The notes beneath the pieces are model-generated. The model did not search any database and was not told where the DNA came from. It was given only the letters and a program-made list of their open reading frames with translations. DNA of 64,000 nucleotides, taken from assembly GCA_023133485.1 (NCBI GenBank), contig JAGLWK010000168.1, positions 687 to 64,686 on the forward strand, given 5' to 3'. This document shows positions 1 to 64,000 of the stretch, piece by piece. The stretch comes from Bacteroidales bacterium (GTDB taxonomy: Bacteria > Bacteroidota > Bacteroidia > Bacteroidales > B39-G9). Positions within the stretch are counted from its first letter, which is position 1, and each line of letters opens with the position of its first letter. Both the position numbers and the translations under genes were made by a program.

Positions 1-456
1 CAAACCACCATCTAATAATGTTAATACATAGCCCTGTATATTAAAAATAGGGGTTTTTAGTTCATGTGAGACATTTCCCAGAAATTCTTTTCGATATTTT
101 TGTTGTTGCTTTAATTCTAAAATTTGTTGTTTTTCTTTTTTTGCCCAGCTTGAAACATCTTTTTCAACTTCTGATATTATTTCTTTATTTTCAAGATTCT
201 CGCTTAAAATTTTCTCATCAATATCAATATTTTGAATTGATTTGTAAATAGGTTTAATTTTTTGGATTATGTAATTATTTAATATGTAATACACAATAAC
301 ATATACAAATAAAAATATAACAAGCATAAATAAAAATATAAGTAAATATTCATTTACATTTTTATTATATAGACCTGTAATCTGGAATATTCCTGATAAA
401 ATTGCCACAAAAATTCCTAAGACAATAGCAATTCTCTTAGGATATGAATATCGCAT
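1..456 (-). CDS. Sensor histidine kinase, N-terminal part; the gene continues past position 1
   Basis: Missing from the ORF track because it runs off the window edge. The reverse-strand ATG at 456-454 opens a frame that I translated by hand with no stop down to position 1 (152 codons). It reads MRYSYPKRIAIVLGIFVAILSG...LLIFLFMLVIFLFVYVIVYY (two hydrophobic helices), then ...QKYRKEFLGNVSHELKTPIFNIQGYVLTLLDGGL, a HisKA H-box. Confidence 0.75.
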   Translation of the reverse strand, partial: MRYSYPKRIAIVLGIFVAILSGIFQITGLYNKNVNEYLLIFLFMLVIFLFVYVIVYYILNNYIIQKIKPIYKSIQNIDIDEKILSENLENKEIISEVEKDVSSWAKKEKQQILELKQQQKYRKEFLGNVSHELKTPIFNIQGYVLTLLDGGL

Positions 457-551
457 TCTTAATATTTTTTTAAATTATATATGTGCAAAGGTATAAAATA
501 TATTTTTTAGTAGAGTTAAATATAGTTTGTTGGTACTAATTAGTACATATA

Positions 552-602
552 AGAAAACTCCTATATTGTCATTTCGACTGAAAGGAGAAATCTCATAACA
601 CA
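552..602. repeat. Half copy of the GTCATTTCGA...GAGAAATCTCAT palindromic repeat, the same family as 40347-40425
   Basis: aaaactcctatattgtcatttcgactgaaaggagaaatctcataaca matches the reverse complement of 40385-40437 almost base for base. Confidence 0.7.
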
Positions 603-675
603 ATGTATATCAATTGAATGAAATTTACTTTCAATGAGGGCTTCGCCGTTCTTACTTCCTGCCTACCGAACAGGA

Positions 676-804
676 CAATATCAATAAGATAAGGTTTAAT
701 AATTTAATAGATTCCTGCTTTCGCAGGAATGACAGGCAGAAATGCCTATTTACAGTTCCTGTCATTCCGCACTTGATGCGGAATCTATTAACTTATTGAC
801 ATTG
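676..804. mobile_element. MITE-like element, TIR family CAATGTCAATAAGTTAA, copy 1 (left TIR slightly degenerate)
   Basis: Left end is caatatcaataagataa (676-692) and right end is ttaacttattgacattg (788-804). The interior carries two hairpins, attcctgctttcgcaggaat (711-730) and attccgcacttgatgcggaat (764-784). It is collinear with 61115-61245, 21187-21317 and, inverted, 2575-2702. Confidence 0.65.
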
Positions 805-984
805 ACTGGACAGGCAAGTGTGCACAATAACGTACTTTATGAACAAACACTAAATTAATATTACAAATAATTACTATTAAAACAAACTTAACATTAGCTT
901 AAATTTTAATTAACAGGTTTAGCTCATATATGTTTTTTCTTTGTATCAAAATAAAAAATCATTAATTAACCTAAATTAAAAAAA

Positions 985-2427
985 ATGAAAAATGGATTTT
1001 TAAAAATTATAGTATTTATATTATCAGCTTTGATGATTAATTTTAGTTTTATATCATGCAATACTGATGATGATGAAAATGAAACAATAATACCTGAAAC
1101 ATGGGAAGCAAAAAGTGGAATTTTTACCCTTTCTGCTGATATCGAAGATGGTGGAGTTGCTGTTAATGATGCTAAAGATGCTGAAAGCTCATGGTTAGCT
1201 TCTTTTTCTTCTAATAATAACGAAGTATTGGACCCCGGAATTATTGCCGATATTACAGGCGGAACATTAAACCCAATACCTTCAAATGATGTTACATCAA
1301 ACCTTGCAAATTATCCTGCAACATGGTTTGAAAATGTTAGCTATAAAGGAGCTTTTGGTACTGAAAATTGGGCAAAAAACTGGACACTTTTAGGCACTGA
1401 ATTTATGAGTGGCAGTAATAATACAATATTAGCTTCAGAATCAGACACTATTACTGATAATGGTAATGGAACAGGAACTGTTACATGGGTAAAAAGTAAA
1501 ACCTACATTTTAAATGGACTTGTATTTGTCAACAATGGACAAATATTAACAATTGAAGCAGGTACAGTAATTAAAGGTATGCCTGGTCAAGGCGAAAATG
1601 CATCTGCATTGATTATTGCACGAGGTGGAAAAATTATTGCAGAAGGTAATGAATCTGAGCCAATTATTTTTACTTCTATTGATGATGATTTGAAAGGTAG
1701 TGTTTCAACATTTGCCAGAGGCTCATGGGGTGGCATAATTATTCTTGGTAAAGCTCAATTAAATTCTTCGCCTGGAGAAACTGCAATTGAAGGTATTCCG
1801 ACTGATGAACCAAGAGGAATTTATGGTGGAAATGATAATAATGATGATTCCGGTATTTTAAAATATGTTTCTATTCGCCATGGAGGAACTGATATTGGCG
1901 AAGGAAACGAAATTAACGGTTTAACATTAGGGGGTGTTGGAAATCAAACTGTTATTGAATTTATTGAAGTAATATCAAATAAAGACGATGGCATTGAATT
2001 TTTTGGTGGAACTCCACAAATAAAACATATTGTCGTCGCTTTTTGTGCAGATGATTCATTTGATTATGATGAAGGATTTTGCGGAAAAGGTCAATTTTGG
2101 TTTGCCATACAAGATCATGATGAAGGTGACAGAATTGGGGAACATGATGGTGGTACCGATCCTGAAAACGGAACTCCTTATGCAACTCCTGAAATATATA
2201 ATGCAACTTATATAGGTAGAGGTGCTGATGCAGGTAAACGAATAATTACTTTTCGTGATAATGCAGGAGGTACATATGCAAACTCTATATTTTTAAGCCA
2301 AACAAAAGGTATAGATATTGAATTACTCGCAAGTGGAGAATGTAGCTACAAAAGATTTCAAGTACAACAATTAATAGTTAAGAACAATATATTTTATAAT
2401 GTTGCAGAAAATATAATTGCAGAATAA
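985..2427 (+). CDS. Predicted lipoprotein with a parallel beta-helix-like core; paralog of 14187-15536
   Basis: Signal peptide plus lipobox (INFSFISC). A long block aligns with ORF 14187 (GTVIKG..G.NASALIIARG.KIIAEG....PIIFT, GILKYVSIRHGGT.IGEGNEINGLTLGGVG, ISNKDDGIEFFGGT, DDSFDYD.G, GEHDGG.DP). It lies directly upstream of a TonB-dependent receptor. Confidence 0.6.
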   Translation: MKNGFLKIIVFILSALMINFSFISCNTDDDENETIIPETWEAKSGIFTLSADIEDGGVAVNDAKDAESSWLASFSSNNNEVLDPGIIADITGGTLNPIPSNDVTSNLANYPATWFENVSYKGAFGTENWAKNWTLLGTEFMSGSNNTILASESDTITDNGNGTGTVTWVKSKTYILNGLVFVNNGQILTIEAGTVIKGMPGQGENASALIIARGGKIIAEGNESEPIIFTSIDDDLKGSVSTFARGSWGGIIILGKAQLNSSPGETAIEGIPTDEPRGIYGGNDNNDDSGILKYVSIRHGGTDIGEGNEINGLTLGGVGNQTVIEFIEVISNKDDGIEFFGGTPQIKHIVVAFCADDSFDYDEGFCGKGQFWFAIQDHDEGDRIGEHDGGTDPENGTPYATPEIYNATYIGRGADAGKRIITFRDNAGGTYANSIFLSQTKGIDIELLASGECSYKRFQVQQLIVKNNIFYNVAENIIAE

Positions 2428-2454
2428 AAAATTAAAATACAGTAAATTCATAGT

Positions 2455-2496
2455 AAGCTGAGTATATATAAATACAATATACTCAGCTTATTTTAA
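2455..2496 (+). terminator. Rho-independent terminator after ORF 985-2427
   Basis: A perfect 13 bp stem, aagctgagtatat (2455-2467) with atatactcagctt (2477-2489), has a 9 nt loop and is followed by attttaatt. Confidence 0.7.
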
Positions 2497-2530
2497 TTAA
2501 ATAATCTCTGTACGAAAACTCAATATTATT

Positions 2531-2819
2531 CGTCATTGCGAAAAGGAACAACGAAACCTGCCTGACGGTAGGCAAATGTCAATAAGTTAACAGATTCCGC
2601 ATCAAGTGCGGAATAACAGAAGCTATGAAAAAGCGCTTCTGCCTGTCATTCCTGCGAAAGCAGGAATCTATTAATTATTTAAACCTTAACTTATTGACAT
2701 TGGACGGTAGGCAGACAATCTCTTGATTTACAGATTACTCCTTTCAGTCATGAGAACTTTTCTCATGACCAACGGGAATAAAAGTTGCTTCACTTTGTTC
2801 GCAATGACGAATAATAATA
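2531..2819. mobile_element. Palindromic element with CGTCATTGCGA / TCGCAATGACG termini, carrying a nested MITE insertion
   Basis: The termini are cgtcattgcga (2531-2541) and tcgcaatgacg (2809-2819). With 2575-2713 removed, the sequence is collinear with the reverse complement of 30947-31073 (cgtcattgcga..ggaac.acgaa.cctgcctgacggtaggca / g.caatct...agattactcctttcagtcatgaga...aaagttgcttcact..gttcgcaatgacg). Confidence 0.65.
2575..2702. mobile_element. MITE-like element, TIR family CAATGTCAATAAGTTAA, copy 2 (inverted orientation, nested)
   Basis: The ends are aatgtcaataagttaa (2575-2590) and ttaacttattgacattg (2686-2702). An identical 11 bp direct repeat, gacggtaggca, flanks it at 2564-2574 and 2703-2713. 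The same target palindrome is uninterrupted at 31028-31047. Confidence 0.7.
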
Positions 2820-2876
2820 AAGGAATTAGTTCTTGTGCAGAAACTAAATAACAAATCTTTTACAAGAATAAAATAA

Positions 2877-5696
2877 ATGAATCGAATTATTATTATTATC
2901 TGCATAATATTCACAACATTAAGTGTTTTTGCACAAAAAGGTACAATCAGAGGTAAAGTAATTGATAAAAATACAGCTGAAGAATTAACCGGAGCAACAA
3001 TTATTATTAAAGGCACATATACAGGAACAATTACTGATTTTGACGGTAATTATTCTTTATTAGACCTTGATACTGGCTTGTATGATCTTCGTTGTTCATT
3101 TATTTCTTATGAACCTGTTCTAATTAGTAATATCAAAGTTAATAATAATGATATAGTATCAATAAATTTTAATCTTAATACTGCCTCTGTTGATATTAAA
3201 GAAATTAAAATTGAAGCAAAAGCAATAAAAAGAACCGAAGCAGCACTTCTATTAATGCAAAAAAAATCAGCAACATTAATGGATGGGATTTCAGCACAAC
3301 AAATTTCAAAAATGGGTGATAGCGATGCAGCAGGCGCTCTTAAAAGAAGTGTTGGCATTTCTGTTGAAGGAGGTAAATATGTTTATGTCAGAGGATTAGG
3401 AGACAGATATAGTAAAACAACTTTAAACGGTGCAGAAATACCCGGACTTGACCCAAACCGAAATACTGTCCAAATGGACATATTTCCAGCTAACCTAATT
3501 GAAAATATTATTATCTATAAAACTTTTTCTCCTGATTTGCCCGGAAGTTTTACCGGTGGTTATATAAATATTGTAACCAAAGATTTTCCTGAAAAATTTA
3601 TTTTTGAATTTTCTACTTCCTTAGGTTTTAATCCTCAGTCAAATTTAAACCCAAAGTTTCTAAGTTATAAAGGTGGCAAATACGACTGGTTAGGAATAGA
3701 TGATGCTTCTCGTGAATTACCTGTTAAAATTGAAGATATACCGAATTTTTCTTTACTTAATAAAGATGAATATCACCTTTTAGACAATCTTACAAAATCA
3801 TTTAATAAAAATATGGAACCTGTTGAACAAACTTCCTTTATTAATCATAATAGTTCTTTTTCAATTGGTAATCAAGTTGATTTTTTTGGTAAACCTCTTG
3901 GATTTATTGCCGGTTTTACTTATTCCCGTGATTACAATTATTATGATAATGGAAGTACAGGGTTTTATAAACTTACAGGTTCAAATGCAAACAAATTAAA
4001 TAAAGAATATTTTTATCAGGATAGAAAAGGGAAAATGGAAGTTCTTACAGGTGGAATGTTGAATTTGAATTACAAATTATCAAATAATCATAAACTCAGT
4101 TTTAACTTGTTAAAAAATCAAAGTGGTGAAAAATCAGCAAGATACCTGTACGGACAAAAACCATCTGACGATATTGGAATGTATATTGAAACCAGAGCAA
4201 TTAATTTTATTGAACGTTCTTTCATATCTCAACAACTACGCGGAAAACATTGTTTTATAAATCTTTTTAATCTAAAAATTAATTGGTTAAGTTCATACAC
4301 TGTTTCAAAACAGGACGAACCCGATTTAAGATTTTTTACTAATTCTCATTATCCTGAATATGCAGGAACACAAGCTGAATATGCTCTAACTCCATCATTG
4401 TACAAAGTTCCTGTACGATATTTCAGAAATATGAAGGAATTAAATTTTGACAATAAAATTGACGCTATTTTATCATTTAATTTATTTTCAAAAAAGAGTA
4501 AGTTTAAATTTGGTGGTGCTTATGTTTATAAAAAAAGAGATTTTGAAGAAAATCGTGTTGATTATTTTAGCCAGATACAATATTATAATGGTGATGTTTC
4601 AGAATATTTAAGTGATAACAATATAGGTACTAATCATCCCCGATTTAATGGAATTGATTATTATGGACTCTACGTACAAGAAGCTACTGATATAAAAAAT
4701 AGTTATTTTGCTGACCAAACAATAATTTCAGGATATTTATTAACAGATATGCTTGTTACTCAGAAGCTTAGGGTTGTTACAGGTGCAAGAGTTGAAAAAA
4801 CTGATATTCTTTCAGAAAGCAAAGACCCAACTAAAGATAAAGGGAAACTTAACGATTTTGATTTTCTACCGGCTTTAAATATTACTTATTTCTACAAAAA
4901 AAATACTAATTTAAGATTTGCTTATAGTAAAACACTTGCTCGTCCCACATTTAGGGAATTAGCTCCATTTGCATCTGAAGACTTTCAAGGTGGTGCTACT
5001 TATATTGGTAATCCTGATTTAAAAAGAACATTAATTAATAATGTAGATTTAAGATTTGAAATATTTATGAACCCTGGAGAAATTTTTTCGTTCAGTTTAT
5101 TTTATAAAAATTTTACAAACCCAATTGAACTGGTTGATAATCCCATCGCTGTAAACCCCGAAATAACATGGCATAATGTTAATAAAGCTAAAGTTACAGG
5201 CACTGAAATAGAACTAAGGAAAAATCTTGATTTTATTAGTTTACTTAAAAATTTTAGTTTTGGAACAAATATCGCCTTTATTAAATCAACAGTATCAATT
5301 GATTCGATTGAATATAAATCAATGCTTGATTACAATCCAAATGCAAAAGATACAAGAGTTATGTTTGGACAAGCACCATATATCCTGAATGCTTTTTTAG
5401 GCTACTTAAACAATTCATTAGGTATCAATGCTAATCTTGCATATAATATTACAGGAAAAAAATTGGTTGTAGTAATGAAAAAAGGTAATCCTAATGTTTT
5501 TGAACAACCAAAAGGTCAATTAGATTTTAATATCTCCAAAAATCTTGGAAAATATACATCAATAAAATTCTCGGTTAAAAATATACTTAATGCTGAAAAT
5601 AAATTAACTTATGATTGGGCTCATAAAGAATATATTTATAGTAATTATTCCTTAGGCAGAACTTTTTCCTTGGGTTTTAGTTATTCGATAAAGTGA
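2877..5696 (+). CDS. TonB-dependent receptor with an N-terminal CarboxypepD_reg-like domain
   Basis: Signal peptide, then GTIRGKVIDKNTAEELTGATIIIKGTYTGTITDFDGNYSL (carboxypeptidase-regulatory fold). A plug domain follows (DSDAAGALKRSVGISVEGGKYVYVRGLGDRYSKTTLNGAEIPGLDPNRNTVQMDIFP). The long beta-barrel ends in an aromatic-rich C-terminus (...TFSLGFSYSIK). Confidence 0.9.
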   Translation: MNRIIIIICIIFTTLSVFAQKGTIRGKVIDKNTAEELTGATIIIKGTYTGTITDFDGNYSLLDLDTGLYDLRCSFISYEPVLISNIKVNNNDIVSINFNLNTASVDIKEIKIEAKAIKRTEAALLLMQKKSATLMDGISAQQISKMGDSDAAGALKRSVGISVEGGKYVYVRGLGDRYSKTTLNGAEIPGLDPNRNTVQMDIFPANLIENIIIYKTFSPDLPGSFTGGYINIVTKDFPEKFIFEFSTSLGFNPQSNLNPKFLSYKGGKYDWLGIDDASRELPVKIEDIPNFSLLNKDEYHLLDNLTKSFNKNMEPVEQTSFINHNSSFSIGNQVDFFGKPLGFIAGFTYSRDYNYYDNGSTGFYKLTGSNANKLNKEYFYQDRKGKMEVLTGGMLNLNYKLSNNHKLSFNLLKNQSGEKSARYLYGQKPSDDIGMYIETRAINFIERSFISQQLRGKHCFINLFNLKINWLSSYTVSKQDEPDLRFFTNSHYPEYAGTQAEYALTPSLYKVPVRYFRNMKELNFDNKIDAILSFNLFSKKSKFKFGGAYVYKKRDFEENRVDYFSQIQYYNGDVSEYLSDNNIGTNHPRFNGIDYYGLYVQEATDIKNSYFADQTIISGYLLTDMLVTQKLRVVTGARVEKTDILSESKDPTKDKGKLNDFDFLPALNITYFYKKNTNLRFAYSKTLARPTFRELAPFASEDFQGGATYIGNPDLKRTLINNVDLRFEIFMNPGEIFSFSLFYKNFTNPIELVDNPIAVNPEITWHNVNKAKVTGTEIELRKNLDFISLLKNFSFGTNIAFIKSTVSIDSIEYKSMLDYNPNAKDTRVMFGQAPYILNAFLGYLNNSLGINANLAYNITGKKLVVVMKKGNPNVFEQPKGQLDFNISKNLGKYTSIKFSVKNILNAENKLTYDWAHKEYIYSNYSLGRTFSLGFSYSIK

Positions 5697-5837
5697 TTTG
5701 TAACATTCGAGCATATAAAACGGACGGGGTTTTCGCCCTATTTCACTGTCCCTGGTTAATAAAGTTTAAAGATAGTATTATTTGTCAAACCGCTACTAAA
5801 ACCTCGCTTGAATTTGAAGTTGTGTTGGCGGTAGTTT

Positions 5838-6827
5838 CTATTTATTCAATTCCACTTTTTCAACAGAACTAAATCCTTTTGTTTTGTTAAATTTCATATT
5901 GTGAACAAAATTTTGCATACTGTCAGATGGGTCAATTGTATCTAAATTCAAATTTTCTATTGTCTCAGGAAGAAGAATTACTGAAAGAATTGGTTGTTTT
6001 TCTAAATGTCCTGTTGTACTATTCAAGATTTTTGACATTGCATTTATTCTTGCATACTCTAATGGTAAATACGCAAAAACTTCTCTGGCAACTCTTATTA
6101 CAGAACTACATATATGATCTTGATAAAGTTCATTGAATTTAGATTGAGTCATGTTCTTTTTTGAAAGTTTACCTGTTGAAGTTTGTTTAAGTTCATAATT
6201 AGGTATCACATCTTCACTATTCACATGTATATTTATATCGATATGATTGTTTTCAAAATCAAAAGATATTTGCGTTCCTAACTCTCCAATTTCTGCAAAT
6301 GGATTAAAATATTGTAAAGCATTTTTGTATGCTTCTGTATCTTTATTATCTATTCCTGTTGCAATTTCATGCAATTCGCCCCAGTTATTAAGTTCTTTTA
6401 GGTACTGATTGTATTTTAATTCATACTCCTCATCATCCTTTTTCTTAGCTTGAGCTAACTGTTCTTTTAATCTATCAATTTTCTTTTGAGTAGAACCAAA
6501 TATTTTGTCAAATATTGATGGTTTGAAATTAATAATTTTGTTTTGAGCTTTATTTTCATTGATTAATTCTCTATTTGGTTCTTTTGGTTCTGGAGTATTT
6601 TTTATTTGATTCCAATTTATAGATTCAGTACAAGTTTTATGAACAGATTGCAGCATTTCAACATAATGTGTCCAATCTTTAACTGCTTGTTCTGCATTTT
6701 GAATTTCTTGAATTTTTTGTTGTTCTTTAAATCTTTTTGCAGCTTCTCGAGCCTGTCTTTGTTGCTCTCTTTCAATATTACGAACAGCTGCTCCATATGA
6801 ACGCATAACTCCTTTTACAGTTGCCAT
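5838..6827 (-). CDS. Hypothetical protein with an N-terminal charged coiled-coil
   Basis: Clean 329 aa ORF. The N-terminus is MATVKGVMRSYGAAVRNIEREQQRQAREAAKRFKEQQK. I recognise no catalytic motif. It sits in a run of small minus-strand accessory units. Confidence 0.5.
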   Translation of the reverse strand: MATVKGVMRSYGAAVRNIEREQQRQAREAAKRFKEQQKIQEIQNAEQAVKDWTHYVEMLQSVHKTCTESINWNQIKNTPEPKEPNRELINENKAQNKIINFKPSIFDKIFGSTQKKIDRLKEQLAQAKKKDDEEYELKYNQYLKELNNWGELHEIATGIDNKDTEAYKNALQYFNPFAEIGELGTQISFDFENNHIDINIHVNSEDVIPNYELKQTSTGKLSKKNMTQSKFNELYQDHICSSVIRVAREVFAYLPLEYARINAMSKILNSTTGHLEKQPILSVILLPETIENLNLDTIDPSDSMQNFVHNMKFNKTKGFSSVEKVELNK

Positions 6828-7055
6828 TTTTTATTTTTTTTTTAATTATGAGTAATGTTTATCAAAATAAATATATCAATAATTTATACTTTTTAACTTT
6901 GTCATTACCTTATTCGAACACTCCCCAAATGTATTATTTTGACTCGCTACAAAAGGGAAATCACCGCCAACTACTTAGTATTTGTCTATAATGTCATCGT
7001 TATTTATTATTATTTAATCATTCAATCATTTAAGCATTGAATATTATAAACAAAT

Positions 7056-7090
7056 CTAAAACTCTTTTTCATTAATAAGTTTTCCATTTT
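7056..7090 (-). pseudogene. Orphan 3' end of a MORN/YwqK-type gene, a duplicate of the 3' end of 8008-8460
   Basis: The reverse strand encodes ...NGKLINEKEF-stop, identical to the last 10 residues of ORF 8008-8460. The same downstream flank follows (taagcattgaa plus an 8 bp periodic tract). There is no upstream ORF body, because the HEPN gene stop lies 40 bp away. Confidence 0.6.
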
Positions 7091-7131
7091 TAATATTCTT
7101 GGATTAATGTTTCAATTAGTAGCTGATGATT

Positions 7132-7518
7132 TTACATAAACTTTTCCATTTCTTCGATAAAATTACTAACCTTTTTAATTAATGGACTTACAAATTCTTC
7201 ATCGTAATCATATAAGTCCCCATAATCTCCTTTATGACGATAATCAAATAGTTTTGAAAATAGCTTACCCTTTTCTTTGTCTATCTTTCCTGTTTTAACA
7301 AAATGAAGCCCAAATTGAGTTCTTGCTCCATCATGGGATTGAGTTTCAATATCATGTTTTAGCAGCAATGCAATTACTGAATAAAAACATGAATAATATA
7401 ATCTATTTACAACAGTATTCCACTTTCCTTTTTCTGCTAAAATTAAAGCTTCTTCAAATGATTCTTTGGCTCTATGAAATCTGTATTTTATATAATCATC
7501 TCGATTTTCTATAATCAT
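7132..7518 (-). CDS. HEPN domain protein, the toxin partner of the MNT-HEPN pair
   Basis: 128 aa all-helical protein with ...FSKLFDYRHKGDYGDLYDYD, the R-x-x-x-D-Y region typical of PF05168-type HEPN. A 4 bp ATGA overlap joins it to the upstream nucleotidyltransferase gene. Confidence 0.8.
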   Translation of the reverse strand: MIIENRDDYIKYRFHRAKESFEEALILAEKGKWNTVVNRLYYSCFYSVIALLLKHDIETQSHDGARTQFGLHFVKTGKIDKEKGKLFSKLFDYRHKGDYGDLYDYDEEFVSPLIKKVSNFIEEMEKFM

Positions 7519-7829
7519 AATTTGATACCCTCCTTAATAACATTTTTATAAAGTGGGGAATAAATCAAAACACTATTCCAATATGCCTTTGAATAAATAA
7601 ATGTTGAAATAACCTGACCTGCTTCTAGCTCAATATCATAAAGTTCATCTCTGAATTTATCTTCAATGTCATTAGTAACTTTACTTTCATCTATCAAAAT
7701 CAAAATATCCCAATCGGAATCTGTTCTATAATCTCCCCGTGCCCTAGAACCAAATAAATAAGCCTCTGCATAAGGGTCATTATTGTAAATACTTTCTGAA
7801 ATTTTATCCTGTAAAAATTTTTGCTTCAT
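7515..7829 (-). CDS. Minimal nucleotidyltransferase (MNT), the antitoxin partner of the HEPN protein
   Basis: AYLFGSRARGDYRTDSDWDILILID is the G-S-x(n)-D-x-D polymerase-beta-type nucleotidyltransferase signature. It is translationally coupled to the HEPN gene. Confidence 0.85.
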   Translation of the reverse strand: MKQKFLQDKISESIYNNDPYAEAYLFGSRARGDYRTDSDWDILILIDESKVTNDIEDKFRDELYDIELEAGQVISTFIYSKAYWNSVLIYSPLYKNVIKEGIKL

Positions 7830-8007
7830 TTTATTATGCTTTAAAATTCAAATTTAATAATTTTTTTACAGACTATGACAAAATTGAATTTGCGTTCGGA
7901 CACACTTGCCATTAACAATGAACTATAACTACTTAAAGTTTGTCAATAACGTCATTGTTTTTTATTATTTAAGCATTTAGACATTTAAGCATTTAAGCAT
8001 TGAACAT

Positions 8008-8460
8008 TTAAAACTCCTTTTCATTAATAAGTTTTCCATTTTCATTATAAATATACCATATTCCTGTTTTATTTCCGTTTTTATATGTCATGTCATATCT
8101 TAAAACACTGCTATCATCCCATACAAACCATTTGCCATGTTTTTTGTTTTTAAAGTAATTTGCTTCAGCAATTTTAACACCTTTTTCGCTCCATGTTATC
8201 CATGTGCCGTGCATTAATCCATTTTTATATACTCTTAATTCTTTTTTATTACCATTCTCAAAAAAATATTCGACATTTCCGTCTATTTCCCCTTTTACAA
8301 TATTCATTTTAAGTTTAATATTCTTATTGTCAAATTGTTCCATATACTCACCTGTATATAGTTCATTATTATTATAATATAAACCATCGTCTCCTTTATT
8401 GATTTGGGAAAATGCGGAGAGATTTATAAACAGTAAAAAAAGTATTAAATATTGTTTCAT
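8008..8460 (-). CDS. MORN-repeat-variant (YwqK-like) protein with a signal peptide
   Basis: Repeated G-x-Y-x-x-(Y/F)-x-x-G-x motifs: GEYMEQFDNKN, GNVEYFFENGNKKELRVYKNGLMHGTWITWSEKGVKIAEANYFKNKKHGKWFVWDD, YKNGNKTGIWYIYNENGKL. Confidence 0.75.
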   Translation of the reverse strand: MKQYLILFLLFINLSAFSQINKGDDGLYYNNNELYTGEYMEQFDNKNIKLKMNIVKGEIDGNVEYFFENGNKKELRVYKNGLMHGTWITWSEKGVKIAEANYFKNKKHGKWFVWDDSSVLRYDMTYKNGNKTGIWYIYNENGKLINEKEF

Positions 8461-8486
8461 TTTTTTATAATTTAATTATGTGTAAC

Positions 8487-8870
8487 TAATTAGTGCCTTG
8501 AGTTTAAAATGCCTAAAGTACTTAAAGTTTCTTGAGTTTTAGTTTCATACTAATAGAAATATAAATAGCAATGATTTCGTTCGCTTTAGTTATAATTAAC
8601 TTAATATTTTTGGATGTACGACAACTTTCCCTTTTAGTGGCATTTTGTGTTTTTGTGTTTTGGTGGCAAGAGTTATTTAGCCACAAAGACACCAAAGCAC
8701 CAAAACCACACCAAATTAAAAGTACAAGAAAATCATTTTTTTAACAAAGAGTGAAATTTGTTGTACACCCATATTTTTTGCATCAATCTGGTTAATTAAC
8801 TTTAGGCACTCATAACTTCAGTTCACTTTTAATGCTGAGCATAGCCGAAGTATAAGTACTAAATTAGTAT
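8487..8870. repeat. Large imperfect nested palindrome filling an intergenic region
   Basis: Outer arms are gtgccttgag..gcctaaagtacttaaag (about 8492-8527) against ctttaggcactc...gtataagtac (about 8801-8859). Middle arms are ggatgtacgacaa (8611-8623) against ttgttgtacaccc (8758-8770). The centre is gtgttttggtggc..gccacaaagacaccaaagcaccaaaaccacac (about 8655-8710). The outer-arm motif recurs around 61057-61100 and 61420-61478. Confidence 0.6.
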
Positions 8871-8893
8871 AAAAATACATTTTTATACTCAAA

Positions 8894-8920
8894 TAAAAAA
8901 AGCCAAACATAAAGTTTGGC
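8894..8920 (-). terminator. Rho-independent terminator for ORF 8951-9310
   Basis: The minus strand reads gccaaac-ttta-tgtttggc followed by ttttttt. It lies 30 bp downstream of the stop codon. Confidence 0.75.
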
Positions 8921-8950
8921 TGAATAATAATAATATTTTTTAAATTTTAT

Positions 8951-9310
8951 TTATTGATTAACTGATTTTAACCGAATTTCAATATTCACAGGGTTTTCTG
9001 TATCTAAAAAAATTTCTTCTGAATCAGAAACATAAGAAATTAATGAAGTAGATAATTTATAGTTGCCTGATTTTAATCCATTAATTTTAAAATTACCGTC
9101 AAAGTCAGTATATGTAACAAAAGAATTTCCTAAAATCTGCACTTTAACACCTGTCAATACTTCACCAGTAGTTTCATCCACTATTTTTCCATTCAGTTCA
9201 AGTGTAGTATTTATTACTGCATTTTTTTTCTTTTCTTTATTATTTTCAGCAAAAATATTTACACTAAATATTAATATCAACCCTATAAATAAAATTTTTG
9301 TTTTCATCAT
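8951..9310 (-). CDS. Secreted CarboxypepD_reg-like domain protein
   Basis: Signal peptide, then NGKIVDETTGEVLTGVKVQILGNSFVTYTDFDGNFKINGLKSGNYKLSTSLISY, the same fold signature as the N-terminus of the TonB-dependent receptor. Confidence 0.7.
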   Translation of the reverse strand: MMKTKILFIGLILIFSVNIFAENNKEKKKNAVINTTLELNGKIVDETTGEVLTGVKVQILGNSFVTYTDFDGNFKINGLKSGNYKLSTSLISYVSDSEEIFLDTENPVNIEIRLKSVNQ

Positions 9311-9438
9311 AAAATGTTTTAATTGTTAATACAAAAATATTTAATAGTAAATTGAAACATGTTAACTTATTGTAAAATAATTATTAAATATAAATCCATT
9401 CTTAACATTAACTTAACATTAAAAATGTATCGTTTACT

Positions 9439-9446
9439 TACTTTTG
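9439..9446 (+). promoter_or_regulatory. Candidate Bacteroidota -7 promoter box (TAnnTTTG)
   Basis: TACTTTTG ends 17 nt upstream of the ATG at 9463. I did not see a clear -33 TTTG. Confidence 0.35.
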
Positions 9447-9462
9447 CCCAAAATATTAAGTT

Positions 9463-11724
9463 ATGGAAAACATATTTATAATAATAGTAGGTATTTTATT
9501 TTTACTGGCAATATCTGACCTTGTTGTTGGAGTAAGTAATGATGCAGTAAATTTTTTAAATTCAGCAATTGGAGCTAAAGCTGCTCCTTTTTGGATTATA
9601 ATGATAGTTGCAAGTCTGGGAATTGTATTTGGAGCAACATTCTCAGATGGTATGATGGAAGTTGCACGAAAAGGAATATTTCATCCTGAACATTTTTACC
9701 TTTCCGAAATAATGATAATATTTCTTGCAGTAATGATTACTGATGTTATATTATTAGATATGTTCAATACTTTTGGACTTCCCACATCAACAACAGTTTC
9801 AATAGTTTTTGAACTGCTCGGTGCAGCAGTTGCTATTTCAATTATTAAAATAAATAAGCTTGGACTTGATTTAAGCGAAATAGGTACTTATATTAATTCG
9901 GCAAAAGCTCTGGCAATAACTTCGGGGATTTTACTGTCAGTAGTTGTGGCATTTGTATTTGGTGCTGTAATACAGTTTATTACAAGATTGGTGTTTTCTT
10001 TTGATTATCAAAAAACAATTAAATATTTTGGTGCTATTTGGGGCGGAGTTGCAGTTACAGCAATAACATATTTCCTTATAATTAAAGGAGCAAAAGGCTC
10101 ATCATTAATATCAGGCGAAACTCTTATATGGATCAAAGCTAACTCATTTTATATTATATTATTAAGTTTTATTGGTTGGACAGTTATTCTACAAGCATTG
10201 TTCTGGATATTCAGGTTAGATATATTAAAACTAACTGTACTATTGGGGACTTTTGCACTGGCAATGGCATTTGCAGGAAACGACCTTGTAAATTTTATTG
10301 GTGTTCCCTTGGCAGGATTAAAATCTGTTCAGGCATTTATTGCCGACCCTAATGCTACAGATCCTGATAGTTTTGCAATGGTAGCTTTAACAGGTAAAGT
10401 AAAAACCGAAACAATATTATTACTAATTGCAGGTTTTATAATGGTTATAACACTCTGGCTTTCAAGAAAAGCCCGTAGTGTTACAGCAACAACTCTTGAC
10501 TTAAGCCGGCAAGGAGAAGGAAATGAAAGGTTTGGTTCTTCTTTCTTTTCACGTTCAATTGTCCGTTCTGCTATTAATTTTAACCATATTATCAGATATA
10601 TTATTCCAAAAAAAGTACAGGTAAAAATTAACAGAAGATTTGACCAAAAATACTACAAATCTCATTCCGGAGAAGGTGCTTCTCCTGTCTCTTTTGATAT
10701 GTTACGTGCTTCAGTTAATTTAGTTGTTGCAAGTATTATTATTTCATTTGCAACATCCTTAAAGCTCCCTTTATCAACCACATACGTAACTTTTATGGTT
10801 GCTATGGGTTCATCTTTATCTGATGGTGCATGGGGAAGAGAAAGTGCTGTTTATCGTATTACAGGAGTTTTTACGGTTATCGGAGGTTGGTTTTTTACTG
10901 CATTTTCTGCATTTACAGTGGCATTTCTTGTTGCTTATATTATTCATCTTGGCGGAACAATTGCAATATTCCTTTTAGTTATTATTGCAGCCACTTTAAT
11001 TTACAGAACACATATTTTATTCAATAAAAAAGAAGCTGAAAAACAAAAACTTGATACAACATTTGCTGAAGAAATGAAATTAGAAGATGGAAAAATTATT
11101 AATAAATGTCAAAATAATGTACATATTATTTTAGATTCAGTATTAACAAGTTATGATGATATATTAAACGGCATATTTACCGAAAACAGAAAGCTTCTAA
11201 AACATGCTATTAAAGAAATAAATGTCCTTAATAAAAATACAAAAAGATTAAAAGATAATATTTATAATACTATTACAAAATTACAGGAAGATTCGGTTGA
11301 ATCAGGACATTATTATGTACAGGTATTAGATTATTTACGAGAAATTGTTCATTGTATTAGTTTTATTTCAAGGCCTGTATATGAACATGTTGAAAATAAT
11401 CATAAGGGTTTACTAAAAGCTCAAATTAAAGAGCTAAAAGATTTAAAAGAAAAAGTTACAAATATTATTTTACAGATACAGGAAATAAATAAAACACACG
11501 ATTTTTCAAAAATTGATACAGTAATTAATAATGAGGTTGAATTTATTGAAACAGTGAATTTCTACAGGAAAAAACAGATAAAAAGAATTAAAAAAGAAGT
11601 AGCAGGTACAAAAAACAGTCTGCTTTATTTGAGTATTCTGACAGAAACAAAAAACCTGATACTTCATTCAATTAATCTTTTAAAATCATATAGAGATTTT
11701 GTTCTTAACGATGATAAAAAATAA
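9463..11724 (+). CDS. Inorganic phosphate transporter (PiT/PHO4 family) with a long C-terminal cytoplasmic helical extension
   Basis: Two PHO4 signature repeats, GVSNDAVNFLNSAIGAKAA and AFAGNDLVNFIGVPLAG. About 12 hydrophobic helices are followed by a charged, helical tail of about 230 aa. Confidence 0.85.
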   Translation: MENIFIIIVGILFLLAISDLVVGVSNDAVNFLNSAIGAKAAPFWIIMIVASLGIVFGATFSDGMMEVARKGIFHPEHFYLSEIMIIFLAVMITDVILLDMFNTFGLPTSTTVSIVFELLGAAVAISIIKINKLGLDLSEIGTYINSAKALAITSGILLSVVVAFVFGAVIQFITRLVFSFDYQKTIKYFGAIWGGVAVTAITYFLIIKGAKGSSLISGETLIWIKANSFYIILLSFIGWTVILQALFWIFRLDILKLTVLLGTFALAMAFAGNDLVNFIGVPLAGLKSVQAFIADPNATDPDSFAMVALTGKVKTETILLLIAGFIMVITLWLSRKARSVTATTLDLSRQGEGNERFGSSFFSRSIVRSAINFNHIIRYIIPKKVQVKINRRFDQKYYKSHSGEGASPVSFDMLRASVNLVVASIIISFATSLKLPLSTTYVTFMVAMGSSLSDGAWGRESAVYRITGVFTVIGGWFFTAFSAFTVAFLVAYIIHLGGTIAIFLLVIIAATLIYRTHILFNKKEAEKQKLDTTFAEEMKLEDGKIINKCQNNVHIILDSVLTSYDDILNGIFTENRKLLKHAIKEINVLNKNTKRLKDNIYNTITKLQEDSVESGHYYVQVLDYLREIVHCISFISRPVYEHVENNHKGLLKAQIKELKDLKEKVTNIILQIQEINKTHDFSKIDTVINNEVEFIETVNFYRKKQIKRIKKEVAGTKNSLLYLSILTETKNLILHSINLLKSYRDFVLNDDKK

Positions 11725-11793
11725 TATGGTTCTACCACGAATTTAATTGAAATTATTAAACTTAGCGTAGAGATACTCACGAAGTAATAAATA

Positions 11794-11827
11794 AATCACA
11801 ATATACAAATTACAAAATTCAAATAAT
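11794..11827. repeat. Left inverted repeat bracketing the four-helix-bundle gene
   Basis: The reverse complement of aatcacaatatacaaattacaaaattcaaataa closely matches ttatttgaaatttggaatttgtatattgggtat at 12244-12275. Confidence 0.65.
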
Positions 11828-11832
11828 ACTCA

Positions 11833-12198
11833 ATGGCTCAAAATTCAATAAACAAACCTTATGATTTAGAAGAAAGAACCTTTCAATTTGCAAAGGAAGT
11901 TAGACTCTTTATCAAAACTTTAGAAAAAACTATTGCAAATATTGAAGATGCAAAGCAAGTCGTTCGTTCATCAGGTTCTATTGGTTCAAACTATATTGAA
12001 GCTAATGAATCATTGAGTAAAAAAGACTTTATTTATAGAATTAAAATCAGTAGAAAGGAAGCTAAAGAAAGCATTTATTGGCTAAAATTAATTAATGAAA
12101 CAAATCAACTCCCTAATAAAAAATTAGCTGAAAGTTTAATTCAAGAATCTACAGAGCTAAAAAAAATATTTTCTGCAATAGTTGAAAAAACGAAGTAA
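11833..12198 (+). CDS. Four-helix-bundle protein (23S rRNA intervening-sequence protein family)
   Basis: YDLEERTFQFAKEVRLFIKTL...QVVRSSGSIGSNYIEANESLSKKDFIYRIKISRKEAKESIYWLKLI matches the conserved S23-IVS/PF05635 pattern (R.S.SIG.N..EA....S..DF......I..KE..E..YWL.L). Confidence 0.85.
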   Translation: MAQNSINKPYDLEERTFQFAKEVRLFIKTLEKTIANIEDAKQVVRSSGSIGSNYIEANESLSKKDFIYRIKISRKEAKESIYWLKLINETNQLPNKKLAESLIQESTELKKIFSAIVEKTK

Positions 12199-12220
12199 TT
12201 CAAATATTAAAAATGTACTT

Positions 12221-12273
12221 TATTTGAAATTTGTATATTGTTATTTATTTGAAATTTGGAATTTGTATATTGG
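12221..12273. repeat. Right inverted repeat, present as two tandem partial copies, bracketing the four-helix-bundle gene
   Basis: tatttgaaatttgtatattg (12221-12240) and ttatttgaaatttggaatttgtatattgggt (12244-12273) both pair with 11794-11827. Confidence 0.65.
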
Positions 12274-12327
12274 GTATTTTATAATAGATTTCCACTAAAA
12301 TAATAGTAAAACCAATAATATTATAAA

Positions 12328-13329
12328 ATGAAACTATTTTTTGCATTATTACAGTTTTTTTTTATTCCCTTATGTCTGGTTGCCCAGAATGATAACATAA
12401 ATGATTTTAAACCAAGCGGTAAAACATTTGGTAAGATATTCAGTAATTTTCATACAGGTTTATCTGATGCTGATAAAAGTTCTGCTTTCGAAATTACAAG
12501 GGCATATTTTGGTTATTCTTATAATATGTCCAAAGATTTTTCTGCAACCGTAAAACTTGATATTGGTAGTCCGGAAGACGCTTCACCTTATTCATTATTA
12601 AGAAGATATGCATATTTTAAAGTTGCTTCATTAAATTATAATAAAGATGCTCTTTTTGTAAGTTTCGGATTAATTGAACTTCATCATTTTCAAATGCAGG
12701 AAAAATTCTGGGGACATCGTTATATTTATAAATCTTTCCAGGATGAGCACAAATTCGGTTCAAGTGCTGATATCGGACTATGTTTAAAATATCAATTAAC
12801 AGATAATATTTCGTTTGATGGTTCAATAATAAATGGTGAAGGATATAAAAGACTTCAGTCTGATGATACATATAAAGGAACATTTGGTGTAACATTTAAT
12901 CTTGCAAATAATTTATTTACAAGAATTTATTATGATCTAACAATTAAATCAGAAACACAAGCAACATATTCCGGGTTTTTAGGATATAAAATAAAAAAGA
13001 AATATTCCTTAGGAATTGAATATGCCTATAAATACAATAATGATTTTAATTGCGATAATCACAAATATGGTTATTCAATATATGGTGATTATTTTCTGAA
13101 TGATAAACTTGAAATTTTCGGAAGATACGATATGCTTAACTCAAACAAAATTGACAATGAAGATTGTCCATGGAATTTAGAAAAAGATGGTAGTGCTATT
13201 ATTGGTGGAATACAATATTCACCAATAGAAAATGTAAAAATAGCTTTAAATTATCAGGACTGGTATCCATTAGCAAAAAATGAAGATAATTTATCATATA
13301 TTTTTGTAAATGTTGAATTTAGTTTTTAG
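12328..13329 (+). CDS. Outer-membrane beta-barrel porin, possibly phosphate-selective given its PiT neighbour
   Basis: Signal peptide (LCLVAQN), alternating amphipathic beta-strand pattern and a terminal aromatic residue (NVEFSF). The genomic link to the PiT gene is only suggestive. Confidence 0.5.
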   Translation: MKLFFALLQFFFIPLCLVAQNDNINDFKPSGKTFGKIFSNFHTGLSDADKSSAFEITRAYFGYSYNMSKDFSATVKLDIGSPEDASPYSLLRRYAYFKVASLNYNKDALFVSFGLIELHHFQMQEKFWGHRYIYKSFQDEHKFGSSADIGLCLKYQLTDNISFDGSIINGEGYKRLQSDDTYKGTFGVTFNLANNLFTRIYYDLTIKSETQATYSGFLGYKIKKKYSLGIEYAYKYNNDFNCDNHKYGYSIYGDYFLNDKLEIFGRYDMLNSNKIDNEDCPWNLEKDGSAIIGGIQYSPIENVKIALNYQDWYPLAKNEDNLSYIFVNVEFSF

Positions 13330-13361
13330 TTAGCGGCAAGCAAAAGGAACAATCGTAATAA

Positions 13362-14069
13362 ATGAAAAGCACTGAAAAACAATTAGAAAGTCGGGGATAT
13401 TTTTCAAGTGAAATTGAAAGTAAATTTGTAGAAAAATCCTTTGATGAACTTATTGAATTGCTGAACAGTAAATCTGCGGCTGAAAGAACAGTTAGTGCCA
13501 GATTGATTGCAAAAACAAAGAATCCAAAATCAATTTCTTTCTTGTGCTTAGCATTAGAGAAAGAAAATATATTATATACTAAAATCGAGATTTGTAATTC
13601 GCTTGTTTCTTACGGAAAATTAGCTATCCCCGAATTAGTAAAACTATTAGGTAAAATAGGAAACAATCAACATAAGCATATTCCAAAGACAGAATTTAAA
13701 AAAAACAATTATCCATTACCGAGAGATATTATTGCCCGAACAATTATTAGAATAGGCAAAGTTGCATTACCATTATTAACAGAAAATTTAAAGTCAAATG
13801 ATACACAAAAAATTAGCGAAACAATTGATGCAATTGGCTATATTTGTTTTTATGACAAACAAGAAGAAAGAATGTTAAGTTTAATAAATTGCTACGAACA
13901 TAATTCGGAAAATGAATTAATAAAATGGAAAATTATTCGTGCAATGAGTGCATTTACAGAGAGTGAAAAGTTTTTAAAAAAAGAATATGGACTTATTGAA
14001 AACGATAGACTAAAACAAGAAATAAAGAGAAGTGAAAAATTGATAAAACTAAGGAATGCCAGCTGCTAA
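13362..14069 (+). CDS. HEAT/PBS-lyase-like repeat protein
   Basis: All-helical with repeated about 30 aa units (..AAERTVSARLIAKTKNPKSISFLCLALEKE.., ..RDIIARTIIRIGKVALPLLTENLKSND..). Confidence 0.45.
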   Translation: MKSTEKQLESRGYFSSEIESKFVEKSFDELIELLNSKSAAERTVSARLIAKTKNPKSISFLCLALEKENILYTKIEICNSLVSYGKLAIPELVKLLGKIGNNQHKHIPKTEFKKNNYPLPRDIIARTIIRIGKVALPLLTENLKSNDTQKISETIDAIGYICFYDKQEERMLSLINCYEHNSENELIKWKIIRAMSAFTESEKFLKKEYGLIENDRLKQEIKRSEKLIKLRNASC

Positions 14070-14186
14070 TAAAAGCTGTATTTAATGAGAGTTTTAGTGG
14101 TAGATTTGAAAAAATGAAAATAAATAAACAATGTAATCCCGCATTGCTCATAGTTTAAACTGTTAATCTTATAAAATCCTAAGCAT

Positions 14187-15536
14187 ATGAATAAATTCAT
14201 AACAACAATTATCTTTTTAACAATACTACTAACAGTATTTTCATGCAGAAAAAGTGATTACACAACAATAAGCGGAGATTATATTGTTATAACAGACGAT
14301 GGTAATGGAATAGGAACTACTACATGGTCTAAAGATAAAAAGTACTTATTGGATGGTTTTGTTTTTGTGAATGACGGACAAACATTAATAATTGAACCAG
14401 GAACAGTTATTCGGGCAAAAACAGGACAAGGAAGCAATGCAACTGCTTTGATAATTGCAAGAGGAGCAAAAATTATTGCAGAAGGAACACGGGAAAATCC
14501 AATAATTTTTACCGTAGAAGGCGACGATCTTGAAGGTTCTGTACCTGTTATGTCAAAAGGACTTTGTGGCGGAATAATTATTCTTGGAAATGCAAAATTA
14601 AATACTGACGCAAATGAAGCCATGATTGAAGGAATACCATACACTGAACCAAGAGGTGTTTATGGAGGAAATGATGATGAAGACGATTCGGGAATTTTAC
14701 GTTATGTTTCAATCAGGCATGGTGGTACAAATATTGGTGAAGGAAATGAAATTAACGGATTAACACTTGGTGGAGTTGGTAGTAGTACAATTATTGATTA
14801 TGTTGAAATAATATCAAATAAAGATGATGGAATTGAATTTTTTGGCGGAACAGTGAATTGTAAACACATAATTGTTGCTTTTTGTGGTGATGATTGTTTC
14901 GATTTTGACAATGGATACAGAGGATATGGACAATTTTGGCTGGCAATTCAGGATGTAGCAGAAGGCGACCTTATTTCAGAGCATGACGGAGGTTCTGACC
15001 CGATTACCGGAACACCTTATTCTATCCCAGTAATATATAATTCTACATTTATCGGAAGAGGTAATGATATTTTAAATAATTTAATGATATTTAAAGAAAA
15101 TGCAGCAGGAAAATACGCTAATTCTATTTTTATTAACCAAGGGAAAGGCATAGAAATTGAATATAAGGAAAACAGAAAAAACAGTTATGACCAATTCGAA
15201 GATGGTAATTTAGAATTTAGAAATAACATCTTTTATCAAATCGGAAATGATTCGATCAATGAAATTTTTAAAGTGTTTGGTGATGATGGAGTTGATGTAA
15301 GCCAGCAAAATACTATTTTCCGAAATTATGCCCTCTCTGCAAACAATCTGATTACTGACCCAGGAATTGAAATAACAGATAATACCTACCTTATAATTCC
15401 TTCCAATAATAGTTTAGGCAATTTATGCGAATATCCTGATCCATGGTTTGTACAAGTTGACTATAAAGGAGCATTTGGTAATTATAACTGGGCAAATGGA
15501 TGGTCGTTGCTCAGCCAATCCGGGTTTATTGAATAA
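14187..15536 (+). CDS. Predicted lipoprotein with a parallel beta-helix-like core; paralog of 985-2427
   Basis: Lipobox (LLTVFSC). The core aligns with ORF 985. The C-terminal block ...ANNLITDPGIEITDNTYLIIPSNNSLGNLCEYPDPWFVQVDYKGAFGNYNWANGWSLLS sits at the N-terminus in the paralog. Confidence 0.6.
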   Translation: MNKFITTIIFLTILLTVFSCRKSDYTTISGDYIVITDDGNGIGTTTWSKDKKYLLDGFVFVNDGQTLIIEPGTVIRAKTGQGSNATALIIARGAKIIAEGTRENPIIFTVEGDDLEGSVPVMSKGLCGGIIILGNAKLNTDANEAMIEGIPYTEPRGVYGGNDDEDDSGILRYVSIRHGGTNIGEGNEINGLTLGGVGSSTIIDYVEIISNKDDGIEFFGGTVNCKHIIVAFCGDDCFDFDNGYRGYGQFWLAIQDVAEGDLISEHDGGSDPITGTPYSIPVIYNSTFIGRGNDILNNLMIFKENAAGKYANSIFINQGKGIEIEYKENRKNSYDQFEDGNLEFRNNIFYQIGNDSINEIFKVFGDDGVDVSQQNTIFRNYALSANNLITDPGIEITDNTYLIIPSNNSLGNLCEYPDPWFVQVDYKGAFGNYNWANGWSLLSQSGFIE

Positions 15537-15876
15537 ATTTTTTATACCAAATTGCTGGAGTGACTTTTCCATGTCCTTTGGACTATGGAAAGTCGGTATT
15601 AACCTGTTTTATTCATACAAAAACGTGGTGAATTGTATGAATGTGCGATGGCATTCAATAAATTCTTTTACAAAACAAATTTTAGAATTGTGTGACGGAT
15701 AAGTGCTAAGAATTTTTAGTTGCAAACAAAATAAATCAAATAAACCATACAAATAACATTAAAGATAATTATAATTCCTGTATGTTACCTGATAATATTT
15801 GCAACATTAAATTCGGGGTAAAATTCTAAAATGTAGTTTTAGTAAGAATTTATTGTCAGCCTTGATTTTTCTTTGT

Positions 15877-15906
15877 AACTTTCTTTGTATCAAGACAAAG
15901 AAAGTT
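15877..15906. repeat. Perfect 12 bp stem / 6 nt loop hairpin in an intergenic region
   Basis: aactttctttgt-atcaag-acaaagaaagtt. No T-run follows, so I do not call it a terminator. Confidence 0.5.
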
Positions 15907-16181
15907 AAACAAAACTTTTATTATTGTTCCTCGCTTGTTGGCAACCTCTTTGACAGCAGTCAGGTTTATAATGACGCTTAGCTTGAGTGCTTTTTTAATC
16001 ACTGCGAAATATTTTATTCAATTTTCAGACCTTATTAAGACAAACTATAATATATGTACTATAAAGTTTGATATATTTAAAACAAAATCGTATCCTCTCA
16101 ATAAATTGAAATTATTAATAAAAATCAGTATTATCTTAATATTATTTGTAAATTTACTAAATAATATAAAATTATTTCCGT

Positions 16182-18029
16182 ATGAAAACACATTTCAAAA
16201 CCTCGCTTATCAGATTTGTAAAATTTAATCTGATTTTATCATTTTTAATATTTAATTATATTAATTCTTATTCACAAGAACATTTTGACCCAAAAGTTAG
16301 AGCAAAATATATTTTTGATGTTTCAAAATATGTTAAATGGCCTAATATTTCTGATATTGATACTTTTACGATTGGTGTTCTAAATGATTCTTCATTAGTT
16401 AAAGAATTAAATTTATTAACTAATGATAAACTTACACCTGATGAAAAACCTATAAAAATCATTCTGTTTAATGATATAGAACAGATTACAAAAACTCAGA
16501 TAATATTCGACAGTAAACAAAATGAAAATAATATTGATAGTATTTTTAACAAAATTAAAGGAAATAATACATTACTTATTACTGAAAATCAAGAATTTAA
16601 TAAATCAATGTTGAATTTCATTATGGTTAATAATTTATGCAGGTTTGAATTAAATAAAAGAAAAATTGACGAGGAAAATCTTATTATACCTCAATTAATG
16701 ATTGCACAGGCAGTTAAAACCAAAGAAGACTGGGAAAAACTTTATATAAAAACCGATTATATGTTGCAAAAAGAAAAGGAAGTTGTAAGAACCCAAAAAA
16801 TTGAAATCGAAGAACAAAAAGAACAAATTACCGAACAAAATATTAAAATACAGGAACAATTAAAAAATATAAAAATCCAGCAGAAAAAAATATTTGCCCA
16901 GAAAAAAGAATTAAAATTTCTTATTGATGACATAAAAATAAAACAGGATGAATTAAACAAAACTATAAAAACCATAAACGAGCAAAAACTTCAACTATTT
17001 GAGCAAAAAGCACAGGTTGAAAAACAAAAAGAAATACTTGATATTCAGAAATCTGAAATAGAAAATCAGGAAAATGAAATAAATGAACAAAAGAAAGACC
17101 TGAACAAACTTTTAGCTGAACTTAAAATGCAAAGAGTAATATTATTCCTATTTATTATTTTGTTTTTTGTTATCTCTGGTTTAGGATATGTTAGCTACAG
17201 GGCATATAAAATCAAGAAAGAAGCAAATATTATTCTGCATGAAAAAAATGTTGAAATTAGTCGGCAAAAACAGGAAATATTGGATAGTATTAATTATGCC
17301 AGTAGAATTCAGGCTGCTGTACTCCCACCGGAAGAATTTTTAACTAAAATTTTACCCGAAAATTTCTTCATTCTTAATAAACCACGTGATGTAGTTAGCG
17401 GCGACTATTACTGGATGGCATTAAAAGATGATAAAATTGTAATTGCTGTTGCCGATTGCACAGGACATGGTGTGCCGGGAGCTTTTATGAGCATGCTCGG
17501 TATAAGTTTTATGAACGAAATTATTAAAAAAGATGATGTAATAAATGCTGATGAAATATTAAATTTACTCAGAGATAATGTTATTAAGTCTTTACACCAG
17601 ACAGGTGAATCCGGCGAAAGCAAGGACGGAATGGACATCGCATTATGTGTTCTCGATCTTGATAAAAATATTTTACAATATTCCGGTGCATATAATCCAC
17701 TTTATTTGATCAGAAATAAGGAACTTCTTCAATTCAAGGCAGATAAAATGCCAATCGGGATTCATATTCATAAAGAAAGACCTTTCACAAATCATGTAAT
17801 TGATATTCAAAAAGATGATTCTATTTATATCTTTTCGGACGGTTATGTTGACCAGTTTGGCGGAGAAAAAAATTCTAAGTTTAAAATAAAACCATTTAAA
17901 CAATTATTGATTGATATTCAGGATAAAACTATGAACGAACAAAAAGAAATTCTAAATAAAACCATAGAAAAATGGAAAGGCTCATACGACCAGATTGATG
18001 ATATCCTTGTTATGGGAATTAAAATCTAA
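16182..18029 (+). CDS. Membrane receptor PP2C phosphatase: YfiR-like (DUF4154) periplasmic domain, coiled coil, TM helix and SpoIIE domain
   Basis: The N-terminus KVRAKYIFDVSKYVKWPN...FTIGVLNDSSLVKELN...IKIILFNDIEQI..TQIIFDS fits DUF4154/YfiR. A Q/K/E-rich coiled coil and the TM helix VILFLFIILFFVISGLGYVSY follow. The SpoIIE motifs are ILDSINYASRIQAAVLP, VSGDYYW, VADCTGHGVPGAFMSMLG, KDGMDIALC, IFSDGYVDQFGG and QIDDILVMGIKI. Confidence 0.8.
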   Translation: MKTHFKTSLIRFVKFNLILSFLIFNYINSYSQEHFDPKVRAKYIFDVSKYVKWPNISDIDTFTIGVLNDSSLVKELNLLTNDKLTPDEKPIKIILFNDIEQITKTQIIFDSKQNENNIDSIFNKIKGNNTLLITENQEFNKSMLNFIMVNNLCRFELNKRKIDEENLIIPQLMIAQAVKTKEDWEKLYIKTDYMLQKEKEVVRTQKIEIEEQKEQITEQNIKIQEQLKNIKIQQKKIFAQKKELKFLIDDIKIKQDELNKTIKTINEQKLQLFEQKAQVEKQKEILDIQKSEIENQENEINEQKKDLNKLLAELKMQRVILFLFIILFFVISGLGYVSYRAYKIKKEANIILHEKNVEISRQKQEILDSINYASRIQAAVLPPEEFLTKILPENFFILNKPRDVVSGDYYWMALKDDKIVIAVADCTGHGVPGAFMSMLGISFMNEIIKKDDVINADEILNLLRDNVIKSLHQTGESGESKDGMDIALCVLDLDKNILQYSGAYNPLYLIRNKELLQFKADKMPIGIHIHKERPFTNHVIDIQKDDSIYIFSDGYVDQFGGEKNSKFKIKPFKQLLIDIQDKTMNEQKEILNKTIEKWKGSYDQIDDILVMGIKI

Positions 18030-18113
18030 GATTTGTTGGTTTTATGCAATAGTTGTATCCAATTAAAGAAATTAAATTTGGATTGTAAACTACTCTTAGT
18101 AAAAGGCTTTTTT

Positions 18114-18121
18114 TAAATTTG
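18114..18121 (+). promoter_or_regulatory. Candidate -7 promoter box (TAnnTTTG) upstream of the gldH-like gene
   Basis: TAAATTTG lies 27 nt upstream of the ATG at 18148. A second copy sits at 18073-18080. Confidence 0.3.
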
Positions 18122-18147
18122 GAAAAAGAATGTTAAAATAAAAAAAA

Positions 18148-18615
18148 ATGATTCGATCATTAACAATATTAGCAATAATAATAGGCTTAATTGGCTGTCA
18201 TCCAAGAGGGAGAATTTATGTAAAACACCAAAAATTATCTCCTAATCTGGAATGGTTAAAGAAAGATACACGAGAATTTAAGGTACCCATTAAAGACAAT
18301 AATATTGCATATAATATGAGTTTATCATTTCGATATGTCCACGGTTATCAGTATCAAGTTGCAAAAGTAAAAGTAACCGAAACCAGTCCGAGCGGTAAAG
18401 AAACGGTAAAAGAATACGATTTAAAAGTACGAGAAGACAAGGGTGATTACATTGGAGAACCGGGTTATGACATCTGGGATAGTGAGCATTTAGTAGAGCC
18501 TAACAAAATATATGAAGAAACAGGTTCTTACACTTATGTAATAGAGCACAACATGTCCAAGGACCCATTATATTTTGTCATGGAAATAGGCGTAATATTG
18601 GATAAGGTAAAATAA
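18148..18615 (+). CDS. gldH: GldH-like gliding-motility lipoprotein
   Basis: 155 aa lipoprotein (LIGC). Size and motif spacing resemble GldH (..W.K.D...F.......YN......R....Y.Y..........P.G...). The assignment comes from memory of the family and was not searched. Confidence 0.5.
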   Translation: MIRSLTILAIIIGLIGCHPRGRIYVKHQKLSPNLEWLKKDTREFKVPIKDNNIAYNMSLSFRYVHGYQYQVAKVKVTETSPSGKETVKEYDLKVREDKGDYIGEPGYDIWDSEHLVEPNKIYEETGSYTYVIEHNMSKDPLYFVMEIGVILDKVK

Positions 18616-18671
18616 AACTATTCAAAAAAATGATTTTTTAATATTTTTTATAAACTTAAAATTAAAATGAC

Positions 18672-19352
18672 ATGAAAGAACAAGTTCAGATTTTATTAGA
18701 AAGCTCTCAAGAATTCTTAAATGAAATAGCAAGAGCAGTTCCTAAAGTTATCGGTGCATTATTAATTCTATTAATAGGATGGTTAATTGCAAAATTAGTA
18801 AAGAAATTTTTTATTAAACTTTTGAAATTAGTTAAACTAAATTATTTGACAGAAAAGTCAGGTATAGATAAATTTTTAAAAGATGGTGGGGTAAAATTAT
18901 CAGCTATTGATTTAATTGGTAGTTTGTTCTACTGGCTAATAATGTTGATTGTTATTATGGCAGCTTTAAATTCAGTGCAATTAACAAGTGCCAAAGAATT
19001 ATTTAATCAAATAATTTTATACATCCCTAATATTATTGTTGCAATAATTATTTTATTATTAGGATTATATGTTGCTAAATTTATTTCTCAAACAGTTGCT
19101 GTTGCTTTAACAAATATGAAAGATAAGACATCTCACTTAATCGAAAAAATAACATATTATGCTATAGTTGTTTTAACAATTTTTATAGTTTTAAGTCAAT
19201 TAAATATTGCAGAGAATATTATTACCATTGCTTTCCTTTTAATTTTTGGTGCATTTTGTTTAGCATTTGGTTTGGCATTTGGATTAGGTGGAAAAGATTA
19301 TGCTGCTGATTTATTAAAGAAACTATATGATAAAGAGAAAGAGCAAAAGTAG
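18672..19352 (+). CDS. Membrane protein with conserved TM-helix repeats (PF05552-like)
   Basis: Repeated units of the form ..P.(I/V)IGALLILLIGWLIAKLVKKF.. and IPNIIVAIIILLLGLYVAKFISQ. Confidence 0.55.
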   Translation: MKEQVQILLESSQEFLNEIARAVPKVIGALLILLIGWLIAKLVKKFFIKLLKLVKLNYLTEKSGIDKFLKDGGVKLSAIDLIGSLFYWLIMLIVIMAALNSVQLTSAKELFNQIILYIPNIIVAIIILLLGLYVAKFISQTVAVALTNMKDKTSHLIEKITYYAIVVLTIFIVLSQLNIAENIITIAFLLIFGAFCLAFGLAFGLGGKDYAADLLKKLYDKEKEQK

Positions 19353-19470
19353 CAAGATAAAGTAAAAACAGTACACATATACTGTATGGTTAATTACTGA
19401 GACAGTAGTAAAATCAAGGCTCGTAGCCTGTTAAAGCGGTGTTGCTTCTTAACAAGAAGTTATTCAGCTG

Positions 19471-19496
19471 AGCGGAATTTGCAATTCCGCTTTTTT
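19471..19496 (+). terminator. Rho-independent terminator
   Basis: agcggaatt-tgc-aattccgct is followed by tttttt. It lies 119 nt after the stop of 18672-19352 and 10 nt before the ATG at 19507. Confidence 0.8.
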
Positions 19497-19506
19497 ATAT
19501 TGTTGA

Positions 19507-21003
19507 ATGTATAAAGTACAAAAAATCATAATTATGAAAAAAAGTTTATCTGGAGTGCTAATTGGAATTTTGTTACAATTTTTAATACAAGCTCAAACAA
19601 TTCCTTCAAATTGGCAATCATTATATAACGAATTAGAAGAAAAATTAGAATTTATTGATAGTTCTTTAAATGATAATTGGAACGGAGACAAATATTGTAC
19701 AAACTATTGTACCAATTTAATGCCTGCCAATAGTTCAAAAGGTCCCGATTTACTTACACAATTACCCACACTATATGTTGTAAAAAAACATTTGGATGCT
19801 ATTGATTCTATTGGAATAAATACTATAGATTTAGCAATTCAATATCCAACTCTTGTTAACTCATTCCCACAATCTGATGAATATCTTGAATACTATAAGC
19901 TTGTAATACAAGAAATTCGAAATAGGGGTATGAATATAATTATTGGTTGTCAAGCAACAGTGAGAGATAGTGTTTATGGACATATGCCAGTTGATTCATT
20001 TTATACAGGATTAAATTCAATAAGATATAAAAACGAAAAACTTCAAATGCTTCAAACCATTATAGATACTCTTCAACCAGATTATCTAACAATTGAAATG
20101 GAACCACAAACACAAGCAGACAATCTTCCTTTAGATTTTTCTATAGATAGTGTAATGAATTATATTGACTATTTTATGAATGAATTAAATAAAAATGGGG
20201 TTTTTATTGGGGCAGGTTCCGGAACATGGGATGATCTTGTATTTATTGATTCTATTGCAAGATTACCGGAAATAGATTATATAGATTATCATATTTATCC
20301 AATTAACCAGAATTGTTTTATTGATAAGGTTTTTAAAATTGATTCAATAGCCAATATTTACAATAAAAAATTAGTAATTGGTGAAAGTTGGCTTTATAAA
20401 GCAACTGACACTGAACTTATAGACACAACTTTATCACCTGCTGATATTTTTTACAGGGATGTTTTTAGTTTCTGGATACCTCTAGATTCATTATTTTTTA
20501 CCACTGTTGTAAAATTAAGCCATTATTCTAAAATTGAAATCACTTCACTTATATGGTCTAATTTGTTTTTTGCATATATTGATTATATTTCTGATTATGA
20601 TACTATGTGGCCAGGGCAAATACTTAATATAGCTTATGTTGAGGCAGGTCCAAATATATTGTCAAACACCCTTAATCCAATTGGAGAATTGTATAAGACA
20701 CTTATTGAGGATGCATGTGATACTATTACAAAAATTAATAATTATGAAAAAGAATCTTTAAGAAATATTGAAATATATCCTAATCCTTTTTCTCATTCTT
20801 TCACTATTAAATTCCATAATCCTGAAGAAAAAACCCATACTCTATTAATATATAATGTAAAAGGCGAAATAATCCGATGTATTCATGGAATTACAAATAA
20901 TACAATAAAAGTTGAAAACATTAATTATGCAAATGGTTTATACTTTTACCAATTATACAATAATGAAAAAATCATTGGAACCGGGAAATTTATTAAAAAG
21001 TAA
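19507..21003 (+). CDS. Secreted protein with a T9SS type-A C-terminal sorting domain and a possible clan GH-A (TIM barrel) glycosidase core
   Basis: The C-terminus IEIYPNPFSHSFTIKF...LLIYNVKGEII...NGLYFYQL...GKFIKK is a Por/T9SS sorting domain. Candidate catalytic Glu motifs are LTIEMEPQ and VIGESWLY. The start is more likely the ATG at 19534 (MKKSLSGVLIGILLQF). Confidence 0.6.
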   Translation: MYKVQKIIIMKKSLSGVLIGILLQFLIQAQTIPSNWQSLYNELEEKLEFIDSSLNDNWNGDKYCTNYCTNLMPANSSKGPDLLTQLPTLYVVKKHLDAIDSIGINTIDLAIQYPTLVNSFPQSDEYLEYYKLVIQEIRNRGMNIIIGCQATVRDSVYGHMPVDSFYTGLNSIRYKNEKLQMLQTIIDTLQPDYLTIEMEPQTQADNLPLDFSIDSVMNYIDYFMNELNKNGVFIGAGSGTWDDLVFIDSIARLPEIDYIDYHIYPINQNCFIDKVFKIDSIANIYNKKLVIGESWLYKATDTELIDTTLSPADIFYRDVFSFWIPLDSLFFTTVVKLSHYSKIEITSLIWSNLFFAYIDYISDYDTMWPGQILNIAYVEAGPNILSNTLNPIGELYKTLIEDACDTITKINNYEKESLRNIEIYPNPFSHSFTIKFHNPEEKTHTLLIYNVKGEIIRCIHGITNNTIKVENINYANGLYFYQLYNNEKIIGTGKFIKK

Positions 21004-21186
21004 ACACCACATACAATCAAGGAATTAAAATTAGGTTTTGTTGGTATTTCTTAATCGCTAAAAATTCGTGAACTAAACAAAGTGATTTCAGCAAAGTTAA
21101 TTTTTCGGGTTAAGAAACAATTCATTAAATATTATAAATGTTGATTTTTTATTTGAGAATTCAATAATTCTAAATTTGGAAGAACA

Positions 21187-21317
21187 ATAATTTAATAGAT
21201 TACTCCCTTCGGTCATGAGAAAAATTCCTGCTTTCGCAGGAATGACAGGCAGAAGTGTCTTTTTACAGTTCCTGTCATTCCGCACTTGATGCGGAATCTA
21301 TTAACTTATTGACATTG
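21187..21317. mobile_element. MITE-like element, TIR family CAATGTCAATAAGTTAA, copy 3 (left end degenerate, with a small internal insertion)
   Basis: The right TIR ttaacttattgacattg (21301-21317) is intact. Both internal hairpins are present. About 22 extra bp (actcccttcggtcatgagaaaa) are inserted after taatttaatagatt. It explains the spurious ORF 21097-21285 (..VIPAKAGIF..). Confidence 0.6.
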
Positions 21318-21484
21318 GTCGGTTGGATGGGAAACGAACGTTTATTCAAATCCCTAATTGCTTCAATCAAAAATACTTGTTCAAACAAGCTATTACAATA
21401 GAGTAATAATCGTAATTCATATAAAGTGAAAGCAACATATTTGTTGTTTTCATAAATTACCAGCTAATCGGATAATTTGCTGTT

Positions 21485-21706
21485 CTATTCACACTCATAT
21501 TCAGAAGTAGCATCACCAATAGTAATAGGGTCTTTATTTTCTATTTCTTCAAGAGCTTCATCGCAATATTCTACCCAGTCTCCGTATTCTACAGTACCAT
21601 CAGTATAGGTGGTTTTTGTACGGCAATTTGCACAATCTTCTTCACAAGATATAAACACAAAACCTGTTATAAAAAGAATAATTACTACTAATATTAATTT
21701 TTTCAT
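21485..21706 (-). CDS. Small Cys-rich lipoprotein, hypothetical
   Basis: 73 aa with lipobox FVFISC. The mature part contains a further five Cys residues (CEEDCANC...YC...YEC). Confidence 0.5.
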   Translation of the reverse strand: MKKLILVVIILFITGFVFISCEEDCANCRTKTTYTDGTVEYGDWVEYCDEALEEIENKDPITIGDATSEYECE

Positions 21707-21831
21707 CTGTATTAAAGATTTATTATTATTTGATATATATTCAAATTTATAACATTTAATTCAAATTTCATATTTTATCTAAAATTATTTACCCGATAGA
21801 TTTCAAAGAAGATAATTTTTTGGTATTACAT

Positions 21832-24822
21832 CTATTTTACAAGATTAAACATATTTAATTTATTCAGATATAAAGTAAAACGAACTTTTTGCCAGTAATT
21901 GTCTGTAATTTCATTACTGTAATTATTTATATCTTCTGAAACAATAAATGGAAAATATATTTCAAAAACGTCAGAAATTATTGAAATATTAGCACCTGCT
22001 TCATAAGCAAATGATTTTACATTGGGATAATTTTGAATTTTTGTAGCATTTCCAAAAGCAGCAAAATTTGCATATAATTTTACAGGCATTTTAGCGTCAA
22101 ATGGCAGTGATGAAGTTAAGTTAAGAGCAAGCAACCAATCGTTTGTTTGCCCGAAAGGTGTGTAAATAGCAAATCCCCCGTCATTTTTTACGAATTGATG
22201 AGCAAGAACAGAATTATTATTTGCCTCAATATTTTCAAACCTTCCCATGAATATATTTTCATACATATAATCCTGATTTCCTGAACTTCCACTAAGAGAA
22301 AAATTATAAATACCTGACATATTATTATCATGATATAAAAATGTACCTCCAAATAATCTGATACTTAATCCCTTTTGTTTGTAATATGAAATTTTATATG
22401 TTGTTTCTACAGAGCTTTTTACATAATTATTAGAACCTTTAATATTTAAAGAAATCTTATAAGGATTAATCCTCCTTCTATTAACGTGTTTATATTCAAT
22501 ATTGTGGAAAAATTTGTTTGATGTTTTACTATTAGTGAGTATATCAGCAATATCGGTTGCAGCTATTGATTTAATATTTACATAATTACTTTTTGAACTT
22601 TTTGGACTTTGTTTTTTAAATGTAAAGTTTGCTTCTGTTTTAATTTTTTGAAAATTGTTTCCTTGTTTTTCTTCAAAAGCATATTGAAAAGCAGACAGAC
22701 TTAAAGTTAATCTCTGAACACAAGTATTGTATGGATAAATATTATAACTTATTTTTCCTGAACCTGCAAGGTCTTCTGTTCCGAAACTATAAAGCGGTAC
22801 TAATTGATAATCAAGCTTTTGTATAGGAATCATCCCATTATGAAAAAGAGCTCCAAGCATATATTTATTATAATTATTCCAGCCAAAAGCAGGTATAAAA
22901 TTAATTTGTGAATTATTAGGATTTTCAAGTATTCCTGTAAGTTGAAATCTTAACGGTTCAATCTTTTTAAAAATTCCTGATGTTTTCATTGAGTTATTTT
23001 TTCTGTATAATTCCAACATTTTTTCTGAATAGTCAATTTCAAGTTTATCAACATTTATGTTTGGAATATTAAGCCATTTTTCTCCCTCAAAGCCTTCATG
23101 CCAGTTAGTAAAAATTATGCTATCATTTGTTATACCGGAGATTGATAAAGGCGAATTTATTTGTCCGAGATTTTTTATTAGAACTTTATCATTGTTTATT
23201 TTTTTGATTTTATAATCAATTTTTTTAGTAGTTTTTAAAATATCATCAAAAAACCAGTCAAGATTTTTTTCTGTTTTTTCTTCAAATATTTTTCTGATAT
23301 CTTCAGGATACGGGTGTTTATATTGCCATTTCTTGAAAAATTCCTGCATAATTTCATTAAACTTTTCTTCACCGAGATAATTCATTAAATAATGAAATGA
23401 TAATGCTGTTTTAGCATAAGCAATTGCCGAATAATTTTGTGGCATATAATCCTCAGAATGAAGGTTAGCAGGCTGGTCAAGATTACTTCTTGCCATCATT
23501 AAATACTGCAATTCATGTAATGTTTTATAAGGATATGTTTCTATTCCTAATAATTTTGCCATTTTTTCTTCAACAATCATTTTATATACTTTATTATCAG
23601 GATATTTTGTCTGCATATATCTTGATTCGCTGAATGAATTTATTCCTTCGTCCATCCATGTATATCTTCTTTCGTTAAAACCAATCATTCCATAGAACCA
23701 ATTATGACCAACTTCGTGCATAATAATCATTTCAAGCATTAACGGGGTTTTAGTCTTGGTAATAACTGTTATTGTCGGGTATTCCATTCCACCACCTGCA
23801 GTACATCCTCCCAGAACAGCAGAACAATTATTATAAGGATATTCTCCATACCATAATGAATAATAATAAAGTGCATCATTAATATATTCTAAAGAGTTTA
23901 ACCAGTTTTCTGCATTGATATTAGTAAACATTGCCCATGTGGTAACTTTTTTCCCTGTATTTGGTAATTCAACTTCTCCCTTTAAAACATAGTATCGTTT
24001 ATCGGCAAACCATGCAAAATCATGAATATTTTTTTCTGTATAACGTAGAGTTTTTGTTAAAGAATCAGAAGGTGGGATATCCATGTCTTTTTTATTAAAA
24101 CTTTCTATTTTTTCTGTTTCTTTTATTTTTTGCTCAAGCCACATTAGTTCATCTTTATTCATTAAATTACCTGTAGCTCCAACCACATAATTTTTTGGAA
24201 GTGTTATTGAAACATCAAAAGAGCCAAATTCGGAATAAAATTCACCCATATTAAGATATGGCATTTGATTCCATCCGTATTTATCGTACACTGCGGGCTT
24301 CGGATACCATTGTGTAATTTGGTAAGATTGTTCATTATGCCCTAATCGCGAAGTAACTCCTTTTGGAATTTTTACATGAAATGGAGTGGTAATAATTATT
24401 TTATCGCCGCTTTTTAAGGGTTTATTTAAGATTAACTTACAAATATCAATATGTTCAGTATCGTATTCCCATTTTATTTGTTTACCATTAACTTTAAAAT
24501 CAAGCGAATCAATATAGCCTCTTTGAGTTTCGAGATTAAAAAGCTTATATTTTCCTCTATTTTCAATTTTTTGTGCTGCTAATGCAGTAGAATTGTTGTC
24601 ATAAGCATTTGGCCATAAATGGAAATAGATGAAATCAAGGTCATCGGGTGAATTATTTATGTATTCAATAGTTTCAACTGCAAATAATTCATGCTTTATA
24701 TCATCTAAGCGAACATCTATTTTATAATTTACTTCCTGTTGAAAATATTCCTGAGTATAAGAATATGTAATCGAAAATATAATTATACAAAAAAGAAAAA
24801 TTAACGATTTTATTTGTTTCAT
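21832..24822 (-). CDS. M1-family zinc metallopeptidase (aminopeptidase N-like), large secreted form
   Basis: Signal peptide. HEVGHNWFYGMIGFNERRYTWMDEGINSF is the HExxH-x18-E gluzincin motif. Confidence 0.85.
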   Translation of the reverse strand: MKQIKSLIFLFCIIIFSITYSYTQEYFQQEVNYKIDVRLDDIKHELFAVETIEYINNSPDDLDFIYFHLWPNAYDNNSTALAAQKIENRGKYKLFNLETQRGYIDSLDFKVNGKQIKWEYDTEHIDICKLILNKPLKSGDKIIITTPFHVKIPKGVTSRLGHNEQSYQITQWYPKPAVYDKYGWNQMPYLNMGEFYSEFGSFDVSITLPKNYVVGATGNLMNKDELMWLEQKIKETEKIESFNKKDMDIPPSDSLTKTLRYTEKNIHDFAWFADKRYYVLKGEVELPNTGKKVTTWAMFTNINAENWLNSLEYINDALYYYSLWYGEYPYNNCSAVLGGCTAGGGMEYPTITVITKTKTPLMLEMIIMHEVGHNWFYGMIGFNERRYTWMDEGINSFSESRYMQTKYPDNKVYKMIVEEKMAKLLGIETYPYKTLHELQYLMMARSNLDQPANLHSEDYMPQNYSAIAYAKTALSFHYLMNYLGEEKFNEIMQEFFKKWQYKHPYPEDIRKIFEEKTEKNLDWFFDDILKTTKKIDYKIKKINNDKVLIKNLGQINSPLSISGITNDSIIFTNWHEGFEGEKWLNIPNINVDKLEIDYSEKMLELYRKNNSMKTSGIFKKIEPLRFQLTGILENPNNSQINFIPAFGWNNYNKYMLGALFHNGMIPIQKLDYQLVPLYSFGTEDLAGSGKISYNIYPYNTCVQRLTLSLSAFQYAFEEKQGNNFQKIKTEANFTFKKQSPKSSKSNYVNIKSIAATDIADILTNSKTSNKFFHNIEYKHVNRRRINPYKISLNIKGSNNYVKSSVETTYKISYYKQKGLSIRLFGGTFLYHDNNMSGIYNFSLSGSSGNQDYMYENIFMGRFENIEANNNSVLAHQFVKNDGGFAIYTPFGQTNDWLLALNLTSSLPFDAKMPVKLYANFAAFGNATKIQNYPNVKSFAYEAGANISIISDVFEIYFPFIVSEDINNYSNEITDNYWQKVRFTLYLNKLNMFNLVK

Positions 24823-25446
24823 AATTTGAATATTAGGTTTAACAAAAATAATTTTTAATATTAATATATCTAAGAATATTAAAATAATTAACTGAACTAA
24901 ACTGTCGGTATAATGAATTCAATTGTATAATAATTGTAGTTAATTATTTTTTAATATTATATTGTATGACGACTTAAAGTAACAATAAGTTACAAATAAT
25001 TTTATCAAGTTTTTACATTGTTCAATTGTTTCATTACTCACAGAATATTTTTTTTATATTGTGTTCGTGAGATTGCTTCGCTAAGTTGTTCTATTGTTAT
25101 TTTCCATATTATACCATTTGTAATTATAAAATAGTTCAAGGGTTATTTTATAATTTTACCACGGTTAATGCCAGTGCTATACCGACGTATCGGTACAGGC
25201 TATGAAAATAGTCTAATAAAATTTGACTATAGTGAATGTCCAACCGGTATTATTTGTATTTCAATCCCGAGTACTCGGGAAACAATTTGATAAAAAACTA
25301 AAACAGTTTTTATTCCTGCCAGCAGGCAGGTTGAAATATCAATAGTAGAACAGATTACAGAGTTTTCTTGCAAGCTCTAATTAGTTATTTATATTTGGAT
25401 ACTTTTTGGGTATTAATATTAATTACTAAATTTATCAAATATATAA

Positions 25447-26130
25447 TTGCAAATTTTTATGACTGAGAAAAGACGTTTTTTTCATAGTCTGATATTTCCA
25501 TGTTTTTTCCTATTTATAATATGGATTATTAAACTTTTTGAATATTTTTTTGACCTTGATTTATCTGTTTATGGTATTTTCCCTTTAAAAATTAAAGGTT
25601 TATTAGGAATAATTACTTCTCCTTTAATTCATGGAGATTTTAATCATTTAATAGCAAATTCAATTCCAATACTGGTTTTAAGTACCGGGATATTTTATTT
25701 TTATCGAAATATTGCATATAAAGTCTTTTTCCTGATATATTTAATTGCAGGAATTTGGATTTGGCTTAGTGCCAGGCAAGCATATCATATTGGATGTAGT
25801 GGTTTAATATATGGATTTGCATCATTTCTGTTTTTTAGTGGTATTCTCAGTAAAGACAGGAAATTAATGGCAATTTCATTATTAACAATATTTTTATATG
25901 GCGGGTTAATTTGGGGAATATTTCCGCTAAAGAAAAATATTTCATGGGAATCGCATTTATTGGGGATGATTGCCGGAATTGTTTTGGCATTTTATTACAA
26001 AAATTATAAACCAGGACAAGAACTTAGTAAAACCATTGATATATCAGGAGAAGCTAATCAGGATATTACATTTGATAATATTGATATATATTATCATTTT
26101 TCAGAAGACATAACAGAAGAAGAACAATAA
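25447..26130 (+). CDS. Rhomboid-family intramembrane serine protease
   Basis: Six or seven TM helices. The catalytic motifs are GCSGLIYGF (GxSG) and HLLGMIAGIV (His). The track start is a TTG, and the ATG at 25459 is the more likely start. Confidence 0.8.
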   Translation: MQIFMTEKRRFFHSLIFPCFFLFIIWIIKLFEYFFDLDLSVYGIFPLKIKGLLGIITSPLIHGDFNHLIANSIPILVLSTGIFYFYRNIAYKVFFLIYLIAGIWIWLSARQAYHIGCSGLIYGFASFLFFSGILSKDRKLMAISLLTIFLYGGLIWGIFPLKKNISWESHLLGMIAGIVLAFYYKNYKPGQELSKTIDISGEANQDITFDNIDIYYHFSEDITEEEQ

Positions 26131-26134
26131 CTTT

Positions 26135-27337
26135 TTATTTATTTAAAAAAGATACTGCTATCCATGCCATTAGTCCCATTCCTGTACAAAGTGCATTTTC
26201 ATCAATATTAAAAGTAGAAGTATGCAAATGTGATATTTTATTATTACCGGCAGTTCCTAAACGATAAAATGTTGAAGGATATTTTTGAGCAAAATAAGCA
26301 AAATCTTCGGCTGTCATTCTTATTTCCATATCTTCAACATTTTCTTTTCCTAAATACTGCTCGGCAAATGATTTTGCCTGTTCTGTTACAAGCTCATTGT
26401 TCTTAAGAAAGGGATAACCTTTAACAATTTTCACTTCACATTTTCCTCCCATACCTTCGGCAATTGACTTTGCGATTTTTTCAATTTTCAGATGTGCTTC
26501 TTTTCGCCATTCTTCATCCATGGTGCGAAATGTGCCATCAATTTTAACTTTATTCGGGATTACATTTGTTGCACCATTTGCTTCAACTCTTCCAAATGAT
26601 AAAACTGTAGGAATTGATGCTTGTGCATTTCGACTTACAATTTGTTGAAGTGCTACAATAATTTGCGAAGCTATTAACACTGTATCGGTTACCTTATCTG
26701 TTATTGCTGCATGTCCGCCCTTTCCTGAAACGGTTAAATAAATTTCATCAGATGAAGCCATATACATTCCTTTTCGGAAACCTGCTTTTCCCGATTTCAT
26801 TGTTGGTAAAACATGTTGTCCTATCACAATATCGGGTTCAGAATCTTTTAAAGTTCCCTCATCAAGCATTAGCAATGCACCACCCGGCAGTAATTCCTCT
26901 CCGGGTTGGAAAATCAATTTAACTGTTCCTTCAAATTTATCTTTAAGAATATTCAGTATCTTTGCAGTTCCTAACAATGAAGCTGTATGTGCATCATGTC
27001 CGCATGCATGCATTGTTTTATTTACAGATTTATAGGGTATTTCGTTTTCTTCAATTATTGGTAAAGCATCCATATCGGCTCGTAAAGCTATTATTTTTTT
27101 ATCAGGATTTTTTCCTTTAATTGTAGCAATAATTCCTGTCTTAACATATTCATTTTTATAAGAAACATTATATTCATCAAGTTTTGAACAAATAAACTCT
27201 GATGTTTCAAATTCATTGAACGAAAGCTCAGGATTTTGATGAATATGCCTTCTTATTGAAATTATTTCTTTATGAAAATTTTCAGAAAGTTCTTTTATTT
27301 GGTTAATTAATTCCATACTGATATAAATTTGATTCAA
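26135..27337 (-). CDS. M20-family amidohydrolase (N-acyl-amino-acid amidohydrolase / hippurate hydrolase type)
   Basis: IRRHIHQNPELSFNEFETSEFI, ALRADMDALPI, HACGHDAH and FQPGEE are metal-binding signatures of the M20D subfamily. Confidence 0.85.
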   Translation of the reverse strand: MNQIYISMELINQIKELSENFHKEIISIRRHIHQNPELSFNEFETSEFICSKLDEYNVSYKNEYVKTGIIATIKGKNPDKKIIALRADMDALPIIEENEIPYKSVNKTMHACGHDAHTASLLGTAKILNILKDKFEGTVKLIFQPGEELLPGGALLMLDEGTLKDSEPDIVIGQHVLPTMKSGKAGFRKGMYMASSDEIYLTVSGKGGHAAITDKVTDTVLIASQIIVALQQIVSRNAQASIPTVLSFGRVEANGATNVIPNKVKIDGTFRTMDEEWRKEAHLKIEKIAKSIAEGMGGKCEVKIVKGYPFLKNNELVTEQAKSFAEQYLGKENVEDMEIRMTAEDFAYFAQKYPSTFYRLGTAGNNKISHLHTSTFNIDENALCTGMGLMAWIAVSFLNK

Positions 27338-27515
27338 GTTACATTTGTGATAATGATAGTAGTACTAATTAGTGCCTATCTATAATATCATAAGTTTTAT
27401 ATAACCAAACCCTCGGGGTTTTACTAATCAATTGAAAATAAATATTTTACAATTTATATTTATATATTTTTATTAAACCCCGAGGGTTTTTGTCAACTTT
27501 ATGGATTGATCCTAA

Positions 27516-30500
27516 TTAAAAATCCAGACTTAATGATATATAAAACATTTTGTTTTTTGCTTCGTTTTTTTCAATTCCCCATGCCCAGTCGGCACGTATA
27601 AAATATCCCAGGAGCTTGCTTCTTAACCCAAATCCGTATCCGGCAACAAACGGGTCTTTATTTTTATCAATAATTACTGTTAAATTTCCAAGTACAACCT
27701 CTTCAAAATTATAAGCATTTCTATTAGCATATGGCGACCAGCCTGTCCATGCACTACCTGCATCAAAAAATCCGACAAACATCAGGTTTGCTAAAAAATC
27801 ACTATTTATCGGGCGATTTGCAAAATAACGGATAAAAGGCCATCTAATTTCACTATTAATAAGAGCAAAACTGTTTCCGTTTCTTACATTTTGTGAAAAT
27901 CCACGCATATTTGTTGCTACAGTCTGGTAAACATAATTTTTTGTCCTGTCAATATCAATATCATTGTTAAAAGTTGGAACTTTGGCAGATAAATTAATCC
28001 AATTATCAGTACTACCAAGATAATATATTAATAAACTATTACCGAACGAAGTAGAAGTAGCAAAACGATTTGCCCAAATTAAACAACGGTGAATTCTTTG
28101 ATAATTTCTTACATCAGTACCTATGACATATAAATTCTGATTTAATTCTTTATCTATTTGTTTATAATATTCTCCAAAAACTTTCATTCTTGTTCCGTCA
28201 AATAAATTTAATCCCAATGATTTTGTATTATCATAAACATATTCCATTTTTATTCCTGCCCATATTCCTAATAAATTATCCCTTCCAAGATTTTTATAAT
28301 CGGTTGACAAAAATACTGTCCTGTCATATCTTAGACTTGTTGTTAATCTTAAAGAAGAAACCTGGTCAATAGGATATTTTAATAAAAACATTAACTGTTG
28401 GGCATGGGTTTTTGCTAAAAAATCTTGTCCATAATTTTCATAAGCCTGCCTGTGAAATATATATTGTTTATCAAATCTGTTTTTAAGGTTTTCAACACTG
28501 ATAAGATATTCGTTACTATTAAAATTACCTGAAAATCTAAATCCGGCAGTTATTTTATAATCTTCGAAAAGGTCTGTTGCCCCGATTTTTGAATACACAT
28601 TAAATCCGGGATTAAAATATACAGCACCTCCTGTAAAAACCTGGTATGATTCGTTTAAAAATCCAAAATCAATCTGATTTACAACATAGTTTGTGTAAAA
28701 ATTAGTAAAATAGACCATTTGCCTTGGAAATTTAGGTTCCTCTTTTTCTTTATCACTTAAATAAAGTGAGGTGTCAATATAATTTAGCTCTGAATAATAT
28801 TCACCTTTTTTTTCAATTTCGAAAACATAATTATTTATATCTATATCTGTTATGGATTTATCATAAATCATTATAGGTTTGGGTGAAATAATTATACTAT
28901 CAATTTTTGGGGTTTCAGCTATTAATTTATGTTCTTCTGATATACTGTCATTTTCTTCAATTTTCAATTTTTCAGTTAGTTTTTTTCTGAATTCAGAATT
29001 TTTATAATCACCGTAATAAATATTTTTATCTGTTCTTAATTCATTAAAATACATTGAGTATTTACCATTATAATACAATATTTCAGCATAATTATTTGTA
29101 TTTATATTTATATCTTGTTCATTAATATTTCGTGAATAATTAGTCAAAGGAAAATTTTTTGTAACATACCTGTAATGAATACTTGTATCTACAAAACTAA
29201 TAGTGCTGTCATAAGCAAGGAGGTGTCTGTTAATAATACCATTTTCGTCACTTAAATAGATATAATTGAATTTAGAAGCCCCATAAGGATATTTATCTGT
29301 AACATAGGGAGTTTCAGACAATCGTGCAAGTTTTTTTGATTTGCTTTTATAATCATAAACGAAAATATCGTATGTGTTTTGTGTTTCAAAATGTTCTTTC
29401 TTTTCGAAAATTATAGAATCAGTTTTTCTGTTTGAACTAAAAATAATTTTATAAGAATTCGCTGCATCTTCATCAGGTAAATTAATAAATCGTGGATTTA
29501 TATCGTCTGCCAAATCTTTTGTAATTTGTCGATTAGCATTTGCAGCAATAGAATGAATAAAAATATCAGTTTGCCCGTTTTTTATTCCTGAAAATACCAT
29601 TTCTGAACCATCGGGCGAATAATTAAAGTCTAATATTTTTTCAATATAAAATAATTCCCTTGTTTGAAGTTTTTTGGTTTCCATTATATAATACGTAAGT
29701 AATATTTTACCTTTTCTTTCGGTAATTATCGCTAGTATTTCACCTGAAGGATGCCATGCAAGTATAGGATAGGAATAATCAGTGATTTGTTCTAATTTAT
29801 GTTCCCGTTTAAAGATTTTTTTTATTTTTTTTGTTTGTGTATCGTAAAGCCAGACTTTATACTGTCCGTTTTCATTTGTAGTAAAAGCAATAAAATTTGA
29901 GTTTGGACTTATTTTTATTTGTTGATAAACCCTGCGTTTTTTCGATCTTTTAAGAATTGGTGTCTCTTCAGGTAAATTACATATATTATCTGTTTCTTCG
30001 TACTTTGATTTGCAATATATCAACCATTCATCGGTTAGTTCTTTTAATGGGACACCAAGCACATAAAGAAATCCATTATCAATGTTTTTACTTATTCTTG
30101 TTAAATATAATATATTTGGAATTACTCCTTCGCCATAAATGTCAGTAATATATTTCCAAATTGCATGTCCGGCATAAACAGCTTCTTTACCTTCAAGGCG
30201 GTTAAATTTTTTATATCTCCCTGATAATACCGCATCTTTAATATGATTTTCAATATTAATATCATATTTATTTGATACAAAAGATATTAAACCTTTCACA
30301 TACCAATCAGGCAAATTTAATAAGGTTGAACTTGCCATTTTGTCTTTAATGTCGCTGCCATATAACATCTCATTTAATAAAACTTCTGTAATTGAAGCAT
30401 CTATTTGCCTTTCAAGTTTTCTATGATCTCCTTCGTAATATAAAAAAACTTTATTATTCACAATATTTGTTAATCCACCAATATTGTACTGGTCTTTACC

Positions 30501-30848
30501 TGTAATTAAACCAATATTGCTTTGCCTAAAATCGGAATGTTTGTTATAAACGATAAATACAATTCTTTTATCAAGCGAATACTCAAAAAAGTATTCAATT
30601 TCGATAATTTTTTTGTTGGCATATTTACCACAATATTTAGCCAGTTCGCTTCCGCCAACATAAAAATAAGTGTCAAGTTTTTTATAACGAAAATATTGCC
30701 AGTAAAAATCAATATATTGAACTCTGTTCTTGCCAAAATCCATCTTAAGTCCGTTATAAAATTGTCCTTTTAATGGAGTATTTAGGATAAAAAACAAAAC
30801 CAAAATAAAAAAGGCTGAATTGTATGATATTTTATTTTTTTTGGTCAA
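27516..30848 (-). CDS. Large outer-membrane protein: TolB/PD40-like beta-propeller repeats plus a C-terminal Omp85/BamA-like barrel
   Basis: PD40-like repeats include ISPNSNFIAFTTNENGQYKVWLYD, WHPSGEILAIITERKGK and YSPDGSEMVFSGIKNGQTDIFIHS. The C-terminal barrel ends ...GYGFGLRSKLLGYFIRADWAWGI...MFYISLSLDF. Confidence 0.55.
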   Translation of the reverse strand: MTKKNKISYNSAFFILVLFFILNTPLKGQFYNGLKMDFGKNRVQYIDFYWQYFRYKKLDTYFYVGGSELAKYCGKYANKKIIEIEYFFEYSLDKRIVFIVYNKHSDFRQSNIGLITGKDQYNIGGLTNIVNNKVFLYYEGDHRKLERQIDASITEVLLNEMLYGSDIKDKMASSTLLNLPDWYVKGLISFVSNKYDINIENHIKDAVLSGRYKKFNRLEGKEAVYAGHAIWKYITDIYGEGVIPNILYLTRISKNIDNGFLYVLGVPLKELTDEWLIYCKSKYEETDNICNLPEETPILKRSKKRRVYQQIKISPNSNFIAFTTNENGQYKVWLYDTQTKKIKKIFKREHKLEQITDYSYPILAWHPSGEILAIITERKGKILLTYYIMETKKLQTRELFYIEKILDFNYSPDGSEMVFSGIKNGQTDIFIHSIAANANRQITKDLADDINPRFINLPDEDAANSYKIIFSSNRKTDSIIFEKKEHFETQNTYDIFVYDYKSKSKKLARLSETPYVTDKYPYGASKFNYIYLSDENGIINRHLLAYDSTISFVDTSIHYRYVTKNFPLTNYSRNINEQDININTNNYAEILYYNGKYSMYFNELRTDKNIYYGDYKNSEFRKKLTEKLKIEENDSISEEHKLIAETPKIDSIIISPKPIMIYDKSITDIDINNYVFEIEKKGEYYSELNYIDTSLYLSDKEKEEPKFPRQMVYFTNFYTNYVVNQIDFGFLNESYQVFTGGAVYFNPGFNVYSKIGATDLFEDYKITAGFRFSGNFNSNEYLISVENLKNRFDKQYIFHRQAYENYGQDFLAKTHAQQLMFLLKYPIDQVSSLRLTTSLRYDRTVFLSTDYKNLGRDNLLGIWAGIKMEYVYDNTKSLGLNLFDGTRMKVFGEYYKQIDKELNQNLYVIGTDVRNYQRIHRCLIWANRFATSTSFGNSLLIYYLGSTDNWINLSAKVPTFNNDIDIDRTKNYVYQTVATNMRGFSQNVRNGNSFALINSEIRWPFIRYFANRPINSDFLANLMFVGFFDAGSAWTGWSPYANRNAYNFEEVVLGNLTVIIDKNKDPFVAGYGFGLRSKLLGYFIRADWAWGIEKNEAKNKMFYISLSLDF

Positions 30849-30946
30849 TTATTTCTATTATTAAAAATTCAAAATTAGTTATTATAATCAGTGTTAACAA
30901 AAATGCTTTTAAAATTTGCTATTAATTAGTGCTTGTTCATAAAGTA

Positions 30947-31073
30947 CGTCATTGCGAACGTAGTGAAGCAACTTTTCTCATGACTGAAAGGAGTAATCTT
31001 GTTATCAATGTATTGAATATCAGATTGCCTGCCTACCGTCAGGCAGGCTTCGTCGTTCCTCCTCGCAATGACG
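30947..31073. mobile_element. Palindromic element with CGTCATTGCGA / TCGCAATGACG termini; the 'empty' reference copy
   Basis: The termini are cgtcattgcga (30947-30957) and tcgcaatgacg (31063-31073). It contains the intact palindrome cctgcctaccgtcaggcagg (31028-31047), which is interrupted by a MITE in the copy at 2531-2819. Confidence 0.65.
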
Positions 31074-31102
31074 ACTAAAAGTATGGACATTATAGACAAG
31101 CT

Positions 31103-31846
31103 CTAATTAACATTTCTTTGTCTTAATACTTCATATAAAATTATTCCTGCAGCTACTGAAACATTTAGTGATTCAATATTACCAAAAATTGGTATTTTTA
31201 CCAACATATCGCTTAAGTCTAATAATTCTTTTTTTATACCTTTATCTTCAGCTCCCATGATAATAGCTAAGGGAAGATTAAAGTCTGCTGAATAAATAAT
31301 TTTATCAGATTTTTCGGTAGCTGCACAAATTTGAATGCCGCAATTTTTTAAAAATGATATTGTGGTTTTCAGATTATTGCTTTTGCAAATTGGCATATTA
31401 TTTAATGCACCTGCTGAAGTTTTCATTGAATCAGAATTAATTTGTGCAGAGCCTTTTGTTGAAATAATAATACCATTAACTGCTGCACATTCCGCTGTAC
31501 GAACAATTGCTCCGAAGTTTCGCACATCTGATATACTATCAAGAATAAGAAATAACGGAACTTCACCTTTCTCATATACTTGCGGAACTAGATTTTCTAT
31601 ATTACAAAATATTACAGGTGAAATAAAAGCAATTATTCCCTGATGGTTTTTTCGTGTAATACGGTTTAATTTTTCAACAGGTACAAACTGAAAAGGAATA
31701 TTTAGTTCTTTTATTGTAACAAAAAGTTTGTTAAATAATTCTCCCCTTAACCCGTTTTTAATAAATACTTTTTCAATTTCCTTAGCGGCTTTGATGGTTT
31801 CTTCTACTGCACGTATTCCAAAACAAATTTCTGATGTTGACTTCAC
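31103..31846 (-). CDS. rlmB: 23S rRNA (guanosine-2'-O)-methyltransferase RlmB (SpoU/TrmH family)
   Basis: The N-terminus GIRAVEETIKA fits a SpoU substrate-binding domain. LDSISDVRNFGAIVRTAECAAVNGIII, IIMGAEDKGI and LNVSVAAGIILYE are SpoU motifs 1-3. The start codon is GTG (31846-31844). Confidence 0.8.
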   Translation of the reverse strand: MKSTSEICFGIRAVEETIKAAKEIEKVFIKNGLRGELFNKLFVTIKELNIPFQFVPVEKLNRITRKNHQGIIAFISPVIFCNIENLVPQVYEKGEVPLFLILDSISDVRNFGAIVRTAECAAVNGIIISTKGSAQINSDSMKTSAGALNNMPICKSNNLKTTISFLKNCGIQICAATEKSDKIIYSADFNLPLAIIMGAEDKGIKKELLDLSDMLVKIPIFGNIESLNVSVAAGIILYEVLRQRNVN

Positions 31847-31854
31847 TTCTATTA

Positions 31855-31966
31855 TTGTTTTTTGTTTGTTGTTTGTTGTTTGTTGTTTGTTGTTTGTTGT
31901 TTGTTGTTTGTCGTTTGCTGGCTACTGTCTACTGCCTACTGATGACTGCTGACTGCCTACTGTTAT
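31855..31966. repeat. Sixteen consecutive 7 bp units: (TTGTTTG)x7-8, then CTGNCTA/CTGNTGA variants
   Basis: ttgtttt, then ttgtttg x7 (31862-31910), then tcgtttg ctggcta ctgtcta ctgccta ctgatga ctgctga ctgccta ctgttat. It fills nearly the whole gap between the GWxTD stop (31972) and the rlmB GTG start (31846). Confidence 0.85.
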
Positions 31967-31971
31967 TTTAG

Positions 31972-33261
31972 CTATTCATTTTCCACTGAAAATGCCTGAC
32001 CGTTTCTCCATGAATCAACAGCATTGAACCATAATCTGTCATAAAAATCTGATCTTAACAGAATATAATCATTATTTTCAAATTCACTTGATGTTTTATA
32101 AAACACAAATTCTAATGATTTCGAACTTGATTTTCTACCATAACTCCATGTTTCAGATTCATTATTAACAAAAATAGTTGTTGGTGTTCCGAATATTGTA
32201 TATATCATGCCTCTATCGGTTTTCCAACCTTCTTTATATGAAGTAAAATAGTAATTTGCAAGCTGGGCACGATTATAATATACTCTTATTAATTCCTTTG
32301 CTCTATCAACATTTCCTGATGTTTTTAACCAAAAACTATCAACTGCCAATTTTGGATCATCATAATTTAAAAGATTTTTGTATTCTTTATAAGAAGTTAA
32401 ATAAATTAGTGGTTTAACGAGCTGTTCAGGCGTTTTAAACCTTGGATAATGTTTATTAAAACTATATAAAGTAAAATATGAAGTATCACTAGAATTTATT
32501 TTAATATTATAAATACCTTGATTTTTTAATTTTAAATTGAATCTATTATCTTTTTCCATAATCCACAAACTATCAGGATTTAATTTAACCACTTTTTCAG
32601 AACTTGAAGAAAATGGAGGTTTTGCAGGAGGAAATTTGAAATTATAATAATATACATATAATTGTTGAATGCTTTTATCATTATGAATAATTAATAATTC
32701 TGCATCATCAGTAAAATATCTGCGAAAAACAGGTTTATTATCTTTAACAGATGTTATTAAATAATTTTGTGAAGTATTATTTTTTGATTTATCAATATCA
32801 ATAAATGTGTGATGAGAAACATTCCCGAATAAATCAGTAGTTTTGATATCAAGAATATACTTTTCTCCTTTTAATGTTTTTATAGTAGAATAAGTTGTTA
32901 TGTCTTTAATAAAAGCATTTTCTTTTAAATTTATTATAGTTGTAGAACTATCTTTAATTAACTCATCTTCAATCGAAGGGTATAGTACATAAAATATACT
33001 GATTTTTGCTTCAGAAATATTTGTTTGTTGGTTATTTTTAAATAAAAGTTCCGATAATAAAATTTTAATAAACAGTTGTGATGTAGTATCGGAATTATGA
33101 TATATAAAATATTCGGGATGAATAAGAGTTGTTCCGGGATTATACATATATGATAAGTCTCTGTTACTTATGGTTTTTTTTTGTACAAAACATGACTTAA
33201 ATAATATAAATACAGAAAGTACAAGTAGTAGATAAATTAATTTATAATTTAATTTCATCAT
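31972..33261 (-). CDS. GWxTD domain protein
   Basis: YKEGWKTDRGMIYTIFGTPTTIFVNNESETWSY contains the family-defining GWxTD motif. A signal peptide is present. Confidence 0.8.
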   Translation of the reverse strand: MMKLNYKLIYLLLVLSVFILFKSCFVQKKTISNRDLSYMYNPGTTLIHPEYFIYHNSDTTSQLFIKILLSELLFKNNQQTNISEAKISIFYVLYPSIEDELIKDSSTTIINLKENAFIKDITTYSTIKTLKGEKYILDIKTTDLFGNVSHHTFIDIDKSKNNTSQNYLITSVKDNKPVFRRYFTDDAELLIIHNDKSIQQLYVYYYNFKFPPAKPPFSSSSEKVVKLNPDSLWIMEKDNRFNLKLKNQGIYNIKINSSDTSYFTLYSFNKHYPRFKTPEQLVKPLIYLTSYKEYKNLLNYDDPKLAVDSFWLKTSGNVDRAKELIRVYYNRAQLANYYFTSYKEGWKTDRGMIYTIFGTPTTIFVNNESETWSYGRKSSSKSLEFVFYKTSSEFENNDYILLRSDFYDRLWFNAVDSWRNGQAFSVENE

Positions 33262-33571
33262 TTTTTTATTATAAACAATTATTTGTAACTAATCATTTTA
33301 TTTATGGTATAGATTTTATGATTGTTGCAATTTTTTTACCGCAAAGTTCGCTAAGTAATTTACGCAAAGAACGCTAAGTTGTTAAATATGTATTATTTGC
33401 GAACATTGCGATTTTCTTGGCGAACTTTGTGGTTAAGTTAAATAATTTATATTACTAAAATAGAGCATAATACAATTTGTTGTTGAAGACTGATTAACTA
33501 CAATTATTTTATCAATCTTAAATTTTTTATTGACTCTAATGTTTTGAGCTATGAGTCAGTATTATGCACTG

Positions 33572-34312
33572 TTAATTTTTAAATTGTTTAATATTTTCAA
33601 CTTGATAAACTCTGATATTCTTTTTTTCAAGTTCTTTTTCGATGTAATATTTATGGTCAATTCCAATAGCAATTAATATTTTTTTATTGGGATTCTCTTT
33701 AATTATTTTTAAGATATTATCAACAATGTGTTCATTTCTTTCCATTTCAAATTCTGTAATAAATTTATATTCAGCATTTTGAGACAATATATGATATTTG
33801 AATTCACTTTTGGCTTTCCATAGATTTGTTATATATTTTGAGTTGATTTCTTCAAAATTACTACTTTTAAAATACTCATTTAAAAGAGAAAACATACCTC
33901 CTATTAAATTAATTTCCTGAACAAGAGAAGTGTCATTAAAAGCTTTTTGCTGTAATTCCTGCCATTTTTTTCCTTTCTCATTATTCCACCAGTCAATACC
34001 ATAAATTGGTGTATTATCCTTTTGAGCTAATGGTATTAAGAACTTAATAAAATCATATGGCGTAGCTTTAAAACTTTTGTCATCCACATATTTTTGTTGC
34101 GTTTCTACACATAAAATGTCGGGTTGAAGTTGTTGATAAATTTCACCCATCTTTTTATAAGTGTAATATTTTGCTTGTTCATGAGATTGATGAATTCCAC
34201 CCAAAACAAATACTCCGCCTGTTGATTGCTGTTTAAAACATGAATTAATTAGCATAAATAACCCACCTGCTAAAATAATTATAAAATAGAATTTAGTTTT
34301 TATATGTTTCAT
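33572..34312 (-). CDS. Lipoprotein, possibly of the TraB/Tiki/erythromycin-esterase-like superfamily (DUF5694-like)
   Basis: Lipobox LINSC. GVFVLGGIHQSH...PDILCVE...IYGIDWW... resembles the GTxH...E...D pattern of TraB/Tiki-type proteins. The assignment is weak. Confidence 0.4.
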   Translation of the reverse strand: MKHIKTKFYFIIILAGGLFMLINSCFKQQSTGGVFVLGGIHQSHEQAKYYTYKKMGEIYQQLQPDILCVETQQKYVDDKSFKATPYDFIKFLIPLAQKDNTPIYGIDWWNNEKGKKWQELQQKAFNDTSLVQEINLIGGMFSLLNEYFKSSNFEEINSKYITNLWKAKSEFKYHILSQNAEYKFITEFEMERNEHIVDNILKIIKENPNKKILIAIGIDHKYYIEKELEKKNIRVYQVENIKQFKN

Positions 34313-34448
34313 TTTTTTCTGTTTTGATGGTATAACTCGTCCTAAAAAAAGTTTATTTTTTTATCCATTTTTACATTTTTTTGTGTAATCCTATTTCATG
34401 ACAAGACAGTTGGTCTTTACTGTAATTATCGTATTTATTTTTTGCCAT

Positions 34449-35302
34449 TTATGTTGTTTTTAATTCGTAAATCTTAAACCAATAGAAAAATACCTCAGGA
34501 TTAGATTTTTTTAGTTTGTTTAACTTATTGTTCAAAGGCTCATTTATTTGCCAATCTTTCATTTGTAAAGGGTTATTGTATTTTTCAATTTTAGTTGTAA
34601 TATTTTCTAATAAGGTTACAAGATAAGCTATTTTTGAAGCTTGAGCAATTGCTTTTTCAATATGATAACTTTCAGAGAAAATATAGGCTCGTATTCTTTG
34701 TATGCCTAACTGTAATTCATCAAAATTTCCTTTTCCGTCCATTCCTCTACTTGCAATACAAAGTGAAGTTTGGTAAATATCTTCTCACCCAAAATATCTT
34801 CTAAGCAAGGAATATTTACCAATAATGGTTTGTCATTCATTGGCACAAATGCAGATTGTATTGGTAATTGAATGATTTTTTGATAGTTTGCTTTTTCAAA
34901 TAATATGTCGAGCAATATATAATCTTCTGTTTTATTTGATTTGTGAATAGGTGTATAGAAGAATTTGTAATACTCTTTTTTTATAATGGAGTTTGTACTT
35001 CTGTGTTGTAATTCTTTTCGTATAAACTCTTGTTCTGTTGTTACTGTATTTAATATGTAGTCAAGATTATTGTTTTCTTTTGGTAAAATAATATCAATGT
35101 CAATTGACAATCTTTTTGTTGAATTAAAATGTAACATCAAAGCTGTTCCGCCCTTAAACACAAAAGGCAGTTTTTGTTTTACAAGACCTTCTAGTAAGAG
35201 CAAAGCACGAATAACCTTTTCTACAAGAATTTTATCCACATTTTGATTTTCCTTAGAAACCTTGTTAATCCATTCGATTGTTATTTCTTTTTGACTTATC
35301 AT
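34449..35302 (-). pseudogene. AbiEii/DUF1814-type nucleotidyltransferase toxin gene, split by a frameshift
   Basis: The N-terminal ORF (35302-34706) has LPFVFKGGTALMLHFNSTKRLSIDIDIIL, a nucleotidyltransferase GG...DxD motif. The reading frame changes near 34770-34790 (after EDILGEKI), and the C-terminal part continues in ORF 34742-34449. The two ORFs overlap by 37 nt. Confidence 0.6.
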
Positions 35303-35327
35303 GTTCTATAAATTGGCAATAAATTAA

Positions 35328-36065
35328 TTAGTTGCCGTAAATTTGTTTTATATAGTTTCTTATTTCTTCTTTTTTTCCTCTTCTATTCGCATAACGTAGT
35401 AATCTACTTTCGTTAATAGAATATTTCATAAAAGCTTCTTTATAAATGGTTTTCATTTCATTACCTTGATATGCTGAAAATATAACTTCATTACAAAATA
35501 TATCAACCAATATTTTTTCTAAAGTAGCAATATTTAGATTTTGTATATTTTGTGTAGGAGCTTCTGTAATTAGTGATTTTACAATTATTACATTGTTATT
35601 TTCGGTTATGTATCTTTCAAAAACTTCTTTTGTTGGCTCCAAAAAGACAGTCTGTTTTTTTTCTTTTAAATAAATGAAGATAGCTTGTGTAGCTTCTTTC
35701 TCTATTTCAACTATTAAAAAGAATTGATTGGTTTGATGTATTGAGAATTCGTTTAAAATAGAAGTGTTCCAGACACATAAGTCTAAATAAGGAAATTCTT
35801 TTTTTATTTTTTTGTTTATGTATTTTAATTCTGAAGTAATTTCTGGTATAAAGTAATTCATTTTACCTAAAGAAAATTTTCCTTTGCCAATTCTTTTAAA
35901 TATTCCCTTTTTTACAAAATTAAATATTCGCCAATTGATAGTTGTTTGACTTATGTTTGGTTCAATGGTTTTAAAAAAATTACCAATATCCTCAGTTTTA
36001 AAGTTTTCTTTGTCTTTAAAGAAAGTTTTTAATTTTTGAATATGTAATTTGTCTTTAATGATAAT
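35328..36065 (-). CDS. AbiEi-like antitoxin/transcriptional regulator; the wHTH N-terminus is encoded upstream of the first ATG
   Basis: The ORF track starts at 35861, but the frame stays open to 36068. The extra 68 codons encode ..FKTEDIGNFFKTIEPNISQTTINWRIFNFVKKGIFKRIGKGKFSLGK, a typical AbiEi_4 winged helix. There is no ATG, GTG or TTG in that stretch. The only candidates are ATT (36065), ATC (36062) and ATT (36059). Confidence 0.5.
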   Translation of the reverse strand: MIIKDKLHIQKLKTFFKDKENFKTEDIGNFFKTIEPNISQTTINWRIFNFVKKGIFKRIGKGKFSLGKMNYFIPEITSELKYINKKIKKEFPYLDLCVWNTSILNEFSIHQTNQFFLIVEIEKEATQAIFIYLKEKKQTVFLEPTKEVFERYITENNNVIIVKSLITEAPTQNIQNLNIATLEKILVDIFCNEVIFSAYQGNEMKTIYKEAFMKYSINESRLLRYANRRGKKEEIRNYIKQIYGN

Positions 36066-36083
36066 GTTTCAATTTAATTTTTG

Positions 36084-36130
36084 CAAATATAACAAACTAT
36101 ATATTGGCAACAAAATATAATACTGCCAAT
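36084..36130 (-). promoter_or_regulatory. Candidate promoter plus operator of the AbiE-like operon
   Basis: On the minus strand, the -7 box TATATTTG (36091-36084) lies 19 nt upstream of the open frame. The inverted repeat ATTGGCA-N14-TGCCAAT (36103-36130) lies just upstream, where AbiEi-type autorepressors bind. Confidence 0.4.
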
Positions 36131-36345
36131 TATTAGATTTCAGTTAGCATAGGGAAATTTTTACTCTTTTATTTTTTAGCGTTGGATTAAGTGTGGCAAA
36201 AAAATAAATGTGTAAAATGTGTGGTTAGCATTTTTCGGCTCAATGGAAATATTAGGGGGAGCAAGATGGATTTTCTCTATCTTTGCAACTATAGAAACAA
36301 AAGAAATAATACAACATATCCTACCTAAAGAATTTAATTAATATT

Positions 36346-36555
36346 TTATTTTCTGTATTGATCTACAATTTCTTTTGATTTTCGCAATCCCAGTAGCAAT
36401 TCTTTCTGTACAAAACTCATAGCTTCAATAATTTTGTTTTGTTTTACAAGTTCTATAACTTTTTTCTCCATTTTTTTGTTAAGTTTTTGCATGGTATTAT
36501 AATTTAAGTAAAGATGCGTGTTTTGAGCGGGTTTTCGAAGTTCTATATTTTTCAA
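36346..36555 (-). CDS. Small protein resembling the ribosomal L7/L12 C-terminal domain
   Basis: ..VKQNKIIEAMSFVQKELLLGLRKSKEIVDQY resembles the K.IEAIK.VRE.TGLGLKEAKDLV pattern of the L7/L12 CTD. It lies immediately downstream of ORF 37310-36606. Confidence 0.4.
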   Translation of the reverse strand: MKNIELRKPAQNTHLYLNYNTMQKLNKKMEKKVIELVKQNKIIEAMSFVQKELLLGLRKSKEIVDQYRK

Positions 36556-36605
36556 TTTTGCTGTTATTGTTAATTAAATTTTTCATACTTTAAATATACA
36601 TCATG

Positions 36606-37310
36606 TTAAGTATTACTAATTTCAATTTCATTAATGTCTCTATATTCTGCAACTATTTGGATTTCTCCTTCATACAAAATCTCCTGTAATTCATCAGATA
36701 ATATTTTTCCATACCAATAATCATTTGCCCTACTTTCAAACTCTTTAATACTAAATGTATCTATATTCACCAATGTTCCATCTGCTTGATGGGTTTTACC
36801 ATTTTTATTAAGTTTGAGTTGTAGTATTTTTTTATTCTTATGTTTTTTAAATAATTCCCACCATTTATGTAGGTCTTTTTTATCTGAAATCCATATGCAA
36901 TTTTTTCGTGAAGGTAAATTTGTGTTTATTTTTAATCTAGTTTGTTCAAAGATTTCTTCTCGAATCCACTTTAAATATTGAAAAAGAGATTTATGCAATT
37001 TATCGGCTAAATTTTCAAATGTAAAACTGTTTTCTTGGAATGCATAATACAAATCTTCGTAAGATTTCTTTTCATTTATGACACTTTTATTAATCTCTTG
37101 TCTGAATAAATGATTTGAATACTCAATTAATCCCACCTTTTTATTGTTAATACTTTCATAGTCCTTTGCATCTCGAAGAACTCCATTAAAGAACTCATTG
37201 AAATTGTTTTTACCTATAGTTATTCTAACATTTTTATTCCATTCAGTTTTAATTCCATCTAATCTTTGAATATGATAATATGTTATATCTGTATTTTTCA
37301 TTTTGTTCAA
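36606..37310 (-). CDS. Hypothetical protein (234 aa)
   Basis: Clean ORF with no motif I can assign securely. See the findings for a speculative R / S / ExE reading. Confidence 0.45.
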   Translation of the reverse strand: MNKMKNTDITYYHIQRLDGIKTEWNKNVRITIGKNNFNEFFNGVLRDAKDYESINNKKVGLIEYSNHLFRQEINKSVINEKKSYEDLYYAFQENSFTFENLADKLHKSLFQYLKWIREEIFEQTRLKINTNLPSRKNCIWISDKKDLHKWWELFKKHKNKKILQLKLNKNGKTHQADGTLVNIDTFSIKEFESRANDYWYGKILSDELQEILYEGEIQIVAEYRDINEIEISNT

Positions 37311-37645
37311 CGCTTTATTGCACCTAACATCCGTCTATAATGAATAGTGCTTATATTTTCTCTATTTCATTATTCCGTTTTTTCTATAACTATTATTTAA
37401 ACCCAAATCAATATTAAATATAAACTTGCATAAATGTAGCGTATATTTGAATAATACCCAAATTGAGTGATTTACTATCGTAAAACCTCTCAATCGACAA
37501 AGTTATCATAAGGATTTCGCTAATTTTCGTTTCAATCGCTCAACTTAGATTATATTCAAAATATTTATTTGGCTTTTGTTTTTCAATTATTTTTTACTTT
37601 TTATTATTAATATTTTTCCTATCTTTCATTATAAATCTATAAAAA

Positions 37646-38113
37646 ATGGAATCATCAAAAAAGCGAAACAGGTACAACAGGATTTATAAACAAATAAAGG
37701 AATTACTTGTGAAAAGTGATAATATTTTGGCAAGAAAAAATACTGTTGTTGCTGTTTTACATAATAAATTTGATTATTTCTTCTGGACAGGGTTTTATTG
37801 TTTAAAAAACGAAAAACTTATTGTAAGCGCTTATCAGGGACCTGTTGCATGTATGGAACTTGAAAAAGGAACAGGTGTTTGCTGGGCTTCAATTAACCAA
37901 CAAAAAAGTATAATAGTACCTGATGTTGAAAAATTTCCCGGGCATATTGCTTGCGATTCAAGGTCAAAATCTGAAATAGTAATTCCTCTTAAAAATAATA
38001 ATGGAGACATTGTTGGTGTATTAGATATTGATAGCACAGAACTAAATTCTTTTAATGAAATTGACAAAGAAGAACTTGAAAAAATTGTTGATTTGATTTA
38101 TGGTAATAAATAA
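37646..38113 (+). CDS. msrC: GAF-domain free methionine-(R)-sulfoxide reductase (YebR/MsrC type)
   Basis: FFWTGFYCLKNEKLIVSAYQGPVACMELEKGTGVCWASINQQKSIIVPDVEKFPGHIACDSRSKSEIVIPL..NGDIVGVLDIDS matches the fRMsr pattern, including the conserved Cys residues. Confidence 0.8.
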   Translation: MESSKKRNRYNRIYKQIKELLVKSDNILARKNTVVAVLHNKFDYFFWTGFYCLKNEKLIVSAYQGPVACMELEKGTGVCWASINQQKSIIVPDVEKFPGHIACDSRSKSEIVIPLKNNNGDIVGVLDIDSTELNSFNEIDKEELEKIVDLIYGNK

Positions 38114-38345
38114 ATTGTTCTATTGCTCTATTGTTTCATTGTTGAATCTATTCAGAAAAGACCTAACAGGTTTGTGTCAATAAAAAATAGCTTAATTAAA
38201 TTACTGATAATCAATACGTCAGAAAACCTGTTAGGTCTTAATAATTTAAAATTACGACTTTTCGGAGTAGGCTCATTGTTCAATTGTTGAAATACATAAA
38301 GCTAAAATTGAAAGTCTAACAATAGAACAATTGAGCAATAGAACC
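38114..38345. repeat. Nested inverted-repeat composite beginning right at the msrC stop codon
   Basis: The outer arms are an 8 bp periodic tract, attgttct attgctct attgtttc attgttga (38114-38145), against its inverted relative caatagaacaattgagcaatagaac (about 38319-38343). The inner perfect inverted repeat is gacctaacaggttt (38160-38173) against aaacctgttaggtc (38225-38238). Confidence 0.65.
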
Positions 38346-38420
38346 ATTACTTAATTATATTTTAGACCGCCTGACAGTATTCAGGTTTATGATGTAAGCA
38401 ATTACTATTTTTTTTAAGTA

Positions 38421-39386
38421 CTATCTGTAAACCTTATCTATTAAATAATTTTTTACATAATCTTCAATTCCTTTTTCTAAAGAATAAAATGGTTTATTAT
38501 ATCCTATTGCTCTTAATTTCTGCATATTAGCTTCTGTAAAATACTGGTATTTGTCGCGAATATCTTCAGGAGTATCAATAAAACCAATATTTTCTTCAAC
38601 TTTTTTTGCTTTAAATGTATTTCTTGTTAAATCCAGGAATGAACGGGCTTTTCCTGTTCCAAGATTATATATTCCTGAATTTTTTCTGTGATGCATTAAA
38701 AAATATAAAACATCAACTACATCTTTAACATAAATGAAATCTCTTAACTGCTCACCATCTTTATATTGTGGATTATGAGAACGAAACAGTTTCATTTTGT
38801 TTGTTGATTTAATCTGGTTAAATGCATGAAAAATAACTGATGCCATTCTTCCTTTATGATATTCATTAGGTCCATATACATTAAAAAACTTCAAACCAAT
38901 CCAAAAATATGGCTTTTTTTCCTGCTTCAATGCCCACTTATCAAATTCATTTTTTGATTCTCCATACGGATTTAAAGGTTTCAGTTTTTCAACAATATCA
39001 TGTTCGTCATTATAACCAAATTCGCCCATTCCATAAGTAGCCGCAGAAGATGCATAGATTAATGGTAAACCAAATTCAACACATTTATCCCAAACCTTTT
39101 TGGTATATCCTAAATTTAATTTATCGAAAACCGATTTATCAAATTCAGTGGTATCAGTTCTTGCACCTATATGAAAAATAAACTGGATAAATTTATGATT
39201 TTTTCCTATCCATTCAATAAATTTTTCTCTGTCAATTTTATGACTAAATATCTTATTATCAAGGTTTTTGTTTTTCTCAATATCAGAAAAATCATCAACA
39301 ACTACAATATCTTTAAAGTTTTCGTCATTTAATTTTCTAACTAAATTACTGCCAATAAATCCGGCAGCTCCTGTAACTATAATCAT
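38421..39386 (-). CDS. hldD: ADP-L-glycero-D-manno-heptose 6-epimerase
   Basis: MIIVTGAAGFIGSNLVRKLND, ASSAATYG, FNVYGPNEYHKGRMASVIFH, RDFIYVKDVVDV, YNLGTGKARSF and YQYFTEANMQKLRAIGYNKPF are collinear with E. coli HldD (RfaD). Confidence 0.85.
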   Translation of the reverse strand: MIIVTGAAGFIGSNLVRKLNDENFKDIVVVDDFSDIEKNKNLDNKIFSHKIDREKFIEWIGKNHKFIQFIFHIGARTDTTEFDKSVFDKLNLGYTKKVWDKCVEFGLPLIYASSAATYGMGEFGYNDEHDIVEKLKPLNPYGESKNEFDKWALKQEKKPYFWIGLKFFNVYGPNEYHKGRMASVIFHAFNQIKSTNKMKLFRSHNPQYKDGEQLRDFIYVKDVVDVLYFLMHHRKNSGIYNLGTGKARSFLDLTRNTFKAKKVEENIGFIDTPEDIRDKYQYFTEANMQKLRAIGYNKPFYSLEKGIEDYVKNYLIDKVYR

Positions 39387-39445
39387 AATTATTTTATTTT
39401 ATAGTAATTTTACAAATTGCAACAAATTTAGTAAATCTTATATTT

Positions 39446-40276
39446 TTATTCTACAAAAATCGGTAAATCAATTTTATCAATAATTTTTAATTTTTCTGCC
39501 CGTTTATATAATTCATTAATTGCTTTTCGTCCTTTTTCATCCAAATTAATTGTATAATCATTAACATATAACTTTACATGTTTATACATAATATCTTCTT
39601 TCATTTCCTGTGCATATTTTTTCATAAAATCAATACATGAACGTGGATTTTTTAATGCAAATTCAATGCTTCTTTTTAAAATTCTGTCAACTTTTTGTTG
39701 AACATCTAAATCAATATTACGCTTAACTACAATTCCACCCAATGGTATTGGAAGTTCGGTTAAATTTTCCCAGTATTCACCAAGGTCAAGTATTTTTTTT
39801 AATCCTTTTTCTTTGTATGTAAACCTGTTTTCATGAATAATCAAGCCTGCATCAGCTTCATTACTTAAAACAACTTCTTCAATATCAGAAAAAAGATATT
39901 GAATTTTATTTTTTGCATTAGGGTATGCAATACTTAGTAAAAGATTTGCTGTTGTATATTTACCTGGAATTGCAATTTTTAAATAATCAATTTCGTCTTT
40001 ATAAATTTTTTGTTTACTTATTAATAAAGGTCCGTTTTTGTTTCCTAATGCACTTCCCGAATTAAGCAGAACATAATTTTTTATTAAATATGCGTATGCA
40101 AAAAAACTTAATTTGGTAATATCAAGTTCATGATTAAATGCTAATTTGTTTAATTCTTCAATATCAGCAATTTTTAAGTTAAACGACAAACCTTCAGTAT
40201 CAATTTTATTATGCAACATTGCATCGAAAATAAAAGTATCGTTAGGGCATGAAGATATTCCAACAGATAAAACCAT
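39446..40276 (-). CDS. mqnD: 1,4-dihydroxy-6-naphthoate synthase (futalosine-pathway menaquinone biosynthesis)
   Basis: LSVGISSCPNDTFIFDAMLHNKIDTEGLSFNLKIADIEELNKLAFNHELDITKLSF matches the MqnD N-terminal signature (SPCPNDTF.F.A......DTEGL). Confidence 0.8.
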   Translation of the reverse strand: MVLSVGISSCPNDTFIFDAMLHNKIDTEGLSFNLKIADIEELNKLAFNHELDITKLSFFAYAYLIKNYVLLNSGSALGNKNGPLLISKQKIYKDEIDYLKIAIPGKYTTANLLLSIAYPNAKNKIQYLFSDIEEVVLSNEADAGLIIHENRFTYKEKGLKKILDLGEYWENLTELPIPLGGIVVKRNIDLDVQQKVDRILKRSIEFALKNPRSCIDFMKKYAQEMKEDIMYKHVKLYVNDYTINLDEKGRKAINELYKRAEKLKIIDKIDLPIFVE

Positions 40277-40346
40277 AAGATAATATTAAATTTTTTGTTT
40301 CTTATGTTGTGTCTATAAAAAAAACTTTGAAATTTATAATTATGCT

Positions 40347-40425
40347 GTCATTTCGAACGAAGTGAGAAATCTCATTTAATTGATATCCATTCTGTTATGA
40401 GATTTCTCCTTTCAGTCGAAATGAC
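40347..40425. repeat. Palindromic repeat element with two inverted GTCATTTCGA...GAGAAATCTCAT arms
   Basis: gtcatttcgaacgaagtgagaaatctcat (40347-40375) and atgagatttctcctttcagtcgaaatgac (40397-40425). A half copy lies at 552-602. Confidence 0.7.
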
Positions 40426-40619
40426 AATATTAGGAGTTTTCTTACGAACACTAAGTAATGATTGTTTAAAAATAAATCATTTTGTTATTGTCTAAATATA
40501 ATCATTTTCTCAAATAATATCTAAAATCTGCTTTTTATAAATTATATACTTAAAATGAAATAAAAATTATTATATTACTTTCAATTTATATTTTAACAAT
40601 TTAACTAAATTTTTCACAC

Positions 40620-42218
40620 ATGAAAACAAATCAAGTTATTTATTATCTGTTAATTATTACTTTTTTTGTATCACAAAAACAATTATTATCACAGAATAAA
40701 AGTGACTGGGAAGGAGGATTTCCTGATGGTTGTACATCAATTACAGTAGGAAAATCAGCTTCAGCAGACGGTTCGGTTATCACATCTCATACTGATGACA
40801 GTCATCGTACAAGATCATGGATAGATATTGTTCCTGCAAAAGAATATAAAGAAGGTTCAACTTTTATGCTTTATAAAAGATATCCAAACGATTCACTTGC
40901 TATGCCAGCATACAATCATGAACCAATTGGTGCTATACCACAGATTGAATCAACATACGGATATATTAATACTGCATACCCATGTATGAACGAAAAACAA
41001 CTTGCTATTGGAGAATCAACATTTGGTGGCAGAGAGAGCTTACAATCTGATGACGGACTAATTGATTGCCAAAGATTATACCAGTTAATACTCGAAAGAT
41101 GTTCTTCAGCAAGAGAAGCAATAAAAATGGCTGACGAATTAACAAAAGAATACGGTTGGAACGATTATGGTGAATGCCTTACTATATCTGATAAAAAAGA
41201 AGTATGGCACTTCGAAATTCTTGGTCCGGGAAAAGGTCAGGTTGGTGCAATTTGGGTAGCTCAGAGAGTTCCTGATGAACATGTTAGTGTTAATGCTAAT
41301 GCAAGTACAATTAAAGAAATTGACTTAAAAAACCCTGATTATTTTATGGCTTCTGAAAACATTTTTCAGGTAGCAAAAGATAGTGGCTGGTGGAAAGAAA
41401 ACGAAGAACCATTTAGTTTTTGTTATGTATATGCACCAAAAAGCAGGAAATCATACGCATCAAGCAGGAGAGAATGGAGAGTTTTTGATTTGCTTGCTCC
41501 ATCACTAAAATTAGACCCTAATGCCAGAGATTATCCGTTTTCTATTAAACCCGATGAACCGGTTACATTAGAAAAACTTATTTCTATTTTCAAAGATTAT
41601 TATGAAGGAACCGAATTCAATTTTGCAAAGGACATTACATATAAAAATAAAAAAGGTGAAAAAGTTTTGTCACCACTTTCAAACCCGTTTATGCCTTATG
41701 ATATGAACAAAGTATTTAATATTTCAGGCGGCTGGGGCTGGCGGGGCGAAAGAACTATTGCAAGATGGTACACTATGTATGCAACTATCATTCAATCAAG
41801 AGATTGGATGCCTGATGATGTTGGCGGTGTAGTTTGGCTGGCTATGGATAATGTTGCTTCTTCGATTTACGTCCCTGTTTATTGTGGAGTAAATGATTTA
41901 GCAAAACCTTACAAAATACCGGGAAGAGTTAATGGTTATACTCGCGAATCAGCATGGTGGGCTTTTAACAGGTTAGGTACATTAGCCGCTCAAAGATGGG
42001 GAGATATGCGACATGATTTAGATGCAGTGTGGGTTCCATGGCAAAAAGAATTACTTGACAATCAGAAAACCATTGAGCAAAATGCATTAAAAATAAGCGA
42101 CCTGAAAAAAAGGAAACAATTTCTTACCAAATATACTATTAAATGGGAAAATAAAGTTGTAAACAAAGCATGGGAACTTGGTGATTTTCTATGGACAAAA
42201 TACGATGAAAAATTCTAA
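40620..42218 (+). CDS. C69-family dipeptidase, secreted
   Basis: Signal peptide, then GCTSITVGKSASADGSVITSHTDD, which carries the N-terminal nucleophile Cys of peptidase family C69. Confidence 0.85.
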   Translation: MKTNQVIYYLLIITFFVSQKQLLSQNKSDWEGGFPDGCTSITVGKSASADGSVITSHTDDSHRTRSWIDIVPAKEYKEGSTFMLYKRYPNDSLAMPAYNHEPIGAIPQIESTYGYINTAYPCMNEKQLAIGESTFGGRESLQSDDGLIDCQRLYQLILERCSSAREAIKMADELTKEYGWNDYGECLTISDKKEVWHFEILGPGKGQVGAIWVAQRVPDEHVSVNANASTIKEIDLKNPDYFMASENIFQVAKDSGWWKENEEPFSFCYVYAPKSRKSYASSRREWRVFDLLAPSLKLDPNARDYPFSIKPDEPVTLEKLISIFKDYYEGTEFNFAKDITYKNKKGEKVLSPLSNPFMPYDMNKVFNISGGWGWRGERTIARWYTMYATIIQSRDWMPDDVGGVVWLAMDNVASSIYVPVYCGVNDLAKPYKIPGRVNGYTRESAWWAFNRLGTLAAQRWGDMRHDLDAVWVPWQKELLDNQKTIEQNALKISDLKKRKQFLTKYTIKWENKVVNKAWELGDFLWTKYDEKF

Positions 42219-42305
42219 ACTTAATAATTGGGTAATATTTAATAATATAAGAAATAATAAAGGTGTGTTTAGCAATTAGTTGAGCACTATTAAAAATAAC
42301 ATGCA

Positions 42306-42749
42306 ATGATGAAAGTATATTTTTATTTATCTATTTTAATACTCTTAGCTTGTTCAACAGATAGTCAAAAAATTGAAAAACTTCAAACTGAAAATCAAAT
42401 TTTAAAAGACAAACTTGAAAAAATTGAAAATGAAATAAATAATTTTCAGTTTTCCGCAATTGGAATGGAAAAAAACAGCAAAATAAGTCTTGGAAAAGAA
42501 TATATAGCGGAAATTGGAATTGTTATTTCAAAAAAATCGTATCCAATTAATGTTCAATTAGGAGACATTATTAATAACGAATTTCATCCAAGTGGAGATA
42601 CTTTAACTGAAAAACATTCTGAATTTAGAATATATAGACATACCCCTAAAAATATTGGTGTTTTTCAGTATAGTTGGAAAGTCGAATTTGATTTTTTCGA
42701 TTCAACAATTGTAAGATTCTTTACGATGGAATATTCAGTAATGGAATAA
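42306..42749 (+). CDS. Hypothetical lipoprotein
   Basis: Lipobox LLAC, then a short coiled coil (KIEKLQTENQILKDKLEKIENEINN) and a beta-rich C-terminal part. Confidence 0.5.
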   Translation: MMKVYFYLSILILLACSTDSQKIEKLQTENQILKDKLEKIENEINNFQFSAIGMEKNSKISLGKEYIAEIGIVISKKSYPINVQLGDIINNEFHPSGDTLTEKHSEFRIYRHTPKNIGVFQYSWKVEFDFFDSTIVRFFTMEYSVME

Positions 42750-43057
42750 AGTACAGAATTAGAATGAAACAGTGCTCAACACAAGCTATGCACAATAAGG
42801 GCAATGTGCTAAATTTGAAATGATTACATAAGAAATAAACACCGCCAAATCTTCGATATTGGCGTTTAAAATGAAAAACATAAGGTAAAATTAAAAATTT
42901 GGCTATGTGCGTAACGGAAAGTTTTATACTTTTAATCCCATACTGTGCCTAACCAAAACGTTGTATTTTATACCAAAACAAATATATGTTTAATAACATT
43001 CACTATTATAGTGAACTTTTTTGCATTATAATTTACCTTTGTTAAAGATATAATTTA

Positions 43058-43378
43058 ATGATAATCGAGTTTGAAAAGGAATACTTAGAACAATTGTACT
43101 CAGAGGGGAAAGCAAAAGGGAAAAAGTATCGCTTTCAACCAACAGTAATAAAACAATATAAAAACACGATTGACAAATTGAGAACTGCTAAACGGATAGA
43201 AGATTTATTCTTACTTAAAAGTCTGAATTATGAAAAATTAATAGGGAGCAAAAAAGGATTAGAATCAGTTCGGGTAAATCAACAATATCGTATAGAATTT
43301 AGGAGTAAACAAGAAAGTAAAGAACCAAACATTGTTACTATTTGTTCAATAATTGAATTAAGTAAACATTACGATTGA
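43058..43378 (+). CDS. higB: HigB-type (plasmid-killer/RelE superfamily) toxin
   Basis: The 106 aa sequence ...YRFQPTVIKQYKNTIDKLRTAKRIEDLFLLKSLNYEKLIGSKKGLESVRVNQQYRIEFR fits the PF05015 pattern. The gene overlaps the downstream HTH gene. Confidence 0.75.
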   Translation: MIIEFEKEYLEQLYSEGKAKGKKYRFQPTVIKQYKNTIDKLRTAKRIEDLFLLKSLNYEKLIGSKKGLESVRVNQQYRIEFRSKQESKEPNIVTICSIIELSKHYD

Positions 43379-44490
43379 TAGGAGAAAATAATATGTCTAA
43401 TAATAACATAACACCGTTTGAAGCAACTCATCCTGGCATATTGCTACAAGATGAGTTGAAAGCTCGTAATATAAAACAAAGGGAATTGGCATACGAATTA
43501 GGTGTTTTGCCAACTTTCTTAAATGAAATTATTAAAGGAAAAAGGTCAATTACAGCAGATTTTGCAGTCTTATTAGAAAAAGTACTTGAGATTCCTGCAG
43601 ATTATTGGTTGAGATTTCAAACTCAACATGATATTGATAAAGCACGAATCAAAGAAAAAAATGTACGCAAAATTGAATTAATTGAAATTTGGAATATTAT
43701 TAAAGAATATGTACCTGTTAAATCTTTTAAAAAACTTGGTTATTTACATAGCTCTTCAGAAATAGAAACGAATATTAAAACCATAATGAAAATTTACGAT
43801 ACTCGTAATATTAAAGGTTTAATCAATGTTTTTGGGACCCGCAAAAAGTTATTGTTTTATCGTAAATCAAAAAAACTAAACCTTGATAAAGTTAATATGA
43901 TAGGATGGAATATATTAGCTGAGTACGAAGCAAAACAAATTAATATTTCAAAATTTAAGAAAGAAAATCTTAATAATTTAAAAAAAGAACTACAAATAAT
44001 TTTTTTTAAAAATCAGAATGTTAAAGTACGTACGAAAGAAAAACTGGCAGAATATGGAATAAAATTATTATATCTTCAAAAATTTGATAAAACACCAATA
44101 GATGGTTATTCTTTTTGGAGTGATAAAAATCCTGCGATTGCATTAACATTAAGGCATAAGAGAATTGACAACTTTGCATTTACAATTTTTCACGAAATAG
44201 GCCATATTGAATTGCACATAGAATCACAAAAAGAAAGAAAGTTTATTGACTTGTACGGTAGTAAAGTTGAGAATGAGTTAGAAAGTCAAGCAGACAAATA
44301 TGCACAGGAAAGTCTTATATCCGAGGAACAATGGAATGATTTAGTAAATAATTATATTCCTCCAAATGACAACAAAATAAGAGATTTTGGAGAAAAACAC
44401 AAAATTAATCCTGCAATTATTCTCGGTAGAATATGTTGGGAAAAGAACGATTATACAATAAGGTCAAATATCGACAAATCTGTGAATTAG
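43375..44490 (+). CDS. higA: HigA-type XRE-HTH antitoxin fused to an ImmA/IrrE (M78) zinc-metallopeptidase domain
   Basis: The N-terminus is HPGILLQDELKARNIKQRELAYELGVLPTFLNEIIKGKRSITADFAVLLEKVLEIPADYWLRFQ (HigA HTH). The C-terminal part has FTIFHEIGHIELH (HEXXH) plus ..ESQADKYAQESL. The start is probably the ATG at 43393, not the TTG at 43375. Confidence 0.75.
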   Translation: MIGENNMSNNNITPFEATHPGILLQDELKARNIKQRELAYELGVLPTFLNEIIKGKRSITADFAVLLEKVLEIPADYWLRFQTQHDIDKARIKEKNVRKIELIEIWNIIKEYVPVKSFKKLGYLHSSSEIETNIKTIMKIYDTRNIKGLINVFGTRKKLLFYRKSKKLNLDKVNMIGWNILAEYEAKQINISKFKKENLNNLKKELQIIFFKNQNVKVRTKEKLAEYGIKLLYLQKFDKTPIDGYSFWSDKNPAIALTLRHKRIDNFAFTIFHEIGHIELHIESQKERKFIDLYGSKVENELESQADKYAQESLISEEQWNDLVNNYIPPNDNKIRDFGEKHKINPAIILGRICWEKNDYTIRSNIDKSVN

Positions 44491-44591
44491 CTAAACTAAC
44501 AAGATTCAAAAAACAAAGAAACAAAAAAGTAAAATAATAAAACCTTTTGATATATTGAATTAATACATTTAAGAAACTGAAATACAATAAA

Positions 44592-45542
44592 TTATCCCTC
44601 ATTTGGAATAAATCTTCTGAAAATTAGCTCAAGAAAACTTTTAAAACTTTCTTTTTCCTGATCCCATTCAAAATTATTATTCAAGAACATAAGGGCTTCA
44701 TCAAGATCGTTCATGTTGTTAATATTTTGCAAAGCATTGTTATACTTATCAATATCATCATTAAATAATTCTTTAACATACCATATCTTGTCATTTATAC
44801 TGATGGCAGATTTTATGTTTGATATAGGTTTATCTTTCAGTTTAGTAGCAAGATCTTTTGCTTTTTGGGAATCAGCAAGTAATTCATTTATTGATGGTTC
44901 AATCTCTGCAAATTTATCTGCTATTATTGTTTTATTTTTAGATGTACTTACCTTTTTTTGAGTTTTTTCTTTTTTAATTTCCGGTTGTTCCTTGATTTTT
45001 TCTTTATCTTCGATTTTAATGCTTTCGGATTTTTTCTTTATTTTTTCCGGTTCAACAACAATTTCCTGTTGGTTATCAATATCCTTACCTTTTGTTCTGA
45101 CTACAACAATTTTTGATTTTTTCTTTTCTTGTTTAATTTCTTTTTTAGATAATTTTTTTTCAGGAATAATTTTTTCTTCTATAATTATTTGTTCCTGTTT
45201 TTCAATTAATTTATTTTCGTCAACAAAATCAGTTGAAATTTCGATATGTTTTTCTTTGTCTGTATCACTCTCTAATTCAGATTCTTGTATTGGTTTTTCT
45301 GTTGTTTCAGAATTAATTTTTTCTAAAAATGTTAATTCTTCATAAAGATTTCTTAATTTAGATTTTACAATATCAATATCAATTTTAGGAATTTGATCTT
45401 GATTTAAAAAATTATTTATATAAGAATCAATTTTTTTGATTTCATTTTGAACATTTTTTATTAATGTTGTTTTATCCATAAGAACAAGATGTGTTATATT
45501 GATTAAATTATAAATAATAATTGGTATTAAAAGTAATATCAT
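44592..45542 (-). CDS. Lys/Glu-rich hypothetical protein
   Basis: Long low-complexity K/E/I central region with a conserved-looking C-terminus (..IWYVKELFNDDIDKYNNALQNINNMNDLDEALMFL..). The alternative start at 45479 (MDKTTLIKN) is plausible. Confidence 0.5.
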   Translation of the reverse strand: MILLLIPIIIYNLINITHLVLMDKTTLIKNVQNEIKKIDSYINNFLNQDQIPKIDIDIVKSKLRNLYEELTFLEKINSETTEKPIQESELESDTDKEKHIEISTDFVDENKLIEKQEQIIIEEKIIPEKKLSKKEIKQEKKKSKIVVVRTKGKDIDNQQEIVVEPEKIKKKSESIKIEDKEKIKEQPEIKKEKTQKKVSTSKNKTIIADKFAEIEPSINELLADSQKAKDLATKLKDKPISNIKSAISINDKIWYVKELFNDDIDKYNNALQNINNMNDLDEALMFLNNNFEWDQEKESFKSFLELIFRRFIPNEG

Positions 45543-45669
45543 TTATAACCTGAAAATTATTCATAAATAAGTATTAATTTTAAACATGAAATAATAATAA
45601 TAATTCGTGCAAAAAGCAGACAAGTTAATCCCGAGTACTCGGGAACAATTGACAGTAGGCAAATTCTTT

Positions 45670-45711
45670 TTGTCAACTGTTAACTGCTTACTGTCAACTG
45701 TTCATTGTCAA
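45670..45711. repeat. Six consecutive 7 bp units (CTGNNNA type)
   Basis: ttgtcaa ctgttaa ctgctta ctgtcaa ctgttca ttgtcaa. The 16 bp perfect palindrome tcccgagtactcggga (45629-45644) precedes it and also occurs at 25265-25280. Confidence 0.75.
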
Positions 45712-45780
45712 TCCGTTCGCAATCGTATGCCGACTGCTTAATTGCATCAAATAATTCCAAAATTTATTAATTAATTAGAA

Positions 45781-45788
45781 TAAATTTG
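45781..45788 (+). promoter_or_regulatory. Candidate -7 promoter box (TAnnTTTG) upstream of tdk
   Basis: TAAATTTG lies 46 nt upstream of the ATG at 45834. Confidence 0.35.
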
Positions 45789-45833
45789 TAAAACTAATTA
45801 TTCTAACTATAAAACTACATAAAATATTATAAT

Positions 45834-46412
45834 ATGTTTCTTGAAAGCACACCAAAAGGAGCAAATCGACGAGGATGGATTGAAGTAATTGCCGGTTCAA
45901 TGTTTTCCGGTAAAACCGAAGAACTAATAAGAAGGCTTAAAAGAGCTGAATTTGCAAAACAAAAAGTTGAAATATTTAAACCACAAATTGACACAAGATA
46001 TTCAGAAGAAGAAGTTGTTTCGCATGATGAAAATACTATTCGCTCAACTCCTGTAACTAATTCAGGAAATATTTTATTACTTACCAGCGATATTGAAGTA
46101 GTTGGTATTGACGAAGCACAATTTTTTGATGTTAGACTGATTGAAGTATGTAACGAGTTGGCAAACAGGGGTATAAGGGTTATTGTGGCAGGACTTGATA
46201 TGGATTTTAAAGGACAACCATTTGGCCCAATTCCCGGACTTTTTGCTACAGCTGAATATATTACAAAAGTTCATGCTATTTGTGTAAAATGTGGTGACCT
46301 TGCACAGTTTTCACATCGCCTTACAGATACTGATAAATTAGTATTACTTGGCGAAAAAGATATTTATGAACCTTTATGCCGAGGCTGTTATATTGATGCT
46401 ACTAAAAAATAA
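45834..46412 (+). CDS. tdk: Thymidine kinase
   Basis: [32 protein letters not shown] (P-loop), [11 protein letters not shown], and the Zn ribbon pair C..C ... CRGC. Confidence 0.9.
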
Positions 46413-46456
46413 TGGCAATTTATTAATGAAAATTTTGCTAAATAGATTTATTTAAA

Positions 46457-46502
46457 CCCAAATTGAGCGATACTTCACTTTGTTCTTATCGCTAAACTTA
46501 GG
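46457..46502. repeat. Inverted-repeat hairpin just upstream of the first phosphatase gene; related copy at 37457-37548
   Basis: cccaaattgagcgat (46457-46471) and atcgctaaacttagg (46488-46502) form an imperfect 15 bp inverted repeat with a 16 nt spacer. The same arms, cccaaattgagtgat and atcgctcaacttag, occur at 37457-37471 and 37535-37548. Confidence 0.55.
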
Positions 46503-46535
46503 TTAAATTAAAGCTTATTTGATATTTAGGTTACC

Positions 46536-48647
46536 ATGAAAAAACAAATTGCTAAATATTTTTTTTCTTATGTCTTTATTCTTATGTTCTGCTGCTCTTA
46601 TGCCAATACTCAGACAATTATCGACAGTCTTGAAAATATATTGAAATTTGCTACAAAAAATGAAAAAACAGAAATTCTAAATAAGCTTTCATTCGAATAT
46701 TCTTCTATATCATTCAAAAAATCTTTTGATTATGGAAATGAAGCATTAGAACTTGCAAAAAAAACAGGGAATAAATTAGAACATGGAAATGCATTGTATA
46801 ATCTCGGTGATGCTTATTATTATCAAAGTAATTATAATAAGGCTTTAAAATATTATCAAAAATCTTTATTAATATTTCAGGAAACAGATAATAAGGAGAA
46901 AATTGCTATTTTACTTAATAGTATTGGACTCATTAATTTTTATTTAGGAAAATATGACGAAGCAATAAAATATTTTAATAAATCATTAAAAATAAATGAA
47001 GAAATTAATAATAAACAAGGAATAGCAATGTGTCTGCAAAATATTGCAATGGTTTATGTGGATTGGAAAAACTATGAAAAAGCATTAGAATATTATAAAG
47101 AAGCATTAGAAATAAATTATGAATTAGATAAAAAGAGCAGAATAGCTGCTTTGCTTCAAAATATTGGAATTATTTATACAAAATATGATAATTATGATAA
47201 AACAATAGAATATTATCAAAAATCGTATGAAATATTCGAGAAAATAGACGATAAACAAGGAATTGCTTGTGTATTAAATAATATTGGAGAAGTTTATAAA
47301 GCATGGAATAAAAATGAAATAGCCCTGAATTACTTTCAAAAATCTTTAGCTTTATTTGAAGAATTAGGTTTTAAATATGGGATAACTGCAAATTTTTATA
47401 ATATTGGGGAAATTTATCTTGGTTGCAGAAAATATAAACTGGCTCTTGAATATTTTGATAAAAGCCTTAATACTGCAAAATCAATTCATTTAAAAGAATA
47501 TATTTTTGATAATTATAATATTTTCTCAGAAACTTATTTTGCAATGGGAAACTACAAAAAAGCATTAGAATACTATAAAAAATATACTACTTTGAAAGAT
47601 TCAGTTTTTTCAGAAGAAACACATAAACAAATAATTGAAATTCAAACCAAATACGAAACCGATAAAAAGAAAAAAGAAATAGAAATACTTAACAAGGAAA
47701 AAGAACTGCACAAAGTAAAAATTGCCCGACAAAATATTATTATATATGCAGTAATTGCCGGATTGTTTTTACTATCAATATTAGCATTACTGATTTATAA
47801 CAGATACAGATACAAACAAAAAGCTAATAAATTATTAACGAGACAAAATAATGAAATTAAATCGCAGAGAGATAAAATAGCAGTACAACAAAAAAATATA
47901 ACTGATAGTATTCAATATGCAAGTAGAATTCAAAATGCTTTATTACCGGAAGATGTTTATATAAAAGAAGTTATTCCTGAGCATTTTATTTTGAATAAAC
48001 CAAAGGATATTGTAAGTGGCGATTTTTACTGGTTAAAACAAATAAAAAATATGCTAATAATTACTGTAGCCGATTGTACAGGACACGGAGTACCGGGCGC
48101 ATTTATGAGTATGCTTGGTGTTTCATTTCTTAATGAAATTGTAAAAGACAAAAATATTATCAGTGCCAGTCAAGCTCTAAATCGGTTAAATGAAAGTGTG
48201 AAAAAGGCACTACACCAAACCGGCAAAGATGATGAAGCAAGAGACGGAATGGATATTGCATTATGTGTAATTAACAAAGATACTTTAGAATTAGAATTTT
48301 CAGGAGCTTATAATCCTGTTTATATTGTTAGGAATAAAGAATTAATACAATTAAAAGGCGATAAAAGACCAATTGGAATACATTTAAAACGTGATATTGT
48401 TTTTACCGATAAACAATTACAATTACAAAAAGGAGATTTAATATACATCTTTTCAGACGGATATATTGACCAATTTGGTGGTGAAAAGGGTACTAAGTTC
48501 AAAGCTACCCCTTTCAAAAAATTATTAGTCAATATTTATGATAAAACAATGGATGAACAAAAAGAAATCCTGAACAATACAATAGAAGAATGGAAAGGAA
48601 ATTACGAACAAATTGACGATATTTTAATAATGGGTATAAAAATCTGA
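46536..48647 (+). CDS. Receptor PP2C phosphatase A: signal/anchor, TPR repeats, TM helix and SpoIIE domain
   Basis: About 8 TPR units (..ALYNLGDAYYYQSNYNKALKYYQKSL.., ..CLQNIAMVYVDWKNYEKALEYYKEAL..). The TM helix is IIIYAVIAGLFLLSILALLIY. SpoIIE motifs are ITDSIQYASRIQNALLP, VSGDFYW, VADCTGHGVPGAFMSMLG, RDGMDIALC, IFSDGYIDQFGG and QIDDILIMGIKI. Confidence 0.85.
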   Translation: MKKQIAKYFFSYVFILMFCCSYANTQTIIDSLENILKFATKNEKTEILNKLSFEYSSISFKKSFDYGNEALELAKKTGNKLEHGNALYNLGDAYYYQSNYNKALKYYQKSLLIFQETDNKEKIAILLNSIGLINFYLGKYDEAIKYFNKSLKINEEINNKQGIAMCLQNIAMVYVDWKNYEKALEYYKEALEINYELDKKSRIAALLQNIGIIYTKYDNYDKTIEYYQKSYEIFEKIDDKQGIACVLNNIGEVYKAWNKNEIALNYFQKSLALFEELGFKYGITANFYNIGEIYLGCRKYKLALEYFDKSLNTAKSIHLKEYIFDNYNIFSETYFAMGNYKKALEYYKKYTTLKDSVFSEETHKQIIEIQTKYETDKKKKEIEILNKEKELHKVKIARQNIIIYAVIAGLFLLSILALLIYNRYRYKQKANKLLTRQNNEIKSQRDKIAVQQKNITDSIQYASRIQNALLPEDVYIKEVIPEHFILNKPKDIVSGDFYWLKQIKNMLIITVADCTGHGVPGAFMSMLGVSFLNEIVKDKNIISASQALNRLNESVKKALHQTGKDDEARDGMDIALCVINKDTLELEFSGAYNPVYIVRNKELIQLKGDKRPIGIHLKRDIVFTDKQLQLQKGDLIYIFSDGYIDQFGGEKGTKFKATPFKKLLVNIYDKTMDEQKEILNNTIEEWKGNYEQIDDILIMGIKI

Positions 48648-48851
48648 AAAATCATAACTCAATAATTTGTTGATGTTATTAAAATTTTTAAAACTGAATG
48701 CAGAAATAATTTTATAATCCCTACTTTATCGGCAGACAGGTGTGGCATTCAATAATTTTATGATAAATCAAATTATATTCCTTGTTTTACTTCCTGAAAT
48801 ACTATATATTTATAAAAAGAAACAATATTTCAAAATTTATAATTTTTAAAA

Positions 48852-51206
48852 TTGAGTTACATAAAAGAAAATAATATTAGGTTCTTAGTTTTAGGAATGT
48901 TATTGTTATTTTACAACATTACATTAAGCCAATCCTATAAAGATTCATTACAAACACAATTAAAATCTGCAACTGATGAAAACAAAATAGAGATTCTTTT
49001 GGAATTATCTATAGAAACTGCTTCCGATTCCATGCCTGAAGCATTAAATTATGGCAAACAAGCTCTACAATTAGCTAATAATATTAAAAATGACAGCCTT
49101 ATTGCTAAATCTTATAATATAATAGGACATTGTTATTCAACAGAACATGATTCTACACATGCCATTGAATATTTTAATAAAGCAATTTCTATTGCTAAAG
49201 ATATTTCTAATAAAAAATTATTAGTATTGGCATTATTTAATAAAGCTAATTTGTTGAATAATCAAGGTTATTATTTAGAAGCTATGTCTGATTTTACTAA
49301 AGCACTGGAAATAGCTGAAAAAAACAAATATTACGAATTACTTTCAAAGATATACAACGAAATTGGTATTATCTATTATAACCAACAAAAATATGATTCT
49401 ACCTTATTTTATTTTAAAAAATCCCTTGCAATCGACAAACAAAATGATGACAAAATACAAATTGCTAAATCATATAATAATATTGGTGTGATATATAAAA
49501 ATATTGGAAAATATGATATTGCTATTCAAAACCAACTGAAAGCACTTAAGATAAGAGAGGAAATAAATGATAGTAATGGTATTGCTATGTCGTATAATAA
49601 TATTGGACAGGTATATTATTACTGGGATAAAAACGATAAATGTATTGAATATTTTAAAAAGGCACTTATTATTCAAACGGAATTAAAAAATAAAAAAGAA
49701 ATCGCAGGACTTAATAATAATATAGGAAGTGTTTATACTGAAATGAAAAATTACCATAAAGCTATTGAGTATTATATAAAAGCCTTGAAATATACCAGGT
49801 ATAATAATTTAAGACAAACTACGGCAGTCCTTTTGGGTAATATTGGTTTAGCTTATGCAGGTTTAAAAGAATTTAACCAATCTTTAAAATATCATTTTAA
49901 ATCACTAAGTCTTTGCAAACAGATTGGACATAAAAAAAGTGAGGTTTATTCGCTAAATAATATCGGAAATACATACAAAGAAATGAAACAATATAACAAA
50001 GCCCTTGAATATTATCAAAAAACAGTAGAAATTTCAAAAGAATTGAACCTGCAACAAAATCTTCTTGATAATTATAAAGCAAGCTATGAAATTTATAAAG
50101 AGATAAATAATTTTAAAAAAGCCTTTGATTATCATATACTTTATACCGAACTTAAAGATTCCATTTTTACACAACAAAGCAATGAACATATAATTGAAAT
50201 TCAAACCAAATACGAAACCGATAAAAAGAAAAAAGAAATAGAAATACTAAACAAAGAAAAAGAACTGCACAAAGTAAAAATTGCCCGGCAGAATATTATT
50301 ATATATGCAGTAATTGCTGTACTGGTTTTACTATCAATATTAGCTTCACTGATTTATAACAGATACAGATATAAACAAAAAGCTAATAAATTATTAACCC
50401 GCCAAAACAATGAAATTAAATCGCAGAGAGATAAAATAGCAGTACAACAAAAAAATATAACCGACAGTATTCAATATGCAAGTAGAATTCAAAATGCTTT
50501 GTTACCGGAAGATGTTTATTTAAAAGAAGTTATTCCTGAACATTTTATTTTAAATAAACCAAAAGATATTGTAAGTGGCGATTTTTACTGGTTAAAACAG
50601 ATAAAAAACAAGCTAATAATTGCTGTTGCTGATTGCACAGGACACGGAGTACCGGGAGCATTTATGAGTATGTTGGGTGTTTCATTTCTCAACGAAATTG
50701 TAAAAGACAAAAATATTATCAGTGCCAGTAAAGCTCTAAACCGTTTAAATGAAAGTGTGAAAAAGGCACTACACCAAACCGGCAAAGAAGATGAAGCCAG
50801 AGATGGGATGGATATTGCATTATGTGTAATTAACAAAGATACTTTAGAATTAGAATTTTCAGGAGCTTATAATCCTGTTTATATTGTTAGGAATAAAGAA
50901 TTAATACAATTAAAAGGTGATAAAAGACCTATTGGAATACATATAAAACGTAATATTGTTTTTACCGATAAACAATTACAATTACAAAAAGGAGATTTAA
51001 TATACATCTTTTCAGACGGATATTGTGATCAAATAGGTGGTGCTAAAAATACTAAATTCAAACCTGGCCCATTCAGAGAATTACTAGTCAGTATTCAGGA
51101 TAAAACAATGAATGAACAAAAAGAAATCCTTGATAAAACCATAGAAAAATGGAAAGGAGATTACGAACAAATTGACGATATTTTAATAATGGGTATAAAA
51201 ATCTGA
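48852..51206 (+). CDS. Receptor PP2C phosphatase B: signal peptide, TPR repeats, TM helix and SpoIIE domain
   Basis: About 9-10 TPR units. The TM plus SpoIIE part is nearly identical to gene A. A TTG start at 48852 gives a proper signal peptide (MSYIKENNIRFLVLGMLLLFYNITLSQS). The first ATG (48897) would leave no n-region. Confidence 0.85.
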   Translation: MSYIKENNIRFLVLGMLLLFYNITLSQSYKDSLQTQLKSATDENKIEILLELSIETASDSMPEALNYGKQALQLANNIKNDSLIAKSYNIIGHCYSTEHDSTHAIEYFNKAISIAKDISNKKLLVLALFNKANLLNNQGYYLEAMSDFTKALEIAEKNKYYELLSKIYNEIGIIYYNQQKYDSTLFYFKKSLAIDKQNDDKIQIAKSYNNIGVIYKNIGKYDIAIQNQLKALKIREEINDSNGIAMSYNNIGQVYYYWDKNDKCIEYFKKALIIQTELKNKKEIAGLNNNIGSVYTEMKNYHKAIEYYIKALKYTRYNNLRQTTAVLLGNIGLAYAGLKEFNQSLKYHFKSLSLCKQIGHKKSEVYSLNNIGNTYKEMKQYNKALEYYQKTVEISKELNLQQNLLDNYKASYEIYKEINNFKKAFDYHILYTELKDSIFTQQSNEHIIEIQTKYETDKKKKEIEILNKEKELHKVKIARQNIIIYAVIAVLVLLSILASLIYNRYRYKQKANKLLTRQNNEIKSQRDKIAVQQKNITDSIQYASRIQNALLPEDVYLKEVIPEHFILNKPKDIVSGDFYWLKQIKNKLIIAVADCTGHGVPGAFMSMLGVSFLNEIVKDKNIISASKALNRLNESVKKALHQTGKEDEARDGMDIALCVINKDTLELEFSGAYNPVYIVRNKELIQLKGDKRPIGIHIKRNIVFTDKQLQLQKGDLIYIFSDGYCDQIGGAKNTKFKPGPFRELLVSIQDKTMNEQKEILDKTIEKWKGDYEQIDDILIMGIKI

Positions 51207-51225
51207 AAAATCATAACTCTATAAT

Positions 51226-54200
51226 TTGTTGAAGTTATTAAAATTTTTAAAATTGAGTTACATAAAAGAAAATAATATTAGATTCTTAGTTTTAGGAATG
51301 TTATTATTATTTTACAACATTGTATTAAGCCAATCTGATGATGTAATATTTAATCATATAACTACCGAAAACGGAATTTCTCATAATAATGTTTATGCCA
51401 TTTGTCAGGATAATAATGGATTCATGTGGTTTGGCACCCAAAATGGGCTTAATATATATAATGGTAAAGATTTTTTCTACTATTTTCATGATATTTTAGA
51501 TTCTAATTCAATTTCATCAAATAATTTTGGTAAAATTCATGTTGATAGGTCCGGCAAAATCTGGTTTGGTACATATGGCGGAGGATTAGATATGTACAAT
51601 CCTCAAAATAATACAATAAAACATTTTAAAAACGAACAAGGTAATAGTAAAAGTCTCTGCAATAATTTTATCTTATGTATTTTTGAAGACAAACAAGGTG
51701 TATTATGGTTTGGAACTGCCAACGGAGGTTTTTGTAAATTTGATCCTATTAATGAATGTTTTATAAATTATAGTTATCAGTTAAATAATCAATTTAGTTT
51801 AAGTAATAATAATGTAAGGGCAATTTGCGAAGACAATAAGGGTTATTTATGGATAGGAACAAGCGATGGATTAAACAGAATGAATAAGGAAACCGGAAGA
51901 TTTAAAAAATATTTTCCTGATAAAAGCAATTCTAATAGTATAAATTCAAAACAAATACAGTCTTTATGTTTTGTTGAACCAAACAAAATATGGATAGGAA
52001 CCAGAAATAATGGTATTAATATTCTTAATATTGAAACAGAACAATTTATTTCATATAAAAATGATCCGGATAATCCGAAAAGTATTAGTGATAATCGTGT
52101 TGATAATATTTTCAAAGATTCTTACGGTACTATATGGATAGGAACTTATAATGGGGGATTAAACAAATTTGACAATAAAACAAAAACATTTATTAATTAC
52201 AAACATTATTCAAATAACACTTTTAGTATAAGTCATAACAGAATAGAATTTATTTTTGAAGACAAGTCAAATAATCTTTGGATTGCTACACGTGGAGGTG
52301 GAATTAATAAATTGGATTTAAAACCCCGAAAATTTACAAATTACTACTATGAACAAAACAATCCAAATTCTATTCCTTATCCTATCATAACTTCAATTGC
52401 TTCTGAGAATAAAGATGTCCTCTGGATTGCTACTGACGGTGGAGGACTTTGTCGCTTTGACAAAAACAAAAATATATTTTTTAATCTTAAACATGAAGAT
52501 GAAAATAAAAATTCTCTAAGTAACAACAGAGTTAGAGCTGTAGTTGTTGATAAATCAGGAATAATATGGATTGGAACTTATCGGGGAGGACTTGATAAAT
52601 TAATATGGAAAAATAATACCAATTATAAATATATTCATTATAAGTATAAAGCTAATGACACGAACTCACTTAATAGTAATCAAGTTAATGTTGTTTATAT
52701 TGATAATAATGAAGATCTATGGATAGGTACAATTAACGGAATATGCAAATTAGTATATTCTAAAGATTCATCAAAAATAAGCTTTAAACGATATACACAT
52801 AATTCTAAAGATCCATTGAGTTTAAGCCACCATTATGTTACCTCAATATTTCATGACCATCTTGGACAACTGTGGATTGGAACATTCGACGGGCTTAATA
52901 AATTTAATCCCGAAACAGAAAAATTTCAACATTATAAAAATATTCCGGGTGATTCAAATAGCATTAACAGTAATCATATTTTAACGATTTTTGAAGACCA
53001 TGCCGGATTTCTTTGGATTGGCACTGAGGATAACGGTATAAATAAATTCAATCAAAAAACACAATCATTCACAGGATATAAAGATGAAAATATTCGCTCG
53101 AACAATATGATTACGGGCATTCTCGAAGATGAAAAGAATAATTTATGGATAAGTAAAGCAAATGGAATCTCAAAATTCAATCCTGTTACACAAAAATTCA
53201 AAAATTATGATGTTACCGATGGATTAGTTGGTAATGGCTACAATCGTAATGCCTGTTTAAAAACCGAAAGTGGAGAAATGTTTTTTGGAAGCATAGCAGG
53301 ATTAACAAGTTTTTTCCCTTCAAAAATTAAAGATAATCCTAATATACCTCCTGTTGTTCTTGTTGATTTTAAAATATTAAATAAATCAATATATAAACAT
53401 CAAAATTCATTTAATGTAAAATGTCCTTATAATATAAAACAAATTAAACTAAGTCATAAAGATTATGTGTTTTCATTTGAATTTGCTGCATTAGATTATA
53501 CAAAATTTGAAAAAAATCTATATGAATATAAAATGGAAGGGTTTGATGATAAATGGATTAATATTGGAAACCGAAGATTTGTTTCATATACAAATTTACC
53601 TCCCGGTAATTATATATTTAAAGTTAAAGCATCAAACAACGATAAGGTTTGGAACGAAAAAGGTTTGTCTGTTAACATACTTGTTAAGCCTCCTTTTTGG
53701 AAAACTAAAGGTTTTTATGCATTAGAAATTCTTTTTACTATATTTTTAGTGTATAGCATTATTATGTATAGAATAAGGAAGTTGCAAAGAGATAAAAAAA
53801 TACTCGAAGATAAAGTTACAGAACGTACTAAGGAAGTCGAATTACAAAAGGAAGAAATTATCAGACAAAGAGATGAAATAACCGATAGTATTTTTTATGC
53901 TAAACATATTCAAACTGCCGTTTCACCATCAAAAGAATTTATTGATAACATTCTTGATGATTATTTTATTTTAGATTTGGCTAAAGGAATTGTAAGTGGC
54001 GATTTCTACTGGATATCTGAAAATGATGAAAAAATAATTGTTGCTGTTGCCGATTGCACAGGTCATGGTGTACCAGGTGCTTTTATGAGTATGATGGGAA
54101 TATTATTTTTAAATAAAATTGTAAATGAAGAAAACATTATAAAACCAAACGAAATTCTTGATAGCTTAAAAAATAACGTTATTTCATCATTACATCAAAA

Positions 54201-54627
54201 TGGGAATACTAGAGAAACCAGCGATGGAATGGATATCTCGCTAATAACAATAGATAAACAAAACAATTTTCTTGAATATACTGGTGCTAATAATTCTATA
54301 TATTTAATCCGTAATAATGAATTTACTGAAATTTATCCCGATAAAATGCCTATTGGTATTTATCATGAAACAGATAAAAAGTTTTCATATCAGAAAATAG
54401 AAATACAATCCGGAGATATGATATATCTTTATACTGATGGTTATATTGATCAATTTGGTGGAGAAAAAGAAAAAAAATATATGTTCAACAAATTCAGAGA
54501 AATATTGTTAAGTATACATAACTATCCTTTAGAATATCAAAAAGAAAAATTAGAAACTGAACATAAAGAATGGAAAAAAAACAATGAACAAGTTGACGAT
54601 ATATTAATTATGGGAATAAAAATTTAG
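51226..54627 (+). CDS. Receptor PP2C phosphatase C: signal peptide, two-component-regulator beta-propeller repeats, Y_Y_Y domain, TM helix and SpoIIE domain
   Basis: Many Reg_prop units (..G.(I/L)W(I/F)GT..GL(N/D)..). The Y_Y_Y region is YEYKMEGFDDKWINIGNRRFVSYTNLPPGNYIFKVKASNNDKVW. The TM helix is ALEILFTIFLVYSIIMY, and the SpoIIE motifs follow. The start is probably the TTG at 51253, homologous to gene B's start. Confidence 0.85.
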   Translation: MLKLLKFLKLSYIKENNIRFLVLGMLLLFYNIVLSQSDDVIFNHITTENGISHNNVYAICQDNNGFMWFGTQNGLNIYNGKDFFYYFHDILDSNSISSNNFGKIHVDRSGKIWFGTYGGGLDMYNPQNNTIKHFKNEQGNSKSLCNNFILCIFEDKQGVLWFGTANGGFCKFDPINECFINYSYQLNNQFSLSNNNVRAICEDNKGYLWIGTSDGLNRMNKETGRFKKYFPDKSNSNSINSKQIQSLCFVEPNKIWIGTRNNGINILNIETEQFISYKNDPDNPKSISDNRVDNIFKDSYGTIWIGTYNGGLNKFDNKTKTFINYKHYSNNTFSISHNRIEFIFEDKSNNLWIATRGGGINKLDLKPRKFTNYYYEQNNPNSIPYPIITSIASENKDVLWIATDGGGLCRFDKNKNIFFNLKHEDENKNSLSNNRVRAVVVDKSGIIWIGTYRGGLDKLIWKNNTNYKYIHYKYKANDTNSLNSNQVNVVYIDNNEDLWIGTINGICKLVYSKDSSKISFKRYTHNSKDPLSLSHHYVTSIFHDHLGQLWIGTFDGLNKFNPETEKFQHYKNIPGDSNSINSNHILTIFEDHAGFLWIGTEDNGINKFNQKTQSFTGYKDENIRSNNMITGILEDEKNNLWISKANGISKFNPVTQKFKNYDVTDGLVGNGYNRNACLKTESGEMFFGSIAGLTSFFPSKIKDNPNIPPVVLVDFKILNKSIYKHQNSFNVKCPYNIKQIKLSHKDYVFSFEFAALDYTKFEKNLYEYKMEGFDDKWINIGNRRFVSYTNLPPGNYIFKVKASNNDKVWNEKGLSVNILVKPPFWKTKGFYALEILFTIFLVYSIIMYRIRKLQRDKKILEDKVTERTKEVELQKEEIIRQRDEITDSIFYAKHIQTAVSPSKEFIDNILDDYFILDLAKGIVSGDFYWISENDEKIIVAVADCTGHGVPGAFMSMMGILFLNKIVNEENIIKPNEILDSLKNNVISSLHQNGNTRETSDGMDISLITIDKQNNFLEYTGANNSIYLIRNNEFTEIYPDKMPIGIYHETDKKFSYQKIEIQSGDMIYLYTDGYIDQFGGEKEKKYMFNKFREILLSIHNYPLEYQKEKLETEHKEWKKNNEQVDDILIMGIKI

Positions 54628-54721
54628 TAAAATAATAAGGAAATCCCGATTCCAGCCTACCGGCAGGCAAGGTAGTAATAGTTAGTAAAACGAAGTTTTG
54701 CTTTACGTTTACTTATTCGGG

Positions 54722-54757
54722 GTTGACGATATATTAATTATGGGAATAAAAATATAA
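54722..54757 (+). pseudogene. Orphan 3' end of a SpoIIE phosphatase gene (VDDILIMGIKI-stop)
   Basis: gttgacgatatattaattatgggaataaaaat (54722-54753) is a perfect 32 bp copy of 54592-54623, the end of gene C. It continues ata-taa like the ends of genes D and E. No ORF body lies upstream. Confidence 0.7.
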
Positions 54758-54793
54758 TATTATAGATAAACTCTAAATAATTCATATTACTTA

Positions 54794-57700
54794 ATGCTTA
54801 GTTTAAAAAAAATATTCTTTTATCTATTACTTATTTTATTTGTTGAATCTGTATTTTTTAACAAAAATTATTGTTATTCACAAACAAAAATTCCTAATAA
54901 CGATACAATTATTGATACTCCCGGTAATCTTGGCGCTCCTTTTATTAGAAATTTTTCACCTAAAGAATATGATGGTAGTTCACAAAATTGGGCTATTGTA
55001 CAAGACAAAAGAGGATTTCTTTATTTTGGTAATAATGACGGTGTTTTGGAATATGATGGAAAAAACTGGAGATTAATTGAAGTTTCAAATAATTCAATTG
55101 TACTTTCACTTTCAATTGATAGTAATGGGACTATATTTGTTGGTGCAATTGGCGAATTTGGTTATATGGCTACTGATTCAACAGGTTTATTATCTTATAT
55201 TTCTTTAAAAAATAAACTTAGCGATGTTAATACCGAATTTATTGATGTTTGTAAAGTTCATGCTACTAAATATGGTGTTTATTTTATTACCAAGAATAAA
55301 ATTTTCAGATGGCACAATGATGAAATTTTTGTAATTCCTGCAAATTTAAAAACCTTATTCGGATTTAATGTATATGATGAACTATTTGTTATTCAGAACG
55401 ATAGCGGTATATATATTGTCGAAAATAATAAATTAATATTATTACCGGGTACAAAAAAAATAGTTAAAGATTATGGCAGGATAATTTTAATTCCATATAC
55501 TGATAATAAAATATTAATATGTACAAGCAAAGAAGGTTTTTTTATTTATGATTTTAAAAAATATATTACTGAAACTACAAAATCATCAAACACAAATTCT
55601 GATAATGAACAAATACAAACGTCTTATATTAAGAAATTTAACACACAAATTGAAGAGTATCTAAAATATAACAGAATATATTCGAGTGTAAAAGTAAACG
55701 ATAACAAATATGCCTTTGCAACATTAAATGGAGGCATTATTATCATGGATAAAAAGGGTAAATTATTACAGCTTATTAATAAAAACAGGGGACTGCAGGA
55801 TAATAGTGTATTTAATATTTATGTTGATAAAAATCAAAATTTATGGGCAGCATTAAATCTTGGGGTCACAATAATAGAAATTAGTTCCCCCATAACAAAA
55901 TTTGATGAACTTAGTGGGCTTGATGGAGTAGTATTATCAACTATTGAACATAAAGGTAAAAGATACGCCAGCACAATGTATGGTTTATATTATTTACCGG
56001 AATATAAAATTAATTCTAAAAATGATAAAAATATTTTCTTACCTGTGTTAAATACACAATCATCATGTTTTGATTTTTATTCTGATAAAAATGTATTATT
56101 AGCATTAGGTAATTCCGGAATTATTTTAATAAATGATACTATTGCAACCAATTTATTTGATATAGGTCAGATATATTGTCATAGCTTATCAAAAAAATTC
56201 CCAAATCATATTTTCTTTGGTATTACAGATGGTTTTGCTTCAATTGAAATTATTTCTTCAAAAGAAAAAAACAAATATAAAAATCACTATAAAAACGAAA
56301 AAATAATACCGGAAGTAAAAGTAAAATTCATTGATAATGGCAAATTTAAAGATATTGAGGAATCAATTATTAAAGTTATTTCTGATAGTGTGGGCGACTT
56401 GTGGTTATCATCATTTCATAATGGAATTATTCATTTAAAATTTCAAGAAAATAATATCTCGGATTATACTATTACACGATATGATACCACTAATGGTTTA
56501 CCTCAACTTAGTGAAAATTATGTTCATAACATTAACAAAAATATAGTAATTGGAACTAAAAAAGGAATTTATAAAGCTATTATAAACCAAAAATCATTTA
56601 ATGATGATTTTAATTTTGAATTTATACCTGATACTTCTTTTGGAAAAATTTATTCTTCCGATTCTATAAGTGTAGAACAAATATATCTTGATAGAAAAAA
56701 TGAAATATGGATAAATTCAAGTATAGGAATAAGTAAAATAACAAAAACAAATAAAAATCCTGATAATAAATATTCATTACCAATAAAAAGAATACCGGTA
56801 AAATCAATATATAAATTATCTATTGATAAAGATAATATTATCTGGATATGCTCAAGTGATGGATTATATCGTTTTAATCCTGTAAATGAAAAAATATGTA
56901 ATATTCCTTTTTATTCCCATATTCGTAAAGTTATAATTGGCAATGATTCTATTATTTTTAATGGAACTTATTTTGTTGATTCACTATTAAAAAATAATTA
57001 TTATACATTATTATCATTTGTTCAACCCAAAAATTTAATTCCTGTTATTCTTTATAAAAATAATTCAATTACATTTGAATATAGTACTACATATTATGAA
57101 AAGGGAGAATCAAATCTGTTTAGATATTTTTTAGTAGGTTTTGATAAACAATGGAGTAACTGGACACCTGAAACAAAAAAAGAATACACAAATTTACCTG
57201 AAGGAACTTATTATTTTAAAGTAGAAGCAAAAAATATTTATAATCTAAATAGCAATGCAGCAATATATAAATTTATAATATTCCCGCCATGGTATAGAAC
57301 TATTGTTGCTTATATTATTTATATTATTCTATCAATCTTATTAATAATTATTATAGTAAAAATTTATACGAGGCGGCTTAAGAATGCGAAAAAACTTTTA
57401 GAAAAAATCGTTAAAGAACGAACAACAGAAATCAGAAAACAGAATACTGAAATATCTCACCAAAAAGAAGAAATTCAACTGCAAGCAGAACATCTGTCAG
57501 AGGTAAACGAAGAACTGGAAAAACTATCAATAGTTGCCAGTAAAACAGATAATGCCATTATTATAATGGATGCTAAAGGTAATTTTGAATGGGTAAATGA
57601 TGGATTTACTAATTTATACGAAATTACAATTGATGAATTAATTAATGATTTTGACAAAAATATTATTAAAGCAACACCTAATACTAATGCACAGGAATTA

Positions 57701-58651
57701 ATTAAATATGCAATACAAAATAAGAAAACTATAAATTATGAATCTTATTTTTTAACAAAAAGCAAGAAAAAGATATGGAATCAAACAACTCTTACACCAA
57801 TACTTGATGAAAAAGGAAATATTAAAAAGTTAATAGCTATTGATAGTGATATTAGCAAATTAAAAAAAGCTGAAGAAAAAATTATTAAACAAAAAGAAGA
57901 AATAACAGATAGTATTGTTTATGCAAAAAGAATACAAAATGCTCTTTTCCCATCAAAAGAAATAATGGATACTACAATTTCACAATATTTTGTACTTGAT
58001 ATGCCTCGCGGAATTGTAAGCGGTGATTTTTATTGGTTTTCAAAAATTAAAGATAAAATTGTAATTTCTGTAGCTGATTGCACCGGACACGGTGTGCCTG
58101 GCGCTTTTATGAGTATGTTGGGAGTTTCATTTTTAAATAAAATTGTAAATGAAAAAGGTATAATTAAACCAAATGAAATTCTTGACAGGTTAAGAAATAA
58201 TGTTATTATCTCATTACATCAAACAGGAGAAGCTGGCGAGGCTAACGATGGAATGGATATCGCACTAATTGCAATTGATAAAAAATCAAATATACTTGAA
58301 TATGCAGGAGCAAATAATTCTGTTTATTTAATTCGTAATAATGAACTAACAGAAATTTTTGCAGACAAAATGCCCATATGTATTTATCGTGAAATAGAAA
58401 CTCCTTTTTCATGTCAGAAAATATCTATTCAAACAGGAGATATGTTATACCTTTTTACCGATGGCTATGTTGACCAATTCGGCGGTTCAAAGGGGAGAAA
58501 ATTTTTATATAAAAATTTTAAAAACTTATTAAAAGAAATTCATAAATTGCCTGTAAATGAACAAAAAAAACTATTAAAAGACAGACTTATAAAATGGAAA
58601 GAAGGCTATGATCAAATTGATGATATATTGATAATGGGAATTAAAATATAA
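54794..58651 (+). CDS. Receptor PP2C phosphatase D: signal/anchor, beta-propeller repeats, Y_Y_Y domain, TM helix, PAS domain and SpoIIE domain
   Basis: The Y_Y_Y region is FRYFLVGFDKQWSNWTPETKKEYTNLPEGTYYFKVEAKNIYN. The TM helix is IVAYIIYIILSILLIIIIV. The PAS part is SIVASKTDNAIIIMDAKGNFEWVNDGFTNLYEITIDELI...IWNQTTLTPILDEKGNIKKLIAIDSDIS. SpoIIE motifs are intact. Confidence 0.85.
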   Translation: MLSLKKIFFYLLLILFVESVFFNKNYCYSQTKIPNNDTIIDTPGNLGAPFIRNFSPKEYDGSSQNWAIVQDKRGFLYFGNNDGVLEYDGKNWRLIEVSNNSIVLSLSIDSNGTIFVGAIGEFGYMATDSTGLLSYISLKNKLSDVNTEFIDVCKVHATKYGVYFITKNKIFRWHNDEIFVIPANLKTLFGFNVYDELFVIQNDSGIYIVENNKLILLPGTKKIVKDYGRIILIPYTDNKILICTSKEGFFIYDFKKYITETTKSSNTNSDNEQIQTSYIKKFNTQIEEYLKYNRIYSSVKVNDNKYAFATLNGGIIIMDKKGKLLQLINKNRGLQDNSVFNIYVDKNQNLWAALNLGVTIIEISSPITKFDELSGLDGVVLSTIEHKGKRYASTMYGLYYLPEYKINSKNDKNIFLPVLNTQSSCFDFYSDKNVLLALGNSGIILINDTIATNLFDIGQIYCHSLSKKFPNHIFFGITDGFASIEIISSKEKNKYKNHYKNEKIIPEVKVKFIDNGKFKDIEESIIKVISDSVGDLWLSSFHNGIIHLKFQENNISDYTITRYDTTNGLPQLSENYVHNINKNIVIGTKKGIYKAIINQKSFNDDFNFEFIPDTSFGKIYSSDSISVEQIYLDRKNEIWINSSIGISKITKTNKNPDNKYSLPIKRIPVKSIYKLSIDKDNIIWICSSDGLYRFNPVNEKICNIPFYSHIRKVIIGNDSIIFNGTYFVDSLLKNNYYTLLSFVQPKNLIPVILYKNNSITFEYSTTYYEKGESNLFRYFLVGFDKQWSNWTPETKKEYTNLPEGTYYFKVEAKNIYNLNSNAAIYKFIIFPPWYRTIVAYIIYIILSILLIIIIVKIYTRRLKNAKKLLEKIVKERTTEIRKQNTEISHQKEEIQLQAEHLSEVNEELEKLSIVASKTDNAIIIMDAKGNFEWVNDGFTNLYEITIDELINDFDKNIIKATPNTNAQELIKYAIQNKKTINYESYFLTKSKKKIWNQTTLTPILDEKGNIKKLIAIDSDISKLKKAEEKIIKQKEEITDSIVYAKRIQNALFPSKEIMDTTISQYFVLDMPRGIVSGDFYWFSKIKDKIVISVADCTGHGVPGAFMSMLGVSFLNKIVNEKGIIKPNEILDRLRNNVIISLHQTGEAGEANDGMDIALIAIDKKSNILEYAGANNSVYLIRNNELTEIFADKMPICIYREIETPFSCQKISIQTGDMLYLFTDGYVDQFGGSKGRKFLYKNFKNLLKEIHKLPVNEQKKLLKDRLIKWKEGYDQIDDILIMGIKI

Positions 58652-58658
58652 TATTGTT

Positions 58659-61052
58659 ATGGTATTCAAAATTATATCAAAATATACTTTATTGCTTATA
58701 TTATTTTTTTATTATTTCTATGCTTTTAGTTATAATAATCCAAAAATTGATAATCTTCAAAAGCAATTAAAATCGGCAGAGGAAAACCAAAAAGCAGAGA
58801 TCTATAATAAACTTGCTATAGCATATAAAGGAATCTCTCCCGAAAAAATTATTGAATATGCTAAAAAAGCTCTCGAATTGTCTAAAACATCCGGTAATAA
58901 ATTAATTGAAGCAAATGCTTTATTGAATATTGGGATGGGTTATTTTCATCTTGGCAATTATGATAAAACATTAGAATATTATTTAGAATCATCTGATATA
59001 ATGGATAGTATTGATAATAAGAATGGTTCTGCAGAATGCTTGATTGGTTTGGGAAACGTTTATATGCAACTAAATAAACTAAACAAAACTTTAAATTATT
59101 ACAAGGAAGCTTTAATAATCAAGACAGAAATTAAAGATTCAATAGGAATAGCTGCAATTTTAAATAATATCGGAGTTGTATATCTCGAATTGGAAGACAA
59201 TAAAACAGCAATGGAATATCACGTAAAATCTTTAAAAATAAAAGAAATAATTGGAGATTTAATAGGTACAACTTATTCCTTAAACAATATTGGATATACT
59301 TATTTCAATTTGAATGACTATAATAAGTCTCTTGATTGTTATTTTAGAGCATTGAAAATAAGAGAAAGAATCGGGAGCGAGAAAGAAATAGCTGTTTCTT
59401 TATTTAATATCGGAGAAACATATATTATATTAAAAAATTATAATGAAGCATTATTATATCTTGAAAGATCATTAAAATTATCCAAAAAATCAAAATCCAA
59501 ATATTTAACAAAAAGCATTTATAAAATTTATTCAGATTTATATGAAAATATCGAAAATAATACGAAAGCTTTAGAATATTATAAATTGTATTCAACATTA
59601 AAAGATAGTCTTTATTCAGAACAAAGCAATAAGAAAATTGCTGAATTACAGGTTCAATTTGATTTGGAAAAAAAACAAAAAGAAATAGAGTTATTAACAA
59701 AAGATAAAGATGCTGAGATAAAAAAACGAAAATTAATTAGTTATTCATTTATTCTTGGATTTATTCTGATTTTATTATTTACTTTTTTAATATACAGCAG
59801 GTTTCGTGTAAAGAAAAAAGCTAATATTTTATTAGAAAAGAAAAATTTAGAAATTAATCAGCAAAAAGAAGAAATCCAGGCTCAAGCAGAAAACCTTTCG
59901 GAAATAAACGAAGAGCTGGAAAAACTTTCAATAGTTGCCAGCAAAACAGATAATGCAATTATTATTATGGATGCAGAAGGAAATTTTGAATGGTTAAATG
60001 ATGGATTTACTAATTTATACGAACTTACAATTGATGAATTAATAAATGATTTTGGCAAAAATATTACTAAAGCAACACCTAATCCTAATGCAAAGAAATT
60101 AATTAAATACTGCATAGAAAATAAAGAAACTATTAATTACGAATCTTATTATGTAACAAAAAGCCAAAAAAAGATATGGAATCAAACAACTCTTACACCA
60201 ATACTTGATGAAAAAGGAAATATTAAAAAGTTAATAGCTATTGATACTGATATTAGCAAATTAAAAAAAGCTGAAGAAAAAATTTTTAAACAAAAAGAAG
60301 AAATAACCGATAGCATTATTTATGCTAAAAGAATACAGAATGCTCTTTTCCCATCAAAAGAAATAATGAATACTACAATTCCGCAATATTTTGTACTTGA
60401 CATGCCTCGCGGAATTGTAAGCGGTGATTTTTATTGGTTTTCAAAAATTAAAGATGAAATTGTAATTTCTGTAGCTGATTGCACCGGACACGGTGTGCCG
60501 GGTGCATTTATGAGCATGCTTGGAGTAACATTTTTAAATAAAATTGTAAATGAAAAAGGCATAATTAAACCAAATGAAATTCTTGACAGGTTAAGAAATA
60601 ATGTTATTACATCATTACATCAAACAGGAGAAGCCGGTGAGGCTAACGATGGAATGGATATCGCACTAATTAATATCGACAAAAAATCAAACATACTTGA
60701 ATATGCAGGAGCAAACAATTCTGCTTATTTAATTCGTAATAGTGAATTAACAGAAATTTTTGCAGACAAAATGCCCATAGGTATTTATCGTGAAATAGAA
60801 ACTCCTTTTTCATGTCAGAAAATATCTATTCAAACAGGAGATATGTTATACCTTTTTACTGATGGTTATGTTGACCAGTTCGGCGGTTTAAGGGGAAGAA
60901 AGTTTTTATATAAAAATTTTAAAAACTTATTAAAAGAAATTCATAAATTACCTGTGAGTGAACAAAATAATTTGTTAAAAGATAAACTATTAGAATGGAG
61001 AGGAAAGTATGAACAAATTGATGATATATTGATAATGGGAATAAAAATATAG
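58659..61052 (+). CDS. Receptor PP2C phosphatase E: anchor, TPR repeats, TM helix, PAS domain and SpoIIE domain
   Basis: TPR units such as ..ALLNIGMGYFHLGNYDKTLEYYLES.. The TM helix is ISYSFILGFILILLFTFLIY. The PAS plus SpoIIE part is about 90% identical to gene D. The gene starts 7 nt after the gene D stop. Confidence 0.85.
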   Translation: MVFKIISKYTLLLILFFYYFYAFSYNNPKIDNLQKQLKSAEENQKAEIYNKLAIAYKGISPEKIIEYAKKALELSKTSGNKLIEANALLNIGMGYFHLGNYDKTLEYYLESSDIMDSIDNKNGSAECLIGLGNVYMQLNKLNKTLNYYKEALIIKTEIKDSIGIAAILNNIGVVYLELEDNKTAMEYHVKSLKIKEIIGDLIGTTYSLNNIGYTYFNLNDYNKSLDCYFRALKIRERIGSEKEIAVSLFNIGETYIILKNYNEALLYLERSLKLSKKSKSKYLTKSIYKIYSDLYENIENNTKALEYYKLYSTLKDSLYSEQSNKKIAELQVQFDLEKKQKEIELLTKDKDAEIKKRKLISYSFILGFILILLFTFLIYSRFRVKKKANILLEKKNLEINQQKEEIQAQAENLSEINEELEKLSIVASKTDNAIIIMDAEGNFEWLNDGFTNLYELTIDELINDFGKNITKATPNPNAKKLIKYCIENKETINYESYYVTKSQKKIWNQTTLTPILDEKGNIKKLIAIDTDISKLKKAEEKIFKQKEEITDSIIYAKRIQNALFPSKEIMNTTIPQYFVLDMPRGIVSGDFYWFSKIKDEIVISVADCTGHGVPGAFMSMLGVTFLNKIVNEKGIIKPNEILDRLRNNVITSLHQTGEAGEANDGMDIALINIDKKSNILEYAGANNSAYLIRNSELTEIFADKMPIGIYREIETPFSCQKISIQTGDMLYLFTDGYVDQFGGLRGRKFLYKNFKNLLKEIHKLPVSEQNNLLKDKLLEWRGKYEQIDDILIMGIKI

Positions 61053-61114
61053 GTAATTAATAAGTACTTAAAGTGAACTAAAGTTTTGAGTGCCTAAACT
61101 GCCTACTAGCAGGC

Positions 61115-61245
61115 CAATGTCAATAAGTTAAGGTTTAAATAATTTAATAGATTCCTGCTTTCGCAGGAATGACATGTAAAAGTAACTTTTTAAAAGCTAT
61201 TGTCATTCCGCACTTGATGCGGAATCTGTTAACTTATTGACATTG
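61115..61245. mobile_element. MITE-like element, TIR family CAATGTCAATAAGTTAA, copy 4 (best preserved)
   Basis: Perfect 17 bp TIRs, caatgtcaataagttaa (61115-61131) and ttaacttattgacattg (61229-61245). The internal hairpins are attcctgctttcgcaggaat and attccgcacttgatgcggaat. The flanks contain GCAGGC on both sides, inside a ctgcct...aggcagg palindrome. Confidence 0.75.
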
Positions 61246-61516
61246 ACCGGCAGGCAGGAGTCATTTAATATGGATAATAAGTAACTAATCACAGTTTCTC
61301 TTTTGTAGTTTTACTATGGAGAAGGAGCAATATAACAGACTGTCTTGATTTTTCAAGGAAATACTTATAAAAAATATTAAAAACATGAGTAATTTCGTTA
61401 GCAATTAGTAAGAAATCGAAACTCTAAGTACTTTAGGCACTCTATAAAAACCAAGCTTTTATTTTGAGCCGAAGTATTAGGCACTGAGTAATTACAAATA
61501 TAGAAAAGTAATAATA

Positions 61517-63982
61517 ATGCTTGTATATAAAATTGAAAAAATTAATGATATTATTAGTGGTAATCTGAATGGAAATGGAAAAAGTTTTATAAAATATCTT
61601 GCAACTGATAGCAGGAACATTATTTCTCCTGATGAGTCATTGTTTTTTGCATTAACCGGTGAAAGATATAACGGGCATAACTTTATTGAGGAACTTTATA
61701 AACAAGGTGTAAGAAATTTTGTTGTAAGTTCAATACCTGTTAATTATTCTGATTTTAAATTCTCAAATTTTATTCTTGTCGAAAATACTTTATTGGCACT
61801 ACATAAATTATGCTCTTTTCACCGCTCACAATTTAAAATACCTGTAATTGGAATTACCGGAAGTAACGGAAAAACCATAATTAAAGAATGGTTGTATCAA
61901 ATGCTCGCTGAGGATAAAAAAACTGTGAAAAGCCCTAAAAGTTATAATTCTCAGATAGGAGTCCCACTTTCTGTCTGGTTATTAGATAATATTTATGAAG
62001 TGGCAATATTTGAAGCAGGTATTTCGTTGCCCGGTGAAATGGAAAAACTTCAAAAAATCATACAACCTAATATCGGAATATTTACTAACATCGGAAATGC
62101 ACATCAGGAAAATTTTACTTCATTAGAACAAAAAACAGATGAAAAATTAAAACTCTTTTATAATTGTGAAATACTTATATATTGCAAAGACCATAAAATA
62201 ATTGATGACAAGATTAATGAAACAGAAATATTAAAAAATACGAAAATTTATAGCTGGTCAAAAAATCAAAATGCTAATCTTGAAATAAAACAAATAATAA
62301 AAAAGTCAAGTTCAACAGAAATATCAGGAATTTACAAATCAAAAAAAATAAATATTAAAATACCGTTTATTGATAATGCATCAATTGAAAATGCCATACA
62401 TGTGTGGCTGTTATTACTTTTGTTTGATAACGAAACCAAGCTTATTGAAAAAAGAATGAAATCTTTGTCACCTATTGCAATGAGGTTGGAGCTTAAAGAA
62501 GGAATTAATAACTGTACAATAATTAATGATTGTTATAATTCTGATATCGAATCAATAAACATAGCACTTGACTTTCTAAAACAACAAAAACAACATAAAA
62601 AATATACTATTATATTATCTGATATTTTGCAAAGTGGATTACCAAATTCAATATTATACAGGAATGTTGCAAAACTTGTAAATAAAAAAAAGATTAATAG
62701 GATAATCGGAATAGGAGAATCAATATCAGCTAATTCTAATTTGTTTTTTGATGAAAAAGTGTTTTTTAATACTACTGATGAATTTCTTAATAAATTCGAT
62801 AAAAGTAGTTTTAATAATGAAGCAATACTTTTAAAAGGTTCAAGACAATTTACATTTGAAAAAATATCAGTTGTTTTGCAAAAAAAGTCTCATAGAACTG
62901 TTCTTGAAATTAATCTTAATGCATTAACACATAATCTTAATTATTTTAGGTCAAAATTAAAACCAAAGACAAAAATAATGGCTATGGTAAAAGCCCTTTC
63001 GTATGGTAGCGGAACATTTGAAATTGCTAATCTTTTACAACATCAAAATGTTGATTATCTCGGAGTTGCTTTTGTTGATGAAGGAATTAACCTGAGAGAA
63101 AACGGAATAACAACACCAATACTGGTAATGAATCCTGAGGAACAAGCATTTAAATCAATGATTGAATATGACCTTGAACCTGAAATATATAATTTTAGAA
63201 TCCTTGAACTTTTTAACGAAACTTTAAATCTATCCGACAAAAATTCATATCCTGTTCATATTAAGATTGATACAGGAATGCATCGTCTTGGATTTATTAA
63301 AGATGATATTCCGCAGTTAATAAATTATTTAATTAATAATCAAAGGATAAAAATAAAATCGGTGTTCTCTCATTTGGCAGGAGGTGATGAGGAAATGCAT
63401 GATACTTTTACCAAACAACAATTTGATAAATTTGAAGAAATATCTGAACAAATAAAACAAAATTTTAATTACCCGATAATCACTCATATCCTTAATTCAT
63501 CAGGCATTGAACGATTTCCCGAAAAACAATACGAAATGATTCGCCTTGGAATAGGATTATATGGAATTAGTTCAACAAATCAGGATAAACTGCATAATGT
63601 TAGTTCGTTAAAAAGTCATATTTTACAGATAAAACAAGTTTCAAATAGTGATACTATCGGATATAGCAGAAAAGGAATTGTTACAAGAGATTCAATTATT
63701 GCTACAATACCAATCGGTTATGCCGATGGTTTAAGCCGACAACTAAGCAATGGGAAAGGTAAAGTGTTAATAAACGGAAAATTTGCTCCCATTATCGGGA
63801 ATATTTGCATGGATATGTGTATGGTAGATATTACAGATATTGAAGCATCAGAAGGTGATATGGCAATATTTTTCAGTGATGATTATCCGATTACTAAAAT
63901 GGCAAAACAACTTAATACAATTCCTTATGAAATACTTACAAGTATCTCAAGTAGGGTTAAACGTGTGTATTATCATGAATAA
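61517..63982 (+). CDS. murF: Bifunctional UDP-N-acetylmuramoyl-tripeptide--D-alanyl-D-alanine ligase (MurF) / alanine racemase (Alr)
   Basis: The N-terminal half has Mur ligase motifs (GITGSNGKTIIKEWL, FEAGIS.PGEM, IFTNIGNAHQENF). The C-terminal half is an alanine racemase (AMVKALSYGSG PLP-Lys region, HIKIDTGMHRLGF, FSHLAGGDE, GIGLYG, GYADGLSR). The frame is continuous at 821 aa. Confidence 0.85.
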   Translation: MLVYKIEKINDIISGNLNGNGKSFIKYLATDSRNIISPDESLFFALTGERYNGHNFIEELYKQGVRNFVVSSIPVNYSDFKFSNFILVENTLLALHKLCSFHRSQFKIPVIGITGSNGKTIIKEWLYQMLAEDKKTVKSPKSYNSQIGVPLSVWLLDNIYEVAIFEAGISLPGEMEKLQKIIQPNIGIFTNIGNAHQENFTSLEQKTDEKLKLFYNCEILIYCKDHKIIDDKINETEILKNTKIYSWSKNQNANLEIKQIIKKSSSTEISGIYKSKKINIKIPFIDNASIENAIHVWLLLLLFDNETKLIEKRMKSLSPIAMRLELKEGINNCTIINDCYNSDIESINIALDFLKQQKQHKKYTIILSDILQSGLPNSILYRNVAKLVNKKKINRIIGIGESISANSNLFFDEKVFFNTTDEFLNKFDKSSFNNEAILLKGSRQFTFEKISVVLQKKSHRTVLEINLNALTHNLNYFRSKLKPKTKIMAMVKALSYGSGTFEIANLLQHQNVDYLGVAFVDEGINLRENGITTPILVMNPEEQAFKSMIEYDLEPEIYNFRILELFNETLNLSDKNSYPVHIKIDTGMHRLGFIKDDIPQLINYLINNQRIKIKSVFSHLAGGDEEMHDTFTKQQFDKFEEISEQIKQNFNYPIITHILNSSGIERFPEKQYEMIRLGIGLYGISSTNQDKLHNVSSLKSHILQIKQVSNSDTIGYSRKGIVTRDSIIATIPIGYADGLSRQLSNGKGKVLINGKFAPIIGNICMDMCMVDITDIEASEGDMAIFFSDDYPITKMAKQLNTIPYEILTSISSRVKRVYYHE

Positions 63983-64000
63983 TTAGTAGAAACAATTAAA

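Follow-up and report, generated by a model that had tools for sequence, protein, structure and literature searches.

The 128 bp insert that interrupts a short palindrome near the beginning of the 64,000-nucleotide stretch of Bacteroidales DNA analysed here (the window) is regarded as a discrete non-autonomous transposon (MITE). In support of this reading, the insert recurs with identical boundaries in several contexts unrelated to one another, has terminal inverted repeats, lacks coding sequence, is flanked by a duplication and has an intact counterpart of its insertion site in a paralogous locus; on the same grounds, the non-autonomous mobile element postulated in the original prediction is upheld. 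The element probably owes its mobility to an IS4-family DDE transposase that acts in trans and prefers REP-like palindromes.

The filled site (copy 2 of the MITE) can be read directly. Positions 2557–2574 have the sequence cctgcctGACGGTAGGCA, the insert (Table 1) starts with AATGTCAATAAGTTAA and ends with TTAACTTATTGACATTG, and its terminal inverted repeats comprise 16–17 bp (2574/2575–2590 and 2686–2702). The flanking direct repeat, GACGGTAGGCA, is exactly 11 bp long, since the neighboring outer bases differ between the two sides; its length becomes 10 bp if the first A is assigned to the terminal repeat, as a C that has mutated. Within the window, GACGGTAGGCA has three exact matches, i.e., both flanks and the reverse strand of 31030–31040; the chance expectation (at most one mismatch allowed) is about 0.12 matches.

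The last of these matches belongs to the empty site. The reverse complement of 31028–31047 reads cctgcctgacggtaggcagg, followed by caatc, and the removal of the insert together with one copy of the repeat from 2557–2720 yields a sequence identical to the empty site at 24 of 25 positions. The empty site represents a paralog (host element B), not an ortholog; the database contains no close relative for an orthologous comparison, the neighboring TonB receptor reaching 57% identity with its best homolog there. All sequence statements of the original prediction proved correct on direct reading, including the coordinates of the insert with its terminal inverted repeats and exact 11 bp repeat, and the uninterrupted site in the paralog at 30947–31073, where the intact palindrome is found on the reverse strand.

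Table 1. Copies of the MITE in the window, their flanking repeats, target palindromes and host elements (positions counted from the first nucleotide of the window).
Feature	Position	Strand	Remarks
MITE copy 1	676–804	+	129 bp; left terminal repeat with 2 mismatches
MITE copy 2 (the insert at the filled site)	2575–2702	−	128 bp; non-coding
MITE copy 3, one-ended	21187–21317	+	A-side terminal repeat and body 21224–21317 intact
MITE copy 4	61115–61245	+	131 bp; both 17 bp terminal repeats perfect
Left target duplication of copy 2	2564–2574		11 bp, GACGGTAGGCA
Right target duplication of copy 2	2703–2713		11 bp, GACGGTAGGCA, then gacaatc
Left imperfect direct repeat of copy 1	665–674		accgaacagg, directly after tgcct (660–664)
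Right imperfect direct repeat of copy 1	805–814		actggacagg; 8/10 match to left
Left imperfect direct repeat of copy 4	61105–61114		actagcaggc, directly after tgcct (61100–61104)
Right imperfect direct repeat of copy 4	61246–61255		accggcaggc, then agg; 8/10 match to left
Empty target, 20 bp palindrome	31028–31047		cctgcct-accgtc-aggcagg
Other unoccupied ctgcct/aggcag palindrome	54652–54671		3 mismatches; inside a different small element
Host element A, filled site	2531–2809	+	terminal repeats CGTCATTGCGA / TCGCAATGACG
Host element B, paralog of A, uninterrupted palindrome	30947–31073	−	127 bp; opposite orientation to A
Host element of copy 1, third, diverged family member	567–832	+	tgtcatttcga ... 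tgcacaataacg
Short host-family member without palindrome and MITE	40346–40426	−	tgtcatttcga ... ttcgaaatgaca

The three additional copies announced for the window are all real, one of them (copy 3) being one-ended, with its B-side (left) terminal repeat lost. Identity to copy 2 amounts to 88% for copy 1, 91% for copy 4 and 90% for the segment 21224–21317 of copy 3. Copy 2 is oriented opposite to copies 1, 3 and 4, i.e., with its A-side hairpin, ATTCCGCACTTGATGCGGAAT, on the left. Further copies are present in other metagenomic contigs, a complete one in L003 (AAFY01001728) and a one-ended one in L001, so the sample consists of six copies: four from the window (one of them one-ended) and two from contigs of other metagenomes.

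The consensus terminal inverted repeat of 17 bp, CAATGTCAATAAGTTAA, is matched seven times in the window vs. 1.4 matches expected, all seven at element ends. The B end is followed by AT-rich sequence and by the hairpin ATTCCTGC-TTTC-GCAGGAAT, the A end is accompanied by the hairpin ATTCCGCA-CTTGA-TGCGGAAT, and a variable centre separates the two hairpins. Folded as a single strand, the MITE forms a long terminal stem and two hairpins (z = −8.65). The element spans 128–131 bp without coding capacity, and no gene is called there in public assemblies; no Rfam family reached the gathering threshold anywhere in the window, and no tRNAs were found in it.

The copy from L003 (positions 387–609) is 223 bp long and bears extra hairpins after AGATT, and the loop of its A-side hairpin contains about 42 bp of inserted ctgcc/ggcag palindromes. 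Its A end lies between the two copies of an 18 bp near-repeat (GGACTGCCGTYAGGCAG), and a fragment of a group II intron maturase is situated about 70 bp downstream. Judging from the AAFY prefix, this contig presumably stems from a whale-fall-type metagenome. The 21 bp A-side hairpin is also found, as an exact match, in six IMG/VR viral-contig stretches (L027–L032) with 39–50% G+C. There, the hairpin reads GTCATTCCGCACTTGATGCGGAATC, is continued by CAG in five of seven occurrences and resides in apparent gene-flanking spacers, often beside similar hairpins (ctggattcctgccttcgcaggaatgac). This type of hairpin appears to be widespread beyond the source genome.

All copies of the MITE in the window are intergenic. 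The window matches scaffold_48 (124,763 bp) of ENA assembly ERZ23498665 from about 717 bp onwards, and parts of it recur on contigs of the MAG GCA_030631205.1. The window itself (28% G+C) harbors genes typical of Bacteroidota, e.g., those for a TonB-dependent receptor with a CarboxypepD_reg domain, for GldH and for an array of SpoIIE-type phosphatases, and encodes proteins with type IX secretion sorting domains as well. The SpoIIE/PP2C phosphatase paralogs number six, five in a tandem array (46536–61052) and one at 16182–18029; they feature TPR, PAS or Reg_prop/Y_Y_Y sensor parts, their C-terminal halves are 60–87% identical, and a second array of this kind is located on scaffold_1040. Small genes of the defence or toxin–antitoxin type occupy 7132–7829, 34706–35861 and 43046–44490. 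They include one pair of a HEPN and a nucleotidyltransferase gene and one pair of an AbiEii-type nucleotidyltransferase toxin gene and a DUF6577 gene, along with a 109 aa ORF upstream of a gene for an HTH/IrrE-type peptidase. A tract of TTGTTGTTTG-type repeats in a 14 bp register (31852–31928) lies between the genes for a SpoU methyltransferase and a GWxTD-domain protein.

Short similar flanks had been noted previously at copies 1 and 4; these are present, and they are better described as imperfect direct repeats of 10 bp. For window 10-mers at the same spacing, the probability of at least 8 of 10 matching positions is 0.0047 for each of the two copies. The flanks of the L003 copy, gtctatcgat and gactgccgtt, match at 6 of 10 positions. 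The repeats at the other copies differ in sequence from GACGGTAGGCA, so the case named earlier as one that would undo the claim, i.e., that GACGGTAGGCA is a part of every copy, does not hold. When the sequences between the palindrome arm and the terminal repeat are compared, they match better as direct than as inverted repeats (8/10 vs. 5/10 at copy 4, 6/10 vs. 2/10 at L003), which argues for duplication and against longer terminal repeats. In both of these copies, perfect terminal repeats adjoin imperfect flanking repeats. Simple ageing does not explain this combination well; the exchange of flanks by recombination between copies residing in similar palindromes would explain it. As for copies 1 and 4, their imperfect repeats may reflect either age or recombination between copies.

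In every one of the four complete copies, the duplication is immediately preceded by a TGCCT arm of a palindrome: tgcct|accgaacagg in copy 1, cctgcct|gacggtaggca in copy 2, tgcct|actagcaggc in copy 4 and tgcct|gtctatcgat in L003. In the one-ended copy from L001, aagcag appears exactly 10 bp past the intact end. The 64-kb window contains five palindromes of the ctgcct/aggcag type, three of them occupied. A feature that fits the preferred reading less neatly is that the duplication and the dyad of the palindrome do not share a centre. In a common orientation of the hosts, copy 2 has duplicated TGCCTACCGTC (left arm and loop) and copy 1 has duplicated ACCGAACAGG (loop and right arm). The two sites represent mirror positions, 5 bp apart, in a homologous palindrome of one host family. 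This offset indicates independent insertions as opposed to copies of a single composite, and such independent insertions at mirror positions constitute the strongest evidence of a real target preference. Overall, the preference for a palindromic target that had been claimed is supported, on a small sample (six copies in all), by the TGCCT adjacency in the three complete copies of the window and in L003.

The ends of the MITE point to a particular group of transposases. The IS4 subgroup of the IS4 family is characterized by ends of the form -AATR--------WTW---- and direct repeats of 10–13 bp (De Palmenaer et al. 2008, PMC2266710, Table 1), and some of its members display a striking target-arm specificity (PMC2266710). 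The end of the MITE, CAATGTCAATAAGTTAAGG, fits this signature at all seven constrained positions, with AATG at positions 2–5 and TTA at positions 14–16; the signature is encountered at 0.5% of window positions. The IS4 sequence of E. coli K-12 has the ends TAATGCCGATCAGTTAAGG and TAATGCCAGTCAGTTAAGC and a flanking repeat of 12 bp. The B end of the MITE is identical to TAATGCCGATCAGTTAAGG at 15 of 19 positions, a score reached in the window by two B-side MITE ends only (about 128,000 19-mers, both strands). The duplication of 10–11 bp lies within the range of the IS4 subgroup. Of the ten groups listed in PMC2266710, it is specifically the IS4 subgroup that the end signature and the repeat length fit. 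The element would thus be termed a MITE with IS4-subgroup ends, family membership not being claimable for an element that carries no transposase.

By analogy with IS4-family enzymes, the insertion may be pictured as follows. A transposase, presumably of the IS4 subgroup of the IS4 family and either encoded elsewhere in the genome or now lost, would bind both ends of the MITE and excise it. The element would then be joined to a target cut in a staggered manner about one helical turn apart, and the repair of the gaps would produce the duplication of 10–11 bp. The preferred targets would be short REP-like palindromes, CCTGCCT-N6-AGGCAGG, with one of the cuts made directly beside the TGCCT arm; since the site is palindromic, either arm could be used, giving two mirror positions 5 bp apart. 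The palindromes themselves reside in or beside another family of small inverted-repeat elements (those with CGTCATTGCGA ends), which makes the whole a nested repeat. Cut-and-paste chemistry is employed by IS10 and IS50, both elements of the IS4 family. It is likewise known for IS231A of the same family (PMC2266710), and the enzyme that mobilized the MITE may be expected to share it.

A transposase is not encoded in the window, in agreement with the original prediction: the 39 ORFs with 120 aa or more yielded no match to a transposase family, and none of the intergenic reading frames of at least 55 aa looked transposase-like when their translations were inspected by eye. Nor was a transposase among the genes called in a further 32 kb of the source genome. 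Scanning of genome and metagenome contig collections with the terminal 20–22-mer returned two true matches only, L001 and L003, and an autonomous element with the ends of the MITE was not found in the genome, metagenome, viral, plasmid and phage collections scanned, to which the source genome does not belong. The 17-mer had 13 matches in viral contigs, all chance-like and unaccompanied by any other part of the MITE; a search of plasmids and phages with the MITE gave nothing relevant, and when plasmids were searched by tblastn with the transposase of IS4, no Bacteroidota were among the organisms listed. Additional sequence of the same or sister genomes (the L033 extension, L036, L038 and L039) contained no further copies of the MITE, only host-family and other small elements. 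Literature searches with literal sequence strings retrieved primer matches only. Of the partners suggested at the outset, IS110/IS1111 and IS200/IS605 are a misfit, since the MITE has 17 bp terminal inverted repeats and a duplication of 10–11 bp, and its ends point to the IS4 family.

One candidate partner, of the IS1182 type, was considered in contig L002 and rejected, its full-length relatives (L011, L012) having unrelated ends. In this higher-GC, Firmicutes-like contig, two 17-mer terminal repeats (1147–1163 and 1832–1848) flank a 171 aa ORF in outward orientation, next to the remains of a degraded IS1182/ISNCY-like transposase, and weak NCBIfam matches (E = 0.003–0.014) occur beside the perfect terminal repeat.

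The host elements form a family of their own. Host A measures about 140 bp once the insert and one copy of the repeat are discounted. Its terminal sequence, CGTCATTGCGA, occurs in the window only at 2531, 2799 (−), 30947 and 31063 (−), and host B is its only full paralog. The host of copy 1 displays 96% identity over 109 bp to the element at L033:20672–20799 and is also related to 40346–40426 and to host B. Members of the family span 80–140 bp, with the ends GTCATT(G/T)CGA ... TCG(C/A)AATGAC and the common core ctgaaaggag.aatct. They have been recognized at 2531–2809, 30947–31073, 567–832, 40346–40426 (−), L033:20672–20799 (−) and L036:5586–5690; the ctgcct palindrome resides at varying internal positions in some of them and is absent from others. 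In the copy 1 host, as compared with its palindrome-free relatives, the palindrome and the MITE occur together, which counts against the preferred reading. A weak case of joint presence is offered by copy 4, for which a paralogous flank of 29 bp (8801–8829) lacks both. The palindrome itself may be mobile, or it may travel with the MITE.

Smaller units are found within these elements as well. A module of 22–25 bp, AGATTACTCC(Y)TTC(R)GTCATGAGAA, is present in host A (2732–2756) and host B (30975–30999, −) and recurs inside copy 3 (25 bp, 21197–21221) and L003 (about 507–529), each time directly after ATT. Its presence in hosts, copy 3 and L003 means that small hairpin modules move between families of elements.

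A different arrangement surrounds the second unoccupied palindrome of Table 1. A 98 bp element with a ctgcct-type palindrome inside (54624–54721) is bracketed by an exact direct repeat of 32 bp, whose two copies (54592–54623 and 54722–54753) equal the 3′ end of the SpoIIE-type gene at 51226–54627; the gene has kept its C-terminus and acquired a new stop codon. A like arrangement with another inner hairpin follows two paralogous genes on scaffold_1040 (L036:12380–12660 and L036:14920–15060). It could represent an old event inherited via tandem gene duplication, the remnant of a deleted paralog, or the work of an element that takes the end of the gene along or duplicates it.

Taken jointly, the nested repeats might be read as a hierarchy of mobile hairpins in which each level parasitizes the one below, a speculative and rather doubtful reading. 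Its lowest level would be the hosts with GTCATTGCGA ends, followed by the mobile 20 bp palindrome, the IS4-type MITE and, finally, the 22 bp modules and palindromes. As tentative parts of the same reading, the palindrome would land in or beside the hosts, the MITE would home to the palindrome, and the hairpins of the MITE would in turn take up modules and further palindromes, as in copy 3 and L003. If true, with an enzyme or mechanism for every level, nesting in this uncultured Bacteroidales lineage would be unusually deep. The depth of nesting and the shuffling of modules are the sole features that might repay a genome-wide study.

Four other explanations of the insert were weighed, and all of them rank below a MITE moved by an IS4-type enzyme. 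It is unlikely that the arms CCTGCCT and AGGCAGG are the outer ends of a larger mobile unit, so that the palindrome and the enclosed MITE move together and the solitary 20 bp palindrome is the minimal form, e.g., a REP-like element with its own enzyme. The copy 1 host, in which the palindrome and the MITE make up one extra block relative to 40346–40426 and L033:20672–20799, would agree with such a unit, and so would the different positions of the palindrome in host B and in the copy 1 host, the flank of copy 4 paralogous to 8801–8829 and the occupancy of three of the five window palindromes. At copy 2, however, the filled and the empty host both possess the palindrome and differ by 128 bp plus 11 bp; no duplication is visible outside the palindrome, and the better direct than inverted match of the sequences between arm and terminal repeat (copy 4, L003) also speaks against the larger unit. 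Moreover, the two readings are not mutually exclusive, as the palindrome can be both mobile and a target of the MITE. Another DDE family with long or variable duplications, i.e., IS1182, ISAs1 or the IS5/IS903 group, is quite an unlikely source of the mobilizing enzyme. IS1182 elements are listed with duplications of variable length, which would suit this family, and in L002 a perfect 17-mer lies about 160 bp from the degraded IS1182/ISNCY-like transposase fragment. Against it stand the unrelated ends of the full-length relatives of this fragment, the Firmicutes-like character of the contig, the outward orientation of its two 17-mers around an unrelated ORF, and the specificity of the end signature and repeat length for the IS4 subgroup among the ten groups of PMC2266710.

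If an IS110-type enzyme or a Xer- or integrase-like tyrosine recombinase had brought in the insert by site-specific recombination, the palindrome would be an arm-spacer-arm core site and the repeat the exchanged core. The geometry of CCTGCCT-N6-AGGCAGG (7 bp inverted arms, 6 bp spacer) and the high site selectivity of the insertion resemble such a system, which is nevertheless very improbable: the duplicated 11 bp correspond to the spacer plus five bases of one arm, not to the spacer or the whole core, the ends of the element are unlike the arms (gacattg vs. cctgcct, 0/7), the point of insertion is shifted by 5 bp between copies 1 and 2, and terminal inverted repeats like those of the MITE (17 bp) are missing from IS110 and IS200/IS605 elements. 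Finally, it is extremely improbable that no transposition took place and that the locus is a mosaic of hairpin modules, shuffled through replication slippage or template switching plus inter-repeat recombination, with the 11 bp repeat as a by-product. The module of hosts A and B inside copy 3 and L003, the extra palindromes in the A-side hairpin loop of L003 and the existence of one-ended copies are the kind of traces that such processes would leave. They do not account for a unit of 128–131 bp with two fixed boundaries that recurs in unrelated contexts and in other metagenomes, for boundaries that coincide with perfect terminal inverted repeats, or for a flanking repeat that starts precisely at either end of the element and is as long as expected of the family that these ends resemble.

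At the level of sequence, the locus cleanly documents a recent transposition in the AT-rich genome of an uncultured member of the Bacteroidales that is known from metagenome assemblies alone, and it links a MITE to the IS4 subgroup via its ends. It also suggests that the homing of the IS4 family to REP-like palindromes extends beyond Proteobacteria and to a non-autonomous element. Insertion next to TGCCT represents a testable target specificity. Nested repeats of this kind disrupt assemblies and give rise to spurious small ORFs; copy 3, e.g., reads ...VIPAKAGI... when translated.

Among known systems, IS4 of E. coli is an element of 1426 bp with its own transposase, whereas the MITE described here spans 128–131 bp, encodes nothing and resides in an uncultured Bacteroidales host. 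By description, the MITE resembles the mobile insertion cassettes that derive from IS231 in Bacillus cereus (MIC231), which are non-autonomous, have IS4-family ends, are moved in trans and generate duplications of about 10–12 bp; these cassettes belong to the IS231 subgroup with CAT ends, are larger and contain passenger genes. Insertion into REP palindromes exclusively is documented for ISRm22 of the IS4 family, and elements of four other IS families are specific to REP palindromes as well (Tobes and Pareja 2006, PMC1525189); IS1397, ISKpn1, ISPsy8, ISPpu9/10 and ISPa11 are named among the REP-targeting elements, and the imperfect direct repeats seen at such elements have been ascribed to recombination between copies (PMC1525189). 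The REP-targeting IS and the MITE are alike in their fixed position in a short repeated extragenic palindrome and in the imperfection of some repeats. The former are autonomous elements of Proteobacteria with repeats of 2–6 bp, inserted at or near the dyad axis, whereas the repeats of the MITE comprise 10–11 bp and start from the edge of one arm, and its palindrome is embedded in a small element.

The target itself, a short extragenic palindrome rich in GC, recalls REP, BIME and REPIN sequences (PMC3116915, PMC3333891) in having several diverged copies within an otherwise AT-rich genome, five of them in the window; it differs in that no RAYT (Y1 transposase) gene was seen here. Small modular non-autonomous inverted-repeat elements are also known in Bacteroidota from the MITEs of Porphyromonas gingivalis (PMC4596501). 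That paper deals with a minisatellite inside a MITE, not with insertion into palindromes, and the likeness is one of description only. Overall, measured against these systems, the finding is an ordinary, clean case of known bacterial mobile DNA, and the current understanding of its mechanism is unchanged.

Follow-up and report, generated by a model that had tools for sequence, protein, structure and literature searches.

The window analysed here, a stretch of 64 kb from a Bacteroidales bacterium, carries five intact open reading frames (genes A to E) that are direct neighbours on the forward strand (Table 1). The ORF calls opened at exactly the coordinates given in a preliminary description of this DNA (46536-61052), and the sixth member placed there apart from the array (gene F, with a YfiR-like sensor) was also recovered, with a DUF4154/YfiR-like match in Pfam of 71 bits. 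The gene next after gene F is gldH (18148-18615). The gaps reported earlier between D and E (7 nt) and between B and C (46 nt) were reproduced, the latter value requiring the TTG at 51253 as the start of gene C, which is the likely start of an ORF that opens at 51226. For gene B, the public gene call uses an internal ATG (769 aa), and a 98-nt segment that is 95% conserved between B and C starts 15 nt upstream of its TTG.

Table 1. Positions of genes A to F, their parts and the repeated segments in the window
Feature	Nucleotides	Strand	Amino acids	Basis or remark
Gene A	46536-48647	+	703 aa	ORF, Pfam, NCBIfam, hydropathy
A, signal peptide		+	1-23	Hydropathy
A, TPR sensor		+	~63-351	Pfam, NCBIfam
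A, TM helix	47736-47792	+	401-419	Hydropathy
A, SiaA-like PP2C	47841-48644	+	436-703	Pfam, NCBIfam
Output cassette, copy 1 (gene A)	47556-48697	+		Last TPR/coiled coil, TM, PP2C, 50 nt beyond stop
Gene B	48852-51206	+	784 aa	From TTG start
B, signal peptide		+	1-27	
B, TPR sensor		+	~55-400	
B, TM helix		+	483-501	
B, SiaA-like PP2C	50397-51203	+	516-784	Pfam, NCBIfam
Output cassette, copy 2 (gene B)	50115-51256	+		3' part of B, 50 nt downstream
Leader and signal-peptide segment	B 48837-48934; C 51238-51335	+		95% identity; family D12
Gene C	51226/51253-54627	+	1133/1124 aa	TTG start (51253) likely
C, signal peptide		+		
C, double beta-propeller		+		Reg_prop x7
C, Y_Y_Y	53494-53682	+		
C, TM helix	53710-53775	+		
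C, SiaA-like PP2C	53821-54624	+		
Relic PP2C gene 3' end, C-D gap	54722-54769	+		Encodes VDDILIMGIKI and a stop; family D8
Gene D	54794-58651	+	1285 aa	
D, signal peptide		+		
D, divergent propeller sensor		+		
D, Y_Y_Y	57095-57280	+		
D, TM helix	57302-57358	+		
D, PAS	57551-57856	+		
D, SiaA-like PP2C	57845-58648	+		
PAS-PP2C cassette, copy 1 (gene D)	57449-58650	+		~30 aa past TM helix to stop
Gene E	58659-61052	+	797 aa	
E, signal peptide		+		
E, TPR sensor	58779-59585	+		
E, TM helix	59736-59792	+		
E, PAS	59952-60257	+		
E, SiaA-like PP2C	60246-61049	+		
PAS-PP2C cassette, copy 2 (gene E)	59850-61051	+		
Gene F	16182-18029	+	615 aa	
F, signal peptide		+		
F, YfiR-like/DUF4154 sensor	16293-16691	+		
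F, TM helix	17136-17192	+		
F, SiaA-like PP2C	17223-18026	+		

Sensors and architecture of the receptor phosphatases

A SpoIIE domain (PF07228) was found in all six proteins with 73-83 bits against a Pfam cut-off of 25, and the motifs VADCTGHG, DGMD, (S/T)DGY and DDIL were invariant in a six-way alignment and aligned with the metal-binding motifs of SiaA (6K4E) and SpoIIE, in agreement with the C-terminal domain and the intact catalytic motifs described before. Pfam also agreed with the two unrelated sensor classes of the array, namely TPR families in A, B and E, and Reg_prop with Y_Y_Y in C (209 bits in seven stretches and 71 bits) and more weakly in D (45 and 40 bits), and PAS_9 was found in D and E. 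By hydropathy, each of the six proteins starts with a signal-like segment and contains a single further hydrophobic helix. The sensor is followed by this membrane helix, then by a helical linker (with the PAS domain inside it in D and E) and finally by PP2C. This topology predicts a periplasmic sensor and a cytoplasmic phosphatase, and the PP2C domain with its intact metal-binding motifs is predicted to act on phospho-Ser/Thr in a Mn2+/Mg2+-dependent manner.

Both sensor classes have relatives coupled to histidine kinases. The periplasmic domain of gene C is clearly homologous to that of BT4663-type hybrid two-component systems of Bacteroides (structures 4A2L/4A2M and 3V9F; E 5e-115 and 4e-97, the former value being that for 4A2L), while gene D is distantly related (E 1e-17 to 4A2L, chiefly in the Y_Y_Y part), and the order of propellers, Y_Y_Y and TM helix is the same. 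In contrast, C and D end in PP2C where those systems carry histidine kinase, receiver and AraC DNA-binding domains, and HisKA, HATPase, Response_reg and HTH_18 were absent from both proteins in Pfam. The N-terminal TPR-to-TM region of A, B and E matched positions 6-394 of the model for FimS-type TPR histidine kinases of P. gingivalis (NF053520) with 109-151 bits, far under its 600-bit equivalog cut-off, and here too the output is PP2C and not a histidine kinase. Among the matches listed for gene C, the closest sensor relatives were partly PP2C-coupled and partly kinase-coupled.

The fusion of propeller/Y_Y_Y sensors to PP2C is not unusual. The homolog search returned about 8000 matches, most of which, among the matches listed, were propeller/Y_Y_Y-PP2C proteins. 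In 57 complete family members sampled, TPR sensors were present in 27 and Reg_prop with Y_Y_Y in 16, and these are the two commonest architectures of the phosphatase family in Bacteroidota. The design is thus common and already annotated, with thousands of homologs named SpoIIE/RsbU-type phosphatases (at JGI, 'ligand-binding sensor domain-containing protein/serine phosphatase RsbU'). What is new here is modest, namely recent cassette exchange and the length of the run, five genes being the longest among about 80 loci sampled.

Phosphatase subfamily and candidate partner proteins

The best match of the PP2C domain to a solved structure was 6K4E (E 1.7e-35), the PP2C domain of Pseudomonas SiaA (PMC7647112), followed by SpoIIE (8e-8). 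The alignment with 6K4E runs end to end, including the preceding DSxxYAxxIQ helix, and covers the motifs DSxxYAxxIQxAxLP, DCxGHGVPGA, MD, TDGxxDQxGG and DDI. All six domains matched the C-terminal 265 positions of the NCBIfam SiaA model NF038263 with 183-211 bits (gene A, 211 bits), the matches being confined to model positions of about 377-657 (the PP2C part) and far below the whole-protein equivalog threshold of 700 bits. On this similarity, the PP2C domains of A-F belong to the SiaA subfamily of P. aeruginosa rather than to the RsbU/SpoIIE type; of the earlier label "SpoIIE/RsbU-type", the PF07228 membership stands, and the closest solved structure is that of SiaA (2e-35, versus 1e-7 for SpoIIE). 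Like SiaA of the SiaABCD system, the six proteins are membrane-anchored PP2C phosphatases. SiaA has a HAMP domain and two membrane-spanning regions (PMC7647112), whereas in A-F a large sensor (TPR, propeller/Y_Y_Y or YfiR-like) precedes a single internal TM helix, PAS is sometimes present, Pfam shows no HAMP, and there is no linked siaB, siaC or siaD. RsbU, RsbP and SpoIIE of Bacillus subtilis are also members of PF07228 and follow the same scheme, in which a STAS-fold phosphoprotein is the substrate of a regulated PP2C, but their sequences are only weakly similar to A-F (E 1e-7 for SpoIIE), the regulatory domains are different, and RsbV, RsbW and sigma genes are not near the array.

In the window, 41 ORFs of 100 aa or more are free-standing and three lie inside longer ones; the 41 were compared with Pfam, and ten of them also with NCBIfam. 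No STAS, RsbW-like, sigma, SiaB or SiaC gene was found among these 41 ORFs, and tblastn with SiaB and SiaC had no hits across the window and the 10 kb that follow it, which bears out the earlier statement that the 64 kb hold no STAS, anti-sigma kinase or sigma gene.

Neighbours of relatives were surveyed in 80 loci from GTDB representative genomes with 10 kb flanks, and hits were checked with Pfam. SiaC, with or without SiaB, was present within 10 kb in 11 of the 80 loci, often directly adjacent, and genes for a SiaB-family kinase and a SiaC-family phosphoprotein adjoined relatives in 13 loci. Since about 69 of the 80 loci showed no partner within 10 kb, this adjacency evidence comes from a minority of loci. 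Downstream of two gene C homologs lie a DUF6272 gene and then a SiaC gene, and the DUF6272 protein passes the NCBIfam model for SiaB-family kinases (171 bits, cut-off 85). In one locus (L036), two SiaC genes and a double SiaB lie downstream of a tandem run of three receptor phosphatases, and another (L029) combines three receptor phosphatases with three SiaB-SiaC pairs and a SiaB-SiaB-SiaC fusion gene. In the SiaC alignment the phospho-site was conserved, with Asn67 kept and Thr or Ser aligned with T68 of P. aeruginosa. SiaC (126 aa) is 70-98% identical across many Bacteroidales genomes, and an ABC-type protein of about 1022 aa is a recurrent neighbour of the SiaB-SiaC pair. Pairs lacking any phosphatase gene in the 10 kb around them were found in Salinivirga (CP013118.1) and other Bacteroidales; since such pairs are often unlinked to a phosphatase gene, a missing local substrate is normal for the family and not a peculiarity of the array locus.

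The target of the array had been called unknown, but the SiaA-like domains and the SiaB and SiaC genes beside relatives give a good candidate. Judged from these sequences, the receptors of the array probably act on an unlinked switch of SiaB kinase and SiaC phosphoprotein. Outside signals would alter the phosphatase activity of A-F. These receptors would dephosphorylate a small STAS-like protein of the SiaC family at its conserved Thr/Ser (YFN[T/S]SSSK), and a SiaB-family kinase would maintain the phosphorylation of that residue. Several receptors may converge on one such switch, presumably encoded elsewhere in the genome, and unphosphorylated SiaC would then bind an effector.

Classical RsbU-type switching, in which an unlinked RsbV/SpoIIAA-like STAS anti-anti-sigma protein would be dephosphorylated and a sigma factor would thereby be freed from an RsbW-like kinase, is unlikely, even though the domains of A-F fall in PF07228. 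A classical STAS gene (PF01740) was nearby in just 1 of the 80 loci, following a SiaA-like receptor PP2C gene in Chlorobiota (L076), compared with SiaC in 11; the PP2C domains are far nearer SiaA than SpoIIE, and RsbW-type kinases and sigma factors were absent among the neighbour genes scanned in relatives. Bacteroidales with SiaB-SiaC also have classical STAS genes (single-domain STAS in L089/L090), and because of this co-occurrence and the Chlorobiota neighbour, the SiaA-like subfamily may also use STAS substrates.

Still less probable is a role of A-F as general Ser/Thr phosphatases acting against Hanks-type kinases, or a private substrate for each receptor, with no shared hub. Hanks-type Ser/Thr kinases are frequent partners of PP2C phosphatases (PMC9239204), a homolog of the gene C sensor (P0019) has Pkinase domains in place of PP2C, and the many loci with no nearby partner would also fit. 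On the other side, the ORF profile scan found no Pkinase gene in the window, the domains lie in the SpoIIE/SiaA branch and not with PF00481/Stp1 (Stp1 model, E about 1e-3), and in L029 and L036 one SiaB/SiaC cluster is common to the tandem receptor genes.

Cassette exchange and a possible common switch

The output cassettes of A and B are 91.2% identical (dS 0.27, dN/dS 0.22), and the PAS-PP2C cassettes of D and E are 91.4% identical in nucleotides (dS 0.29, dN/dS 0.19), with identity between D and E dropping to about 35% immediately upstream. Gene D thus couples this shared PAS-PP2C output to a propeller sensor and gene E to a TPR sensor, in line with the interchangeable modules proposed before. 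The dN/dS of about 0.2 points to purifying selection on both copies of each shared cassette. The gap between C and D contains a relic that shares about 90% identity with the actual end of gene C (54592-54638). These comparisons clearly show recent cassette exchange within the array. Two old lineages of paralogs, (A, B, F) and (C, D, E), would be the source from which the array expanded, with duplication or gene conversion more recently joining one output cassette to different sensors.

The array shows no obvious sign of mis-assembly, and an artefact joining dispersed paralogs is very improbable. The source is a short-read metagenome with internal repeats of 1.1-1.2 kb, but identity between the copies is just 91%, exact matches extend to at most 110 and 79 nt, and the sequence at every junction is unique. 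Two or three such genes in tandem are common in other genomes. The window also agrees base for base with two public records, an ENA scaffold and the NCBI contig of MAG GCA_030631205.1 (no mismatches in 22 kb and 12 kb), an agreement that means consistency and not independent proof because both records may stem from the same reads.

For the SiaB/SiaC switch, a wider and more tentative reading, possible but short of probable, is that one highly conserved free-standing SiaB-SiaC switch serves in Bacteroidales as a hub for many unlinked periplasm-sensing receptor phosphatases, with an output other than c-di-GMP synthesis. In Pseudomonas, the effector of unphosphorylated SiaC is the diguanylate cyclase SiaD; no GGDEF effector adjoined the Bacteroidales SiaC genes examined. 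If such a hub exists, receptor phosphatases would signal in parallel to two-component systems through the same TPR and propeller modules, the output would differ from that of Pseudomonas, with the ABC-type protein of about 1022 aa as a candidate, and such arrays would be birthplaces of new sensor-output combinations through cassette exchange.

Architecture and setting of the phosphatase array

Five plus-strand open reading frames, genes A to E, were recovered by ORF calling at exactly the coordinates proposed in the preliminary description, and its account of their domains was matched by the Pfam search. TPR sensors were found in A, B and E, seven Reg_prop repeats with Y_Y_Y in C, weaker Reg_prop matches with Y_Y_Y in D, and a PAS domain in D and E. 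The SpoIIE domain (PF07228) forms the C-terminal end of A to E and of F, a sixth receptor phosphatase with a YfiR-like (DUF4154) sensor, and the four catalytic motifs reported earlier as intact were invariant across an alignment of the six proteins. In every protein the N-terminus is signal-like and a single hydrophobic helix lies internally; with the N-terminal segment cleaved or acting as an anchor, the predicted topology places the sensor outside and the phosphatase inside. For B and C the start codon is probably TTG, and the public calls begin at an internal ATG (769 and 1109 aa), by which the charged start of the signal peptide is lost.

The window (27% GC) carries the Bacteroidota markers GldH, T9SS sorting domains and a TonB-dependent receptor with a CarboxypepD_reg domain. 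It is identical to the ENA metagenome scaffold ZHAN22-2_SAMN18200500 scaffold_48 (124,763 bp) and to contig DAOVLP010000016.1 of MAG GCA_030631205.1; since these two may share reads, the assembly is supported rather than proven. Identity of the phosphatase domains to their nearest relatives, which were in Bacteroidales, Salinivirgaceae and Tenuifilaceae MAGs, did not exceed 59%.

Coordinates of features in the window and of a recurrent SiaB-SiaC neighbour in loci fetched from other genomes (L-numbers)
Feature	Position (nt)	Strand	Remark
HEPN + nucleotidyltransferase pair	7132-7829		toxin-antitoxin or defence-like
F and gldH	16182-18615		F 16182-18029 (+); gldH encodes a gliding/T9SS lipoprotein
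AbiEii + DUF6577 pair	34706-35861		toxin-antitoxin or defence-like
GAF-domain protein	37646-38113		free-standing, 155 aa
HigB-like toxin + HTH/M78 (IrrE-like) protein	43058-44490		toxin-antitoxin or defence-like
Thymidine kinase	45834-46412		upstream of array
A	46536-48647	+
B	48852-51206	+	probable TTG start at 48852
C	51226/51253-54627	+	probable TTG start at 51253
D	54794-58651	+
E	58659-61052	+
19-nt direct repeat	48679-48697; 48837-48855		A-B gap
CGGCAGRCARG	48730-48740	+	A-B gap
CGGCAGRCARG	54661-54671	+	C-D gap
CGGCAGRCARG	61248-61258	+	downstream of E
PP2C gene relic	54722-54769		C-D gap
Inverted repeat	61102-61258		downstream of E
MurF-alanine racemase fusion	61517-63982		downstream of array; one 821-aa ORF with MurF-like ligase domains
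ABC_tran + ABC2_membrane gene	19614-22697		locus L005
ABC_tran + ABC2_membrane gene	10444-13518		locus L087
ABC_tran + ABC2_membrane gene	8258-11332		locus L088
ABC_tran + ABC2_membrane gene	10440-13508		loci L089 and L090

Remodelling inside the array

The block common to A and B measures 1144 nt (91.2% identity); it starts with the last TPR/coiled coil, takes in the TM helix and PP2C domain, and ends 50 nt beyond the stop codon. D and E share 1203 nt with 91.4% identity, from about 30 residues beyond the TM helix through PAS and PP2C, and B and C share a 98-nt segment (95% identity) covering the leader and signal peptide; the remaining pairs are 65-74% identical. Upstream of the D/E block identity falls abruptly, the sensor being a propeller in D and TPR in E. 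The earlier proposal that the sensor modules are interchangeable was borne out by this block, and one output cassette has moved recently between sensors of the propeller and TPR types. In both blocks dS is about 0.27-0.29 and dN/dS about 0.2, indicating that selection has acted on both copies of each since the exchange. A tree built with 90 outside sequences placed the domains of A, B and F in one genome-specific clade and those of C, D and E in another, the two being as distant from each other as from other genomes.

The gaps of the array also bear traces of rearrangement. The C-D gap retains a PP2C gene relic, a copy of the final ~12 codons with the stop, the end of C being duplicated on either side of a ~94-nt insert. 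The A-B gap corresponds to the B-C junction with about 158 additional nt, which are bracketed by a 19-nt direct repeat (aaaatttttaaaa[c/t]tga). CGGCAGRCARG, a motif expected 0.01 times in 64 kb, is present in three copies. The motif-bearing pieces, about 95-160 nt long, resemble small insertions; alignment of the three yielded no convincing common element, and no Rfam family was found in them or elsewhere in the window. The inverted repeat downstream of E has 30-nt arms, 83% complementary and 97 nt apart, encloses two small hairpins, carries CGGCAGRCARG in its right arm, and is MITE- or REP-like.

Regarding expression signals, 156 sigma-70-type promoter matches were found against 124 expected, a scan that is uninformative in DNA of this GC content, and terminator-like matches lay solely inside genes. 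The Bacteroidetes -7 motif TAnnTTTG was missing from every array gap; among the gaps examined it occurs only between F and gldH, which lies 118 nt downstream of F.

Output type and candidate partner

The closest solved structure to the PP2C domain, by a wide margin, was 6K4E (E 1.7e-35), the PP2C domain of Pseudomonas aeruginosa SiaA (PMC7647112), with an alignment that begins at the DSxxYAxxIQxAxLP helix and runs through the C-terminal DDI motif, while the SpoIIE structure matched at only about E 1e-7. Against the PP2C region of NCBIfam's SiaA model all six domains scored 183-211 bits, compared with 73-83 bits for the generic Pfam model. Judged from these matches, the output domains of the array are of SiaA type. 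The array proteins and F are not SiaA orthologs, however: they do not reach the whole-protein cut-off of 700 bits and lack the HAMP architecture.

In Pseudomonas, T68 of SiaC is phosphorylated by SiaB and dephosphorylated by SiaA (PMC7647112). Downstream of two homologs of C on long contigs, past one hypothetical gene in each case, come a gene for DUF6272 and one for SiaC (PF09345); the former exceeds the threshold of the NCBIfam model for SiaB-family kinases. Of 80 loci surrounding SiaA-like PP2C genes in GTDB representative genomes, 11 had a Pfam-verified SiaC gene, with or without SiaB, within 10 kb, often directly adjacent; a classical STAS gene, scored with a model derived from STAS genes that Pfam confirmed, was present in just one (a Chlorobiota genome). 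SiaB and SiaC were searched with separate models, because fusion proteins merge both in an iterative search. In locus L036, two SiaC genes plus a double SiaB gene lie downstream of three tandem receptor phosphatases, and L029 combines three receptor phosphatases with three SiaB-SiaC pairs and one SiaB-SiaB-SiaC fusion. The Bacteroidales SiaC proteins retain Asn67 and Thr/Ser at the T68 position.

In a further subtype (L024, L043, L044, L054 and L061; 735-769 aa), TPR and PP2C are joined to a C-terminal receiver domain, and one or two SiaC genes lie directly 3', without SiaB; a ~570-aa protein whose Ig-like matches are weak is often close by.

The preliminary description had emphasized that no substrate was visible, which holds for the window but is not peculiar to it. 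In the complete Salinivirga genome CP013118.1 and other Bacteroidales, no phosphatase gene was found within 10 kb of SiaB-SiaC; phosphatase and probable substrate are thus commonly encoded apart in this group. This organism is assumed to have SiaB/SiaC. Its own SiaC was not identified among the best 120 of ~8000 SiaC profile matches. When additional paralogs from this genome were sought with a PP2C profile, all matches came from other organisms, most of them REC-PP2C proteins and truncated PP2C-only gene calls. In the STAS search, one of the two seeds (SpoIIAA/RsbV) gave zero matches; the ~950-aa AsmA-like proteins returned by the other were rejected as false by Pfam. Within the library searched, no paper tied SiaB/SiaC or receptor PP2Cs to Bacteroidota.

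On the proposed mechanism, the receptor phosphatases would sense the periplasm and set the phosphorylation state of a SiaC-family switch protein, opposed by a SiaB-family kinase, with several receptors converging on one switch. It is quite likely that the substrate is some STAS-fold phosphoprotein, either SiaC or a classical STAS protein, and SiaC itself is somewhat favoured.

A conserved effector was also sought next to SiaC, and the neighbours examined were heterogeneous (Ig-like ~570-aa proteins, an amidase, an ABC-type protein and a LytTR pair). Since no GGDEF/diguanylate cyclase gene adjoins the SiaC genes examined, the question arises of what SiaC controls in Bacteroidota. A ~1022-1027-aa ABC_tran + ABC2_membrane gene recurs beside a conserved SiaB-SiaC pair in several Bacteroidales/Bacteroidota genomes, which could be conserved synteny or a candidate effector.

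Distribution and meaning of the design

A search with C gave about 8000 matches, and most of the 120 listed have the Reg_prop/Y_Y_Y/SpoIIE architecture, already named by JGI and NCBI. TPR sensors were carried by 27 of 57 complete family members in the 80-locus set, Reg_prop + Y_Y_Y by 16, a receiver domain by 4, SBP_bac_3 by 4 and PAS by 3. Tandem runs are common too: of 82 other loci, 9 had two PP2C genes and 4 had three, the five-gene run being the longest sampled. The kinship of the sensors with two-component systems, noted earlier, is supported by clear homology of the C sensor to the BT4663-type periplasmic domain (4A2L, E 5e-115), by its nearest relatives, which include PP2C-coupled as well as histidine-kinase-coupled proteins (44-46% identity), and by the TPR sensors, which match the FimS sensor-kinase model as far as the TM helix; the pattern is nevertheless widespread rather than special to this locus. 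The preliminary observation was accurate and made with care. The array is an unusually long example of a known, widely annotated kind, so that the initial interpretation overstated its novelty, and it missed the likely partner.

The locus does not reveal a new kind of system, and its use lies in genome annotation and the choice of experiments. It is a clean example of the build-up and diversification of a large, experimentally unstudied Bacteroidota signalling class, and a good one of sensor/output cassette exchange, in which one phosphatase output is coupled to sensor modules that drive histidine kinases elsewhere. A SiaA-type output would give a concrete target, phosphorylated SiaC, to hundreds of genes annotated as 'orphan SpoIIE/RsbU' in Bacteroidota.
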